DNA from: Mesotaenium endlicherianum
Taxonomy: Eukaryota
Assembly: GCA_009602735.1 (NCBI GenBank)
Contig: WELA01001907.1
Coordinates: forward strand, 278,129 to 342,128
Direction of reading: 5' to 3'
Length of the DNA: 64,000 nucleotides
Shown: one piece after another, positions 1 through 64,000 of the stretch
Layout: each line of letters begins with the position of its first letter
Position numbering within the stretch: position 1 is the first letter of the stretch
Made by a program: the position numbers and the translations under genes
Notes under the pieces: generated by a model
Told to the model about the DNA's origin: nothing
Seen by the model: only the letters and a program-made list of their open reading frames with translations
Database searches by the model: none

Positions 1-1257
1 TCCGCCCCCAGCCAATCCCCCGCCAGCCTCGCCCCCACGCTCCCCCCAGCCTTCAACGCCCACTACATTGCCTCCTCCCATTTTCCCTCCTCCGTCTCCC
101 ACGCCACCATCCCTTTATCCTGCTGGGGCTAGCGAATGTTGCAAGGGGCTGAGTTTAGAAGGCTCTAAATTCAGAAACCTCATTCAGGATCCAACTTCTT
201 GCAGGTGTGCACCCATCTTCTCTTCTCATTTCTCTTGTCTATGAAGTTCTTATTTTTGCTTTAACCTACCATGATCCGGGACCTCGTTTTCCTTGGAGTG
301 CTACAGCCTGCCTCGTTGCCAAGCATTGCTTGCAGACAAAGCTCCTGATCCCCAGTCGGTGGCAGCCTGGCACGTACATCTCCTTCTTGCCGGCAACGTC
401 CTCTTAGTTTGCCAGGTGACAGGTGCTGAACCAGGCCTCTCAGCGTGTCAGTCGCGGATGCTTGTATTTGGTGGCATACAGGAACTTATGCCAAAACTGT
501 GTGAACGGCGAGCCAGAGTTTAGGCTTTCCTGTCCATCGGGCCAGATATATGACAACGATGTAGCGGGATGTATCCCCCAGGGGAACGCTCTCTGCCCAG
601 CTCTCAGGCCTTGCTGCTTTGAGAAGTCTGACTCCGACACCCTCTATCGGGATCCCGTGGACTGCAGGTATGCAGCACTCTGTATAGCGCTTTTTTTACG
701 CTTCTATCTCCATGCAAAATCAGCTCAATATATACGCCTCCTTTCGCTAGGTGCGTTGGGTGGCAGCAGGCCCATGACCCCCGGCTGACTTCCGGCCACA
801 ATTGAGAGGGTGAAGGTTGAAAGTTTGACTGGGTTCTTGTATAGTCTTTTGCCTGTCTGCCTGCTGTTGGTCGCAAGTTAGTTCAGCTCTTTGGTTGTTG
901 TCTTGCTTTTCGTTTTTCATTCCCCAGCCAGGCAAAGCATGGGATAGGCAGCATCTGACAACAAGAATCAAAGCGTGCGCTACCAGTCACTGTGGTGTGG
1001 TGCACGTGTTGTGAAATATGGAAATCTTATGCCTCAACTATGAGACTGGTTTGCTTCGTTGCTTCTTCCTACAGGAGATACTGCTTGTGCCAAGACGGCT
1101 ACGAAGTATCAATATATGCCTGCGATCTTGGAGAGCACTTTGACGAGACTGCCCAAACCTGCGTGCCGAAGGGGCAGACCACGTGCTCAGCGCCTCCAGG
1201 GTGCTGTGTTGACCGACCCAACCAAGACCAGCATTACTACGCTCCTTCCAACTGCCA
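1..1257 (+). CDS. Partial spliced gene: Pro-rich (extensin-like) segment followed by Cys-rich chitin-binding type-2 (peritrophin-A/CBM14)-like repeats; exons <1-204, 482-667, 1075-1257; 5' end outside the window, 3' exons not located
   Basis: Frame 2 reads PPPANPPPASPPRSPQPS...ECCKG...QDPTSCR. GT..AG introns, all phase 2, join it to RNLCQNCVNGEPEFRLSCPSGQIYDNDVAGCIP...CC...YRDPVDCR and RRYCLCQDG...ACDLGEHFDETAQTCVP...CC...YYAPSNC. The DPxxC...C...CxxGxx(Y/F)D...C spacing matches CBM14. Confidence 0.7.
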
Positions 1258-4200
1258 GTAAGATTTGCGCTTCTCTTCCCGCTCTTCAGAGCCCCCAGGG
1301 CAACGGCCTTGCATCAGAGCTTGTTCTTCCTTGTTTGCTCAGGTGATGGAGTTGCTAGCGCGCAGACTCTGGTGTCAAATGCTTGTCCCAAGGATCCACA
1401 CAGTCTCCATTCTGACTCTTTCTAGCTAGAAGCAGGAACCCCCCTTCTATTGCCCTGGCCAGTATCGCGCAGACCCACTGAAGGTTGTGGGCCCGTTTGT
1501 GTACCTCTCACAAAGGCTTGTGACGCCGAATCTTGCTCCTTAGTGTGTCCTTTGACTCCGTGCTCTTCGCTGTCTCTCCTTTCCCCGTGTGCGTAATGAC
1601 CGTGCATGTTCTTGGTGGAGCTTGACAGTGCCGACCAGGCTTCCACCTTTTGAAGACGAGGGGCTCTGAAGCCTGGCCCTCATCTCTTGCAGCTTTACAT
1701 TAGCCTGATGTAGTGCGCCCTCGGGGGCTGCTGTTGTGAGAGGCCATGGCGAGGCTTTGCCTCCCCTGATCTCCCCTCAGAGTCTGAAATGCGCTTTCAG
1801 TGAGGCCGCTTGCATTCGGAGGTGGTGCTTTCTCAGGAGTTTGTGGGAGAGAGGGCAGATCGGAGCGGGCCTTTATGGCTGCTTGTCAATAGGCGGGGTT
1901 ACGGGGGCTCTATGGGACAGGGCGTCTGTTCGGGCCCGACTGCGGCGGTCAGCCATTGCTGGCTTCGCGCCGGAACTTTTTCTATGCTTTGTTGTATGAG
2001 GGGATTGGAGGGTGCGGCCTGCGGTTTTTTGCAAGAGATAGGTCTGGTGTGGCCACGCATGCCTGGCGTTCGTTCGTGAGAGCACATTTTGCGGACCCTT
2101 ATCGAGATAGGAATGAGTTCTATATCCGCAGACTATACTAAAATCCACTCTCTTTCTCTCGGTCTGTGCCGACTCGTGCACCAAGTATGATGCCTAGTTT
2201 GTTTCTTCCTGCTCCTTGTGGCACTCTCTGCCGCTCTTGCTGTCAGCTCCTGCAGGGGCCCTTGCACATCAGATAGTGGCAATTTTCAGAAGCTCCTAGC
2301 TCCCCAGAGCTTTTTACATTCCCATTTCCAGTGGACGTTGCGCCTTCCTCTCCACAGGCGGTTCTCTTAGCCTCTGACACGGGATTCACGGACAGTCCCC
2401 ACGATGGTTGATGGAGAAAATGAGTCCGAGTCCTAAGTTGACAGTGGAGGTTCATGTGACGGGGGTCTTGTGGGCCCAGTCGATACTGCTATTGCAGTGC
2501 CGGCTTCCCCCTAGCGGGTGCCGGCGGGGACTGCGGTGACCTGTACTTAAACCCGGCAGAAGGAGATTGTACGAGCACACAACCAGTGCTCCCGTGCTAA
2601 TGATGACCATCCATACACAAGGTATGTGACATGAGGAGTTTGTCTTGCTCTTTGTGTGGCGCTTCCGTCTTGAGAAACTGGGGCAATCTTGTCATTCTTA
2701 TTGCTCTCCTTCTCAGATTGGCAGCTGGAAAAGGGTAGCAGCAGGGCACCTTGGCACCCAATGAGCTGTGTGCTGCTGTCTGACTGTGATGCACCCCTCT
2801 GCCCTCCTTGCAGCAACAAGTGGTAGATAGCTCGCAGTGGAGTTCATCAAGCGAGGAGATTCATGTTGTTGCAAGAGTAGGTCCTTTGCCTGAGTGAAGG
2901 TTGCTCAAGTGACAACGAAGGGAGAGTATTGACTAGGTGAGAGAAGAAGCGTGATGGAGAGAGTCAGGAGCAATAAGGATGACTTGGGGGAATGGGCCAC
3001 GATATTTTGAATAGACGTCATTCTCACCAAGAATCGAAGATTTAACCCTTGTGATTTTTGGTTGAAGCTCATGCAAATGTAGACATGTGATTTTGGTAGG
3101 AGCGCATGAAAAGCAGACACAAGCATGTGCACACGCACATATACACAAAGAGGGAGAATGGGTGCCTGACAAGAAAGGTGGGAAAAACAGTGTTTATGCA
3201 AGCCCATATTCGTTGTGGACACGCAAAGGATGGTGAGGAGTTTGGCATACTCAACTGTTACTTTCCACTTGCAATTGCCATGAGCATTCAAACGAGATAT
3301 TTGTGTCTAAGAGGGTCTCTCTTGAAGGCCTGCACCATCACTTGAGCACATGGCATGATCGAGAAGACCGTCTTACTTTGCTGTGTGGTGGTGACTCGTG
3401 ATGCGAGAGATGTTGCAGGTGTTTGAAGGCGTATGGGCACGGTGGTGCTGCGGGGCAAGGCTATCTGGGATGTCAAGAAGAAGATGCTTCTGGGGCCATT
3501 GACGCATTGTGGACTCGATAGTGGCCTTGCTCAGTTCTTAGTAGCACTTCCTGTTGTGCTCTTAGTACATGCCACGTGTGGCACTCTTTCAGGCGTGTTA
3601 TTTTGCCCACATGAATTTGTGCTTGGCAAGGTAGGTGCGACTTTCGTGATGCACGAGGGCATTCATATCGTGGTGAGTGCACTTTAGTTGCAGCTTGGTA
3701 GCGTTGTGTGTATTTGACATAGTGAATTTCATCCTCCTAGCATGCACCAGCACGGTTTTATCATAGGACCCCTGCAAGGGGCGGTATGAGTTTTTATCCG
3801 ACTGGGTATCGCATTAGGCTGTTGTCTTTGACTTGTGTTCCTTTTAGCTTGCAGTTTCTGTTTCCTTCTAAATCAAGCTTTTCATATGCTTCATCACATC
3901 TGCTGTAGGCACCTATCCTCGAAGCTCAGCACTTGTAGAGGTCAAGAACTATGTGGCCCCTCATTCAAAGGTCCTTCGACCATTCTTGGCAGCAAGTGCA
4001 TGGAAAGTCGTTCTTTAGATCATAAATGGTCTTGCCAATATGTAGGCATGTAGCAAACACATGAATTGCACGTGTATAGTCTGCAGCTCTTATGTGCACA
4101 TTTTGTTGCCGATAAGAACCTCTACGTGCCAAGACATAAGACATCAGTATGTCAGTTTTGTAGAACTTAAGGTGCTAGTTCACAACATGATAAGACGCCG

Positions 4201-6720
4201 CCTTGGGTACGCATGGAAAGTAAAACTATTTGAACGCTTAGCCACATTGATGGAGTTACCATCTACTCACTACAGTAATATGACGAAAGAGCAATAAGTG
4301 TAAGACCCGTGGACCATCAGTGAATACGATCATCCCTGTAAGATGCGAATGTTTTAAGTAGCAAAGAGTAGACTTGAAATGGGGTGCTAAGATAACCAAA
4401 ACCTATACCTTATGCTCGAACAAATTTTACCGCATTAATTCTGCTATCATGCACGCTAGTTTTTTGAAATTAAAGGACGAAGTTCTATCCTCTTGCAACC
4501 TTGTGCAAAACTTTTCATGTGTTAGCAGGTGATCTAGCCTAACTTTGACATCTCATCATCTATATAGGTAGACTATGTGTTGCCTATGCCTTCTGCATAC
4601 CAACAAGCTTGCTTCGTACGTAGGTATCCCACATTGAAAGAGGTGGTGGTGAGTGCTTCTAAGGGTTGTAGGTTGGTAGATCTAATTCATAGGGAGATGG
4701 AAGTTGCAAGGCATCACAAAAATGCCAGTGTGGAACCTTTCAGAGGGCCATTGTGTGTCTTAGAACGATGGGTGGGCTCGAGGGGTCGCGCTAAGGGCCA
4801 AAAGGTACATTTCACTGAAGTCCAAATACCTCACAAAGTAACCAACTAGATGACGCGATATTGGTCGCGTTGGGAAGCTTTCATGACCTTCAATTCTGAC
4901 TCGCAATAGATCAACTACATGAAAATCGCAGTGTTGTGCGATGGTTTTAGGTTGACCCATGGTTGATCTTGACACAATTAAAAAATGCCATGGTTGTCGT
5001 GCCTACGAGTTAGTGAATTTTGACAAAGTTCGTGCACGGAGTATCGGAGTGGACCAATGTGAAGAATATGGGGGGCAGCCAGGGCAGGGCACAGACGACG
5101 ACTTCGAGAAGTCAAAATTTCCCGGAAAGGAGGGAAGGGGGGGAAGGTTTGGCTCCGACCAATAGCTATCCAACGTTTTGTTTATGCAACTTTTATTCCA
5201 TACTTAGTTCTCCCTTAGTCGCTTTTGTTTCCAAACTGGTAATTCTCCCGAATGCTGAGGGCAACTACCAGCTAAAGAGGGAGAGTAGCAGAGAGTAGTG
5301 TTGTATATTGACAGTCGACAGTCGACATTCAAGCCGAGCCGTTGAGATTAAGAATGTTATCCCACTAGGCTGTTTCGCACCCCCTATATTTATAGGGAGC
5401 CGCCCAAATCCGTAGGTTTTGTCAGCTACGCCCTTCCTAAGCTTTAGGGAAGCACCGCGACGGCGCAATAGGGCCGCAACATCTTCTAGACCTATGCCAC
5501 ATTTGATTCTATGTTCGAACATAAGTGGTCCATTTGAAGTGGAGTGTGGGCGTTTGCTTCTTATTACGTGCCATGTAATAAAACGCCCAATCATAGCAAA
5601 AACAAAGCTTAGGGAGGTGTGACTGGGTAAATTGAAGGGTGATAGAGTAGGCCGGTCAACGCCGAGGCCTAGGGTCAATACCTAGAAAGAGTTGGTTAAG
5701 CCAGGTGGTTTTGGATAAGAGCGGCGTCCCAAAGGCCTGTATTGGGCAGACGGTGTATTGGGCAGACGGTGATCAGGCAAAATAAGAGATGTCACCTTAT
5801 TTCTCTCATACCCGGCACACCCTCCGAATGATCCTAGACACTGTGTGCTTAGTTTTGGTGTCGTAATGATGTGCTTCTCTCCCTCCATTACGAAATAGAG
5901 TCACATTTCGAAGTGCCATCACTTTTGCGCATAAGAAGGAAGAGATCCATTGAGGAAGCAACTATTCAAAGCCATGATGTGAGTCGGTCCAAAAAAGTAA
6001 GGAGTGAGGCCATGGGTAAGTCTTCGGCCCACCTTTGAAGATTGAAAAAGGCGAATATCTTTTAGAAGCTAAGGCGCTACTGTGGCGAGCATCTTTGCGC
6101 TCTAGGAGCAGAAGATATTTCGAAAAATAAATAAATCGGGTCCATTGAACTGTCAATATGTAACTATATGATGTGAAATAAATGTCAACAAATGGAAGAC
6201 GGAGTGCAAGAGCTCATAAAGGCTTTATGTGGATGGTTGAACATCTTGCGAATGAGCTTAAAAAGAAACATAGAACAACAAGAGTCATTTGCGCATGAGG
6301 GCCTAGTTTCATGGCAAAGGAGATAAACGCCAAAAATGAACATTGTTAATTAACTACAAAACTCTGGTGTCGCTTAAAAGCGTATATTGGGGAAAACGCA
6401 CACCCCGTATCAAAGGCTGTCTGCCAGGAGGTCAGCACGAGCGCATCCCAGAAGTAGGTTGAAATGATTTGACGAAGTATAACTCTAGGTTTCTGAAGCA
6501 ATCAAAAGCAAGAGAAAGATTCGAGAGAGTGACTTAAAAAACCAAAAAGCACCGGCCCCATTTGAATGTCGAAAAGGCAGGTCGAGTTCATTCTCTTTCA
6601 TTCAAGTCATATGAATAGACCATTTGACAATTTGTGTTCAAATTGCCTGATTTCGAAAGAAAGAAGGTGATATTAGAAAGAATAGTAGGAGTAGTAGTAT
6701 GCAATAAACAAGAAGTTGGG

Positions 6721-9445
6721 TGTAATGAATTAGTATATTAGTGGATATAATATTCATTTAAATATAATAGTTAAATAAGTTCAGCCTGCTGAACTCTAGT
6801 TAATAATCAGTCTGCTGGACTTTATATTCAATATCAGTTTAATGACTCGGCCGAAAGAAGCAGGCTGAAGTCAACTTAAGTCAGCTCGCTAACACATTCT
6901 TTGACAGCCAGCTGACTTCCGTACTCGGTAGCAGCGAACTGCCTTGATATGCATCTAAGTACGACATGCTAGATGAATGGCCAGATGACATCCCTATGAT
7001 GGATGGCTATTTGGGATGATGGGAGATGGCGGTGGATTTGGTTAACCGAGGTCCTACAAACGTGGTTAACTCCCGCGTAGGCGGTGCCATTGCACTGACC
7101 GTTGAACAGTAAACCCATTCCATGTACATATGCTAGGCATTGCTCTCGAGTTCGGCATTCGGAAACGAGGCCAACTCTCTGGTACAGCTTACTGAGAGAA
7201 ATCTGAATCCAAGGCGAGAAGCCATTGATACGCACTGTCTTCTAACCTTGCTTATGTATGAGTTTACTGATTTGCATTATTGATGCTAGTTTACTCTCAT
7301 TTGACTGACGAGTATTATTCACTGCTAGTGTGTTGTCCTTTGCCGTTTAATCAGTTAACGGAAAATACCATAAAGATTACTTGCTGATATAAAGATCTTT
7401 ATTAATTGTTAATCGCCTATTTGGTAAGTCGATTCATTTCAGTGGTATCGGAGCAGTTATCACAGTCTTCTTTGTATGGTAAGGACAAGGTCTCAAACTA
7501 GCAACTCCCGAGACATGGAGAACCAGGATAACGAGAATGTCGAAAACCAGGCGTAAAGCCATGTAGCGGGAAACCGTACCTATTCTGAAGCAGTAGCAGA
7601 TACTGCAGCTAAAGAGGCTGCAGATGAGGCAGCTGCTATTGCCGCAGTCGCAGCACAGCAAGCTGAGGAGGAGAGAGCCAGATTAGAAGCTGAACAANNN
7701 NNNNNNNNNNNNNNNNNNNNNNNNNNNNNNNNNNNNNNNNNNNNNNNNNNNNNNNNNNNNNNNNNNNNNNNNNNNNNNNNNNNNNNNNNNNNNNNNNNNN
7801 NNNNNNNNNNNNNNNNNNNNNNNNNNNNNNNNNNNNNNNNNNNNNNTACCCCTAGGTCAAATACGTGACCGGCTGAATGCGGCAGGAATTGCTGCTGCAG
7901 GAGGGAGAGGGATTGTTGAGGACACTACTCAGCAAGTAGATGCCAATGCAACTGCTGCATTTGCTAATCTACCACCCCAAAGTGTAGACTTGGGAGCATT
8001 GTTCGTTCAGATGCAGTCGCAAATGGCGACCATGTATCAGTCCCAGCAGGAGGACAAAAGAATCATAATGTCCCTACTGCGGGACAGAGACCAACTGGGG
8101 TCTCACACCACTAGTGGTGGTGGCCGAGGGCCTAGTAAGCCCAAGCCGAAACCTCCCCAGGACTATGATCCTGAGGGAAACAGAAAATATTACCTGATCA
8201 AGTTTCTCGCGGATGTTGAGCAGTGGCTGGAGAACTACCCAGAACTGCAAGATTACGAGAAGGTCAGGCACACCGGTGCGCTACTGAAAGGCAGTGCCGC
8301 AGACTGGTGGCTTTACTGGAAGGAAGAGCGTAAGGCTCGGCAACTCGGTGACCCTACGTGGGTAGAGTTTGTCGAGAAGTTGCATGAGAAGTTTGATGTC
8401 ATCAACCAGCAGGAGAAAGCTATCTATGCGATGATCTCCCTGACACTGAAGCAGACCACTTCAGTTGCTGAGTTTGCTCAAAAGTTCCAAGAGAACATGA
8501 TGAAGCAGCCTGATTTGCCAGAACGGTATAGGATAGCATACTTCAGGTATGGCTTGAAATCCGAGGTCTCTGGTCATTTTGCTGAGAAAAAGTATGAGAA
8601 ACTGGCTGACTTGATCCAGGATGCTGACGCCTGGGATCAGCAGCAGTTCAATCACAAGCGCCAGAGTAACGCTTTGGTGTCTAAGATTGTCAAAAAGCCC
8701 CACGGTTCCTACAATGCAGTTGAAGGAGACCAGGCTGAGGATAATCAGGGTGATGAATATGAGTATGAGTACAATGCTATTCAGTCTAGAGGTAGAGGTG
8801 GTCCCTCTCGAGGTGGCTATGGAAGGGGTGGTGGTAGGACTAAGCCGAGACCAGCCTCAGCAAAATCTACTTGCTACCATTGTCAGCAGAAAGGCCACTA
8901 CAGAGAACAGTGTCCGGTCAAGCACCTGCCTAAGGTCGAGAGAAAAGACCAGCCTTTAAAAGACAGCAACAGTCAGTAATCCAGTCTACTGACTGTGAGG
9001 ATGCTAGAGATAGTGAGTCGTCACTAGCTGCCCTCGTAGCAGGTATTATGGGTCCTGCTGAACTGGATTCACTATGCATGCCTGACAACCAGATAAAGGA
9101 GACCATCAGCAATATAGACGTCCAGAGAGTGCACACTCTGGATGCTCTTGTTCCACCTGATGTCCAACATTTCTTTGCTACGTCAGGAGAACAATGCGAA
9201 AGTCAGGAAAAGACAGTCCCCCCTATCCTACTGCATTGCATGATTGCAGGTAGGAAGGTGAGGGCATTTGTTGACGGAGGGGCGTCACATACTTTTATCC
9301 ACAAGGACTTAGTTAAGCGGCTAAGGCTGCCTACTGTCACCCAAGGGAATAGAAAAATATTCCTTGGAGATGCCTCAAGTATCCCGGGAGGAGTTATAAC
9401 CAAACCTATTGAGGTCCAGTTAGGTTCTGGCATTGCAGTTCTAAC
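6721..9445 (+). mobile_element. Family A chromovirus copy A1, 3'-truncated: 5' LTR 6721-7441, PBS 7443-7454, gag with premature stop, protease; breaks off at 9445
   Basis: LTR TGTAATG...TTTCA and PBS TGGTATCGGAGC. gag ATG at 7476 has GCG-TAA where copy A2 has GCG-GAA. The rest is near-identical to 14822-16766 (zinc knuckle CYHCQQKGHYREQC, protease FVDGGASH). Confidence 0.93.
7698..7846. other. Assembly gap (N run) inside A1 gag
   Basis: 149 N; both flanks are colinear with the A2 gag. Confidence 0.99.
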
Positions 9446-9849
9446 GTAGTTGAGAAGCCCTTTAAAAAAATGTGGAAGCCATCATGGCCTGGTCAACCGG
9501 GGCTACCTTTGCTAAAAGGAAGAACGTCTTAAGTCCTTTAAGAAAACGACGCGCATCAGACCCTGGGCCACCTTGAAGCTTTTCAGGCGGAGAGGGCTTG
9601 TAGGAAGGTCAGTGCCGAGGCCTGCCCAAGATTGGCACGTGGAATGGGCTAAGTGACGTCGCCAGCGGTCCCCCCCGTGTCCGTCCCCCACTAGGCAACC
9701 TACAAGTAAGAATAAAGAGTGGGGTGAGATTCCATCCTGGGAATAAAGCGAATGACTACCTCAGTTGATTGGCTTCAACGAGCGACATACGGTCCTTGGT
9801 ACGATTAGGAACGTCGAACAAAGTGCTTAGAGCTATGGTCATGGTGTAA

Positions 9850-10432
9850 TTGTTATAAGTAAGCTTGAAGACGGCTTATTGTGCGCTTGACATCGGAGTG
9901 CCCAAGTTCCGGGTGCACACTGAGCACCAACTGGTGCGTATAAGAGGCTTGAGGATCACCAAGACGGAGCCGTCTGCCATCACATGACGTACTTGGCCCT
10001 CCATGTAGACAGAATAGCGGCTGCGTTTGAGGACGCAGACGCGCTCCCTCAAAGGTGTCATGCGTCATCTGCTACGTGAGATATACTGAAGTCGAGTCAA
10101 ATTGTCACGTCCTTTGAACCTCGCAGCTCGGTGTCTTGCTCCTCTGCTGCAGCCATGGCAATGCGCCATGCATGTTGTGACAGTGACGACGTCAAGGTTG
10201 ATGAGCCCCGCAAGCTGAACGTTGCCGTCGACGGTGAAGGCTAGAAATGTCACCGCGTGCCTGGCCATCGACTCGTCCTCCTCGTGGCGGCCATTGAGAG
10301 GTCTCTCAACGATGGCTAAGGTTTATGGCTGATGGTGGTGCACGTCAAATTTGTAATCGTGGAGTATGAGTGCCTATCGCATGTACTCGCTAGTGAGGCG
10401 CCCTGAGATCATGAGCCACTTGAGTGGCTGGT
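9850..10432 (-). pseudogene. pol: End of RNase H and integrase Zn-binding region of the same element
   Basis: QPLKWLMISGRLTSEYMR*ALILHDYKFDVHH continues directly from GNH at 11669 once the solo LTR is removed; VMADGSVLVILKP and HPELGHSDVKRTISRL follow. Confidence 0.75.
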
Positions 10433-11668
10433 TGTAATGCATCAATTCATTATTTATTTAATCAATTGCACACACACATATCACTAAATAAATAATATGT
10501 CAATCTACTCACATATGCGAGTCCATCCAAATGAATATGTATCAATAGAATGGGAGTTTACTCACTTTGTCAAAAAGGTCAGCCGAATGATTTTTGTATC
10601 ATATTGTAGTTTGCTGACTTTGTCGAGGTCAGCAAGATGACATTTTGTATCAGAGTATAGGTTGCTGAGATTATTTGTGTAAGTATAGAATATAATATCA
10701 ACAGGCTGATATATAGTAGCTTGTATAAAAGTAGCAAGTATACTTGGACTCAGTACGATGAGGATAGATATATTTGTTTAGATGATTATCTGTAGATTTG
10801 GCACATGTGACCGTAGTATACTGAAAGTCGGGAGGTCGACTAAGATTCGGTAAATTGATGTCGTACCAGTGTGGTCAAATCCTGCGTAGGCGGAGCCGTC
10901 GTTAGTCAACTGAACAGTTAAGGCTTCAATCAACCGACCAATTGATATGGTCGTTACACCTAGATCCGTGCGTCCCAACTTAACGGGTTTCCCATGAGAC
11001 GGCGTACCTTGCGCCGTGGTCAACCAGGTGGTCACTAGGTACATAGCAGGCCGAGATCTCGTGATCCCTCATTCTGGACAGTAGGCTTTACAGTCGGATT
11101 TCAACTTGCAAACCATGTGTGCACTTTTGGGTTCGTTATTATGACCAGCTTTCACGAAAATTGCCATGGCATCTTCATGTGTGCTTCAGATCAAGCAAAC
11201 TAGGGCTTTTTGAAAAGATCTTATCAGCATGCATCCGTTGCTAGTAAGTTTGCTCAATTTGGATAAGTATTGACAGAGTTATGTCTTCTGACATTTCAGG
11301 GTCACTTAGTGGACAGATTCCATGGTTTGCATCTAAGTCCGTGGCATGTGTTTTAGCTACATTAAGGTCATCTGAATGAGAGCGCCTTCGCTATTCAATC
11401 CTTAAATGTTGTGTACGTGCTAATACATGCTTGTATGCGTGGTAGGCAAGAGGCCATGAGTTTCTAAAGGAGAAGCTCTAGTCCTCAAGTTAGCCCCTTT
11501 CTTGTGCCTTGTGTTAGTGTGCAACTATGGCACACTATGTTAAGTGGGTCAAGGGGTATATATGAGTAAACGGAATTAATCATAAGGGCAAAGATCGCTT
11601 TCTAATTTTACACGCTTCCACCTATCTCTGATCTTATATATTGTCTTAAATAAGCAAAACTTATTTCA
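10433..11668 (+). mobile_element. Solo LTR, family C (1236 bp), distantly related to the family A LTR
   Basis: TGTAATG...TTTCA ends; perfect 5-bp TSD CTGGT (10428-10432 and 11669-11673); interrupts RNase H. Confidence 0.92.
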
Positions 11669-12960
11669 CTGGTGGTTGCCGACAAGGCAGAAGGAGGCCC
11701 CGTATAAGTAGTGTTGGAAGTGCACAATAGCCCATACTACTGCAAGGCACTCACCCTCATCAGACTCGTACTTACCCTCCACGTGGTTGTTGCTGCGGCA
11801 AGCGTAGGCCACCACATACTCCACGTCGTCATGCTCCTTGACTAGCATCGCTTCTAGCCCCGCCTGCAACCAGGCCTTGTGCAGGATGAGGGACTTGATG
11901 TGGTTGGGCCGCCCCAGCACCAAGATTCTCAGCAGTAGCTCCTTTAGTTTGTCAAAGACCGCCCGTTGCTCCATGTCCTTAACATAAGCGACCCCCTTCT
12001 GCAGCTGGTCGTTGAGACGCATAGCGAACTTGTTCAAACGTGGCACAAATCGTTGGCAATAGTTGGCCAGCCCCAAAAAAGCTCTCAACTTGGAAATGTG
12101 CATAGAAGGCAAGGTGCCCGTGATGGCTAAAAATATTGGCTAACTCGGGTGCCGACCCGTTGGCGGAGAGGAGATGCCCCAAGTACTCCACCTCCCTTGT
12201 GCCAAACGTGCACTTGCCTGTGTGACACTTGAGCCCAACGTCAGCCAAACACTCTTGCAATATCGGATGTGCTCCACACACTCCTTGAACGTTCCGTTGA
12301 AGACGCACAATGTTAATGTAACACCAAGCAAAGAAAAACCCTGCCAGCTCGTTATGTATGACTTGCTGGAAGATGATGGGCGCGTTCTTGAGGTTGAATG
12401 GCATTGTCTTTCATTGCTATAGCATGTTCGTGTCCCAGAACACCGTCTTGTGCCTTGTCTTCATTTGTAATAGGGTTTTAGTTGAAGCCCTGCCTCAAGT
12501 CCAAAATGGGGAATTATGTGCAATTGCCCATGTTGTCAAACATCTCGTGAGGTATAGGCATGTAATAGCGGCCTTGCTTTGTGACTTCATTTAGCGCCGG
12601 ATATTTGTCGCACACCCTCTTCTCTTACCATTGTCCAAAGAGATCCTTCTTTGTTGGCATTGCTGCAGGGGCGGCGTAGTCCACATTTGACTCCTCAATA
12701 AGTCCCGCCTCTTGCAACTTGCTAGCTCTAACGTCCCCTAGGCCGTTCTTGAAGTTGCTAAGATAGCACCTCTTTTTAGAGACGGCTCGTCTGCCGTGAG
12801 AGGAAGCTTTGGAAGGGTGCCCTTGTAGACCTTAAGCCTCTTCATGCTGCTTGTAAAGTTGACGCTGCGTCTTGCGTTCAAGAGCGCCGTCAGGTGCGCA
12901 GCCTGTGACTCTGTCAGCGTCCCCCCCAGCTTCCACGTAGGGGTGGTTAGAGGCTTCCTG
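11669..12960 (-). pseudogene. pol: RT and RNase H of the methyltransferase-bearing gypsy element
   Basis: ORFs 11979-12404, 12140-12331 and 11666-12112, plus the upstream KKDxxGxW RT N-terminus; many stops and frameshifts. Confidence 0.9.
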
Positions 12961-13319
12961 CCCTGCTAGTGGCGTCTTCTCCTCGGCCACCGCTGCGAGT
13001 TTTCCTCTGCTACCTGCCTGAGGACAGGAAATTTAAAGAAGGAGACCTGTTTTCTTTGAGCCGGTGGAACTCCTTCGTTCTTCTTCCATCCCCTCAACGA
13101 ACCAAAGCTAGAGCGAGAGTCGTAAGAGTCACCGATCCCTGGAGGTGGCGAGGGATTACGAGAAGGCCTTGCACGCTATAGATGAGGATGAAGTCTGGAA
13201 GGTTTTGGGGTGGTAGAATCCTCCTTCGGTCCCGGTATGTCATCCTGGACCTCAAAGTGGCAAGGCTTCTCCGATTGGCGAGCCGTCGCGTATAGAGGGG
13301 TCAGTACCTGGATGCCCCG

Positions 13320-14067
13320 CGGGACCCACGTGAGAATGTTGGCGTCGACGGCCTGTTCCTAAGAGTCGTAGCCGCTTAACCTCGTTGAGGTTGTCCACCT
13401 GTGTGAGGTGAGGAGGGAACCCCATAGCGCGCTTCATCTCCAATACGCGGGGTTGCTCATATATGTATGTAGAGAGGTCAAGAACCATGCCTCGAGTTGT
13501 GGCAATGAATTTTGAACGCCTCACTGTCAATATGGCTCACATAGGTGGGAAGAGCAACACAGATCTCGCCGACCACCTCGCACTGGACGTAGGATGGGTG
13601 CGGCATATGAGCCTCCGATTGCGCCAAATGCTAGTCCTCTAAGATAGCGTTGACGAAGTATTGGTGACAATTACGAGCAACGGCTAGGGCCTCAATGGTG
13701 CCAAGAAGCGCGAGGTTGGTGAAGTTCGCTTGGAGTTGGTGGACGAAGCAATCAATATGTGTCGCTTCAATGACGGCCCTCCAACCAATGTAGCAGCTGC
13801 AGAGGTCAAAGTGGTTGGGGGCCGACGTGGACAGCCACGTTCTCCTCGATCGAGGCTAGCGTATGAGGCAACTAGTGGTCCTCAAACAGGTTGAGAATGC
13901 AGATAAGGTGCCAGATGAGTGCCATGCAAGGATTGCTGGGGGCTCCTCCAACATCGACGATAGAAAAAACCTAGCACTCCCAATCACTGATGACAAGGTC
14001 AACTGGATGGAGGCAAGCGACATGCTCGTTTGGAACGTCTTGAATATCCATAAGCCAGTTTGTCAGT
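13320..14067 (-). pseudogene. Retrotransposon-borne C5 cytosine DNA methyltransferase catalytic domain (about motifs III-X; motif I missing), inactivated
   Basis: In order: MDIQDV; PVDLVISDWEC*VFS (motif IV, 13971-14000); EENV (motif VI, 13836-13844); IEATHIDCFVHQLQANFTNL (motif VII/VIII-like); ALPTYVS..SEAF; EQPRVLEMKRAMGFP (motif IX); LLG/QAVDANIL (motif X). Confidence 0.8.
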
Positions 14068-14787
14068 TGTAATGAATCAGTATACTGGTCGATATAATAT
14101 TTATTTAAATAATATAGTTAAATAAGTTCAGCCTGCTGAACTCTAGTTAACAATCAGTCTGCTGGACTTTATACTTAATATCAGTTTAATGACTTGGCCG
14201 GAAGTAGCAGGCTGAGGCCACCTTAAGTCAGCTTGCTGACACATTCTTTGACAGCCGGCTGACTCCGTACTCGGTAGCAGCGAACTGCCTTGGTATGCAT
14301 CTAAGTACGACATGCTAGATGAATGGCCAGATGACATCCCTATGATGGATGGCGATTCGGGATGATGGGAGATGGCGGTGGATTTGGTTAACCGAGGTCC
14401 TACCAACGTGGTTAACTCCCGGGTAGGCGGTGCCATCGCACTGACCGTTGAACAGTAAACTCATTCCATGTACATACGCTAGACATTGCTCTCGAGTTCG
14501 GCATTCGGAAACGAGGCCAACTCTCTTGTATAGCTTACTGAGAGAGATCTGAATCCAAGGCGAGAAGCCATTGATACGCACTGTCTTCTAACCTTGCTTA
14601 TGTATGAGTTTACTGATTTGCATTATTGATGCTAGTTTACTCGCATTTGACTTACGAGTATTATTCACTGCTAGTGTATTGTCCTTTGCCGTTTAACCAG
14701 TTAACGGAAATTACCATAAAGATTACTTGCTGATATAAAGATCTTTATTAATTGTTAATCGCCTATTTGGTAAGTCGATTCATTTCA
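14068..14787 (+). repeat. 5' LTR of A2
   Basis: TG..CA ends, followed by the PBS; direct repeat of 22160-22880. Confidence 0.97.
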
Positions 14788-14788
14788 G

Positions 14789-14800
14789 TGGTATCGGAGC
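14789..14800 (+). promoter_or_regulatory. Primer binding site, initiator tRNA-Met type (TGGTATCGGAGC)
   Basis: 1 nt after the LTR; one mismatch to the usual plant iMet PBS TGGTATCAGAGC. The same 12-mer occurs at 7443, 39082 and 60324. Confidence 0.9.
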
Positions 14801-14821
14801 AGTTATCACAGTCTTCTTTGT

Positions 14822-16300
14822 ATGGTAAGGACAAGGTCTCAAACTAGCAACTCCCGAGACATGGAGAACCAGGATAACGAGAATGTCGAAAACCAGGCGG
14901 AAAGCCATGTAGCGGGAAACCGTACCTATTCGGAAGCAGTAGCGGATACTGCAGCTAGGGAGGCTGCAGATGAGGCAGCTGCTATTGCCTCAGTCGCAGC
15001 TCAGCAAGCTGAGGAGGAGATAGCCAGACTAGAAGCTGAACAAGTAGCAAAGGCCGCTGAAGATATACAAAGGAGGGAAGGACAGCCAGCTGACGAGCGC
15101 ACTGTTGAAGAACTTATGGCATCAAGGGCCAATGTTCTGAACCCACCTCCTGCCGTACAACTCAATGTACCCCTAGGTCAAATACGTGACCGGCTGAATG
15201 CGGCAGGAATTGCTGCTGCAGGAGCAAGAGGGATTGTTGAGGACACTACTCAGCGAGTAGATGCCAATGCTGCTGCTGCATTTGCTAATCTACCACCCCA
15301 AAATGTAGACTTGGGAGCATTGTTCGTTCAGATGCAGTCGCAAATGGCGACCATGTATCAGTCCCAGCAGGAGGACAAAAGAATCATAATGTCCCTACTC
15401 CGGGACAGAGACCAACTGGGGTCTCACACCACTAGTGGTGGTGGCCGAGGGCCTAGTAAGCCCAAGCCGAAACCTCCCCAGGACTATGATCCTGAGGGAA
15501 ACAGAAAATATTACCTGATCAAGTTTCTCGCGGATGTTGAGCAGTGGCTGGAGAACTACCCAGAACTGCAAGATTACGAGAAGGTCAGGCACACCGGTGC
15601 GCTACTGAAAGGCAGTGCCGCAGACTGGTGGCTTTACTGGAAGGAAGAGCGTAAGGCTCGGCAACTCGGTGACCCTACGTGGGTAGAGTTTGTCGAGAAG
15701 TTGCATGAGAAGTTTGATGTCATCAACCAGCAGGAGAAAGCTATCTATGCGATGATCTCCCTGACACTGAAGCAGACCACTTCAGTTGCTGAGTTTGCTC
15801 AAAAGTTCCAAGAGAACATGATGAAGCAGCCTGATTTGCCAGAACGGTATAGGATAGCATACTTCAGGTATGGCTTGAAATCCGAGGTCTCTGGTCATTT
15901 TGCTGAGAAAAAGTATGAGAAACTGGCTGACTTGATCCAGGATGCTGACGCCTGGGATCAGCAGCAGTTCAATCACAAGCGCCAGAGTAACGCTTTGGTG
16001 TCTAAGATTGTCAAAAAGCCCCACGGTTCCTACAATGCAGTTGAAGGAGACCAGGCTGAGGATAATCAGGGTGATGAATATGAGTATGAGTACAATGCTA
16101 TTCAGTCTAGAGGTAGAGGTGGTCCCTCTCGAGGTGGCTATGGAAGGGGTGGTGGTAGGACTAAGCCGAGACCAGCCTTAGCAAAATCTACTTGCTACCA
16201 TTGTCAGCAGAAAGGCCACTACAGAGAACAGTGTCCGGTCAGGCACCTGCCTAAGGTCGAGAGAAAAGACCAGCCTTTAAAAGACAGCAACAGTCAGTAA
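14822..16300 (+). CDS. gag: Gag, family A (492 aa)
   Basis: MVRTRS start, capsid-like region LKGSAADWW..TWVEF..LKQTTSVAEF, RGG stretch, CX2CX4HX4C knuckle. Confidence 0.95.
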   Translation: MVRTRSQTSNSRDMENQDNENVENQAESHVAGNRTYSEAVADTAAREAADEAAAIASVAAQQAEEEIARLEAEQVAKAAEDIQRREGQPADERTVEELMASRANVLNPPPAVQLNVPLGQIRDRLNAAGIAAAGARGIVEDTTQRVDANAAAAFANLPPQNVDLGALFVQMQSQMATMYQSQQEDKRIIMSLLRDRDQLGSHTTSGGGRGPSKPKPKPPQDYDPEGNRKYYLIKFLADVEQWLENYPELQDYEKVRHTGALLKGSAADWWLYWKEERKARQLGDPTWVEFVEKLHEKFDVINQQEKAIYAMISLTLKQTTSVAEFAQKFQENMMKQPDLPERYRIAYFRYGLKSEVSGHFAEKKYEKLADLIQDADAWDQQQFNHKRQSNALVSKIVKKPHGSYNAVEGDQAEDNQGDEYEYEYNAIQSRGRGGPSRGGYGRGGGRTKPRPALAKSTCYHCQQKGHYREQCPVRHLPKVERKDQPLKDSNSQ

Positions 16301-16317
16301 TCCAGTCTACTGACTGT
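16276..16317 (+). promoter_or_regulatory. -1 ribosomal frameshift signal between gag and pol (family A)
   Basis: Slippery T-TTA-AAA in the gag frame (16276-16282), 7-nt spacer, 10-bp stem ACAGTCAGTA/TACTGACTGT (16290-16317). The -1 frame is open into the protease. Confidence 0.8.
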
Positions 16318-19300
16318 GAGGATGCTAGAGATAGTGAGTCGTCACTAGCTGCCCTCGTAGCAGGTATTATGGGTCCTGCTGAACTGGATTCACTATGCAT
16401 GCCTGACAAACAGATAAAGGAGACCATCAGTAATATAGACGTCCAGAGAGTGCACACTCTGGATGCTCTTGTTCCACCTGATGTCCAACATTTCTTTGCT
16501 ACGTCAGGAGAACAATGCGAAAGTCAGGAAAAGACAGTCCCCCCTATCCTACTGCATTGCATGATTGCAGGTAGGAAGGTGAGGGCATTTGTTGACGGAG
16601 GGGCGTCACATACTTTTATTCACAAGGACTTAGTTAAGCGGCTAAGGCTGCCTACTGTCACCCAAGGGAATAGAAAAATATTCCTTGGAGATGCCTCAAG
16701 TATCCCGGGAGGAGTTATAACCAAGCCTATTGAGGTCCAGTTAGGTTCTGGCATTGCAGTTCTAACTGAAACGCTTACATTTGAGGTACTCAACACTGGC
16801 TTTTATGATCTCGTGCTAGGCAGGTCCTGGCTTAATAAACATCAAGCTGAAGTGTGTTGGAGCAGAGGTGCAGTTAAAGTGAGACGAGCCAGTGATGGGC
16901 AGACTGACTTGGCACCCAGCAGTGCTCTTCCTCTTGTCCTGTGTGGATGGCAAATGAAGGAAAAGAAGAGGCTTCCAGAAGGATGCAAGTTGCTGAATGC
17001 AATGGAGTTCGTCAAAAGCTGGAACCAGAAGGAAGACAGAATGTTCTGTCTGCTGCTAAGAGAGGTACCTCCTCAACCTGAAGAAGTGGTTGAGAAAAAG
17101 GTACACCCCCCGGAACACCCTACTGCTGCAAACATTGTTGCTCAGTACACGGATGTGTTTAATATGCCTCCAGGACTACCCCCTAAGAGATAAGTAGATC
17201 GTAGGATTTATTTATTACCTGGTAGCCAGCCACCCTGGCAACGCACGTATGGCTTGTCTTATTTGGAGAGTGAGGAGTTGAAAACACAGATTGCAGAGCT
17301 GGAGGAAAATGGTTACATTTCTCCCAGTAAATCACTGTACGGCGCACCTATCCTATTTGTTAAGAAAAAGGATGGCAGTATGCGGATGTGTGTGGATTAC
17401 AGAGCCCTGAACAGAATTACAGTAAAGAACAAGTATGCTTTACCCAGAATCGAGGACTTGCTTGATACCCTGTCTGGCGCTAAGGTGTTCAGTAAGATAG
17501 ATCTCAAGAGTGGTTATCATCAAATCAGAATTGCTGAGGGGGATGAACACAAGACTGCTTTCCGCACACGTTATGGACACTATGAGTTCAACGTGATGCC
17601 ATTTGGACTGACTAATGCTCCTGCTACCTTTATGGGTGCTATGAATGACATTTTCAGACCTTATTTGGATAAGTTTGTGCAAGTTTTCCTGGATGATATT
17701 TTAATTTTCTCTAAAGATGAAGCTCAGCACACTGAACACTTAAAGAAAGTGCTGGACACTCTGCGGAAAAATCACTTGTATGCTAAAATGAGCAAGTGTG
17801 ATTTCTTTAAGGAAAGTATTGAATTCTTAGGCCACGTTGTCAGTAAAGAGGGCATCAGTGTGGATCCTAAGAAAGTCCAGACCATAAGGGACTGGCCAGT
17901 ACCACAGTCTGTCTCTGAAGTTAGATCCTTCCTCGGGTTGGCTAACTACTATAGGAGATTTATTGAGAATTATTCCACAAAGGCCAGTAAACTGACTGAC
18001 CTTACTAAGAAAGACATCGGGTATGTGTGGGGGGAAGAGCAGCAGGCTGCCTTCCAGACCCTTAAAGATGCCCTTTGTTCTGCCCCAGTGCTAGCCGTGT
18101 ATGACCCCAGCAAACCGGTGCAGGTGGTTACTGATGCCTCTGATTTTGCCATGGGTGCTATTTTGTTGCAGCCTGCTGACAAAACCACAAAGGATGGTAA
18201 GGTACGGCAGGAGTGGCATCCTGTGTTGTATGAGTCTATGAAATTTAATCCAGCGGAGATTAATTACTCAGTGCATGATAAAGAGCTGCTAGCTATCATT
18301 CATGTACTCAAACAGTGGAGAGCATACTTACATGGTAAAGCTTTTAAGGTGATTACAGATCATCTAGCTCTGACCCACTTTCAGAAGAAGTCCAAGCTGT
18401 CGAGGAGGGAGAACCGCTGGAGCCAGATGCTGGAGCAGTTCCAAGTCCAGATCGACTACAAACCAGGGAAGTTGAATCCTGCTGATGCACTCTCTAGAAG
18501 ACCTGACTTGCAAGAAAGGAACTTTAGTCAGCATGCTGTAGATAAAGTCCTGTGTGCACTCACTTCACTAAAGGTGAAAAAGTCCTTCCTTGAACAACTT
18601 AGGAAAGCCTACCTTTCTGACCCAACATTTGAGCCCAGCCCCACTACTGGTGTGTGTCGTGCTACTGCACTCGGGTATAAGCTCAAGGGAGGGGTCTGGG
18701 TGACTGAAACCACTTCAGGCAGGCTGAAGCTGGTCATTCCTAATAACTTGGAAATAAGGTCTCTCTTACTGAGTCAAGCTCATGACAGTCTCCTGGGTGG
18801 ACATTTGGGGCAGGCCAAAACTGTTGGCAAACTGGCAAAACATTATCATTGGGAGGGGTTACCCCGGGAGGTCTTGAAATATGTCAAGTCCTGTGACCAG
18901 TGTCAGAGAAATAAGTCTCGGCACACACCACCCGGAGGTCTCTTGCAACCGCTACCCATCCCAGCGGGACGCTGGGAAACTATATCCATGGACTGGGTGG
19001 TCTCACTACCAAGAACTGCCAACGGGCATGATTCAATACTGGTAGTCGTGGATAAACTGACAAAAATGGTCATTTTTATCCCCACAACTGTCAAAGTGAC
19101 TGCACTCGAAACAGCGAGACAGTTTTACAACCATGTAGTATGCCAACATGGGCTCCCTTCTAATATCATCTCAGACAGAGACTCAAAATTCACCTCTAAG
19201 TTCTGGAGAGCTTTAATGGGGTTAATGGGAGTCAAACAGCTGCTCAGCACAGCAAACCACCCTCAGACTGATGGGCAGACTGAAAGAACTAACCGAGTTC

Positions 19301-20085
19301 TGCAGGAGGTGCTGAGAGCATATATTAACCAAAAACAAGATAATTGGGATGACCTGTTGCCTCAAATTCAGTTTGCGGTCAACAGTGCGGTGCACGCGTC
19401 AACGGGCAAGACTCCTTTTGAACTCAGCCTGGGTAGAGTCCCTAAGTCTCCTCTAGATGTGCTAGGGGAATCTTTAACTCACCCTGAAGGGATTGACAAC
19501 CCGGTCTCCCTCCAGTTAACTCAGGAGTTTGCTGACACCCTGTCAGAAGTCCAACGAAACTTGCACAAGGCCCAAGAAAACCAACAAAAATACGCTAATC
19601 AACACCGTCGGGAACTGACATTTTCCAAGGGGGATTTAGTCAAACTGCATTCTCAGCACCTGTACCTCCCTGGTGTGGTCAAGAAAAAGCTTGGCCCTGT
19701 CTGGGTCGGTCCATATTCGGTGGTCCGTCGTGTCGGTCAGAATGCTTACAAACTGAACATGTCAGCTGACTACAAGGGTCACCCGGTCTTTAATGTCTCC
19801 TTCCTGGAACCATACATCAAAGGTGATACACTGTTCACAGGTCGGTTACCTGTCCAACCGGGACCGGTCCCCGCTGTCCGGGACGGCGACCCTGAGGAAT
19901 ATGAGGTCGATGAGATTTTAGACGCTCGCTCGGTCCGTCGATCGTCTAAATATGTCATGAAGTACCTCATCCGATGGAAGGGTTACGATGCCTCTGGGGA
20001 CACTTGGGAATTTAAAGACCAGCTGACCAATGCCAAAGGGGCGTTGAAACGGTTCCACCTTCGGGCGGCTGGGGCACCGCCCTAA
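16276..20085 (+). pseudogene. pol: Pol of A2 (protease, RT, RNase H, integrase, chromodomain) with a single in-frame stop at 17191-17193
   Basis: DGGAS protease; FLDD RT; TDASD RNase H; HHCC and D,D35E integrase; [23 protein letters not shown] chromodomain. TAA at 17191 replaces the GAA seen in sister copies. Confidence 0.95.
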
Positions 20086-20409
20086 CTGTCCCTTCAGTAG
20101 ACATGGGAAGGTGACAGGAGGTCCTGTCTCCATATAAGTTGGAGGGGGATGTGACAGTTAGTGACAGTTGTGACAGGCAGCCCACCTTTAAAATTAAGTT
20201 GGAGGGAGTGGTATTCTCTGATCACCATATTACACACTCAACCTGCGCTCACACTCACTTGCTCTCTAACTCAATTTTCCCTTATATTCACTCACACCAG
20301 GTATTCCACACTAGGAACTCTCCCGATCGCGTTCCTCTTCATCAAGGGCACTCAGTAGCGGCAAAATATCATGACTTCACTAACTGCATTGTGTTTATGA
20401 TTGAGCAGG

Positions 20410-22074
20410 ATGACTCAAAAGTCGGAACTCAAGAGGAAGAGAAGGGCGGAAGAGGCACATGCAGAATACTTGCAATTCCGTGGAGACATCGAATCATCTT
20501 CCATCTCCGCTCGGGAATCACAACGACTCCAACAACAGCGGGAGGCACAGAAGAAGAAGGAGGAGGAGGAACAGGCCAGACTGAGGCAGGAAGAAATGGA
20601 CAGAAAAGCTGCAGAGGAGGCTAAGAAAGCAGAGGAGGAGAGGCAAGCTGAGGAGAAGCGGAAGCAGCAGGCTGAAGAAGAAGAACAGAGGAGAATCAGC
20701 AGCTACCGCTACACGGTGCTGGGCAAGGGCTTTGATCTACTGGAGGAGGCCTTCAAGTATGCCCAGAGAAGTCGCAGTGAGTCGCAGAAGGAAATCCTCC
20801 AGAAAGGGGAGACATCCGAAAACTTTGACAAGCATGTAGAGGTCGGCACAGGGCTCCTCCTCTACCACGATTACGCCAGGATGGTAGGATATACCATCGG
20901 AGAGGCCAAGGCAATGGCCCAGGTGAACGAAGCAGGAGCTGTCTCGATTCCTGGTATCTGGGGGGCAGATAGGGTCATCAGGATGATCCCCATGGACGCG
21001 GACAGCTTCAAGGACTCAACACCCCACAACAGGTTCAAGGCCATGTACAATGAGGTGGAGAGGAGGAGCTGGGAATTCTTGGCCAGAGAAACCAGTCAGC
21101 TGGACTTTGCAGGGCACTGGTACCCTTGTACTCTTAAAAAGACAGACGCTGCCTTCTTCCAAAAGCCCACTGATTGGCGGTGGATGACCATCAACATGAG
21201 GGACCAGCAGAATGACAGGGCGACGGATGAGGATTTCCTGACAGACCTAAACGGGAACATAGTATTGCCCCCTCACATTGCGGCTTGGGACCCAAGATTG
21301 GATGGAGTCAGAGACTGCATGAGCCAAGAGATGCAGGGGGACAGAAGCAGGGCCCGAGAGTCATTCTCCAAAGGGAAGCACGCTTATGCCAAATGGGCAA
21401 GTAAGCAGGGGGAAAAGGACCTCTATGCGGTCCGGACTCAGCAGCCCCCACCAGCACCCAAAAGGGGAAGGTCAGTAGGATATTCTTTTTCTCGGGAAGA
21501 GCTGGAGCAGCGGACAGAGGAGACCCCAGAAGTCTCAGAGGAACCCGGGGACGGCGAGGAGGCGGAGTCGGAGGAAGACGAGGAGGAAGGCGAGGAGGAG
21601 GACACTAGCCCCGCCGTGATCCTGACACCTGCCACATCCCCTGTAAGGGAGAAGACGGGGTTGGCCCCGCAGCAACTCGCTGAAGAGGAGGATATCACTT
21701 GGCTGGGAACTGCCAGAGGACAGAGCCCATCTCCAGGCAAGGAGACCCAGTCAGACAGGGCAGACAGGAGGGCTGCTCGGGAGATAGCCAGAGGCCTGCC
21801 AGCATCTCCCTCGCAGAGAGGGCATGTACCCTTGGCTCATGTCATGCAACATCCTTCTGGGATGCCGGTATACGTACCTGTCAGTTTGAGGGCTGCCCAG
21901 GAGAAGGCTGCCTCCCTTCAGTTTCAGACTGTGCAGGAGGAAACAGCCCAGTTACTGCGTTCTCCGCCGGGTCCTTACACGGAACCCCCTTCTCTAACAG
22001 GCTTCAAAAGACCCCAAGACAGGAGGAGGTCTGGCTCCCCTGAGCATAGGGCCTCAGGGACATCTCCCTCCTAA
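20410..22074 (+). CDS. ORF3 type a: accessory protein of unknown function (~554 aa) between pol and the 3' LTR
   Basis: Uninterrupted ORF from ATG 20410: basic N-terminus (KRKRR), E/K/Q/R coiled coil, globular core conserved with 46372-48047, acidic tract, low-complexity tail. No signal peptide or TM segment is visible. Confidence 0.9.
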   Translation: MTQKSELKRKRRAEEAHAEYLQFRGDIESSSISARESQRLQQQREAQKKKEEEEQARLRQEEMDRKAAEEAKKAEEERQAEEKRKQQAEEEEQRRISSYRYTVLGKGFDLLEEAFKYAQRSRSESQKEILQKGETSENFDKHVEVGTGLLLYHDYARMVGYTIGEAKAMAQVNEAGAVSIPGIWGADRVIRMIPMDADSFKDSTPHNRFKAMYNEVERRSWEFLARETSQLDFAGHWYPCTLKKTDAAFFQKPTDWRWMTINMRDQQNDRATDEDFLTDLNGNIVLPPHIAAWDPRLDGVRDCMSQEMQGDRSRARESFSKGKHAYAKWASKQGEKDLYAVRTQQPPPAPKRGRSVGYSFSREELEQRTEETPEVSEEPGDGEEAESEEDEEEGEEEDTSPAVILTPATSPVREKTGLAPQQLAEEEDITWLGTARGQSPSPGKETQSDRADRRAAREIARGLPASPSQRGHVPLAHVMQHPSGMPVYVPVSLRAAQEKAASLQFQTVQEETAQLLRSPPGPYTEPPSLTGFKRPQDRRRSGSPEHRASGTSPS

Positions 22075-22159
22075 GGGCAGCAGGCTGGGGATAAGAGGGA
22101 CAGCACGCTGTTATTAGTGATAGTGTTGTCGAGGCGACAACATGATAAGTTGGAGGGAT

Positions 22160-22880
22160 TGTAATGAATCAGTATACTGGTTGATATAATATTCATTTAA
22201 ATAATATAGTTAAATAAGTTCAGCCTGCTGAACTCTAGTTAACAATCAGTCTGCTGGACTTTATACTTAATATCAGTTTAATGACTTGGCCGGAAGTAGC
22301 AGGCTGAGGTCACCTTAAGTCAGCTTGCTGACACATTCTTTGACAGCCAGCTGACTTCCGTACTCGGTAGCAGCGAACTGCCTCGATATGCATCTAAGTG
22401 TGGTATGCTAGATGAATGGCCAGATGACATCCCTATGATGGATGGCGATTCGGGATGATGGGAGATGGCGGTGGATTTGGTTAACCGAGGTCCTACCAAC
22501 GTGGTTAACTCCCGGGTAGGCGGTGCCATCGCACTGACCGTTGAACAGTAAACTCATTCCATGTACATATGCTAGGCATTGCTCTCGAGTTCGGCATTCG
22601 GAAACGAGGCCAACTCTCTTGTATAGCTTACTGAGAGAGATCTGAATCCAAGGCGAGAAGCCATTGATACGCACTGTCTTCTAACCTTGCTTATGTATGA
22701 GTTTACTGATTTGCATTATTGATGCTAGTTTACTCTCATTTGACTGACGAGTATTATTCACTGCTAGTGCGTTGTCCTTTTGCCGTTAAACAGTTAACGG
22801 AAAGTACCATAAAGATTACTTGCTGATATAAAGATCTTTATTAATTGTTAATCGCCTATTTGGTAAGTCAATTCATTTCA
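22160..22880 (+). repeat. 3' LTR of A2
   Basis: Preceded by hairpin TGTTGTCG-AGG-CGACAACA (22124-22142) and PPT AAGTTGGAGGGAT. Confidence 0.97.
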
Positions 22881-22920
22881 TCAGCGCACTACAAAATGCG
22901 CAAGTGGAAAAGAGATGGGG

Positions 22921-28928
<6,008 letters not shown>

Positions 28929-30612
28929 AATCTTCTCTTTGACAAACAACAGAAGGTTCATAAGGAAACTCCACATGTGACAAAAGCAAGAAATGAGACG
29001 TTTTACGCTCGCAATATGACTCCAGTCTCTTGACGCGTGGTTGACCCCCTTCTAAATCAGCCGTCTCAAAGGGTAATGAGTAAGATGTTGCCTAGAGATA
29101 TTTGAGCTCCCTTACGGCCTTCAACCGTTAAGCATTCTGACTGTCTAGTCACCGAAGACGAAGCAACGAGTTTACATTTGACAAAAGATTGATGGCGTGC
29201 TGCTATATATTAGATTCTTTTGTCTCCATTAGGCCTGACATCTACTTGCTACGTCATCTACTTGCTACGTCAGCCACAAAGTCTGCACAGAGCAACTTGA
29301 TCAACGTTAAGGAATGCACGCCTTCTCTCAGCACACAAACCCAGAGCAAATCCCAAACAGCAAAAGCACCTTTTGTAACCCAGTATAATCCGCAATGACT
29401 TAGGAATTGCACACAGTATGGCCATTGTCTACACCGTGTGTGCAAGAGGCCATTCTACTTGGCGTGAGAAAGTCGTATGTATACTTAGGGGTGGCAGATA
29501 CAAGTTTGACGGAGGATTGTAGACTATCTATTGTGGCGTACTAAAGCACTAGTAAATCATACATCAAGACTGCCTCCTTGAACTACCACTTTAACGGAAG
29601 GGCATTTCGGGCTGGGCTCCAATCTTCTCTCTCACTAACCACAGAAGGTACGTAAGAATAATGCTAGGACACTAAACCCTAAACCTCCTGAACCTTAAAC
29701 CCGACACCCAATGATGGCGTCTTACAATATATTAGATTGTTTTGTCTCCATTACTCCTGACATCTACTTGCTCAGTCAGCCACGCAGTCTTTGAAGTCTT
29801 TGACGCCTTCCAATGTTTTTCTCCCTTGGTCAAATCGACCTTGATTTCAGCACTAGTTCTTCCGTGTAACTACTTAGTTGAGTCGGTTTTTTGACTTAAA
29901 ATCGCTTCATTGCTGTGTCAGGCCGTTCACGTTTCTTGCACTAGATAAGTTCATATCTCGTGCTTGTTATTCATCGGGTCTAATTAGAGGGGCCTTCTGT
30001 AACATATGCACGGTTCTTGCATTATGTCTTTTTGTTCATCACTTTTCGTTACCGGACCGTTGTTCCCAGGTACTCCAGATTCAGTCCTGCCACTGCAGGC
30101 ATCATGCTCCATCAGCAATGACTTCGAAGCAGCGTATGAGTGTCTCGCTTTATCAGAGTGAATCGAGTGGTGGAGGTGGAAAGTAACCTCTCTATCAATC
30201 CGGTACCCACGCGTCTCCATTTCCTCTGTATGTACACAACTGTCCTTCTTTAAGATCAGTAGTTGACTATAGCCTTGGACATTGGCACATTCAAGGCTGC
30301 GAGCAATCACATTATAGGGCCTCTCCAGATAAGGACTTCTATCGAGAATGTTAGCTTCAAGGCTATTATAGTTAAGGCTCTTTCCTTGAAACGCGTCCGC
30401 AGGATGAACTTAAGAGTTTCTCCACAGGTTTGGGTTCTAAGATAGATTCACAAACGGCTACACTTTTATCTTGACATCTCAAAGCCGCACTTAGGTCTAC
30501 AGATAGTGAGCAACATGCGTCAGAGGGCAATGACGAACACAAGAGCTTATAGTTTATGCTAAAAACACAAGGCATCCTTACATCGTCGTTGAAGGAAACC
30601 TTACATGTATTT

Positions 30613-33164
30613 TTAACCTCTCAGCGAAAAGAATTTCTGCAATAATCGCTTATCCTTACTCCTCTTTATGCTATCATTCAAAGGACTGCTACCATCATCA
30701 CCTGCAGAAGGTGGTCCATGACCAGACACAGGATGCAACCGCAATGGCTGTTGAATTTTTTTTGGACAAAAATCATCACCATCGACCTTCAAGCTTTCTA
30801 TGTTCATATCAGCAGGATCAAAAACAAGGACACTTGTTTGTCTTGCTGCTGCACTATCTTCCAAACTAACGTGTTCCCTCGCTGCAACTCTGTCTTCCTC
30901 CTCCTTGTGCTGCTGTAGTAGATCCTCTACCCTTTGTATGGCAGCCACAGAATTGTCTCGATGCATCAGAAAATAGCCCTGAATCATGGCAGGGCTAATG
31001 GTGCCCTCGGGCAACTGAGTGGCAAATTTATTTGCTTCACTTTGTGAGGCTTCTGGATAGAATTTTAGAAATAGGTTGATCAGTTGTAGCCTAGAGCACA
31101 GACCTATGAAAAGGCGCAAGTCCACCCTACCAGGCCTGATGAGGGCAGGATCCAAGCGGTGCAGATGGTTGGTGGTCATCACCAACAATCTTCCTTCTTG
31201 GGCAGAAATGCCGTCAATGGCATTGAGGAGTCCAGAGAATGAGAGCCCGTTGTGCTTCTCATTTCCATCCGTCCTCTTGTTTGTAAATGCAGCGTCAACA
31301 TCTTCGAGGACAAGAATGCTGTGGGTGTCACAGCGATTCATGGCAGTATGAAGCTGCATACGTCACATAAAACATAGTATCAGATGGTTCCAAAGCATCC
31401 TAACATGCCTGCCAGCAGATACGACACACACAGGGAGATCGACACTTCTACAAGCAGACGATAATCAAAAAAATGAAGCAACATGACGTACCATGTCATC
31501 ACTCATTTCTTTGGACGATAGCCCAACCATGGCAACATCAAGGCCAAGTTCTCCAGCTAGAGCTTGGATGAGTGATGTCTTGCCACACCCGGGCGGACCG
31601 TACAGTATATATCCCCTCCTATGAGGTATACCTCTGTCATTATACCTGCAATAATATCAGGACCACTGTACGCACAAATAAAATCCTCCAAATTTTACAC
31701 ACAACCTTTCAGGGAAGGCCACAGGGCATTGGTGATTTAAATCAGTAAAGGCAAGACAGTATCCTGCAAAGCAATCAGAAGCACACAACAGATGCTGCCT
31801 TCCTACTCTGAATGAGAAAGTAGCAGAGAGAGCGCACCAATTGTAGCTGCCGAGAAACTGTCGGGCATCCGCCACAAGGCCCTCCACATCGCAGTCCAAT
31901 ACCACACTGCATATGTACCAACCAGCCTCAAGCCGCATCACGAGTGCCGCAACAGGCATTTTTAAAAGTAAGTACTCGCACAGACAATGCTTGTGGTGCA
32001 GAACACCACGAAACTAATACCTCTATAGGGCAGGAGGTCAAGAGGGGACGGCATGACTGCTAGCATTCACCTATTCAAAGGGCGAGCAAGTCTCGTGGCA
32101 ACAACGTTCCAGTAGTATTCCTGGGCATTCCATCTCTTTATCGTTGTCTTCCTGGTTCCTTCTTCCTTCTTGAAATAAGTCTCCATAGCATCGTGTATCA
32201 CAGCTTCCAGAACATCCCTTGTTGGACCCTCTATAACAAGTTGCTCCTTTCCTCCAGCTGACTGCAAAAGAGTTGCTAAATCACCACCGTCTGCCTCTCC
32301 TTTATTAGCAGCTCCAATCTTTCGCTGAATCTGGAATACGACCTGCATATGGAGAAGTCATTCAGAAACCGACACATGCTTGCGACACACAATCAATGTT
32401 GAGACAAGCCTATGTCCTCTGCATCAGCAGTCAATGGGCTGAATTCAGCTGCCCACGTAACTTCACCTCTCTCTTGCTCTTCACTCTGTTCACACGTCAC
32501 TCCAAAGATACGGGAATAACAATCCCAACCTGTCAGAAAGCAATACCCTCTACTACTAACAGTTGTAACACTTCCATCTGCGCAACTGCGGTAAACTGAC
32601 AAGACCATGCACAGTACCCTCGTCGGATAAAGTTCTTCACTGAAAGGGAATATGCATGTTTGACAACAAGAAATGAAGTAAGCTCCTCTCCACCATCTGA
32701 AATCGAATCAAAGGGGCGCTGCTCCCTTATTTGCTTACCTTCTGGCCCTCGTATATGATGGTTTGAGCCTCGAGAAGCTGAGGTAAAAATAGCAAGCGGG
32801 GACGTGCAGTAGAATCTCGCTGGCTCCCTCCATCCCCGTAGTCGTCAGGTCTATCTGAGGGCAGGCCCCATTTTGTCTGGAGCGTCAGCTGCGATGAATC
32901 TTTTGTAGCGTGTTGACAAAGCCATTCTTGCAGCCACTGAAAGGCTTCTTCGTCCGGCTTCACATAAACTACATATATGCCCCTTCTGCGGCTAACGTAC
33001 TCCCAAAATTGAGCCCAATATTTTCGGAAGAAATTAGCAAGAAACCCTACTAGCATTAAACCAAACCCCCCGGCAAAGTAGTCATTCTGCAAATACTGCC
33101 TCTTCAATGCAGAAACAACTGCTTCTTGACCACCTACTAGCCAATCTGAGGAAGTATCATTCAT
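30613..33164 (-). CDS. BCS1: BCS1-type mitochondrial AAA ATPase; exons 33164(or 33236)-32739, 32342-32071, 31906-31838, 31645-31492, 31353-30613
   Basis: N-terminal [16 protein letters not shown] segment; [34 protein letters not shown] (Walker A); ILVLEDVD (Walker B); [29 protein letters not shown]. All four introns are GT..AG and preserve frame. Confidence 0.92.
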
Positions 33165-33539
33165 GTGACCAGTCAAATGGCTACGGGGTATGCTCCAGTG
33201 AGTAACATAGTTCTGTTTATGACGGATCAACCCCATCGCACAAATTTCTACAAGCACAACCCCGCTAAGTACCCTCTTGTCTGCATGAGCTGTTCACCAA
33301 AAGTACGATGACACTTCTTCATCTCGGAGTCGCTCAATCAATGTTTCTTCATCTCGCCTGGACTTTATTTACTTCAAGGAGACGCAACTGTACTCGTATG
33401 CGAAAATCCTTCACACACGTATTCTAGAGTCGATCGAAATATGATGAGGTATGACCAAGTATGACGAAGTAAAAGAGTAATGAGTCGACAGCATGGAATC
33501 GGTGCGAGGAAGGTTTATGGGAAAACCGTAGCTTTTCCT

Positions 33540-34550
33540 CCCAAATCCCTCCAAATGATCGCGACAAAGTTGAACGTCGACAGCGACACTCGACGCAACG
33601 ACCTGGCCCCCTCCTTCCCTCCTTCCCTCCCCTTCACAATACCTTCTCCCTCCCCTTCCCACCCTCTCTAACACCCTAATAACAATCAGGCGGCCATGGC
33701 CGCCACCACAACAAGCGGCCATCGCTGCCCACCAGCATGCGCTCCCAACCTTTTCACCCCCACGAACTTATACGAGAAAGAGCGCCCTACGGCCCAGGTG
33801 AGGCTATGCTTCTGCTCGTCATGGCTGCTCACGAAAAGCCTAAGGGCGCCATGCCTTAAGTGAAAAAAAGGCCTAATTTATGGCGGTCGCCAAAGGGCGG
33901 GCCGCGGAGGAAAAGCGCAATCACGATCAAACTCTTTCACGTAGATTGAAGTTGCACGCGTACACACAGATTTTCGAATGCATGTACGGGCCACAGCTTA
34001 CACGAGCAAAGGCCCTTACTGATTTCCTCTCATAGGCGATACATAAGGGGCCCATTACCGACGACCACAAACTGGGCCGTGTACTCAATCGATGTTGTAG
34101 TTTGTCAGGGATTCGACAAATTTCCCCTCACAAAGCCCCTTCGAACAATTGCGACAAGTTTAAGCGTCGAAACAGCGCGAGCGCTGTCGACGCTCGCAGT
34201 TGACGTCACAACCTCCCCCCCTCCCTCCCTCCCTCCTTCCTTTCTCCACTATCCCTTTTCCCCTTCCCACCCTCTCTCTTTAACACCCTCATAAGAACAT
34301 GCACTCCCAACCTCTTCACTCCACGAATCCATCTAAAGAACGCCCTCTCTTATGCCCCCCTCACGAGCTACGTAACGGCCCAGGCAAGGCTTTGCCTTGT
34401 TACTTATCGCCATGGCCGCTCATAAAAAGCCCCATGAGCGCACTTTCTAAACAAAGAAAAGACCTAATCTATGGCGAGGGCCTATGGCGAGGGCCAATGA
34501 GCGGGCTGCGGAGAAAAAGCGCGACCAAGTTCAAATGCTTTCGCAACGAT
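33540..34550. repeat. Two diverged direct copies of a ~400-bp unit (about 33540-33945 and 34130-34545) upstream of BCS1
   Basis: Shared colinear blocks: GCGACAA, pyrimidine tract, CCCTTCCCACCCTCTCT..AACACCCT, CATGC.CTCCCAACCT, ACGGCCCAGG, CCTAAT.TATGGCG, GCGGAG.AAAAGCGC. Confidence 0.75.
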
Positions 34551-36460
34551 CCAGGTAGTGCGCATACACATAAAATGTTTGAAGGAACGTTAGAGCCTTA
34601 CTGACAACAAGAAACCACAACACGTACTTGAAATTTGAAAGCACGTAATCCATAAGATGTTCAGTAGAGTATACAAGGCTAGCGTACAGATCAAAGTTTA
34701 ACGCGAGCCCGCAAGTCAAGCGTGAGAACACAAAATTTAAAATGTGTGAATTGACCCAACATTACGCCTACATCGATGAAAAATCTTGAACCTTACAAGT
34801 TGGAAGGCATAAGGTGGCAATCAAACGCGTGCAAGCAAATGTCTTCATGTCGTGCCCGTCCTTGTCGAGTCCTCTTTGGTGTCTAGTGGTGTTCCCAGAG
34901 GGTGGAGGGTCAATGACACGTTCTGGTCGTTAGTCGGGTTAGAGTGGTAGGCGAGGATGGTCTAGTCTATGTGCAGTGGTGGTGAACACTGGGACCCATG
35001 ATCTCCTCACGAGGTTCTGCTCTTGAGCAGCTGTGAGGCTCCTTCCCAGATCACGCGCTCTTTCTCTACCTTCACACATGGTGTTGCCGCCCACATGTGT
35101 GAAGGTCGATCCTCGGGTTCGCTCGCCTGAAGGGTCGGCGCGGGTACCCAGCGGGATCCCCCATTGTCCATGGCTAGATCATCACTGTACCGTAGGCAAT
35201 CCCCAAGGGTATGCCCAAGGATTGCTAGGGGTTAGGGAGAGTAAGGGACATTGGGGTGTCGGGTTCGTTTGGTGTTGGTCATTAGTCGTACGTGTGCGTG
35301 TCAACCTCTAGGTTTTGACCCTTCTCCATATTTAGTGTATTTCAAATTTGTGTGAGATGACGCGATGACGCGTGCATCGTAGTTGTTACAGTTTGATTGT
35401 GTGTCGTAGACACTGGGCATAGCATTTGAGAGCACGCTACTTAGATCGCGAGCTTACACCATTTTGGTGTTAGCTTTGTATGTTTGTTGTTATGAGTGAG
35501 ATGATTCTTTGACTTGTGATGCAACTAAATGCACATGATGTGTGACTATGCACCCTTGCTTTCCTCACTTCTATGTGTAGGTTGCTCGTAGTGCATGCCA
35601 CCACTTACATTTGGTCGCAAACACGACATTCTTCTTCGCGGCCATAACATAGTTTTCCGTCAGTAGTTTTGCTCGTCACAATAGGCTCGGTGTTCCTCTA
35701 TCGTAGACATTATCACCTCTCCCTAGCTTGTTTACATACAAAGCTAACCTCTTTCTTCTACGAGGTAGAAGCTAGGGGGTGGAGCCACTGGTGGGGGGGC
35801 GGATTCCGCCACGAGCTTCCACGAGGCAAGTACTCTCGTGGAAGGGGCTTGCTCGCGCTACTGGTGAGCGTCCGTAGCCCCAAAGTCATACTTTGTATTA
35901 TAAGATTGGTGTGTTAGTGCTAGGGTCGGCCTCCCACTTGGGCCGATTGTGAGTATATTGATAAGCATCCTTTCTCGCTTGTGTTGCTTGTTTGCTGGTG
36001 GGTGTCGTGAGGTCCCGGCCTCTCTTACCCGGGCCGGGTACAAACTTACATACTATTTTGCTTGCGTTGTTTGCTTGTAGGCTTCGCTTGAGCGCTAGTC
36101 CGTGTGGTCCCTTGTGTGCACTCGCTAGGATCCGATTCTTAGCTTGTTTGTGTCGTTTGCTTACTTGCTCCGCTCGCTCGCTAGTTTGTGTGCTCTTTGC
36201 GTGCACCCGCTAGGATCCGGCTCTATCCTTGAGCTGGCTACTATCCTTTCCACATGCGGTGTGTGCTCGCTAATAGTTGTTTTGCTTTGCATACACCCGC
36301 TAGAACCCGGCTCCTTCTTTGGGCCGATTGGGGAGCATTTGTCTAGAATCCGATGTGTGGTGCTTGCCGGATCTAGTCAGTAGAATAGTAGCGCGTGTGT
36401 GTGTAGGTGTATGCGTGTGTGTGTGTGGACGTGCGTTTGCGTGCGTGCGTGTATGTGCGC

Positions 36461-36462
<2 letters not shown>

Positions 36463-36518
<56 letters not shown>
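36463..36518. repeat. (GT)n microsatellite with degenerate flanks (36394-36526)
   Basis: About 28 pure GT units. Confidence 0.98.
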
Positions 36519-36521
<3 letters not shown>

Positions 36522-36877
36522 CGTGTGAGTTTTGCGTTGTGCTGCAGGTAGCTAGCGTCTTCTGTTTCGGCTGCTGCTGTTGGTCCCACACGCGCGGAAG
36601 AGTCCGCGAGCGTTCTAGGCATCCCAGCTGCAACCGCTCATTGAGCTTGAGCTTAAGGTGCTGTGGATTGCGGCTTTTTGCTTTTGCGCAGGTTGCATGC
36701 AGCACACGCCAAGATGCACTCGGAGCGGTGTCCCGTACCAGCTAGAGTTTTTGCTTGATTCTCCTGTTCCTGATTTTAAGAGTGACTTGCATACCTCTGA
36801 GATTGGGGGCGGAGCCTCGAGATATCGTGATACCCCTCGAACGTCACCCGTTTTAATTCCTGAATTGCTTTCTTGGA

Positions 36878-38169
36878 GTGCCTCTAGCTCTCATTCTTGC
36901 ATTAATTGCCCCACCTTCCGTCGAGCCCGTGCTCCTTCCCAATGGGGGCGTGTTTGCACATGAGCTAGAGCCTTCGGAGAAGAGGTTTCTTTCAATTTTT
37001 GAGGCGTTTTCTACAATGGCTACTTCCATGCTTCTTTCTGAGATTTATATCGGGCATTGGAAAGGGATTTCTATAGCTGCATTGGACTTTAAGATTGATG
37101 CCTCGATGATTCTGATGCGTGCTCGTAATCAAAACCTCACACATAATTCATTTTTTGACACCCTACCCTCATTCCTTGGCGGAGAGGCACTATTGTTCTA
37201 CCAGAGATTTAGAGCTGATATTACCCATATGGTGTCGGACGCAGTGCTCGGTGCCGCTCCTATTCCCATAGTCAAGGCCTCGCCGGCTACGCCTGCGGAC
37301 CATCCTTGGGTGGCCGCTGCAGCTGCTGCTACTGCAGCCGCTATGGCCACTGGGTTGGACGCCGCAGCAGCAGCAGTGGATGTCACAGCTGCTGGGCTGG
37401 GACTTGTTGGGGGTGAGGGTGGGAAACTTGCACTGCTTGGGGGGGCTGCAAGAGACCCTGTCGGACCGGGACCGGTTGAGCTCGCCCTGCCGGCGTACGC
37501 AACTCCCGTCGAACAGCTCGCGGCACGTGTGGCGGATGGCTACCATCGGTCCATGCAGCAGCGCCAGCAACAAGCAGTGCTTGGCATTGTTCTGCCCTTA
37601 CATGGTCCTGCTCCTGGAGCTGTTTTGGATCACATTGATACACTTCTGCAGATGTTTTCGTCGGTACTTCTTTACAAACATCGCTCCCGCCAGGATGAGT
37701 TGAGGGACTTCGTGCGCTCCGCGCGCAAGACGCCTAACATCGCCTATGAGCGTTTCTAGCAATTGAGAAAGGATACGGGCATGTATGTGGATGTAACCTA
37801 GGCTTGCATCAAGTTCATTAGTGCTTTCTCTGCTTCCGCTTCCCTGTTTCAAGCCCTTAACCACCAGCTTGCCCTCACCGCCATACTGCAGCGGAGTGTA
37901 CACGAGGTTTGTCGATGGGTTGAGCAAGTAGAGATGGTTCAGGCAGCGTCGCAAGCCGAGCGTAGACCTGCTAAGGGTGGGGCAGTGGGAGTGCATGCAG
38001 TGCAGGTACCTACTACGTCGACCACTGCCGCCGTCATGGAAGGGGGACCTGCTGCCGCGCCCAAGCGCGTCATTCCTACGTGCAACTACTGTCGTCAGAA
38101 GGGCCACTTGGTGGAGAAGTGCTTCCTCCTTCACCCCCCCCTGGCGCCGACAAGGTGGTCCTTCAAGCC
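36878..38169 (+). pseudogene. Gag-like relic of a further retroelement (family D), cut at 38169 by a family A LTR
   Basis: Single frame with two stops, ending in zinc knuckle CNYCRQKGHLVEKC..HPPLAPTRW; capsid-like LGGEALLFY and FVRSARKTPNIAYERF segments. Confidence 0.65.
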
Positions 38170-39116
38170 TGTAATGAATCAGTATATTGGTAGATATAAT
38201 ATTCATTTGAATATAATAGTTTAAATAGTTCAGCCTGCTCAACTTTAGTTAATATTGAGTCTGCTGGACTTCATAAAATAATCAGTTTAATAACTCAGCC
38301 GGGAGCAGCAGGCTGAAGTCAACTTAGGTCAGCTTTGTAAGGTCATAGGTTTATAAAGTGCATTTTTGAGTTTCATAAAATTATGTTTGGATTGTACATT
38401 CATGTAGAGTGCATTTTTGTGGTCATTTTGATATAAAGTTCATCGAATTTGGTCAAGTATTGAGAGAGTTATGGATTTCCAAAGTTTAATTAGTTTTGAA
38501 GTCGGTTGACGACTGTCCTTAATTCGCGGTGAGCGCGACCGTCGGATTGACCGACAGCGTCGAGCGATCTGGCCCGTTAGAATGAACTCGAACCTTCACG
38601 TAAGTTCGGCTGACGCGGAGTGCCGACTAGGTCGATTTACCTAGAAGTTTCGGTTTAGCCTAGCGCGTCTAAGATAGAATATTCTAGTAATGTCGATGCA
38701 TGTATGTGGACGTCAATTCGGCCCGACACGTCAGATTAGACTGATCTGGCTTACTCACGAATATTCTGGAAGGGACGATTTGACGAACACTTAGGAAAAT
38801 CCGTAGCTTCCTCCTAGGGAGGAGCACTTAGGCAGAAAATTATAAATAGGCATAACTTCTTTGTTTCTTATCAGTTTTCACTTCTGTAAATTTCTACGGG
38901 TTTGTAATGACAAGGCCTTTCATCCTACATCATTTGTGAGCAGTTTCCTGCTACTCAAAATGTTGAGTAATTTTCCTAAGCTTTGTTAGTGATATGCCGC
39001 TGCACTCTCTAGTATGATGGCAACTAGTTCCTTTCCTCGTGAGTCACTACGCTTCCACTAGGGCACTCTGCCCCTTTCATCTGGTATCGGAGCAGGGCTA
39101 GTTTGCATATTATATT

Positions 39117-40148
39117 ATGGAGTCGCAGCCGGCAGCTGGAGGAGGCGAACATGTCGAGCATGTTGAGCGCGCGGGGCAGCAGGCAGCACCAACAATGACC
39201 AGAGAGCAACAAGAGATGCAGGCGATGCTAAGACAAATGGCAAATGCAATTGGAGGAGAAGTCTACACCCAGTTTCAACAAAATATGCGCGCGGAGGTGG
39301 AGAGAATGGTGCGAGTTGTTATGGGGAACGCCGCTTCGACGAGTTCGGCACCTGCACCTGTTGTACCACCGATTCATGTTAACCCAGTGGTGCAACCAGT
39401 TATTCCACCCGCATCAGGAGTGCGTGCGCCTAAGCCTGAAGTTTATACTGGAGAGCGTGGATCGCCGCCTGTTCATCAATGGATTTTTGGAGTGAAGAAG
39501 TTTATGGAGTATTCTGCGCTCACGCCCGACAGGCAAGTCGCCTTTGTCATAACTTTGCTGCAGAAGAGTGCTGGAGCTTGGTATGAACGAGAAGAGCAGC
39601 TGTCTGGAGTTCCTGCTACTGTTGATCAGCTATTTGAAGGCTTGAAGAGGCAATTTCAACCTATTGCACCCGAGGCTACCGCTCGAGATCTATTGGTGCG
39701 CCTTCGTCAACGAGCAAGCGTTCAAGAGTATGTATCGCGCTTCAACGAGCTGGTGCTTCAATGTCCATCCATGCACGAGTCGGAGATGATGGACAAGTTC
39801 AAGAGGGGACTCAAGCCAACTGTGGCCAAGGAAGTGGCGCTCAAGGACCCTACCAGTCTTGGAGAAATGATGGCATTGGCAACAAGGGTCGACGCTGTGG
39901 AGTATAGTCAGAGGCAGTGGGGCAGCCACAACTTTGGAGGATATCGACACTTTGGATCTCAAGCGCCAAGCACGAGTGTTCAAGGTCCAGTACCCATGGA
40001 GTTGGGACTTGTGCAGTACCAGCGCAGGCAGCAGAATTTCAAGCCGAGAGGACCGTGCTATAGTTGCGGCAAGCTTGGACATCTGGCTCGAGACTGTCAT
40101 GTGAAGGCGAAGCAACCTCAACAGCAGGAAAAAGGAGGACGCCAGTAA
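39117..40148 (+). CDS. gag: Gag, family B (343 aa)
   Basis: [35 protein letters not shown], knuckle [14 protein letters not shown]. Confidence 0.96.
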
Positions 40149-43100
40149 GTCGTTCTGGGGTGTCTACTGGCGTGAAGACGAGAACTCACAAGGAGGTTAT
40201 CCCCAGGAGCCTGCCGAGAAGCAAAGGACGAGACGTTGACAAGCCTATCATCGTGGAAGGAGTGGTCGACGGCAACAATGCGAAGTGTATGGTCGACAGT
40301 GGCGCAAGTGCAAACTTTGTGCACAAGAAGCTGGTGAAAGAGTGGCGAGTCCCTGTGCAGAAGCATTATGAGCCTAAGGAGGCAATTTTGGCAAATGGGC
40401 AGAGACTCAAGTGTGGTGCACCTACGGAAGCTATTCACGTGGAAGTAGCGGGGCACCGGAGTAAGGAAGTTATGGAGCAGGCAGAGTTGGGTCACCATGA
40501 GGTGATATTGGGCCGACCATGGCTGAGGAAAGCCAACCCTCAAGTGCACTGGAGCACAGGACAAGTGAAAGTCCAAGGGCGTGATGGTCGAATGGAGACA
40601 GCGAAACAGGTGGAGGTAGATACGACCACAAGTAACTGTCTTCTGTCGAGCCTGCAAGTTAAGAAGCTATGCAGGGCGAATCAGGTGAAGGAGATGTACC
40701 TTGTTTCGGTGGCCCTGGCCAGGTCATCAGATGGAGCAAGCGTGAATCCTAACAGCCTGGGCGAATGTACATCGCCGGAGGAGCAAGTAGTGGTGTCTGA
40801 TCCCCTTGCTCAGAAGGAGCAGAGCCCAACTGCTCAAGAGAAGAAGCCTGCTGAGATGCCTGCCCAAATTAAGGCGCTGTTGGAGGAGTTCAAGTGCGTA
40901 TTTCCTGAGGAGCTACCTGCAGGATTACCTCCACAGAGAGCTATGGAGCACAAGATTGAGTTGGAACCAGGGAGCAAGCCACCAGTGAGACCCGCCTATC
41001 GACAATCGTTTGCGGAGTTGGATGAGTTGAAGAAGCAGCTGACAGAGTTATTGGAGAAGGGATTCATCCGACCCAGCGAGTCTCCATTTGCAGCGCCAGT
41101 CTTATTTGTGAAGAAGAAGGATGGGACTATGAGGATGTGTGTCGACTACCGGGCACTCAACAAGGTCACCATCAAGAACAGGTACCCACTTCCACGAGTG
41201 GACGAGTTGATTGACAGGCTTGTCGGGGCGAAGTATTTCTCGAAGATCGATTTGAGGAGTGGCTATCACCAGGTACGGATTGCGGAAGGAGACGTTCAGA
41301 AGACTGCTTTCAGAACTCGCTATGGTTTGTTCGAGTTCACAGTCATGCCTTTTGGATTGACTAATGCACCTGCTACATTCATGGGACTCATGAATAGTAT
41401 CTTCAGACCCTACTTGGACCAGTTTGTGGTGGTATTTTTGGACGACATCCTGATCTATTCGAAGACCTTGGAGGAGCATGTGGGGCATCTGAGGAAGGTG
41501 TTGGAGGTCTTGAGAGATCAAAAGCTGTATGGGAAGATGAGCAAGTGCGACTTCTGTCTCAAGGAGGTCGAGTTTCTTGGACACATAGTGGGAGCTGAAG
41601 GAGTCAAGGTGGAGCAGAAGAAGGTGCAAGCAGTCAGAGATTGGCCGGTACCTGCTGATATTCATCAACTCAGGAGTTTCCTCGACATGGCGAATTATTA
41701 TCGACGTTTCATTGAAGGATTTGCCAAGGTGTGTGCACCGCTCACGGACATGTTGAAGAAGCAAGAGAAGTGGCTATGGGGTGACAAGGAGCAGCAAGCC
41801 TTCGAGAAGATTAAAGAGCTGTTAACACAGGCACCTGTGTTGGCAATTGCCAGCCCAGAGCTTCCGTTCACCATCATCACGGACGCATCAAATTTCGCAG
41901 TGGGAGCCATTCTTCTCCAAGACCAGGGCAACGGATTGCAGCCTGTGGCATATGAGAGCAGAAAGTTGAGTCCTGCGGAGCAGAACTATGCAGCACACGA
42001 GCGAGAGATGTTGGCTATTATCCAGGCTTTGAGAATTTGGCGATGTTATGTGGACGGCCGGAAGGTGTTTATCAAGACCGACCACAAGAGCTTGGAGAAA
42101 TTTATGACGCAGCCAACGTTAACACCAAGACAAGCAAGGTGGATGGAGTTTCTGCAACAGTTCGACCACAAGATAGAGTACTTACCTGGGAAGATCAACC
42201 CTGCAGACGCTCTATCCAGGAGGTGTGACCTTGCAGCTGTCTCAGTCATCAAGGAGAATATGGACTTCAAGGAGAAGCTTCAGAGAGGTTATGAGGAGGA
42301 CCCAGAGTTCGCTGATGGTAGAGCAGCTGAGTCCAACTCGAGTATGCAGAAGAAGGACGGCATATGGTATTATGGTGATTCCAAGAGAGTGGTGGTACCT
42401 GACATCAAGGAGCTACGAGACTTACTACTTGCGGAGCATCATGACTGCTTATATGCTGGACACTTTGGAAGCGAGAAGACGGCAAGCGTGCTGAAGCGGG
42501 AATACTACTGGAGAAATATGGACAAGGACATCGAGGAGTGGATCAGGAGTTGCGATGCGTGCCAGAGAAACAAGACACCAAATCAAAAGAAGGGAGGTAC
42601 ATTGCGGCCCCTGCCTATTCCAGAGTATCCTTGGGAGCAGATTGCTATGGACTTCATCACATCGTTACCAGTCAGTGGTCAAGGGCACGATGCAGTATGG
42701 GTAGTGTCTGACAGACTCAGCAAGATGGCTCACTTCATTCCCATGAAGGAGACTTCTACGGCAGCAGATGTGGCACGGCTATTCTTTGATCATATTTTTA
42801 GGCTACATGGGTTGCCGAAGGTGATTGTTTCAGATCGAGATCCAAGGTTTACTAGCAACTTTTGGCGGTCATTGTTTACTTTGATGGGGACCAAGCTGAG
42901 TATGAGCACTTCCTATCACCCTCAGACAGATGGGCAGAGTGAGAGGCTCAACAGAACTCTGCAAGAGGTGCTCAGGAGTTTCACTATGGAAGACCCTTCA
43001 GAGTGGGACAAGAAGCTACCAGGGTTGGAGTTTGCCTACAACAACAGCATGCAGGGATCGACCAAGCAGTCACCATTCGCTATGGTTTATGGGAGAGAAG

Positions 43101-43768
43101 TATATCATCCAGGGAACATCTTGTTGGAGAAGGCCAAGGAGACTCAGGTTCCTACTACACAAGCTTTTATGGAGCAGATGGCCAAGACTTGGGATATGGC
43201 GAAGACGTGTATTCGGAAGGCACAGGAAGAGCAGGTCAAGCATGCTAACAAGCACAGGAGGGAAGTGACATTCCATGTGGGCGACAAAGTACTCTTGTCC
43301 ACAGAGAACCTACCTTTCACAGGCAAGAGGAAACTGCGGGCACGGTTTACAGGTCCCTTTGTAGTGCTCAAGCAGGTGAATCCAGTGGCCTACAAGTTGG
43401 AACTTCCTTCAGGCTGGCGTATCCATGATGTGTTCCATGTCAGTTGTCTACGGCCATACGTTGACCCGAATGAAGGACATCCAGGACGACTACCTACACC
43501 GCCACCACCGGTCGAGATCGATGATGTATTGGAGTATGAAGTGGAGGCGATTGTCGGCGATCGACGAGTCAAGCGAGGTCAACGATTTGTCCAAGAGTAT
43601 CTGGTCAAGTGGAAAGGTTACCATGCGGTCGACAACACTTGGGAGCCAGAGGCCAACCTGACTCATTGTAAGAGTAAGTTGAGACGTTATCTGCAGAATG
43701 CGTCGAGGACGTCGCATCTTGAGGAGGGGGATGATGTAAGGTCAGAGGTTTATAAAGTGCATTTTTGA
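40127..43768 (+). CDS. pol: Pol, family B (PR-RT-RH-IN-chromodomain), in the -1 frame relative to gag; ends inside the 3' LTR
   Basis: Uninterrupted ORF with VDSGAS, FLDD, TDAS, HHCC, D,D35E, FTGPF and [23 protein letters not shown]. Confidence 0.97.
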
Positions 43769-45218
43769 GTTTCATAAAATTATGTTTTGATTGTACATTC
43801 ATGTAGGGTGCATTTTTTTGGTCATTTTGATATAAAGTTCATCGAATTTGATCAAGTATTGAGAGAGTTATGGATTTCCAAAGTTTAATTAGTTTTGAGG
43901 TCGGTTGACGACTGTCCTTAATTCGCGGTGAGCGCGACCGTCGGATTGACCGACAGCGTCGAGCGATCTGGCCCGTTAGAATGAACTCGAACCTTCACGT
44001 AAGTTCGACTGACGCGGAGTGCCGACTAGGTCGATTTACCTAGAAGTTTCGGTTTAGCCTAGCGCGTCTAAGATAGAATATTCTAGTAATGTCGATGCAT
44101 GTATGTGGACGTCAATTCGGCCCGACACGTCAGATTAGACTGATCTGGCTTACTCACGAATATTCTGGAAGGGACGATTTGACGAACACTTAGGAAAATC
44201 CGTAGCTTCCTCCTAGGGAGGAGCACTTAGGCAGAAAATTATAAATAGGCATAACTTCTTTGTTTCTTATCAGTTTTCACTTCTGTAAATTTCTACGGGT
44301 TTGTAATGACAAGGCCTTTCATCCTGCATCATTTGTGAGCAGTTTCTTGCTACTCAAAATGTTGAGTATTTTTCCTAAGCTTTGTTAGTGATATGTCGCT
44401 GCACTCTCTAGTATGATGGCAACTAGTTCCTTTCCTCGTGAGTCACTACGCTTCCACTAGGGCACTTTGCCCCTTTCAAGCTTGCTGACACATGCTTTGA
44501 CAGCCAGCTGACTTCCGTACTCGGTAGCAGCAAACTGCCTAGATATGCATTTAAGTGTGGTATGCTAAATGAATGGCCAGATGACATCCTTCGGATGCAT
44601 GGCAATTCGGAATGACGGGAGATGGCGGTGGATTTTGTTATACGAGGTCCTACCAATGTGGTTAACTCCCGGGTAGGCAGTGCCATCGCACTGGTCGTTG
44701 AACAGTAAACTCATTTCGTGTACATATGCTGGGTATTGCTCTCAAGTTCGGCATTCGGAACGAGGCCAACTCTCTTGTACAGCTTACTAAGAGATATTTG
44801 AATCCAAAGCGAGAAGCCATTGATATGCACTGTCTTCTAGCCTTGCTTACTTATGAGTTTACTGATTGCATTATTGATGCTAGTTTACTTGCATTTGACT
44901 TGCGAGTATTGTCCATTGCTAGTGTGTTGTCCTTTGCTGTTTAATCATTTAACAGAAAATACCATAAAGATTACTTGCTGATATAAGGATCTTTATTCAT
45001 TGTTAATCGCCTATTTGGTAAGTCAATTCATTTCAGTGGTATTGGAGCGGTTATCACAGTCTTCTTTGTATGATAAGGACAAGGTCTCAAGCTAGCAACT
45101 CCCGAGACATGGAGAACCAGGACAACGAGAATGTTGAAAATCGAGCTGAAAGCCATGTCGCGGGAACCCGTACCTATTCTGAAGCAGTGGCAGATACTTC
45201 TCCTAGAGAGGCTGCAGA

Positions 45219-45546
45219 TGTAATGAATCAGCATATTGGTTGATATTATATTCATTTAATTATAATAGTTAAATAAGTTCAGCTTGCTGAACTCTAGTCG
45301 ATATTTAATCTGCTGGACTTCATGAAAATAACAGGTTAATGACTCAGCCGGAAGCAGCAGGCTGAAGTCAACTTAAGTCAGCCAGTTGACACATTCTTTG
45401 ACAGCCAGCTAACTTCCGTACTCGATAGCAACGAATTGCCTAGATATGCGTCTAAGTGTGGTGTGCTAGATGAATGGCCAGATGACATTGTTAGGATGGA
45501 TAGCGATTCATGATGATGGGAGATGGCGGTGGATTTGGTTAACCGA
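45219..45546 (+). repeat. 5' part of another family A LTR, cut by inverted element A4
   Basis: TGTAATGAATC start at 45219; colinear with the first ~330 bp of the A LTR. Confidence 0.9.
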
Positions 45547-46371
45547 TGAAATGAATCGACTTACCAAATAGGCGATTAACAACTAATAAAGATCTTTATA
45601 TCAGCAAGTAATCTTTACGGTATTTTCTGTTAACTAGTTAAACGGCAAAGGACAACACACTAGCAGTGAACAATACTCGTAAGTCAAATGCGAGTAAACT
45701 AGCATCAATAATGCAATCAGTAAAACTCATACATAAGCAAGACAGTGCGTATCAATGGCTTCTCGCCTTGGATTCAGGGTTCTCTCAGTAAGCTGTACAA
45801 GAGAGTTGGCCACGTTTCCGAATGCCGTGCTCGAGAGCAATGCCTAGCATATGTACATGGAATTATTTTACTGTTCAACGGCCAGTGCGATGGCACCGCC
45901 TACCCGAGAGTTAACCACGTTGGCAGGACCTCGGTTAACCAAATCCACCGCCATCTCCCATCATCCCAAATCGCCATCCATCATAGGGATGTCATCTGGC
46001 CATTCATCTAGCATATCACACTTAGATGCATATCAAGGCAGTTCGCTGCTACCGAGTACGGAAGTCAGATGGCTGTCAAAGAATGTGTCAGCAAGCTGAC
46101 TTAAGTTGACTTCAGCCTGCTGCTTCTGGCTGAGTCATTAAACTAATATTAAATATGAAGTCCAGCAGACTGATTATTAACAAGAGTTCAGCAGGCTGAA
46201 CTCATTTAACTATTACATTTAAATGAAAACTATATCTACTAATATACTGATTCATTACAATCCCTCCAACTTAACTTGTTGTCGCCTCGACAACATTAAA
46301 CTGCAGAAGTCTTAAATAAGGGAACTGAACTTGACCAGCCTTCCCCACTGACTGCCTCTTTAGCCTGTCAC

Positions 46372-48047
46372 CTAAGGGGTTGTTCCAGGGGCTTCAGGAT
46401 CAGGAGACTGGGATTCGGACCTAGATCTGGACAGCCCTCTAGGTCTGTCAGCTGGCCTTCTAAAGAACCCCGTTTGTTCTAAAGTTGGACCTCGAGGAGA
46501 ACAAAGGTAGGTAGCCTGCTCTTCACCCACTTGGATGTTGATCCCCACATAGACAGGCATTCCAGTAGGATGCTGAAATACAATGGCAAGAGGTACATGT
46601 CTAGAGCGAAGGGCAAGGCCGGCATACCTCTGGCCATCCCGCGTGTCCCTCTTCTGAAACCCCTGTCCTCTGGGGATTTCGGGCTGTGTCTGCTGCCAAG
46701 TATAGTCAGATCAGCTTCTTCCCCTGCTTGGGCAGGTGGGCTGGGGGAGCGAGTGCGGGGTCCAGTTGCCTCCATGACCGGGATCACGTTCCATATACCT
46801 GATCTTGGTTCCTTAAGAAGTGCCCCTGCCTGCTCCTGGGTCTCCTGAGTACCAGCTCCTGATGCTTCTGCTCTGCCTTGTTCTTCTTCCTCATCCTCCT
46901 CATCCTCCTCCTCTGAGAGAGTAGGAGTCTCGTCCACTAAGTCGTCTTGCTCCCTGGTAGACATGGAGTAGTCTACTGACCTCCCTTTCTTAGGGCGCGC
47001 TGGAGGTTGCTTGGCCTTCAGCCTGCTGATATCTATCCGGCCTGCATTCTTCGTCCATTTGACGAAGGCATGCTTTCCCTTAGAGAAGTAGTCTCTTCCC
47101 CTCCTCCTGTGCTCTTTGGTCTCTGCATTCATATTGCTCAGGCAGCCATTCAGCCTTGGGTTCGAAGGGGCAATGTGAGGTGGTAGGATGAGGTAGCCGT
47201 CTAGGCCATAGTGGAAATCGTCTGGTTGGGCTCGGTCACAATCCTGCTTTTTGTTTGTGACGGTCATCCACCTCCAGTCTGTTGGCTGCTGGTAGTACTG
47301 GGGTTCATGCTCAGCCTTTCTCGGTTTACATGGGAACCACTGGGGAGAGAACATCTGCTGTCCGGCCTCCCTGGCCAAGTACTCCCAGCTCCTTCTCTCA
47401 ACTTCATTGTAAGCTGGCAATAGTGTGAGGTAGAATACCGTATCCTTGAAGCTATCTGGCCGCATGCTCACCATCCCGATAGGTCTTTGATCTCCCACTA
47501 TTCCCGATATTGGGACTGGCTTGTCCTCTGAATCATCGGCAAGGTAACGGGCCTGCTCTGCTGTGTAGCCCACCATCTTGGCATAATCCTCGTAGAGGAC
47601 CATACCAGTGTGTGTCTGAATGTACCTATCCAGTGCTGCAGTTCCTTCCCTCTGTGGCAGTGTTGTCTGTTCCAGCTTGTTGATCTCTTGGGCTGCCAGC
47701 AATGCTTCTTTTAGGTAGTCAAAGTTTTGGCCACCCACCACAGTATACCTGTAAGTGGCCAAGCTCTTCTGCCTGTCCGCTTCAGCCTTTTTCCTTCTCT
47801 CCTCCTTTGCCGCTGCCGCTTCTTCTTGTTGTTTCTTCTGTCTCTCCTCCTCAGCTTTCCTGAGGTTTTTCGCTTCCTGATCCTTCTTCCTCTGTGCTTC
47901 TTCTGCCGCCTCTTGTTGTTTGCGGACCCTTTCTTGTTCTCTCCTGGCGAGGGACGTCGCCGCGAGCTCCTTCTGGTATTGCTCCATTGTCCTCCTGGCT
48001 TCTTCTGCCTTGCGCTTTCTGTCCTTCTTTTGTGTGGTGGGAGCCAT
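46372..48047 (-). CDS. ORF3 type b, diverged homologue of 20410-22074; one frameshift near 46610
   Basis: Shared motifs YRYTV, LYxDYAxMVGYT, DSFKD, YNEVERRSWExLARE, W(Y/F)PC, PTDWRWMT, LPPHIA..PRLxG, FSKGKHA, PKxGRSV. The C-terminus (MPVYV...) continues in ORF 46372-46560. Confidence 0.88.
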
Positions 48048-48407
48048 TTTGCACATGTAGCCAGGGCACAAGTTAGTAGGATATCGACCTTTGTCCTAGA
48101 AGTTGCAGGAAGGGAGTAAGTTCGTATTAGTATGGTATATTCGTTCCTGTTTACCTTACAGGGTGATTGCTAGGAGTTGACGTAGTTGCGGTGTGCTAGA
48201 CATAAACGTACAAATATGTTTTCCTTTTTCCTCCAGCTAAAGATGCTTTATGTGGGCAAGGCTGTCCCCTCTGTCACTATGCTGACTCTTAGAAAGCACA
48301 TAACTGTCTCTTTCTCGCTCTCGCACACTAACTGTCATATTTTTTCCCCTCGAACTTAAATGGAGACAGGACCTCCTGTCACCTTCCCGTGTCAAATGAA
48401 ATGATTG

Positions 48408-51400
48408 TTAGGGAGGTGCTCCAGCCGCCCGGAGGTGGAACCGTTTCAACGCCCCTTTGGCATTAGTCAAATGGTCTTTAAATTCCCAATTGTCCCCAGA
48501 GGCATCGTAAGCCTTCCATCGAATGAGGTACTTCATGACATATTTAGATGATCGACGGACCGAGCGCGCGTCTAAAATCTCCTCAACCTCATATTCCTCA
48601 GGGTCGCCGTCCCAAACAGCGGGGACCGGTCCCGGTTGGAAAGGTAACAGACCTGTGAACAGTGTATCACCCTTGATGTATGGTTCCAGGAAGGAGACAT
48701 TAAAGACCGGATGACCCTTGTATTCGGTCGACATGTTCAGTTTGTAAGCATTCTGACCGACACGGCGCACCACCGAATATGGGCCGACCCAGACAGGGCC
48801 CAGCTTTTTCTTGACCACGCCAGGGAGGTACAGGTGCTGAGAATGCAGTTTGACCAAATCGCCTTTAGAAAAGGTCAGTTCTCGACGGTGCTGATTAGCG
48901 TACTTTTGTTGGTTTTTTTGGGCTTTGTGCAGGTTCTGCTGGACTTTTGACAGGGTGTCAGCAAACTCTTGAGTTAATTGGAGGGAGACCGGATTGTCAA
49001 TCCCTTAAGGGTAAGTTAAAGACTCCCCTAAGACATCTAAAGAAGACTTAGGGACTCTATCCAGGCTTAGTTCAAAAGGAGTCTTGCCCGTTGACGCGTG
49101 CACCGCACTGTTGATCGCGAATTGGATTTGGGGTAACAGGTCATCCCAATTATCTTGTTTTTGGTTAATATAGGCTCTCAGTACCTCTTGCAGAACTCGG
49201 TTAGTTCTTTAGTCTGCCCATCAGTCTGAGGGTGGTTTGCTGTGCTGAGCAGCTGTTTGACTCCCATTAACCCCATTGAAGTCCTCCAGAACTAAGAGGT
49301 AAATTTTGAGACTCTGTCTGAGATTATATTAGAAGGTAGCCCATGTTGGCATAGTACATGGTTGTAGAATTGTCTTGTAGTTTCGAGTGCAGTTACTTTG
49401 ACAGTTGTGGGGATGAAAATGACCATTTTTGTCAGTTTATCCACGACCACCAGTATCGAATCATGCCCATTGGCAGTTCGTGGCAATGTGACCACCTAGT
49501 CCACGGATATTGTTTCCCAGCGGCCAGCTGGGATGGGCAGCGGTTGTAAGAGACCCCCCGGTGGTGTGTGCCTAGACTTATTCTTTGGACAGTGGTCAAA
49601 GGACTTAACGTATTTCAAGACCTCCCAAGGTAATCCCTCCCAATGAGAATGTTTTGCCAGTTTGCCAACAGTTTTGGCCTGCCCCAAATGCCCACCCAGT
49701 AAACTGTCATGTGCTTGACTCAATAAAAGGGACCTTATTTCCACATTATTAGGAATGACCAGCTTCAGCCTGCCTGAAGTGGTTTCGGTCACCCAGACCC
49801 CTCCCTTAAGCTTATACCCGAGTGCATTAGCACGAAACATACCAGTATTGGGGCAGGGCTCAAATATTGGGTCAAAAAGGTAGGCTTTCCTAAGTTGTTC
49901 AAGGAAGGACTTTTTCACCTTTAGTGAAGTGAGTGCACACAGGACTTTATCTACAGCATGCTGACTAAAGGTCCTTTCTTGCAAGTCAGGTCTTCTACAG
50001 AGTGCATCAGCAGGATTTAACTTCCCTGGTTTGTAGTCGATCTAGACTTGAAACTGCTCCAGCATCTGGCTCCAACGATTCTCGCTCCTTGACAGCTTGG
50101 ACTTCCTCTAAAGTGAGTCAGAGCTAGATGATATGTAATCACCTTAAGAGCTTTACCATGTAAGTATGCTCTCCACTGTTTGAGCACATGAATGATAGCT
50201 AGCAGCTCTTTATCATGCACTGAGTAATTAATCTGCGCTGGATTAAATTTCATAGACTTGTACGACACAGGATACCACTCCTGCCGTACCTTACCATCCT
50301 TTGTGGTTTTGTCAGCAGGCTGCAACAAAATAGCACCCATGGCAAAGTCAGAGGCATCAATAACCACCTGCACCGATTTGCTGGGGTCATACACGGCTAG
50401 CACTGGGGCAGAACAAAGAGCATCTTTAAGGGTCTGGAAGGCAGCCTGCTGCTCTTCCCCCCACACACACCCTATGTCTTTCTTAGTAAGGTCAGTCAGA
50501 TTACTGGCCTTTGTAGAATAATTCTCAATAAATCTCCTATAGTACTTAGCCAACCCGAGGAAGGATCTAATTGCAGAGACAGACTGGGGTACTGGCCATT
50601 CCCTTCTGGTCTGGACTTTCTTAGGATCCACACTGATGCCTTCTTTACTGACAACGTGGCCTAAGAATTCAATACTTTCTTTAATGAAATCACACAAATA
50701 AGGTCTGAAAATGTCATTCATAGCACCCATGAAGGTTGCAGGAGCATTAGTAAGTCCAAATGGCATCTCGTTGAACTCATAGTGTCCATAACGTGTGCGG
50801 AAGGCAGTCTCGTGTTCATCCTCCTCAGCAATTCTGATTTGATGATAACCACTTTTGAGATCTATCATTCAGCAACTTGCATCCTTCTGGAAGCCTCTTC
50901 TTTTCCTTCAGTTGCCATCCACACAAGACAAGAGGAAGAGCACTGGTGGGTGCCAAGTAAGTCTGCCCATAACCATTTTCCTCAAGCTCTGCAATCTGTG
51001 GTTTCAACTCCTCGCTCTCCACATAAGACAAGCCATACGTGCGTTGCCAAGGTGGCTGACTCCCAGGTAATAGATCAATCCTATGATCTACTTCCTTCTT
51101 AGGGGGTAGTCCTGGAGGCATATTAAATACATCAGTGTACTGAGCAACAATTTTTGCAGCAGTAGGGTGCTCCGGAGGGCTTACCTTTTTCTCAACCACT
51201 TCTTCAGGTTGAGGAGGTACCTCTCTTAGCAGCAGACAGAACATTCTGTCTTCCTTCTGGTTCCAGCTTTTGACGAACTCCATTGCATTCAGCAACTTGC
51301 ATCCTTCTGGAAGCCTCTTCTTTTCCTTCAGTTGCCATCCACACAAGACAAGAGGAAGAGCACTGGTGGGTGCCAAGTAAGTCTGCCCATAACCATTTTC

Positions 51401-52445
51401 CTCAAGCTCTGCAATCTGTGTTTTCAACTCCTCGCTCTCCACATAAGACGAGCCATACGTGCGTTGCCAAGGTGGCTGACTCCCAGGTAATAGATCTATC
51501 CTATGATCTACTTCCCTTTTAGGGGGTAGTCCTGGAGGCATATTAAATACATCAGTGTACTGAGCAACAATTTTTGCAGCAGTAGGGTGCGTCGAAGGGC
51601 TTATCTTTTTCTCAACCACTTCTTCAGGTCGAGGAGGTACCTCTCTTAGCAGCAGACAGAACATTCTGTCCTCCTTCTGGTTCCAGCTTTTGACAAACTC
51701 CATTGCATTCAGCAACTTGCATCCTTCTGGAAGCCTCTTCTTTTCCTTCATTTGCCATCCACACAGGACAAGAGGAAGAGCACTGGTGGGTGCCAAGTGA
51801 GTCTGCCCATCACTGGCTCCTCTCACATCAACTGTACCTCTGCTCCAACACACTTTAGCTTGATGTCTCTTAAGCCAGCACCTGCCTAGCACGAGATCAT
51901 AAAAGCCAGTGTTGAGTACCTCAAATGTAAGCGTTTCAGTTAGAACTGCAATGCCAGAACCTAACTGGACCTCAATAGGCTTGGTTATAACTCCTCCCGG
52001 GATACTTGAGGCATCTCCAAGGAATATTTTTCTATTCCNAATATTTCTCTATTCCCTTGGGTGACAGTAGGCAGCCTTAGCCGCTTAATTAAGTCCTTAT
52101 GGATAAAAGTATGTGACGCCCCTCCGTCAACAAATGTCCTCACCTTCCTACCTGCAATCATGCAATGCAGTAGGATAGGGGGGACTGTCTTTTCCTGACT
52201 TTCGCATTGTTCTCCTGACGTAGCAAAGAAATGTTGGACATCAGGTGGAACAAGAGCATCCAGAGTGTGCACTCTCTGGACGTCTATATTACTGATGGTC
52301 TCCTTTATCTGTTTGTCAGGCATGCATAGTGAATCCAGTTCAGCAGGACCAATAATACCTGCTACGAGGGCAGCTAGTGACGACTCACTATCTCTAGCAT
52401 CCTCACAGTCAGTAGAATGGATTACTAACTGTTGCTGTCTTTTAA
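48408..52445 (-). pseudogene. pol: Pol of A4 with stops, a 420-bp tandem amplification and deletion of the RT FLDD core
   Basis: Fragments match A2 pol; FRPYL is joined directly to CDFIKES; the repeat unit recurs at about 50866, 51286 and 51706. Confidence 0.92.
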
Positions 52446-54652
52446 AGGCTGGTGTTTTCTCTCGACTTTTGAGAGGTGCTTGTCTGGACACTGCTCTCTG
52501 AGTGACCTGGCTGCTGGCAATGGAAGCGAATCGATTTTGCTGAGGCTGGTCTCGGCTTAGTCCTACCACCACCTCTTCCATAGCCGCCTCAAGGGCAACC
52601 ACCTCTACCTCTAGACTATATGGCATTATACTCATACTCATATCCATCACCCTGATCATCCTCAGCCTGGTCTCCTTCAACTGCATTGTAGGAACCGTGG
52701 GGCTTTTTGACAATCTTAGACACCAAAGCGTTACTCTGGCGCTTGTGATTGAACTGCTGCTGATCCCAGGCGTCAGCATCCTGGATCAAGTCAGCCAGTT
52801 TCTCATACTTTTTCTCAGCAAAATGACCAGAGACCTCGGATTTCAAGCCATACCTGAAGTATGCTATCCTATACCGTTCTGGCAAGTCTGGCTGCTTCAT
52901 CATGTCCTCCTGGAACTTTTGAGCAAACTCAGCGACTGAAGTGGTCTGCTTCAGTGTCAGGGAGATCATCGCATAGATAGCTTTCTCCTGCTGGTTGATG
53001 ACATCAAACTTCTCATGCAACTTCTTGACAAACTCTACCCACGTAGGGTCACCGAGTTGCCGAGCCTTACGCTCTCCTTTCCAGTAAAGCCACCAGTCTG
53101 CGGCACTGCCTTTCAGTAGCGCACCGGTGTGCCTGACCTTCTCGTAATCTTGCAGTTCTGGGTAGTTCTCCAGCCACTGCTCAACATCCGCGAGAAACTT
53201 GATCAGGTAATATTTTCTGTTTCCCTCACGATTATATTCCTGGGGAGATTTTGGCTTGGGCTTACTAGGCCCTCGGCCACCACCACTAGGGGTTTGAGAC
53301 CTCAGTTGGTCTCTGTCCCGCAGTAGAGACATTATGATTCTTTTGTCCTCCTGCTGGGACTGATACATGGTCGCCATTTGCGACTGCATCTGAACGAACA
53401 ATGCTCCCAAGTCTACATTTTGGGGTGGTAGATTAGCAAATGCAGCAGCAGCATTGGCATCTACTCGCTGAGTAGTGTCCTCAACAATCCCTCTTGCTCC
53501 TGCAGCAGCAATTCCTGCCGCATTCAGCCGGTCACGTATTTGACCTAGGGGTACATTGAGTTGTACGGCAGGAGGTGGGTTCAGAACATTGGCCCTTGAT
53601 GCCATAAGTTCTTCAACAGTGCGCTCGTCAGCTGGCTGTCCTTCCCTCCTTTGTATATCTTCAGCGGCCTTTGCTACTTGTTCAGCTTCTAGTTTGGCTG
53701 TCTCCTCCTCAGCTTGCTGAGCTGCGACTGAGGCAATAGCAGCTGCCTCATCTGCTGCCTCCCTAGCTGCAGTATCCGCTATTGCTTCCGAGTAGGTACG
53801 GTTTCCCGCTACATGGCTTTCCGCCTGGTTTTTGACATTCTCGTTATCCTGGTTCTCCATGTCTCGAGAGTTGCTAGTTTGAGACCTTGTCCTTACCATA
53901 CAAAGAAGACTGTGATAACTGCTCTAGTAATACTGAAATGAATCGACTTACCAAATAGGCGATTAACAACAAACAAAGATCTTTATATCAGCAAGTAATC
54001 TTTATGGAGTTTTTGTTAACTGATTAAAGGGCAAAAGGACAAAACACAAGCAGTGAACAACACTCGTAATCAAATACGAGTATACTAGCATCAATAATGC
54101 ACTCACTAAACTCATACATAAGCAAGGTTAGAAGACAGTGCGTATCAATGGCTTCTCGCCTTGGATTCAGATCTCTCTCAGTAAGATGTACAAGAGAGTT
54201 GGCCTCGTTTCCGAATGCCGAACTCGAGAGCAATGCCTAGCATATGTACATGGAATGAGTTTACTGTTCAACGGCCAGTGCGATGGCACCGCCTACCCGG
54301 GAGTTAACCACGTTGGTAGGACCTCGGTTAACCAAATCCACCGCCATCTCCCATCATCCCGAATCGCCATCCATCATAGGGATGTCATCTGGCCATTCAT
54401 CTAACATACCACACTTAGATGCATATCGAGGCAGTTCGCCGCTACCGAGTACGGAAGTCAGCTGGCTGTCATAGAATGTGTCAGCAAGCTGACTTAAGTT
54501 GACTTCAGCTCACTGCTTCTGGCTGAGTCATTAAACTGATATTAAATGTGAAGTCCAGCACACTGATTATTAACTAGAGTTTAGCAGGCTGAACTTATTG
54601 AACTGTTATATTTAAATGAATATTATATCAACCAATATAGTGATTCATTACA

Positions 54653-57600
54653 TCTAGACACACACCATCGGGGGGCTTCTTACAACCGCTGCCCATCCCA
54701 GCTGGACGCTGGGAAACAATATCCATGGACTGGGTAGTAACACTGCCACGAATTGCCAATGGGCATGATTCGATACTGGTAGTCGTGGATAAATTGACAA
54801 AAATTGTCATTATCATTCCCACAACTCTCAAAGTAACTGCACTCGAAACAGCGAGACGGTTCTACAACCGTGTAGTATGCCAACATGGGCTACCCTTTAA
54901 TATCATCTCAGACAGAGACTCAAATTTACCTCTAAGTTGTAAAGAGCTTTAATGGGGTTAATAGGAGTCAAAGAGTTGCTTAGCACAGCAAATCATACTC
55001 AGACTGATGGGCAGACTGAAAGAAATAAACGAGTTCTGCAAGAGGTGCTGAGAGCATACATTAACCAAAAACAAGACAATTGGGATGACCTATTGCCTCA
55101 AATCCAGTTTGCGGTCAACAGTGCGGTGCACGCGTCAACGGGCAAGACTCCTTTTGAACTGAGCTTGGGTAGAGTCCCTAAGTCTCCTTCAGATGTACTA
55201 GGGGAGTCTTTATCTCACCCTGAAGGGATTGACAATCCGGTCTTCCTCCAGTTAACCCAGGAGTTTGCTGACACCCTGTCAGAAGTCCAACAGAACTTAC
55301 ACAAAGTCCAGGAAAACCAACAAAAATACGCTAATCAGCACCGTCGAGAATTGACATTCTCTAAGGGCGATTTGGTCAAATTGCATTCTCAGCACCTGTA
55401 CTTGCCTGGTGTGGTCAAGAAAACGCTTGATCCTGTCCGGGTCGGTACATATTCGGTGGTGCGCTGTGTTTGTCGGAATGCTTACAAATTGAACATGTCA
55501 GCAGAATACAAGGGTGACCCAATATTTAATGTCTTCTTCTTAGAACCATACATTGAAGGTGACACGCTGTTCACAGGTCGGTTACCTGTCCAAACGGGAC
55601 CGGTCCCCGCTGTCTGGGATGGTGACCCTGAGGAATATGAGGTCGAGGAGATTTTAGACGCTCGCTTTGTCCGTTGATCATCTAAATATGTCATGATGTA
55701 CCTGGTCAGATGGAAGACTTACGACGCCTCTGGGAACACTTGGGAATTTAAAGACCATTTGACCAATGCCAAAGGGGCGTTGAAATGGTTCCACCTTCGG
55801 GCGGCTGGCACCCCTCCCTAACTGTCATTTCAGTGGATATGGAGAGGTGACAGGAGGTTCTGTCTCCATATAAGTCGGAGGGGAATGTGACAGGTAGTGA
55901 CCGATAGTGGCAGTTGTGACAGGCAGGCCACCTTTCAAATTATGTTGAAGGGAGTGTGTTCCGTTTCGGGTTCAGCCAGGCAAATTGCATAACCATTTTG
56001 CACACTCAACCTGCCCTCATACACACTTTTTCTCTCTAACTCAATTCTCTCTTATGCTCACTCACACAAGGTACTACACACGAGGGACTCTTCCTATCAC
56101 GTTCTTCTGCACCACGGGCACTCAGTCGCGGCAAAGTATCATGACTTCAGTGACCGCATTGTGTTTATGATGGAGCAGGATGACTTAGAAGTCGGAACTT
56201 AAGAGGAATAGAAGAGCGGAAAAGACACATGCAAAATGCTTGCAATTCCGTGGCGACATCGAATCATCCTCCATCTCCGTTCGGGAATCACAACGACTCC
56301 AACAACAGCGGGAGGCACAAAAGAAGAAGAAAGAGGAGGAATAGGCCAGGCGGAGGCAGGAAGAACTGGACAGAAAAGCTGCAGAGGAGGCCAAGAAGAC
56401 AGAAGAGGAGAGGCAAGCTGAGGAGGGGCGGAGGCAGCAAGCAGAAGAAGAACAAATGAGAATTAGCAGCTACCGCTACACAGTGCTGGGCAAGGGCTTT
56501 GATCTACTGGAGGAGGCCTTCAAGTATGCCCAGAAAAGTCGCAGTGAGGCACAGCAGGACATCGTGCAGAGCGAAGGGGAGACATCTACAAACCTTTACA
56601 AGTATATAGAGGTCAGCACAGGACTCCTCCTTTACCACAATTATGCCAGAATGGTAGGATATATGGTCAGAGAGGCCAAGGTAATGGCCCAGGTGAATGA
56701 AGCAGGAGCTGTATCAATTCCGGGTATCTGGGGGAAAGATAAGGTCATCAGGATGATCCCCATGGACGCGGACAGCTTTAAGGACTCTACATCCCATAAC
56801 AGGTTCAAGGCAATGTATAATGAGGTGGAGAGAAGGAGCTGGGAATTTTTGGCAAGAGAAACCAATTAGCTGGACTTCGCAGGGCACTGGTACCCTTGTA
56901 CTATGAAAAGGACAGACCTTGCCTTCTTCCAGAAACCCAGTGTTAGTGTTGTCGAGGCGACAACATGTAAAGTTGGAGAGATTGTAATGAATCAGTATAT
57001 TGGTGAATATAATATTCATTTAAATATAATAGTTAAATAAGTTCTGCCTGCTAAACTTTGGCTAATATTGAGTCTGTTGGACTTTATAAAATAATCAGTT
57101 CAATGATCCAGCCGGGAGCAGCAGGCTGAAGTCAACTTAGGTCAGCTTGCTGACACATTCTATGACAGCCAGCTGACTTCCGTACTCGGTAGCAGTGAGC
57201 TGCCTAGATATGCATCTAAGTGTGGAGTGCTAGATAAATGGCCAGATGACATCCTTAGGATGGATGGCGATTCGGGATGATGGGAGATGGCGGTCGATTT
57301 AGTTAACCGAGGTCCTACCAATGTGGTTAACTCCCGGGTAGGCGGTGCCATCGCACTGGCCGTTGAACAGTAAACTCATTCCATGTACATATGCTAGGTT
57401 TTGCTCTCAATTTCTGCATTTGAAAACAAGGCCAACACCCTTGTACTGCTTACTGAGAGATATCTGGATCCAAGGCGAGAAGCCATTAATAAGGACTCTC
57501 TTCTAGCCTTGCTTATGTATGAGTTTATTGATTGCATTATTGATGCTAGTTTACTTGCATTTGACTTGCGAGTATTGTCCACTGCTAGTATGTTGTCCTT

Positions 57601-57701
57601 TGCTGTTTATTCAATTAATAGAAAATACCATAAAGATTATTTGCTCATATAAAGATCTTAATTAATTGTTAGTCACCTATTTGGTAAGTCAACTCATTTC
57701 A
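54653..57701 (+). mobile_element. 3' half of a family A element: integrase-chromodomain, truncated ORF3a (56180-~56942), PPT and 3' LTR 56983-57701
   Basis: Colinear with 18916-21172; a ~950-bp deletion then joins ORF3 to the pre-PPT hairpin; several stops. Confidence 0.92.
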
Positions 57702-58864
57702 GTGCTTCCTCCTTCATCCCCACCTGGCGCCAACAGGGTGGTCCTCCAAGCCCCGGAAGGGAACAATTTCACCTGCCAATCTCAGCGGTGCTCTAGCAGC
57801 TATGTACCCTCGTACTATGCTTCCCCGCCCTCTGCCTTTGCTGATTTCCACACAGGTCTATCGAATTTTCCGTCCCAGTCTAGCAGTTTTGCGAAGTACC
57901 CCTCTCCATACCCTCCGTCCTCGGGTCCTACGTCACCTGCCCCCAATTCCTATCCAGCCGCATACCAGGCTGCCATGCCAGGACCTAGCCCTAACCTTAG
58001 CCCTAACCCGAACCCTAATTCCACACCTCAAGATTTCTTTATGCATCAGCAGTTGGCTGCGATGCAAGCTGGTATGCAGGACATGAATTGTCGCGTTGGA
58101 TTTCGGCCTGATCCTATTACTGCTCGGTTCATTAGTTTGCATCCCCTTCCACCTTGTGGGCCTGGCCCCACTAATCCTTCCTGGTTCCCCCCACCTCCAG
58201 ACGGCGCATTTAATGTGACCAAGGAGAAGGACGGTGATCAGGCCGTGGGTGTCCATACCGTTCACAGTCGCCGGGTGGCTGCCCATGCGGCAACTGCCGC
58301 ACCGGCTGTGAGTCCAGACCACGGTCGGAGTGTGGTGCAGTCGGCCCAGCTTCTACGGTCGTTCAATCTCTTTGAGCCAGACGACACTCTAGAACCTGCT
58401 CACACTCGGTTGCTTGTATCGTCCGGGATGGGCTAGCTTGCCCTGCTGATGCAGGTACCTTGACCATCCTCCCCGACAACGTCCTCGCAGCCCAGCTGCA
58501 GGCGCAAGTGGTGTGCGATAACCTGCGCGCGGCGGCGGCTTCTAACAAGCGCGATTCGCTGTTACCCCCTTCGTATGCGCAAGTGGTGGCCGACCTACCT
58601 CAACCTTCTAGCCCGCCGCAACCGGCGACATCGCCTCTGCCCACACAAGCCCCCTTCCTACAGCGTTAGTGGTGGTGGAGGCGGACGCAGCTTCGGCTAC
58701 CTTGGCGACTTCTGTGGCCGTTCCTATCGGTCGCGCCGCAGCTCAGGTGGTTCGAGTCCTCTCAGGGAATCACTACAGTCGGGTGCTGAGCATTGCCTTA
58801 CACAGTCACCTCTTGCATCGGTCACGTCACCTATGCCCGGCATGCTGAGGAGTTTCGTCCTTCT
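57702..58864 (+). pseudogene. Pro/Ser/Ala-rich coding-like relic, possibly the continuation of the family D gag-like ORF
   Basis: GC-rich, ~245 open codons straight after the LTR; AVGVHTV echoes AVGVHAV in 37934-38169; bounded by A LTRs on both sides. Confidence 0.4.
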
Positions 58865-61800
58865 TGTAATGAATTAGTATAATCGTAAATATAATATTCA
58901 TTTATGTATAATAGTTAATTGGGTTCATTCTGTTGAACTCTAGTCAACATTCAGTCTGCTGGACAATATACCATTATCAGTTTAATGACTCAGCCAAAAG
59001 CAGCAGGCCGAAGTCAACTTCGGTCAGCTTGCTGACACATTCTTTGACAGCCAGCTGACTTCCGTATCCGATAGCAATTGAAAGGGGCAGAGTGCCCTAA
59101 TCGAAGCGTCGTAACTCACGAGGAAAGGAACTAGTTGCAACCATACTAAAGAGTGCAGCGGCATATTACTAAGAAGGCTTAGGAAAATTACTCAACATTT
59201 TGAGTAGCAAGAAACTGCTCACAAATGATGAAGAATGGAAGGCCTTGTCATTACAATCCCGTAGATATTTACAGAAGTGAAAACTGATAAGAAACGAAGA
59301 AGTTTTGCCTATTTATAATATTCTGCCCAAGTGCTCCTCTCTAGGAGGAAGCTACGGAATTTGTGTTTGTCAAATCGTCCCTTCCAGATAATTTGTGAGT
59401 AGGCCAGATCAGTCTCATCTGACGTGTCGGGCCAAATTGACGTCCACATACATGCATTGACATTACTCGAATATTTTATCTTAGGCACGCTAGGCTAAAC
59501 CACAACTTCTAGGTAAGTCGACCTAGTCGGCACTCCGCGTCAGCCAAACTTACATGAAGGTTCAAGTTCACTTCAACGAGCCAGATCGCTTGACGCTGTC
59601 GGTCAATCTGACGGTCGCTCTCACCGCAAATGAAGGACAGTCGTCAACCGACCTCATCACTAATTATATTCGGAATTCCATAACCCTCTAAATACTTGAC
59701 CAAATTCAATGAACTTTACATCAGAATAACCACAAAAATGAACTCTACACTACTAAGCAACCAAAAGATACTTTTGGGAAACTTAGAAATGCACTTTACA
59801 CACCTATGACCTTACAGCAGCGAACTGCCTAGATATGCATCTAAATGTGATATGCTAGATGAATGGCCAGATGATATCCTTGGGATGGATGGCAATTTGG
59901 GATGATGGAGATGGCGAAGGATTTGGTTAACCGAGGTCCTACCAACGTGGTTAACTCCCGGGTAGGCGGTGCCATCGCACTTGCTGTTGAACAGTAAGCT
60001 CATCCCATGTACATATGCTAGGTATTGCTCTCGAGTTCGGCATTTAAAAACGAGGCCAATTCTCTTGTACTGCTTACTGAGAGATATTTGAATCCAAGGC
60101 AAGAAGCCATTGATACGCACTGACTTCTAGCCTTGCTTATGTATGAGTTTACTGATTGCATTATTGAAGCTCATTTACTTGCATTTGACTTACGAGTATT
60201 GTCCACCGCTAGTTCGTTGTCTTTTGCTGTTAATCAATTGACAGAAATACCATAAAGATTACTCGCTAATATAATGATATGTATTCATTGTTAATCGCCT
60301 ATTGGTAAATTGATTCATTTCAGTGGTATCGGAGCAGCTATCACAGTAGTCGTGTATGATGAGGACTACGTCTCAAATTAGCAACTCTCAAAAAATAGAG
60401 GGTAAGGACAATGATAACATTGTAAAAGGGCAGGACGAAAGTTGCGTCTTTGGACCCCGTACCTACTTGGAAACGCTACACAATGCAAGAGCTAGAGAAG
60501 CTGCTGAGCAGGCAGCAGCTCTTGCTGCAGTAGCAGCTCAGTTGGCTGAGGATGAGCGTTTAGCCAAAGAAGTAGAGGAGGCAGTAAACAGGAGGGCCCC
60601 AGATGAAAGGACGGTGGAAGAGCATATGGCAGAAAGGGCCATTCTTCGAAACCAATTTCCTGTTGTGCCTACTGTCATACCTCTCCCTCAATTTCGCAGA
60701 CAGGTGAGCGCAACAGGCATAGCCGGAGCGGCAGCAATCGGGAATGCCGAAGCTGCTACTAATAGAGCTAATATTGCTGCTGTTGCGTTTGCTGGGCTAC
60801 CACCTCAGAACGTAAATCTGGGAGCCTTATTTGTTCAGATGCAAATGGCGAGCATGTATCAGTCCCAACAGGAGGACAAAAGGATCATGATGGCATTGCA
60901 GCGTGATAGAGACCAACTGGGTTCCCAAACCATTGGTGGTGGTGGGAGAGGACCTATTAAGCCTAAGCCAAAACCTCCCCAGGACTATGATCTTGAAGGA
61001 AACAAAAAGTATTACCTGATTAATCTTCGCGCTAATGTTGAGCAGTGGCTGGAGAACTACCCAAAATTGCAGGATTACAAGAAGGTCAGGCACACTGGTG
61101 CTCTACTAAAAGGCAGTGCAGCAGACTGGTGGCTGTATTGGAAAGGAGAGCGTAAGGCTCAACAACTCGGTGACCCTACTTGGGTAGAGTTTGTTGAGAA
61201 ACTACATGAGAAGTTTGATATTATCAATCAGCAGCAGAAAGCTATCTATGCCATGATCTCCATGACACTGAAGCAGACCACTTCAGTTGCTGAGTCTCCT
61301 CAAAAATTCCAGGAGAACGTGATGAAGCTGCCCGATTTGCCACAGCAGTATAGGATAGCACACTTCAAATATGGCTTGAAATTAGAAGTCTCAGGTCATT
61401 TTGCTAAAAAGAAGTATGAGAAATGGCTGGCTTGATCTAGGTGGCTGATGCATGGGCTCAACAGCAGTTCAATCACAAGCACTAAAGTAATGCTTTGGTG
61501 TCTAAGATTCTCAGAAAGCCCCACGGTTCCTGTAACGCTATTGAAGGAGACCAGGTTGAGGACGATCAGGGTGATGAGTATGAGTATGAGTATAATGCTA
61601 TGCAGTCTAAAGGGAGAGGTGGATATTCTCAAGGTGGCTATGGAAGAGGTGGTGGTAGGACTAAGCCGAGACCAGCCTCAGCAAAATCTGTGTGCTTCCA
61701 TTGCAAGCAGTTGGGTCACTTCAAAGAGCACTGTCCAGACAAGCACCTCCCAAAGGTCGAGAGAGAAGACCAGCCTTTAAAAGACAGCAACAGTCAGTAA

Positions 61801-63271
61801 TCCAGTCTACTGACTGTGAGGATTCTAGAGATAGTGAGTCGTCACTAGCTGCCCTCGTAGCAGGTATTATTGGTCTCGCTGAACTGCATTCACTATGCAT
61901 GCGTGACAAACAGATACAAAACACCATCAGCAATATGGATCCCTAGAGAGTGCACACTCTGGATGACCTTGTTCCACTTGATGTCGAACATTTCTTTGCT
62001 AAGTCAGGAGAACAATGTAAAAGTCAAGAAAAGTCAGTCTCCCCTATTCTACTGCATTGTATGATAGCAGGTAGGAAGGTGAGGGCATTTGTTGACGAAG
62101 GGACGTCACACATACTTTTATCCATAAGGACTTCGTTAAGCGGCTAAGGCTGCCAACTGTCACCCAAAGGAATACAAAAATATTTCTTGGAGATGCCTCA
62201 AGTATCTCGAGAGGAATTGTAACCAGGCCTATTGAGGTCCAGTTAGGTTCTGGCATTGCAATTCTAACTGAAACGCTTACATTTGAGGTACTCAACACCG
62301 GCTTTTATGATCTCGTGCTAGGTAGGGCCTGGCTTAATAGACATCAAGCTGAAGTGTGTTGGAGCAGAGATACACTGAAAGTGAGAGGAGCTAGTGATGG
62401 GCAGACTAACTTGGCACTGACTAGTGCTCTTTTTCTTGTCCTGTATGGATGGCAAATGAAGAAAAAGAAGAGACTTCCGGGAGGATGCAAATTGCTGAAT
62501 GCAATGGAGTTCGTCAAAAATTGGAACCAAAAGGAAGATAGAATGTTATGTCTGCTGCTAACAGAGGTACCTCCTCAACTTGAAGAAGTGGTTGAGAAAA
62601 AGGTGAGCCCTCCGGAGCACCCTACTGCTGCGAAAATTGTTGCTCAGTATACTGATATTTTTAATGTGCCTCCAAGATTGCCCCCTAAAATGGAAGTTGA
62701 TCATAAAATTGATTTACTACCTGGGAGTCAACCACCTTGTCAACGCACCTATGGCTTGTCTTATGTGGAGAGCGAAGATTTGAAAACACAGATTGCAGAA
62801 TTGGAGGAAAATGGTTATGTTTTCCCCAGTAAATCACCTCATGGAGCACCCATCCTATTTGTTAAGAAGAAAATTGTAGTATGCGAATGTGTGTGGATTA
62901 CAGAGCTTATAGTAGAATTACAGTAAAGAACAAGTTTGCTTTATCCAGAATCGAGGACTTGCTTGATACCCTGTTTGGTGCTAAAGTGTTCAGGATTGCT
63001 AGGGAGATCAACACAAGACTGCCTTCCGCACACATTATGGACACTATGAGTTCAATGTGATGCCATTTGGACTGACTAATGCTCCTACATCCTTCATGAA
63101 TGATATGAATAACATTTTCAGGCCTTACTTGGATAAGTTTGTGCAAGTCTTCTTGATGATATTTTAATTTTCTCTAGAAATGAAGCTGAGCATGCTGAGC
63201 ACTTAAAGACACATGGACACTCTGAGAAGGAACAAGTTATATGCTAAAATGAGCAAGTGTGATTTCTTTAA
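58865..63271 (+). mobile_element. Family A subfamily copy A5: 5' LTR 58865-60322 (split by solo LTR B), PBS 60324-60335, decayed gag from 60356 and pol to mid-RT
   Basis: LTR halves are colinear across the insertion; gag has a diverged N-terminus; pol homology ends at [10 protein letters not shown] near 63271. Confidence 0.92.
59079..59816 (-). mobile_element. Inverted solo LTR of family B inside the A5 LTR
   Basis: Reverse complement of the B LTR (TGAAAGGGG...CCTTACA); decayed TSD GCAAT/GCAGC. Confidence 0.93.
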
Positions 63272-64000
63272 TAAAAGGTCTCCCGAGGAAAAGACCATAT
63301 ATGGTCCAATAATGCACCACCTAAGTCACACTATATTGAAATGACCACTGAAGCTATGATTATGTGTATTAGACCACTAGAGAGCTTACATCACAAGGTA
63401 TTGCACTGGCCATGTGGCTCGCAATTTTCGGATAGGTAAGGTGTACTTATTGCACAAAGTGTGTACGATAACAAGAAACGACCAACTAGGGCCAACTTTG
63501 ACTTCACACAGTATGGGTTTGGATATGCACCAGCAGTTGTTGATTTGTTTTGGGGTAGGCATGTGTCTTACCTATTGTATGAATCAGATTTCACTTCATT
63601 TTGATCGATAGCTTTGTGCAGGCACGCTCTGTACTTAGTAGACCATATGGGATCTGGGTAGTTTCTGTACTTTTTAGGGCCTCATGCTACAAAGCATCAC
63701 AGTTCATAATTCATAACTCATTCTGTACACATGCAAATAGTAATCCGTAAAGTGGAGCTTAAAAACAAGGTGTTACTTTACTTACAAAAAAAATTATAGA
63801 GACAATCAATAAAAAAGAATTATTAATCAAATAATATTGCAGAATTGGCAGCTTTGCACACATGAAGCTGAACTGTATACGAAGCACAATACCTTTCATA
63901 TATGTTTTTGTTGCAGCTCCTCTGTAGAGTACTCAGCCTGTAGGGGCCACTATCTACATGTGCTATGTGCCTGTTGGTATGGTACTCCTCAAAGCAAGGC

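Follow-up and report, generated by a model that had tools for sequence, protein, structure and literature searches.

The minus strand at 13.3–14.07 kb of the window, that is, of the whole 64,000-nucleotide stretch of Mesotaenium endlicherianum DNA that we analyzed, contains a broken DNMT3-like C5 methyltransferase (MTase) that is part of a dead Gypsy element. The element is almost certainly a truncated copy from a family in which a DNMT3-like MTase is located inside Gag-Pol, ahead of the reverse transcriptase (RT); the window copy makes no enzyme. It is a further member of the Gypsy-DNMT3 kind already published (de Mendoza et al., 2018; PMC5890265), because its relatives have the order Gag-protease-DNMT-RT-RNase H-integrase, the start of which is common to proteins from Klebsormidium nitens and Closterium. 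With the kind published in 2018, the contribution here is breadth: a far wider spread than one alga. Taken as a whole, the reading that we consider probable is a dead Gypsy-DNMT3 copy from a family whose enzyme is likely to methylate the element's own new cDNA.

A sequence-only reading of the window had described C5-MTase motifs in canonical order on the minus strand, and all of the motifs that it quoted are located there: motif IV, Trp-Glu-Cys (WEC) followed by a stop (13982-13971); motif VI, ENV (13844-13836); HQLQANFTNL (13741-13712); motif IX, EMKRAMGFP (13440-13414); and the tail of motif X, QAVDAN (13355-13338). The motifs are spread over three frames, with three frame changes and three stops when the pieces are counted. 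Piece 1 (13830..14066) contains motifs III, IV, and VI and two of the stops (profile iE 5.2e-8). Piece 2 (13511..13816) contains motifs VII-VIII, the target-recognition region, and one stop (iE 2.3e-9 and 3.7e-12 with two profiles); both conserved Arg residues of its motif VIII are read as Gln. Piece 3 (about 13357..13494) contains motif IX and the start of motif X (iE 7e-4 and 3.8e-7 with two profiles), and piece 4 (13299..13355), which aligns with the relatives, contains the tail of motif X. The most upstream surviving part of the MTase is a stretch of 13 codons between motifs II and III (22885..22923, minus strand). The sequence-only reading had included 22881-22920 in the profile search that it proposed; 22885-22923 extends the domain without a gap and in register with the relatives. 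This stretch resembles K. nitens GAQ93235.1 and the family protein P0135, and 2 of the 127,918 13-residue stretches in the window, itself included, score as high. Neither profile located motif I anywhere else in the window.

Decayed copies of this kind are missed by standard domain scans. A word-based search with MTase piece 1 gave no match among 12 candidates; a word-based search with the window RNase H retrieved 10 generic Gypsy proteins, none of which (0/10) has a precomputed DNA_methylase domain; and the viral contigs searched gave no match. The sequence-only reading had pointed to the DNA_methylase profile (PF00145) as a check, which fails on the unjoined frames: single frames, with X at stops, have no match in Pfam, PHROGs, or the PDB. 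Against a profile of 120 intact relatives, the copy with an X placed at every break reaches 113 bits over 249 columns. In this alignment the dead copy retains 21 of the 34 covered conserved columns, including the catalytic Cys and the motif VI Glu; both motif VIII Arg residues are gone. A profile made from metagenome relatives, which were picked solely by their RNase H motif and independently of the MTase, identifies three collinear pieces in the whole 64 kb (iE 5e-8, 2e-9, and 7e-4); every other match has an iE of 0.9 or more. Over 13250-14067 the scores sum to 75 and 80 bits, whereas the highest values among 300 shuffles are 7.7 and 6.4.

The order of domains on the minus strand of the window element is MTase, RT, RNase H, integrase; the MTase is on the same strand as, and upstream of, the other domains, as the sequence-only reading had stated, and strand, order, and spacing agree with those in the relatives. 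The pre-RT segment and the RT (12156..12960) are frameshifted and contain stops; they share 39-47% identity with a DNMT-bearing relative, compared with 29-33% for the chromoviruses in the window. The proposed distance of ~350 bp between MTase and RT applies if measured to the conserved pre-RT segment near 12940; the homology to RT itself starts at ~12783, ~550 bp below motif X. The main part of RNase H is located at 11669..12139 (Pfam RT_RNaseH_2, E 1.5e-17), and its end, together with a decayed integrase, at 9446..10432 (E 1.3e-4 for the RNase H end; the integrase piece has E 0.74, with motifs recognized by eye). Gypsy-type RT, RNase H, and DDE integrase are identified by the Pfam RNase H match, tblastn, and the RT tree (vide infra), the integrase being much decayed. 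At ~9446 the integrase gives way to a chromovirus fragment that truncates it; the PHD finger and the 3′ repeats are absent from the window copy.

Two later insertions disrupt the element. One (10433..11668, plus strand) is a solo-LTR-like, high-copy insert that begins with TG, ends with CA, is flanked by an exact 5-bp duplication, and splits RNase H. The contig depth over this insert reaches about 2,000x the single-copy level, and the insert is likely from a very abundant family; this depth, at 10.4-11.7 kb, does not reflect integrase copy number, as the region is the solo-LTR-like insert. The other insertion (14068..22880, plus strand) is a younger, full-length chromovirus of 8.8 kb (gag, protease, RT, RNase H, integrase, and chromodomain) located inside the MTase. 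Its LTRs (14068-14787 and 22160-22880) differ by a K2P of 0.027 over 719 sites, and its target-site duplication (14063-14067 / 22881-22885) is alike at 4 of 5 bases. The dead Gypsy-DNMT3 copy was already in place before this chromovirus inserted. Beyond 22923 is the gag of another, 5′-truncated chromovirus, so motif I, the protease, the gag, and the 5′ repeat of the element have been lost. Downstream of its chromodomain and ahead of its 3′ LTR, the chromovirus that splits the MTase has an additional sense ORF of ~550 codons (20401-22074, plus strand). A diverged counterpart, whose core seems conserved on visual inspection, is located in another copy (46479-48095, minus strand); there is no match in Pfam and no usable match in the atlas searched.

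The DNMT3 kinship of the MTase is established through its relatives. With the family profile, the best match in the PDB is DNMT3A (2e-25), ahead of a plant-type DNA methyltransferase of 357 residues (7e-14) and HhaI (2e-10). P0135, the closest relative, has the WEC form and is 36% identical to the window MTase; its predicted structure, of high confidence over the domain, best matches DNMT3A/B (E 3e-14; TM 0.71 over the target). The domain is intronless and non-permuted, with canonical motif order; the window copy is linked to DNMT3 by its match to the family profile and by the match of the family to DNMT3A. The catalytic domain of human DNMT3A/3B (PDB 6w89, 2qrv) is the family's best match in both sequence and fold; however, the identity is about 20%, the human motif IV is Gly-Ser-Pro-Cys, and the human proteins are encoded by multi-exon host genes and have regulatory domains.

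In the RT-RNase H tree (35 selected rows), all of the DNMT-bearing elements, including that in the window, form one clade (100/99) that is apart from other Gypsy RTs. Within it, the elements with DNMT between RNase H and integrase form a subclade (100/97), and the window element groups with the metagenome loci (96/93). The RT places the window element separately from the chromodomain-bearing elements; its RT-RNase H is 25-27% identical to those of the window chromoviruses, compared with about 41% for the DNMT-bearing relatives. The MTase tree (38 selected rows, with host DNMT3 genes left out) separates the two domain orders (94/97), that is, they split alike on the RT and MTase trees; the window MTase is drawn near GAQ93235.1 on a long branch with support of 41/87. 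The relatives' profile, the domain order, and the RT tree bear out the earlier assignment to the DNMT-carrying Gypsy elements of de Mendoza et al. (2018).

An RNase H-motif pattern retrieved 87 metagenome loci, which are from a few data sets and include many near-copies. In 30 of the 33 loci with at least 2,600 nt of upstream DNA, an MTase domain is located upstream; one metagenome example matches Pfam DNA_methylase (5e-8) and DNMT3A (1.4e-6). Motif IV and the RNase H motif are 2,224 nt apart in the window; in the metagenome loci, this spacing is mostly 2,146-2,177 nt. Three loci (L043, L054, and L056) have the family RNase H motif and enough upstream DNA with no MTase match; these may be deleted copies. 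DIRS-like split direct repeats, in the arrangement A-coding-B-A-B, are found in 3 of 10 relative loci (L014, L027, and L069); in L014, the split repeats are at 414-702 and 9856-10505, and the C-terminus is PHD-like.

A search of 1.84 billion representatives with the MTase of a relative as the query identified 1,613 clusters at E-values up to 0.001 and 216 at up to 1e-30, that is, a family of hundreds of divergent members, with named members in Closterium, Klebsormidium, and Scenedesmus. The family counts that follow rest on the best 150 representatives, ranked by likeness to the WEC query. Names were retrieved for 30 of these: six are from Closterium, one from K. nitens, and one from Scenedesmus, and 22 are without an organism name. 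Pfam DNA_methylase matches are obtained for P0134 (5e-8) and P0155 (6e-12). In P0155 and P0295, a zinc knuckle, protease, DNMT, RT, RNase H, and integrase are encoded by one ORF, and DNMT and RT also share an ORF in P0290 and P0196; in the window the frame is broken, but strand, order, and spacing match. The order in the window is also found in Closterium CAI7855100.1 (Gag-protease-DNMT-RT) and in the partial K. nitens GAQ93235.1 (Gag-protease-DNMT). Of the 70 representatives with an RT, 67 have an alternative order, RT-RNase H-DNMT-integrase (e.g., P0137, P0141, P0174, and P0315); these proteins, among them one from Scenedesmus, often have a PHD finger.

The window copy has Glu-Cys in motif IV instead of the canonical Pro-Cys of C5-MTases. 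Among 120 near-complete domains, 68 have Glu before the Cys, 43 have Pro, and 9 have another residue, that is, the canonical Pro is replaced in 77 of 120; the share of Glu may be inflated by the ranking of the 150 representatives by likeness to a WEC query. Glu also precedes the Cys in 26 of 31 aligned metagenome fragments. The sequence-only reading had suggested that WEC may mark a distinct clade; this suggestion fails, as Glu-Cys is the commonest state and is interspersed among the others. On a tree built without those columns, the Glu/Pro states require 17 changes, compared with a shuffled mean of 37.6 and minimum of 30; therefore, the states cluster locally without marking one clade. The catalytic Cys, the motif VI Glu, and the first motif VIII Arg are each retained in 120 of 120 relatives, and 38 conserved columns are kept alike in the Glu-Cys and Pro-Cys forms (0.962 vs 0.957).

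For other copies in the Mesotaenium genome, we examined contigs from a sequencing run that may be the source of the window DNA. There are 23 contig records on 12700-14067. One represents this very locus, and the remaining 22 resemble the window at 90-95% or at less than 90%; their depth does not give a copy number. Those listed (8 of the 23) fall on either motif IX-X (13379-13442) or the pre-RT segment (12886-12943), with loose ends unlike the window, and in none of these eight is an MTase joined to an RT in a second copy. From three RNA runs, 0 reads were placed, a count that does not bear on expression. The contigs do show that diverged relatives with an MTase motif are present in the genome. 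Together with the profile matches and the RT tree, these records uphold the earlier proposal that this genome hosts or hosted such a family.

The closest published system is KnitGypsy-Dnmt3, which PMC5890265 describes in K. nitens only; it also has an intronless, non-permuted DNMT3-like domain within a Gypsy pol. The DIRS-like A-coding-B-A-B repeats of KnitGypsy-Dnmt3 are shared by relatives of the window element, with both ends missing from the window copy itself. Unlike KnitGypsy-Dnmt3, the window copy is in another alga, likely a zygnematophyte-like one, and is dead. GAQ93235.1, likely a copy of KnitGypsy-Dnmt3, shares the Gag-protease-DNMT order and is 28% identical to the window MTase over 246 columns; however, its motif IV is Phe-Pro-Cys, in contrast to the Trp-Glu-Cys in the window. 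SymbioDIRS-Dnmt3 and SymbioLINE-Dnmt of Symbiodinium also carry a C5 methyltransferase on a retroelement, that of SymbioDIRS-Dnmt3 being DNMT3-like and in Pol, but their backbones are DIRS (tyrosine recombinase) and LINE, respectively, and the paper describes independent captures (PMC5890265). The EpiLTRs of Cymbomonas and Euglena are Ty3/Gypsy-type LTR elements with a cytosine MTase; they differ in that the DNMT is sister to DNMT4 and is accompanied by a Dam-like adenine MTase and a chromodomain (bioRxiv 10.64898/2026.05.21.726589). The window element does not belong with the EpiLTRs: its family is DNMT3-like, and a scan of 29 relative proteins gave no match to Dam or chromodomain. The same 2026 preprint names ‘streptophytes (Gypsy-DNMT3)’ in passing and sets the EpiLTRs apart, and an opinion paper places such elements in green algae and charophytes, with absence from tracheophytes (PMC6338049). 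In the available portions of the published accounts of Gypsy-DNMT3, we found no description of the Glu-Cys state, the second domain order, or zygnematophyte copies, although Fig. 4c and Supplementary Fig. 13a of PMC5890265 may show the motif or the order; the available portions of PMC10952607 and bioRxiv 10.1101/2022.06.16.496473 add nothing on Gypsy-DNMT3. The family now includes many intact natural enzymes with which to ask whether a Gypsy-borne DNMT3 is active and on what; one published test is negative.

The domains of Gypsy Pol are packaged and processed in the particle, which is the site of cDNA synthesis. In active elements, the protease would free the DNMT within the particle alongside RT and integrase; the freed DNMT would then methylate cytosines in the cDNA before integration, probably at CG as DNMT3 enzymes do, and the new copy would arrive already marked like host DNA. 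De Mendoza et al. proposed such self-methylation of cDNA for DNMT-bearing retroelements (PMC5890265). In their yeast assays, two SymbioDIRS-Dnmt3 domains performed de novo CG methylation and KnitGypsy-Dnmt3 gave no methylation, a result that the authors call inconclusive and that was shared by human DNMT3B (PMC5890265). From the fusion and Gypsy biology we judge it somewhat probable, as those authors propose, that the family DNMT methylates the element's own cDNA. Counting against this are the replacement of the motif IV Pro in most relatives and the lack of extra CpG loss in the window element, for which the observed/expected CpG ratio is 0.76-0.81, compared with 0.48-0.73 for two window chromoviruses.

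The identity of the remnant and the role of the enzyme can each be read in other ways. The absence of library matches for single frames would be expected if the motifs had arisen by chance or were an MTase pseudogene, of host or bacterial origin, that happens to sit next to a Gypsy pol; however, scores of 75-80 bits where shuffles do not exceed 8, an order and spacing that are the same as those of the relatives, the absence of introns, and the position of the window RT within the DNMT-bearing clade leave this reading with a negligible probability, and the profile matches, the shuffle test, and the RT tree rule it out. An active enzyme in the same element could instead act after integration or in trans, damping the element's own copies or marking nearby host DNA (self-restraint or local chromatin). 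A PHD finger, which is a chromatin reader, ends 9 of 20 relative proteins, and slowing of retrotransposition is listed as a possibility by de Mendoza et al. (PMC5890265); the fusion into Pol would, however, put the domain with the cDNA in the particle, and we consider action after integration or in trans unlikely. Somewhat less probable still is that the Glu-Cys domain has lost its methyltransferase function and serves as a DNA- or SAM-binding module that aids reverse transcription or targeting. The loss of the motif IV Pro from most members would fit such a module, and the inactivity of the K. nitens domain in yeast may fit it as well (PMC5890265), but the catalytic Cys, Glu, and Arg positions are invariant, the Glu-Cys forms retain the conserved columns as well as the Pro-Cys forms do (vide supra), and a WEC form is modelled as a full DNMT3 fold. 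Within the preferred reading of cDNA methylation, a broader history can be put forward with less than even confidence: one ancient Gypsy lineage across chlorophytes and streptophytes may have captured DNMT3 once and moved it within pol (before RT or between RNase H and integrase), and an undescribed Glu-Cys catalytic loop, which most of its members would use, may still support methylation of cDNA in the particle, with single-stranded or RNA:DNA intermediates as possible substrates.

The window is dense with transposons; it contains several chromodomain-bearing Gypsy copies and one intron-bearing host gene (30616-33293, minus strand) that encodes a BCS1 of the yeast/animal type (BCS1_N plus AAA). 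The best named matches of a BCS1 exon are Closterium proteins (53-55% identity), which are ranked under two unnamed matches; by this one gene, the host is likely a streptophyte alga and may be a zygnematophyte. Uncorrected for composition, the observed/expected CHG ratio of the dead element (9446-14067) is 0.64-0.74, compared with 1.0-1.4 in two younger chromoviruses and a BCS1 exon; the low CHG hints that the element decayed while subject to non-CG methylation by the host.

Follow-up and report, generated by a model that had tools for sequence, protein, structure and literature searches.

What is the long open reading frame that follows pol in a chromovirus of Mesotaenium endlicherianum, and does it encode a functional protein? 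We addressed this question in a window of 64,000 nucleotides, that is, the whole stretch of DNA that was analysed (contig WELA01001907.1 of assembly GCA_009602735.1, positions 278,129 to 342,128 of the forward strand). All coordinates below count from the first letter of this window.

The element and its extra reading frame

The window consists of nested LTR retrotransposons on either side of a single host gene, BCS1. The element under study, copy 1 of family A, has LTRs, a PBS, a PPT, the domain order PR-RT-RH-IN and a chromodomain at the C-terminus of integrase, and thus is a chromovirus (Ty3/gypsy). The element and its neighbours are as follows:

14068-22880, + strand: family A copy 1, whole element with LTRs, PBS, gag, pol, ORF3 and PPT
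14068..14787, + strand: 5′ LTR of copy 1, the same as the 3′ LTR at 701 of 720 positions
14774..16300, + strand: gag, with capsid and zinc knuckle (Pfam PF19259, PF03732, PF00098)
14789..14800, + strand: PBS of the initiator-Met type, TGGTATCGGAGC
16255..20085, + strand: pol, PR-RT-RH-IN-chromodomain by Pfam matches, overlapping gag in the -1 frame
22160..22880, + strand: 3′ LTR of copy 1, matching the 5′ LTR
about 30613-33293, - strand: BCS1, intron-containing host gene with BCS1_N and AAA domains, between the nests
38336-44478: family B chromovirus, LTRs 98% alike, pol frame entering the 3′ LTR

Copy 1 is flanked by TCAGT and TCAGC, a 5-bp target duplication with one mismatch. The PBS sequence TGGTATCGGAGC is found at 3 of the 5 LTR-adjacent sites shown and as variants at the remaining two; we take the corresponding tRNA to be initiator-Met. 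The pol frame of copy 1 contains one in-frame stop (17191-17193), at a codon that is not a stop in copies 2 and 4. A Pfam search placed the chromodomain (PF00385, E 6e-09) at pol residues 903-955, about 19900-20058, and the positions that presumably form its aromatic cage hold Y/W/Y. CpG is depleted along the element (observed/expected 0.41-0.49), as expected where the host methylates it. Family B is nested within a family A LTR (38170-38335 and 44479-45220); it has no ORF3-like gene within the window and has spread nonetheless. A further gypsy-like element is represented by decayed RT/RNase H fragments at 9400-14060 on the minus strand.

The frame after pol, ORF3, lies in a cassette of about 2 kb. 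The parts of this cassette in copy 1, and the two other ORF3 copies that tBLASTn found in the window, are:

20113..20149, + strand: hairpin 1 and PPT1, then TG; forms the left cassette edge, kept in 3 of 3 copies
20150..20409, + strand: type-1 spacer, putative internal promoter and leader
20301-20408, + strand: putative leader intron of 108 nt in the type-1 spacer, predicted from motifs
20410..22074, + strand: ORF3 type 1, 554 aa, open from the ATG at 20410 to the TAA at 22074
22123..22159, + strand: hairpin 2 (9-pair stem) and terminal PPT2 (22147-22159); right edge of the cassette
46372..48047, - strand: ORF3 type 2 of copy 2, 44% identical to type 1, frameshift near 46600
56180..56941, + strand: ORF3 type 1 of copy 3, decayed and 3′-deleted, 83% identity over 255 codons

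A sequence-only reading of this DNA had placed a 554-codon sense frame between the chromodomain and the 3′ PPT, and the open frame, the Pfam chromodomain and the PPT at 22147-22159 bear this out. In 1000 shuffles of the 2-kb cassette no frame of this length arose, the longest being 341. The same reading had described the frame as intact in all three copies; this holds for copy 1 alone. In copy 3 the frame is interrupted by stops at codons 3, 55 and 230, and a deletion runs from codon 254 to beside hairpin 2. Copy 2 is broken by its frameshift, which is absent from the main contigs of public runs X5 and X6. Copy 2 also has no target duplication and its LTRs are only 93% alike, and it may itself be a recombinant; for this reason the public runs were examined for both types. 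Its pol contains a 420-bp tandem duplication with an adjoining deletion (50866-51813).

Two ORF3 types on one gag-pol backbone

The earlier reading had overlooked the duplicated hairpin and PPT as well as the existence of two ORF3 types. Outside the cassette, identity between copies 1 and 2 is 86-100% in all 250-nt bins of LTR, gag and pol except one (65%), where copy 2 is rearranged. Right after PPT1 identity drops from about 93% to 51-61%; it stays in that range in seven 250-nt bins from 20318 to 22067, the edge bins being mixed, and returns at 22121. Two deeply diverged ORF3 types are therefore carried on one gag-pol/LTR backbone, within a 2-kb cassette between hairpin-and-PPT signals.

Both types were also recovered from public runs. 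In run X6 the contigs on copy 2 exit into type-1 sequence at 48346 and 46299, which are the two cassette edges. In this run the depth was 21.2 and 20.4 for the main type-1 contigs, 47.5 for type 2 and 71.2 for integrase; such contig depths do not amount to copy numbers, and they were summed for X6 only. The RNA label of this run is a guess, yet its coverage of the whole element is even and DNA-like. The types stand at about 30:70 in X6, and type 2 was found in X1 and X5 too. Nearly every copy likely carries either type 1 or type 2, as a two-way bubble. In run X1 numerous variant joints with differing letters between them were seen just 3′ of PPT1 (48286-48353), which indicates that copies differ widely at the beginning of the type-2 spacer.

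We compared the substitution patterns of the copies. Between copies 1 and 3, ORF3 has pN 0.072 and pS 0.250 over 250 codons (dN/dS 0.25, Fisher p 1e-8), close to the values for integrase in the same pair (pN 0.054, pS 0.259). The tail is constrained on either side of the copy 2 frameshift (p 0.003 and 3.5e-10). A dN/dS near 1 across copies, which would have spoken against a gene, was thus not observed, and ORF3 is a gene under purifying selection. Between copies 1 and 2, ORF3 is saturated (pS 0.75, pN 0.36), while dS is 0.25-0.31 for pol and 0.07 for gag. Consequently, the two ORF3 types long predate their shared backbone.

How the two types came to share a backbone is suggested by the cassette edges. 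The hairpin-and-PPT blocks are the sole close homology adjoining the cassette. Since its interior is too diverged to recombine, the cassette would have moved as a unit via switches at these blocks, and the exchange probably took place when reverse transcriptase switched templates at the conserved blocks. A single old event followed by drift would suffice for the two types, with no need for repeated exchange; as gag and pol are themselves unequal in dS, both types can result from one recombination plus drift, and selection for both need not be assumed. A more elaborate proposal is that the duplicated hairpin and PPT form a programmed exchange slot, in which alternative forms of a new family of chromatin-acting proteins would be swapped on a single replication backbone and maintained side by side by conflict with host silencing, as in the allele switching of viral counter-defence. 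We regard this as rather doubtful.

Further motifs lie near PPT1. A third PPT-like motif is present in the type-1 spacer of copy 1 (20196-20207) and degenerate in copy 3. The heptamer GTGACAG is clustered around PPT1, with 4, 3 and 2 copies at 20111-20176, 55847-55922 and 48271-48382, respectively; the whole window holds 16 against 10.5 expected, a number reached in 5 of 100 shuffles. We take it to resemble a KNOX/BELL homeodomain site. The cluster could be a self-target array or may be a local duplication.

The ORF3 protein and the search for its relatives

Most of the protein anatomy proposed by the sequence-only reading held up in the translation. The basic KRKRR lies at aa 8-12, the second basic patch PKRGR at aa 350-354, and an acidic tract of net charge -21 at aa 363-410. 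Both basic patches are conserved in the two types (PKRGR/PKKGR). No transmembrane helix was found, the highest 19-residue hydropathy being 0.88 for type 1 and 0.57 for type 2, so that the description as not env-like stands. The proposed long coiled coil survives in part. AlphaFold2 predicts a helix at aa 3-101 (pLDDT 75-89), in agreement with a long N-terminal helix; just 4 of 64 residues are hydrophobic and there are 18 i/i+4 E-K/R pairs, so that this helix resembles a charged single helix rather than a coiled coil. Similarly, the tail described as disordered contains blocks common to both types (52% over 42 codons and 57% over 67 codons). An acidic-hydrophobic motif in the tail, also shared by the types, resembles what we take to be a SUMO-interacting motif. 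The core (aa 96-361) is 46% identical between the types and keeps 5 of 7 Trp, 7 of 11 Tyr, one Cys and two His. Third-position GC is 0.58-0.63 in ORF3 versus 0.50 in gag and pol.

From these features we consider it quite likely that ORF3 encodes a nuclear protein in which a folded core binds nucleic acid or chromatin, a charged helix serves as spacer and the tail is acidic and motif-bearing. The motifs make a nuclear role as such likely.

Searches for relatives gave no match to a known family or to a host gene, either of which would have counted against the earlier reading, and its statement that the core has no recognisable domain agrees with the lack of any profile match to the core in Pfam, PHROGs and NCBIfam. 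At E 0.1, Pfam returned for either type nothing except a sub-threshold match (E 0.049) to the type-1 tail. Profiles of Athila ORF1, Transposase_28, the plant mobile domain and VANC-like proteins, DNMT and DAM did not match ORF3. A word-based protein search with the type-1 core yielded 0 of 1498 candidates among proteins of 304-970 aa, and a three-sequence profile 0 of 7995 among proteins of 488-2000 aa. No relative of ORF3 was present in the ESM Atlas, in PHROGs, NCBIfam or phages, in metagenome contigs (0/148 and 0/74) or in viral contigs (0/76 and 0/3). Because the collections searched are poor in eukaryotic repeats, these results are weak evidence of novelty. AlphaFold2 models from three sequences had a mean pLDDT of 32.6 for the core and 45.2 for the whole protein, with values <50 across nearly all of the core; Foldseek found nothing at E 0.001, the low-pLDDT models being too poor for this to count as evidence. 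A PDB sequence match at E 0.27 was attributed to chance. Motif guesses for C5 and N6 methyltransferases, GIY-YIG and HEPN were rejected, as the conserved residues do not fit. Within the searches made, and as judged by sequence comparison, ORF3 appears to be a new protein family, and its class, a sense extra ORF after pol, is already known.

That class has been described as aORF-3S or eORF-3′F, located between pol and the 3′ LTR in SIRE, Athila, Tat and Tekay elements (listed in PMC7264820 and PMC6317226). ORF3 belongs to it by definition: it has at least 250 codons, lies in sense between pol and the 3′ LTR and occurs in most copies, the last point coming from the depth sum in X6. It shares with described members position, orientation, a length of >250 codons, fast divergence and the lack of database matches. 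It differs from them in lacking a transmembrane helix and in belonging to an element outside the flowering-plant RT group, and it has no Pfam match to the Athila ORF1, Transposase_28 or plant mobile domain of described extra ORFs. The assertion that chromoviruses normally carry only gag-pol was too strong, since a sense 3′ extra ORF is reported for 18% of 782 Tekay elements (PMC6317226, Additional file 5); as far as that source lists extra ORFs, there are none for Chlamyvir, Tcn1, Galadriel, Reina or CRM. Extra ORFs are common in plant LTR retrotransposons and, according to PMC7264820 and PMC6317226, almost all are without known function. The literature searched, mostly non-subscription, contained no description of the ORF3 protein or of two exchangeable types on one backbone.

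The placement of family A was examined in a quick RT-RH tree of 83 rows, from which 39 of 121 database rows with alignments under 340 aa had been dropped and which had no named Tekay reference. In this tree family A lies outside a 27-row group (98 SH-aLRT) containing 26 flowering-plant rows, and its RT does not group with seed-plant chromoviruses. It sits with Closterium and metagenome elements, with weak support (87). The best full-length matches of family A are 57-61% identical. Family A has a Met-type PBS, if our assignment of the tRNA is correct. Such a PBS is given for 5% of Tcn1 and 41% of Chlamyvir elements in PMC6317226, which describes Tcn1 chromoviruses as self-priming, with no tRNA PBS in 83% of elements. 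Together, this PBS and the neighbours of family A in the RT tree suggest a host of the green lineage other than a seed plant.

The upstream PPT has parallels too. Extra PPTs in the linker between pol and LTR occur in Sireviruses and are reported also for Athila4 and Calypso; those of Sireviruses mostly follow env (56/63) and have no TG attachment site (in the account of PMC2829016). Family A likewise has an upstream PPT. Unlike those of Sireviruses, PPT1 comes with a hairpin of its own and a TG after it, precedes the ORF and borders an exchanged block, which gives upstream PPTs a testable role as borders of such blocks.

Possible roles and expression of ORF3

The proposal that this chromovirus carries in ORF3 a working accessory gene unlike env is supported by purifying selection, by the lack of a hydrophobic helix and by the absence, in the searches made, of any match to a known family or host gene. 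The reading we favour, with an expectation slightly short of even, is a conserved cassette gene in two types whose product, likely nuclear, would influence the chromatin or transcription of the element itself and thereby keep copies active against host silencing. That the job is specifically anti-silencing or transcriptional activation of the family we hold more tentatively still, by analogy. Anti-silencing appears the most plausible activity because CpG is depleted, ORF3 is retained in nearly all copies and its divergence is unlike that of Gag and Pol; a protein that diverges while Gag and Pol do not suits a host-facing role more than one as partner of other element-encoded proteins. The spread of family B without ORF3 counts against this explanation, and no homologue, domain or fold from the searches made (core models pLDDT <50) supports any biochemical function.

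Other explanations share parts of this evidence. ORF3 might be a replication adaptor serving genomic RNA export or protection, nuclear import of the pre-integration complex or site choice by the chromodomain integrase, in the manner of retroviral accessory factors. Two basic patches, a long spacer helix and the likely retention of ORF3 in nearly all copies would fit, and roles of this kind are among those proposed for extra ORFs in PMC7264820. Types only 44% alike on near-identical Gag and Pol argue against a tight partner among the element's proteins, however. Family B, which lacks ORF3, also speaks against an adaptor, and we consider this role rather unlikely. Passenger status, with PPT1 and its TG left over from an earlier 3′ LTR junction, the cassette derived from a sister or helper family and selection mostly historical, is unlikely. 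The junction of PPT1 with TGTGAC does resemble those of PPT2 with TGTAAT and of the family B PPT with TGTAAG, the higher third-position GC relative to gag and pol points the same way, and 2 of the 3 window copies are broken. Yet the spacer does not resemble the LTR of either family A or family B (best local scores 18-24), and selection between copies 1 and 3 matches that on integrase at equal synonymous depth, so that it acted within family A; moreover, such an origin is compatible with a present function.

The coexistence of two saturated types at about 30:70 in X6, with type 2 in X1 and X5, could also reflect rival specificities, each type restricting or excluding the other or limiting copy number, and frequency-dependent selection keeping both. 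Drift after one swap accounts for coexistence equally well, and we find this quite improbable. An env-like protein for cell-to-cell movement would match the location after pol, a possible splice acceptor and a second PPT as reported for the env-carrying Athila4 and Calypso (cited via PMC2829016). It is highly improbable given that neither type has a hydrophobic segment (0.88 and 0.57), that the N terminus is charged and that there are 2 cysteines.

For the favoured role on the element's chromatin, known systems offer analogies. VANC proteins are anti-silencing factors of VANDAL DNA transposons with a predicted dimerising helix (as outlined in PMC13547354). The likeness is one of analogy, an element-encoded accessory factor with a predicted helical dimerisation region; VANC belongs to another element class, and ORF3 has no sequence match to the MAIN/plant-mobile-domain family. 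Should ORF3 counter silencing, it would stand to retrotransposons as VANC does to DNA transposons. Chromoviruses with DNA methyltransferases comprise the DAM-chromoviruses of Chlorophyta, EpiLTRs and streptophyte Gypsy-DNMT3 elements (summarised in 10.64898/2026.05.21.726589). Family A shares with them an algal-type chromovirus backbone and extra cargo, theirs being chromatin-linked; ORF3 differs in having no methyltransferase match and in being a separate ORF. Nuclear accessory proteins are mentioned for Grande (PMC7264820) and diverse non-env ORF3s for rotifers (PMC5408684), and Retand was compared as a further element (PMC11963269). In family A, a single genome holds ORF3 versions that are 44% alike while their backbones are nearly the same, a natural experiment from which conserved residues and any difference in target, methylation or spread can be read.

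A separate or spliced ORF3 transcript, as proposed earlier, is suggested by motifs at matching distances in both types. The type-1 spacer has a donor-like CAG/GTATTC at 20301, CACTAAC at 20378 and AG immediately before the ATG; in type 2, AAG/GTAAAC lies 107 nt and TACTAAC 31 nt upstream of the ATG, and copy 2 has no AG directly 5′ of its ATG. The two spacers, about 52% alike, thus have in common a YACTAAC some 31 nt upstream of the ATG and, 107-109 nt upstream of it, a donor-like site. When the two spacers were put through 20000 shuffles, donor- and branch-like motifs at such distances arose in 0.08% and 0.18% of them, the motifs having been picked post hoc. From these motifs it seems somewhat more probable than a coin toss that ORF3 is read from an internal promoter via a short leader intron.

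No splice joint entering ORF3 was found in three polyA runs (X22, X23 and X24), of which 6-12% each was read, at very low depth. For an env-type subgenomic mRNA spliced from an LTR donor, the element offers GGTAAGT at 14769, close to the end of the LTR, and an acceptor-like site; no such joint appeared in these three very-low-depth runs. In X23 the sense depth of type 1 was 2.3-2.6 over 20564-21105, below the gag-pol peaks of 4-6; it was at most 0.7 in X22 and X24. Type 2 had no reads in X23, the sole run checked for it. ORF3 is nearly silent in the RNA runs sampled. A joint from 21602 to 20558 in X23 and X24 was rejected as a purine-repeat artefact.

Antisense reads cover the 3′ end of integrase (18938-20292) in all three RNA runs, at depths up to 11.3; they fade in the type-1 spacer and have a loose end at 19687. 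They come either from an antisense promoter in the spacer of one truncated copy or from read-through. In X23 a polyA loose end at 45716 marks an element-antisense transcript that terminates inside a family A LTR, and it supports the strand reading.

Follow-up and report, generated by a model that had tools for sequence, protein, structure and literature searches.

Two ancient types of an orphan third gene, probably brought onto one chromovirus backbone by recombination, in Mesotaenium endlicherianum

A family of LTR retrotransposons in Mesotaenium endlicherianum, family A, carries a third open reading frame, ORF3, in two types, a and b. Comparison of the copies within a 64,000-nucleotide stretch of genomic DNA (the window) makes it probable that the two types split far earlier than gag, pol, and the LTRs of the elements carrying them diverged, with recombination around ORF3 as the likely cause. 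The analysis relies on the window copies that reach the region 3' of pol, namely A2, A4, and the 3' part of A5, and ORF3 is found in all 3 of them.

Family A copies and their surroundings

The window is eukaryotic, with coding pieces recognized by Pfam split among nested LTR elements: 2 CBM14 chitin-binding repeats (420-1261, forward strand) and, between retrotransposon nests, a BCS1-like AAA ATPase that includes the N-terminal domain (30613-33293, reverse strand). Four other organisms share 9% to 13% of the stretch's sequence words. A distant, decayed RT-RNase H remnant matching A2 pol at 22% to 29% was also observed (11666-12774, reverse strand).

Pfam analysis of the A2 ORFs identifies family A as a Ty3/gypsy chromovirus, with the order gag-PR-RT-RH-IN between the LTRs and a chromodomain (PF00385, E = 6e-09) at the end of the integrase. 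A2 is a full-length copy (14068-22880, forward strand) with one stop in pol, LTRs (14068-14787 and 22160-22880) that are 3.2% apart and have TG...CA termini, and a target-site duplication of 5 nt, mismatched at one position. Directly 3' of the 5' LTR stands TGGTATCGGAGC, which resembles the initiator-Met primer site. In the Tcn1 clade, according to the accessible part of the source, the tRNA primer site is mostly absent and the elements are self-priming (PMC6317226), a feature that A2, with its TGGTATCGGAGC, does not share. The best-scoring named pol matches are from Closterium and Haematococcus (40% to 49%), and A2 falls on an open fork in an integrase tree of 43 rows, in which A2 and B2 were joined by 41 proteins from a set of 120; references for Chlamyvir, Galadriel, or other named plant chromovirus clades were not among them.

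A4, the copy bearing ORF3b, occupies 54652-45547 on the reverse strand; its gag-pol (48408-53899) is decayed, with stops and frame breaks, and includes a 420-nt tandem duplication (50866-51813). The LTRs of A4 (5' LTR, 53934-54652; 3' LTR, 45547-46259) differ by 7.7%, and its flanks, an LTR fragment on the left and A5 integrase on the right, form no target-site duplication. The 3' part of A5 (54653-57701, forward strand) comprises integrase, a type-a spacer, decayed codons 1-254 of ORF3a (56180-56941), and an LTR (56983-57701); ORF3a is deleted from codon 254 to shortly before a hairpin described below, and the A5 flanks likewise do not match each other.

As to the order of nesting, the A5 5' LTR (38170-38335 and 44479-45035) is interrupted by B2, a copy of a second family, family B, with an intact target-site duplication and LTRs 1.6% apart; an LTR fragment lies inside A5 gag at 45219, and A4 sits in a deletion that took the remainder of A5 gag through RNase H. 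A third ORF is absent from family B, in which pol runs directly into the PPT and LTR (B2, 38336-44478). A more diverged family A copy, A6 (59816-63277; approximately 83% to A2, with gag protein identity of 69% to 74%), is cut off in RT, before ORF3, and is a candidate sister subfamily.

Two homologous ORF3 types between conserved borders

ORF3 is a sense ORF of at least 250 codons located between pol and the 3' LTR, which is how the extra ORFs called aORF-3S or eORF-3'F are delimited. In A2, ORF3a is open over 554 codons (20410-22074, forward strand), whereas ORF3b of A4 (46372-48047, reverse strand, ATG at 48047) has one frame break. The two proteins are identical in 199 of 528 alignment columns (38%; BLASTP E = 6e-98), with 45% identity over 276 residues of the core, and the protein motifs listed in the earlier note are colinear. 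The same note had read ORF3b as an ORF down to 46372. Homology does extend over this interval, but the main frame follows ORF3a only as far as approximately 46640. A single break near 46600-46640, which had gone unmentioned, shifts the frame, and it is in the shifted frame that the HVPL..QHP.GMPVYV motif and the stop codon (46374-46372) are read.

In sliding windows of 200 columns, A2 and A4 DNA are mostly 87% to 100% identical over LTR, gag, and pol (apart from the part affected by the A4 duplication), 47% to 62% identical over the spacer and ORF3, and 89% to 97% identical over the 3' LTR. The backbone is thus similar (approximately 88% to 100%) but patchy, and its description as alike almost base for base was overstated given the integrase (91%), the LTRs (approximately 92%), and the duplication, indels, and stops of A4. 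The claim that the 2 ORF3 types are not alignable as DNA was likewise overstated, BLASTN aligning 372 nt of the core at 65%.

Both BLASTN and the sliding windows locate the drop and return of similarity where they had been placed by eye, after the PPT-like motif that follows pol and at the terminal hairpin and PPT. Similarity stops at A2 20163/A4 48326, approximately 17 nt past the PPT-like tract, and returns at 22121/46298, just 5' of the hairpin. The left border of the divergent region is a post-pol block common to both types (48326-48407 in A4, reverse strand; PPT-like tract at 48357-48347), and the right border is a terminal block consisting of a 19-nt hairpin and the PPT (46260-46298, reverse strand). 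The hairpin is perfect, has an 8-bp stem, lies just 5' of the PPT (22124-22142, 46277-46295, and 56947-56965), and is identical in sequence in all 3 copies, including the decayed A5; it is possibly a packaging or strand-transfer signal, and its ends read like Ty1/copia LTR ends. Copies of the terminal PPT sequence also occur internally just past pol, 2 in A2 (20136 and 20196) and 1 in A4 (48357); they might prime additional plus strands or be left over from an older 3' end of the element. An origin of the spacers from a relic LTR was considered and found unsupported, the spacers matching the LTR by BLASTN only at the PPT-like tract.

ORF3 is conserved and the 2 types are old

Selection was assessed from dN/dS under a pairwise codon model. 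Between A2 and A4, dS is 0.06 in gag, 0.115 in RT-RH, and 0.245 in IN, against 3.1 in the ORF3 core, where dN is 0.46 and omega 0.15 (p = 2e-21 versus omega of 1). A core dS fixed at 0.35 is rejected (2dL = 171), and at the 5% level values of 2.0 and below or of 8 and above are rejected, whereas 3 and 5 are not; simple counting is concordant (pS 0.78 versus 0.26; fourfold sites identical at 17 of 44). The spacers are as diverged between types as ORF3 itself (134 differences over 246 sites). Within type a (A2/A5), ORF3 retains an omega of 0.33 (p = 2e-5; IN omega, 0.12-0.23), and its dS of 0.25 is close to the 0.27 of IN. The purifying selection on ORF3 and the ancient age of its types that the earlier note proposed are both upheld, the former between as well as within types and the latter by a dS of approximately 3 set against 0.06 to 0.25 in gag-pol.

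Since type-a ORF3 and IN have nearly the same dS, the silent sites of ORF3 evolve no faster than those of pol. This equality, taken with the excess of ORF3 dS between types, points to types far older than their backbone, the a/b split being by this clock roughly 10 times older than the backbone differences, and hence favors recombination and disfavors fast evolution. The earlier note's alternative of fast evolution in a host-element arms race, if taken as positive selection on ORF3 with no exchange, could draw on the high dN between types (0.46) and on a type-a ORF3 omega above that of IN. Positive selection does not, however, raise dS twelvefold, nor does it account for a non-coding spacer that is equally diverged or for a type-a synonymous clock that matches IN, and the 3 copies form 2 discrete types with no intermediates among them. 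The codon-model results already largely refute this alternative, which we regard as very improbable.

Backbone and ORF3 are incongruent

The distances among the 3 copies change their order between integrase and ORF3. Over 1,168 integrase sites, A2 and A4 differ at 97, A2 and A5 at 125, and A4 and A5 at 138, whereas over 752 ORF3 sites the corresponding counts are 338, 82, and 350 (Fisher p = 1e-28 for distances among 3 copies; best change point, 20164). The extra decay of A5 accounts for part of the integrase order but not for the reversal in ORF3. The earlier note had named, as the outcome that would count against it, an ORF3 divergence proportional to synonymous divergence in pol with congruent trees; proportionality fails in the codon model (the 2dL of 171 given above), and the three-copy distances are incongruent. 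Differences between A2 and A4 are clustered in leader-gag-PR (p = 2e-4 and 4e-4), where they number 105 in 2,527 and leave identical runs of up to 366 nt; RT-IN shows such clustering weakly (p = 0.04 and 0.10). No clustering of A2/A5 differences was found in IN (p = 0.37).

Recombination might also have acted a single time: a diverged sister family, which perhaps came by horizontal transfer or hybridization, would have given the ORF3 region once to the backbone, after which the 2 subfamilies co-amplified with little exchange. Three copies would give identical data under this scenario, the more diverged A6 is at hand in the window, and the gag of Ty1/Ty1' provides a precedent (PMC7055915, as far as the source is accessible). 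Against it, the patchy backbone and an integrase nearly equidistant among the a, a, and b copies suggest repeated exchange, and the window holds no donor pol of matching age linked to ORF3, family B having no ORF3. We consider a single capture rather unlikely; it is a variant of the recombination explanation, and its share is counted within the probability given to the latter.

Recombination around ORF3, repeated or not, agrees with one half of the earlier description of ORF3 as an exchangeable cassette. Exchange between the backbone and the ORF3 region is indicated by the incongruent distances; a dedicated mechanism is not, and the borders of the divergent region may simply be homology limits. 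We infer that template switching during reverse transcription is the probable route, to which ectopic DNA recombination may add. LTR elements package 2 RNAs and switch templates in reverse transcription, and switching between family members is established in the accessible part of the source (PMC6894440). Because the LTR, primer site, PPT, and hairpin are common to both types, a and b RNAs could be co-packaged. Template switches would need homology, which is offered on one side of the divergent region by gag-pol and the post-pol block and on the other by the hairpin-PPT-LTR segment; they would be blocked inside the spacer and ORF3, only 50% to 60% identical. The backbone would thereby be homogenized and the spacer and ORF3 inherited as one block, an exchange that would call for no special cassette machinery.

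Both ORF3 types are abundant in one DNA run

The missing target-site duplication, the 7.7% LTR divergence, and the flanks of A4 indicate that this copy is probably a post-insertion chimera (a recombinant of 2 insertions) or mis-joined, and the linkage of gag to ORF3 in A4 is for that reason weak evidence. The same features, together with N positions in the window, could be taken to mean that the pairing of backbone and ORF3b is itself an artifact, an assembly or post-insertion chimera in which a family A backbone has been fused with the tail end of some other family. However, ORF3b is followed by an LTR and terminal block with 92% likeness to those of the other copies, which a separate family would need to have as well.

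Sequencing runs bear on the same question. In run X1, a DNA-type run that may be the source sample, depth was taken at 90% likeness with spacer and end bins left out; the median summed contig depth, which is not copy number, is 0.90M over gag-pol (19 bins), 0.31M over ORF3a (6 bins), and 0.35M over ORF3b (9 bins, varying from 0.13M to 0.61M). By this rough measure, each type reaches approximately one third of pol depth and the two together approximately 0.73 of it. With pol depth approximately 3 times that of ORF3a, type a alone is insufficient for the shared pol. Several X1 contigs also pass the left border in b-like letters, 12 of them departing from A2 at 20147 into letters that resemble the type-b spacer by eye (agreement, 0.64). 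ORF3b is present as well in run X5 from another study, as pieces of 279 to 324 nt bearing 10, 22, and 23 differences, at a depth of 24 to 134 compared with 1,370 to 1,520 at the pol end (less than one tenth). The ORF3b type is real and common, and a chimeric origin of the pattern is improbable.

Several other X1 contigs join early ORF3a (20677) to the LTR interior (14222-14224) with a summed depth above 3,500; these joints represent an amplified, internally deleted derivative.

The 2 types together fall short of pol depth by approximately one quarter, so that a third ORF3 type could exist. It is conceivable, though doubtful, that frequency-dependent selection maintains 2, possibly 3, ancient specificity types of ORF3 in the family, in the manner of mating-type or self-incompatibility alleles but on a selfish element that recombines freely. 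If this were true, each type would escape or counter a sequence-specific host silencing or self-restriction that had caught up with the other.

Splice-like signals upstream of ORF3

The spacers between pol and ORF3 (type a, 20164-20409, forward strand, in A2, with the second PPT-like tract at 20196; type b, 48048-48325, reverse strand, in A4) contain similarly placed splice-like motifs. A donor-like AG/GT precedes the ORF3 ATG by approximately 109 nt in type a and 107 nt in type b, and a branch-like CTAAC precedes it by approximately 30 and 29 nt, respectively. CAG-G stands directly 5' of the ATG in both type-a copies; A4 has no AG there, and A5 has no CTAAC. This spacing is kept in spacers that are otherwise saturated, a pattern spotted after the fact, and the chances are about even that ORF3 would be expressed from a spliced subgenomic RNA. 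In 3 RNA runs carrying the same species label, depth over ORF3 is 0 to 8, the reads falling mostly on the LTR and the integrase end, and at this depth no joint at ORF3 is present among the RNA joints listed. In all 3 runs, many reads exit the LTR end (14787) or the gag start (14890) into fixed unrelated sequence, and a few family A LTRs elsewhere are transcribed within other RNAs.

ORF3 encodes an orphan protein without envelope features

ORF3a and ORF3b have the same layout, which opens with basic residues and a charged helical segment of approximately 90 residues, continues with the conserved core (approximately residues 95-345 in ORF3a) and an acidic tract, and closes with a proline-rich tail that holds one conserved motif. 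The proteins have 2 to 4 cysteines. Hydropathy means disclosed no membrane segment (best 19-residue mean, 0.88 for type a and 0.57 and 1.15 for the 2 parts of type b), and N-glycosylation sequons are absent from both ORF3a and ORF3b. An envelope-like gene whose types differ in cell targeting might be suspected from the position and orientation of ORF3, which are those of env, from the splice-like signals 5' of its ATG, and from the frequency of env swapping in retroviruses (PMC10536682, accessible part). Such an identity is hardly credible: neither a transmembrane segment nor a signal-like hydrophobic stretch is present, sequons are absent, cysteines number 2 to 4, and Pfam gives no match. Given the lack of a membrane segment and sequons, the basic start, and the acidic tract, the ORF3 product is likely a soluble protein of the nucleus that helps the element, rather than an envelope. 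On composition and analogy, we tentatively suggest that it acts in trans in the nucleus, for instance against silencing or in the export of element RNA.

The ORF3 protein lies outside every family in the libraries searched. A search of 5.8 billion proteins (lengths 304-970 only; 7,995 candidates scored) returned no ORF3a homologue, a profile of the 3 ORF3 copies had 0 matches at E = 0.001 among 1.84 billion representatives, and an Atlas search with the a and b cores was empty. No match rose above the cut-off in Pfam (one below it, at E = 0.05), and none was significant in NCBIfam (one at E = 0.15) or among PDB sequences (best E, 0.91 and 0.27). Homologues were likewise not found in metagenome and viral contigs or among the set of 120 pol proteins. 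Because a search with family A gag was also without matches, the lineage is taken to be poorly sampled, and the orphan status of ORF3 is relative to the libraries searched. A metagenome scan with the integrase gave 2 short distant loci. The AlphaFold prediction from the 3-sequence alignment was unusable (pLDDT, 35.8).

Comparison with known systems

Extra ORFs and module swaps in LTR elements are already known, whereas the orphan ORF3 gene is new. In the accessible parts of 2 surveys, plant elements commonly have sense extra ORFs, which are of heterogeneous kinds, and SIRE, Athila, and Bagy2 have such ORFs between pol and the 3' LTR, those of SIRE falling into 19 dissimilar groups and that of Bagy2 being spliced (PMC7264820; PMC6317226). 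ORF3 resembles these aORF-3S/eORF-3'F genes in position, orientation, a length of more than 250 codons, and the lack of a conserved domain, but its host is a chromovirus, it has no membrane segment, and family A displays 2 homologous types on one backbone. Fungal chromoviruses carry an "add. ORF" of unknown function (PMC2864245), a likeness by description; no dimorphism is described for it in the accessible part of that source. In the literature covered, outside which most subscription papers fall, we found no report of a dimorphic non-env extra ORF with 2 ancient, co-abundant types on one backbone.

For the exchange itself, and again as far as the sources are accessible, the nearest parallels are in yeast and in retroviruses. 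The Ty1 and Ty1' subfamilies arose by recombination, a divergent gag having been acquired by horizontal transfer with an effect on copy-number control (PMC7055915). As is probable for family A, one divergent gene came onto a common backbone through recombination; unlike in family A, that gene is gag and not an orphan accessory gene. Retroviruses and ERVs swap env (PMC10536682), also a 3' gene between pol and LTR exchanged as a module, but ORF3 is not env-like, and both of its types derive from one ancestral ORF3. A model for its possible role is CERV of the C. elegans element Cer1, an accessory protein required for nuclear export of the genomic RNA according to the accessible text (PMC10309623), by analogy only.

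Extra ORFs differ so widely among LTR retrotransposons that it has been hard to tell if they change rapidly, if they have many origins, and if they have any role, a question that the accessible part of PMC6317226 leaves open. In family A, unlike in that survey, synonymous rates separate old age from fast evolution, and the synonymous clock settles the question for this family: ORF3 is old, conserved, and reshuffled, not fast. With 2 natural ORF3 types on one backbone in one genome, family A offers a ready comparison for finding the role of an extra gene.
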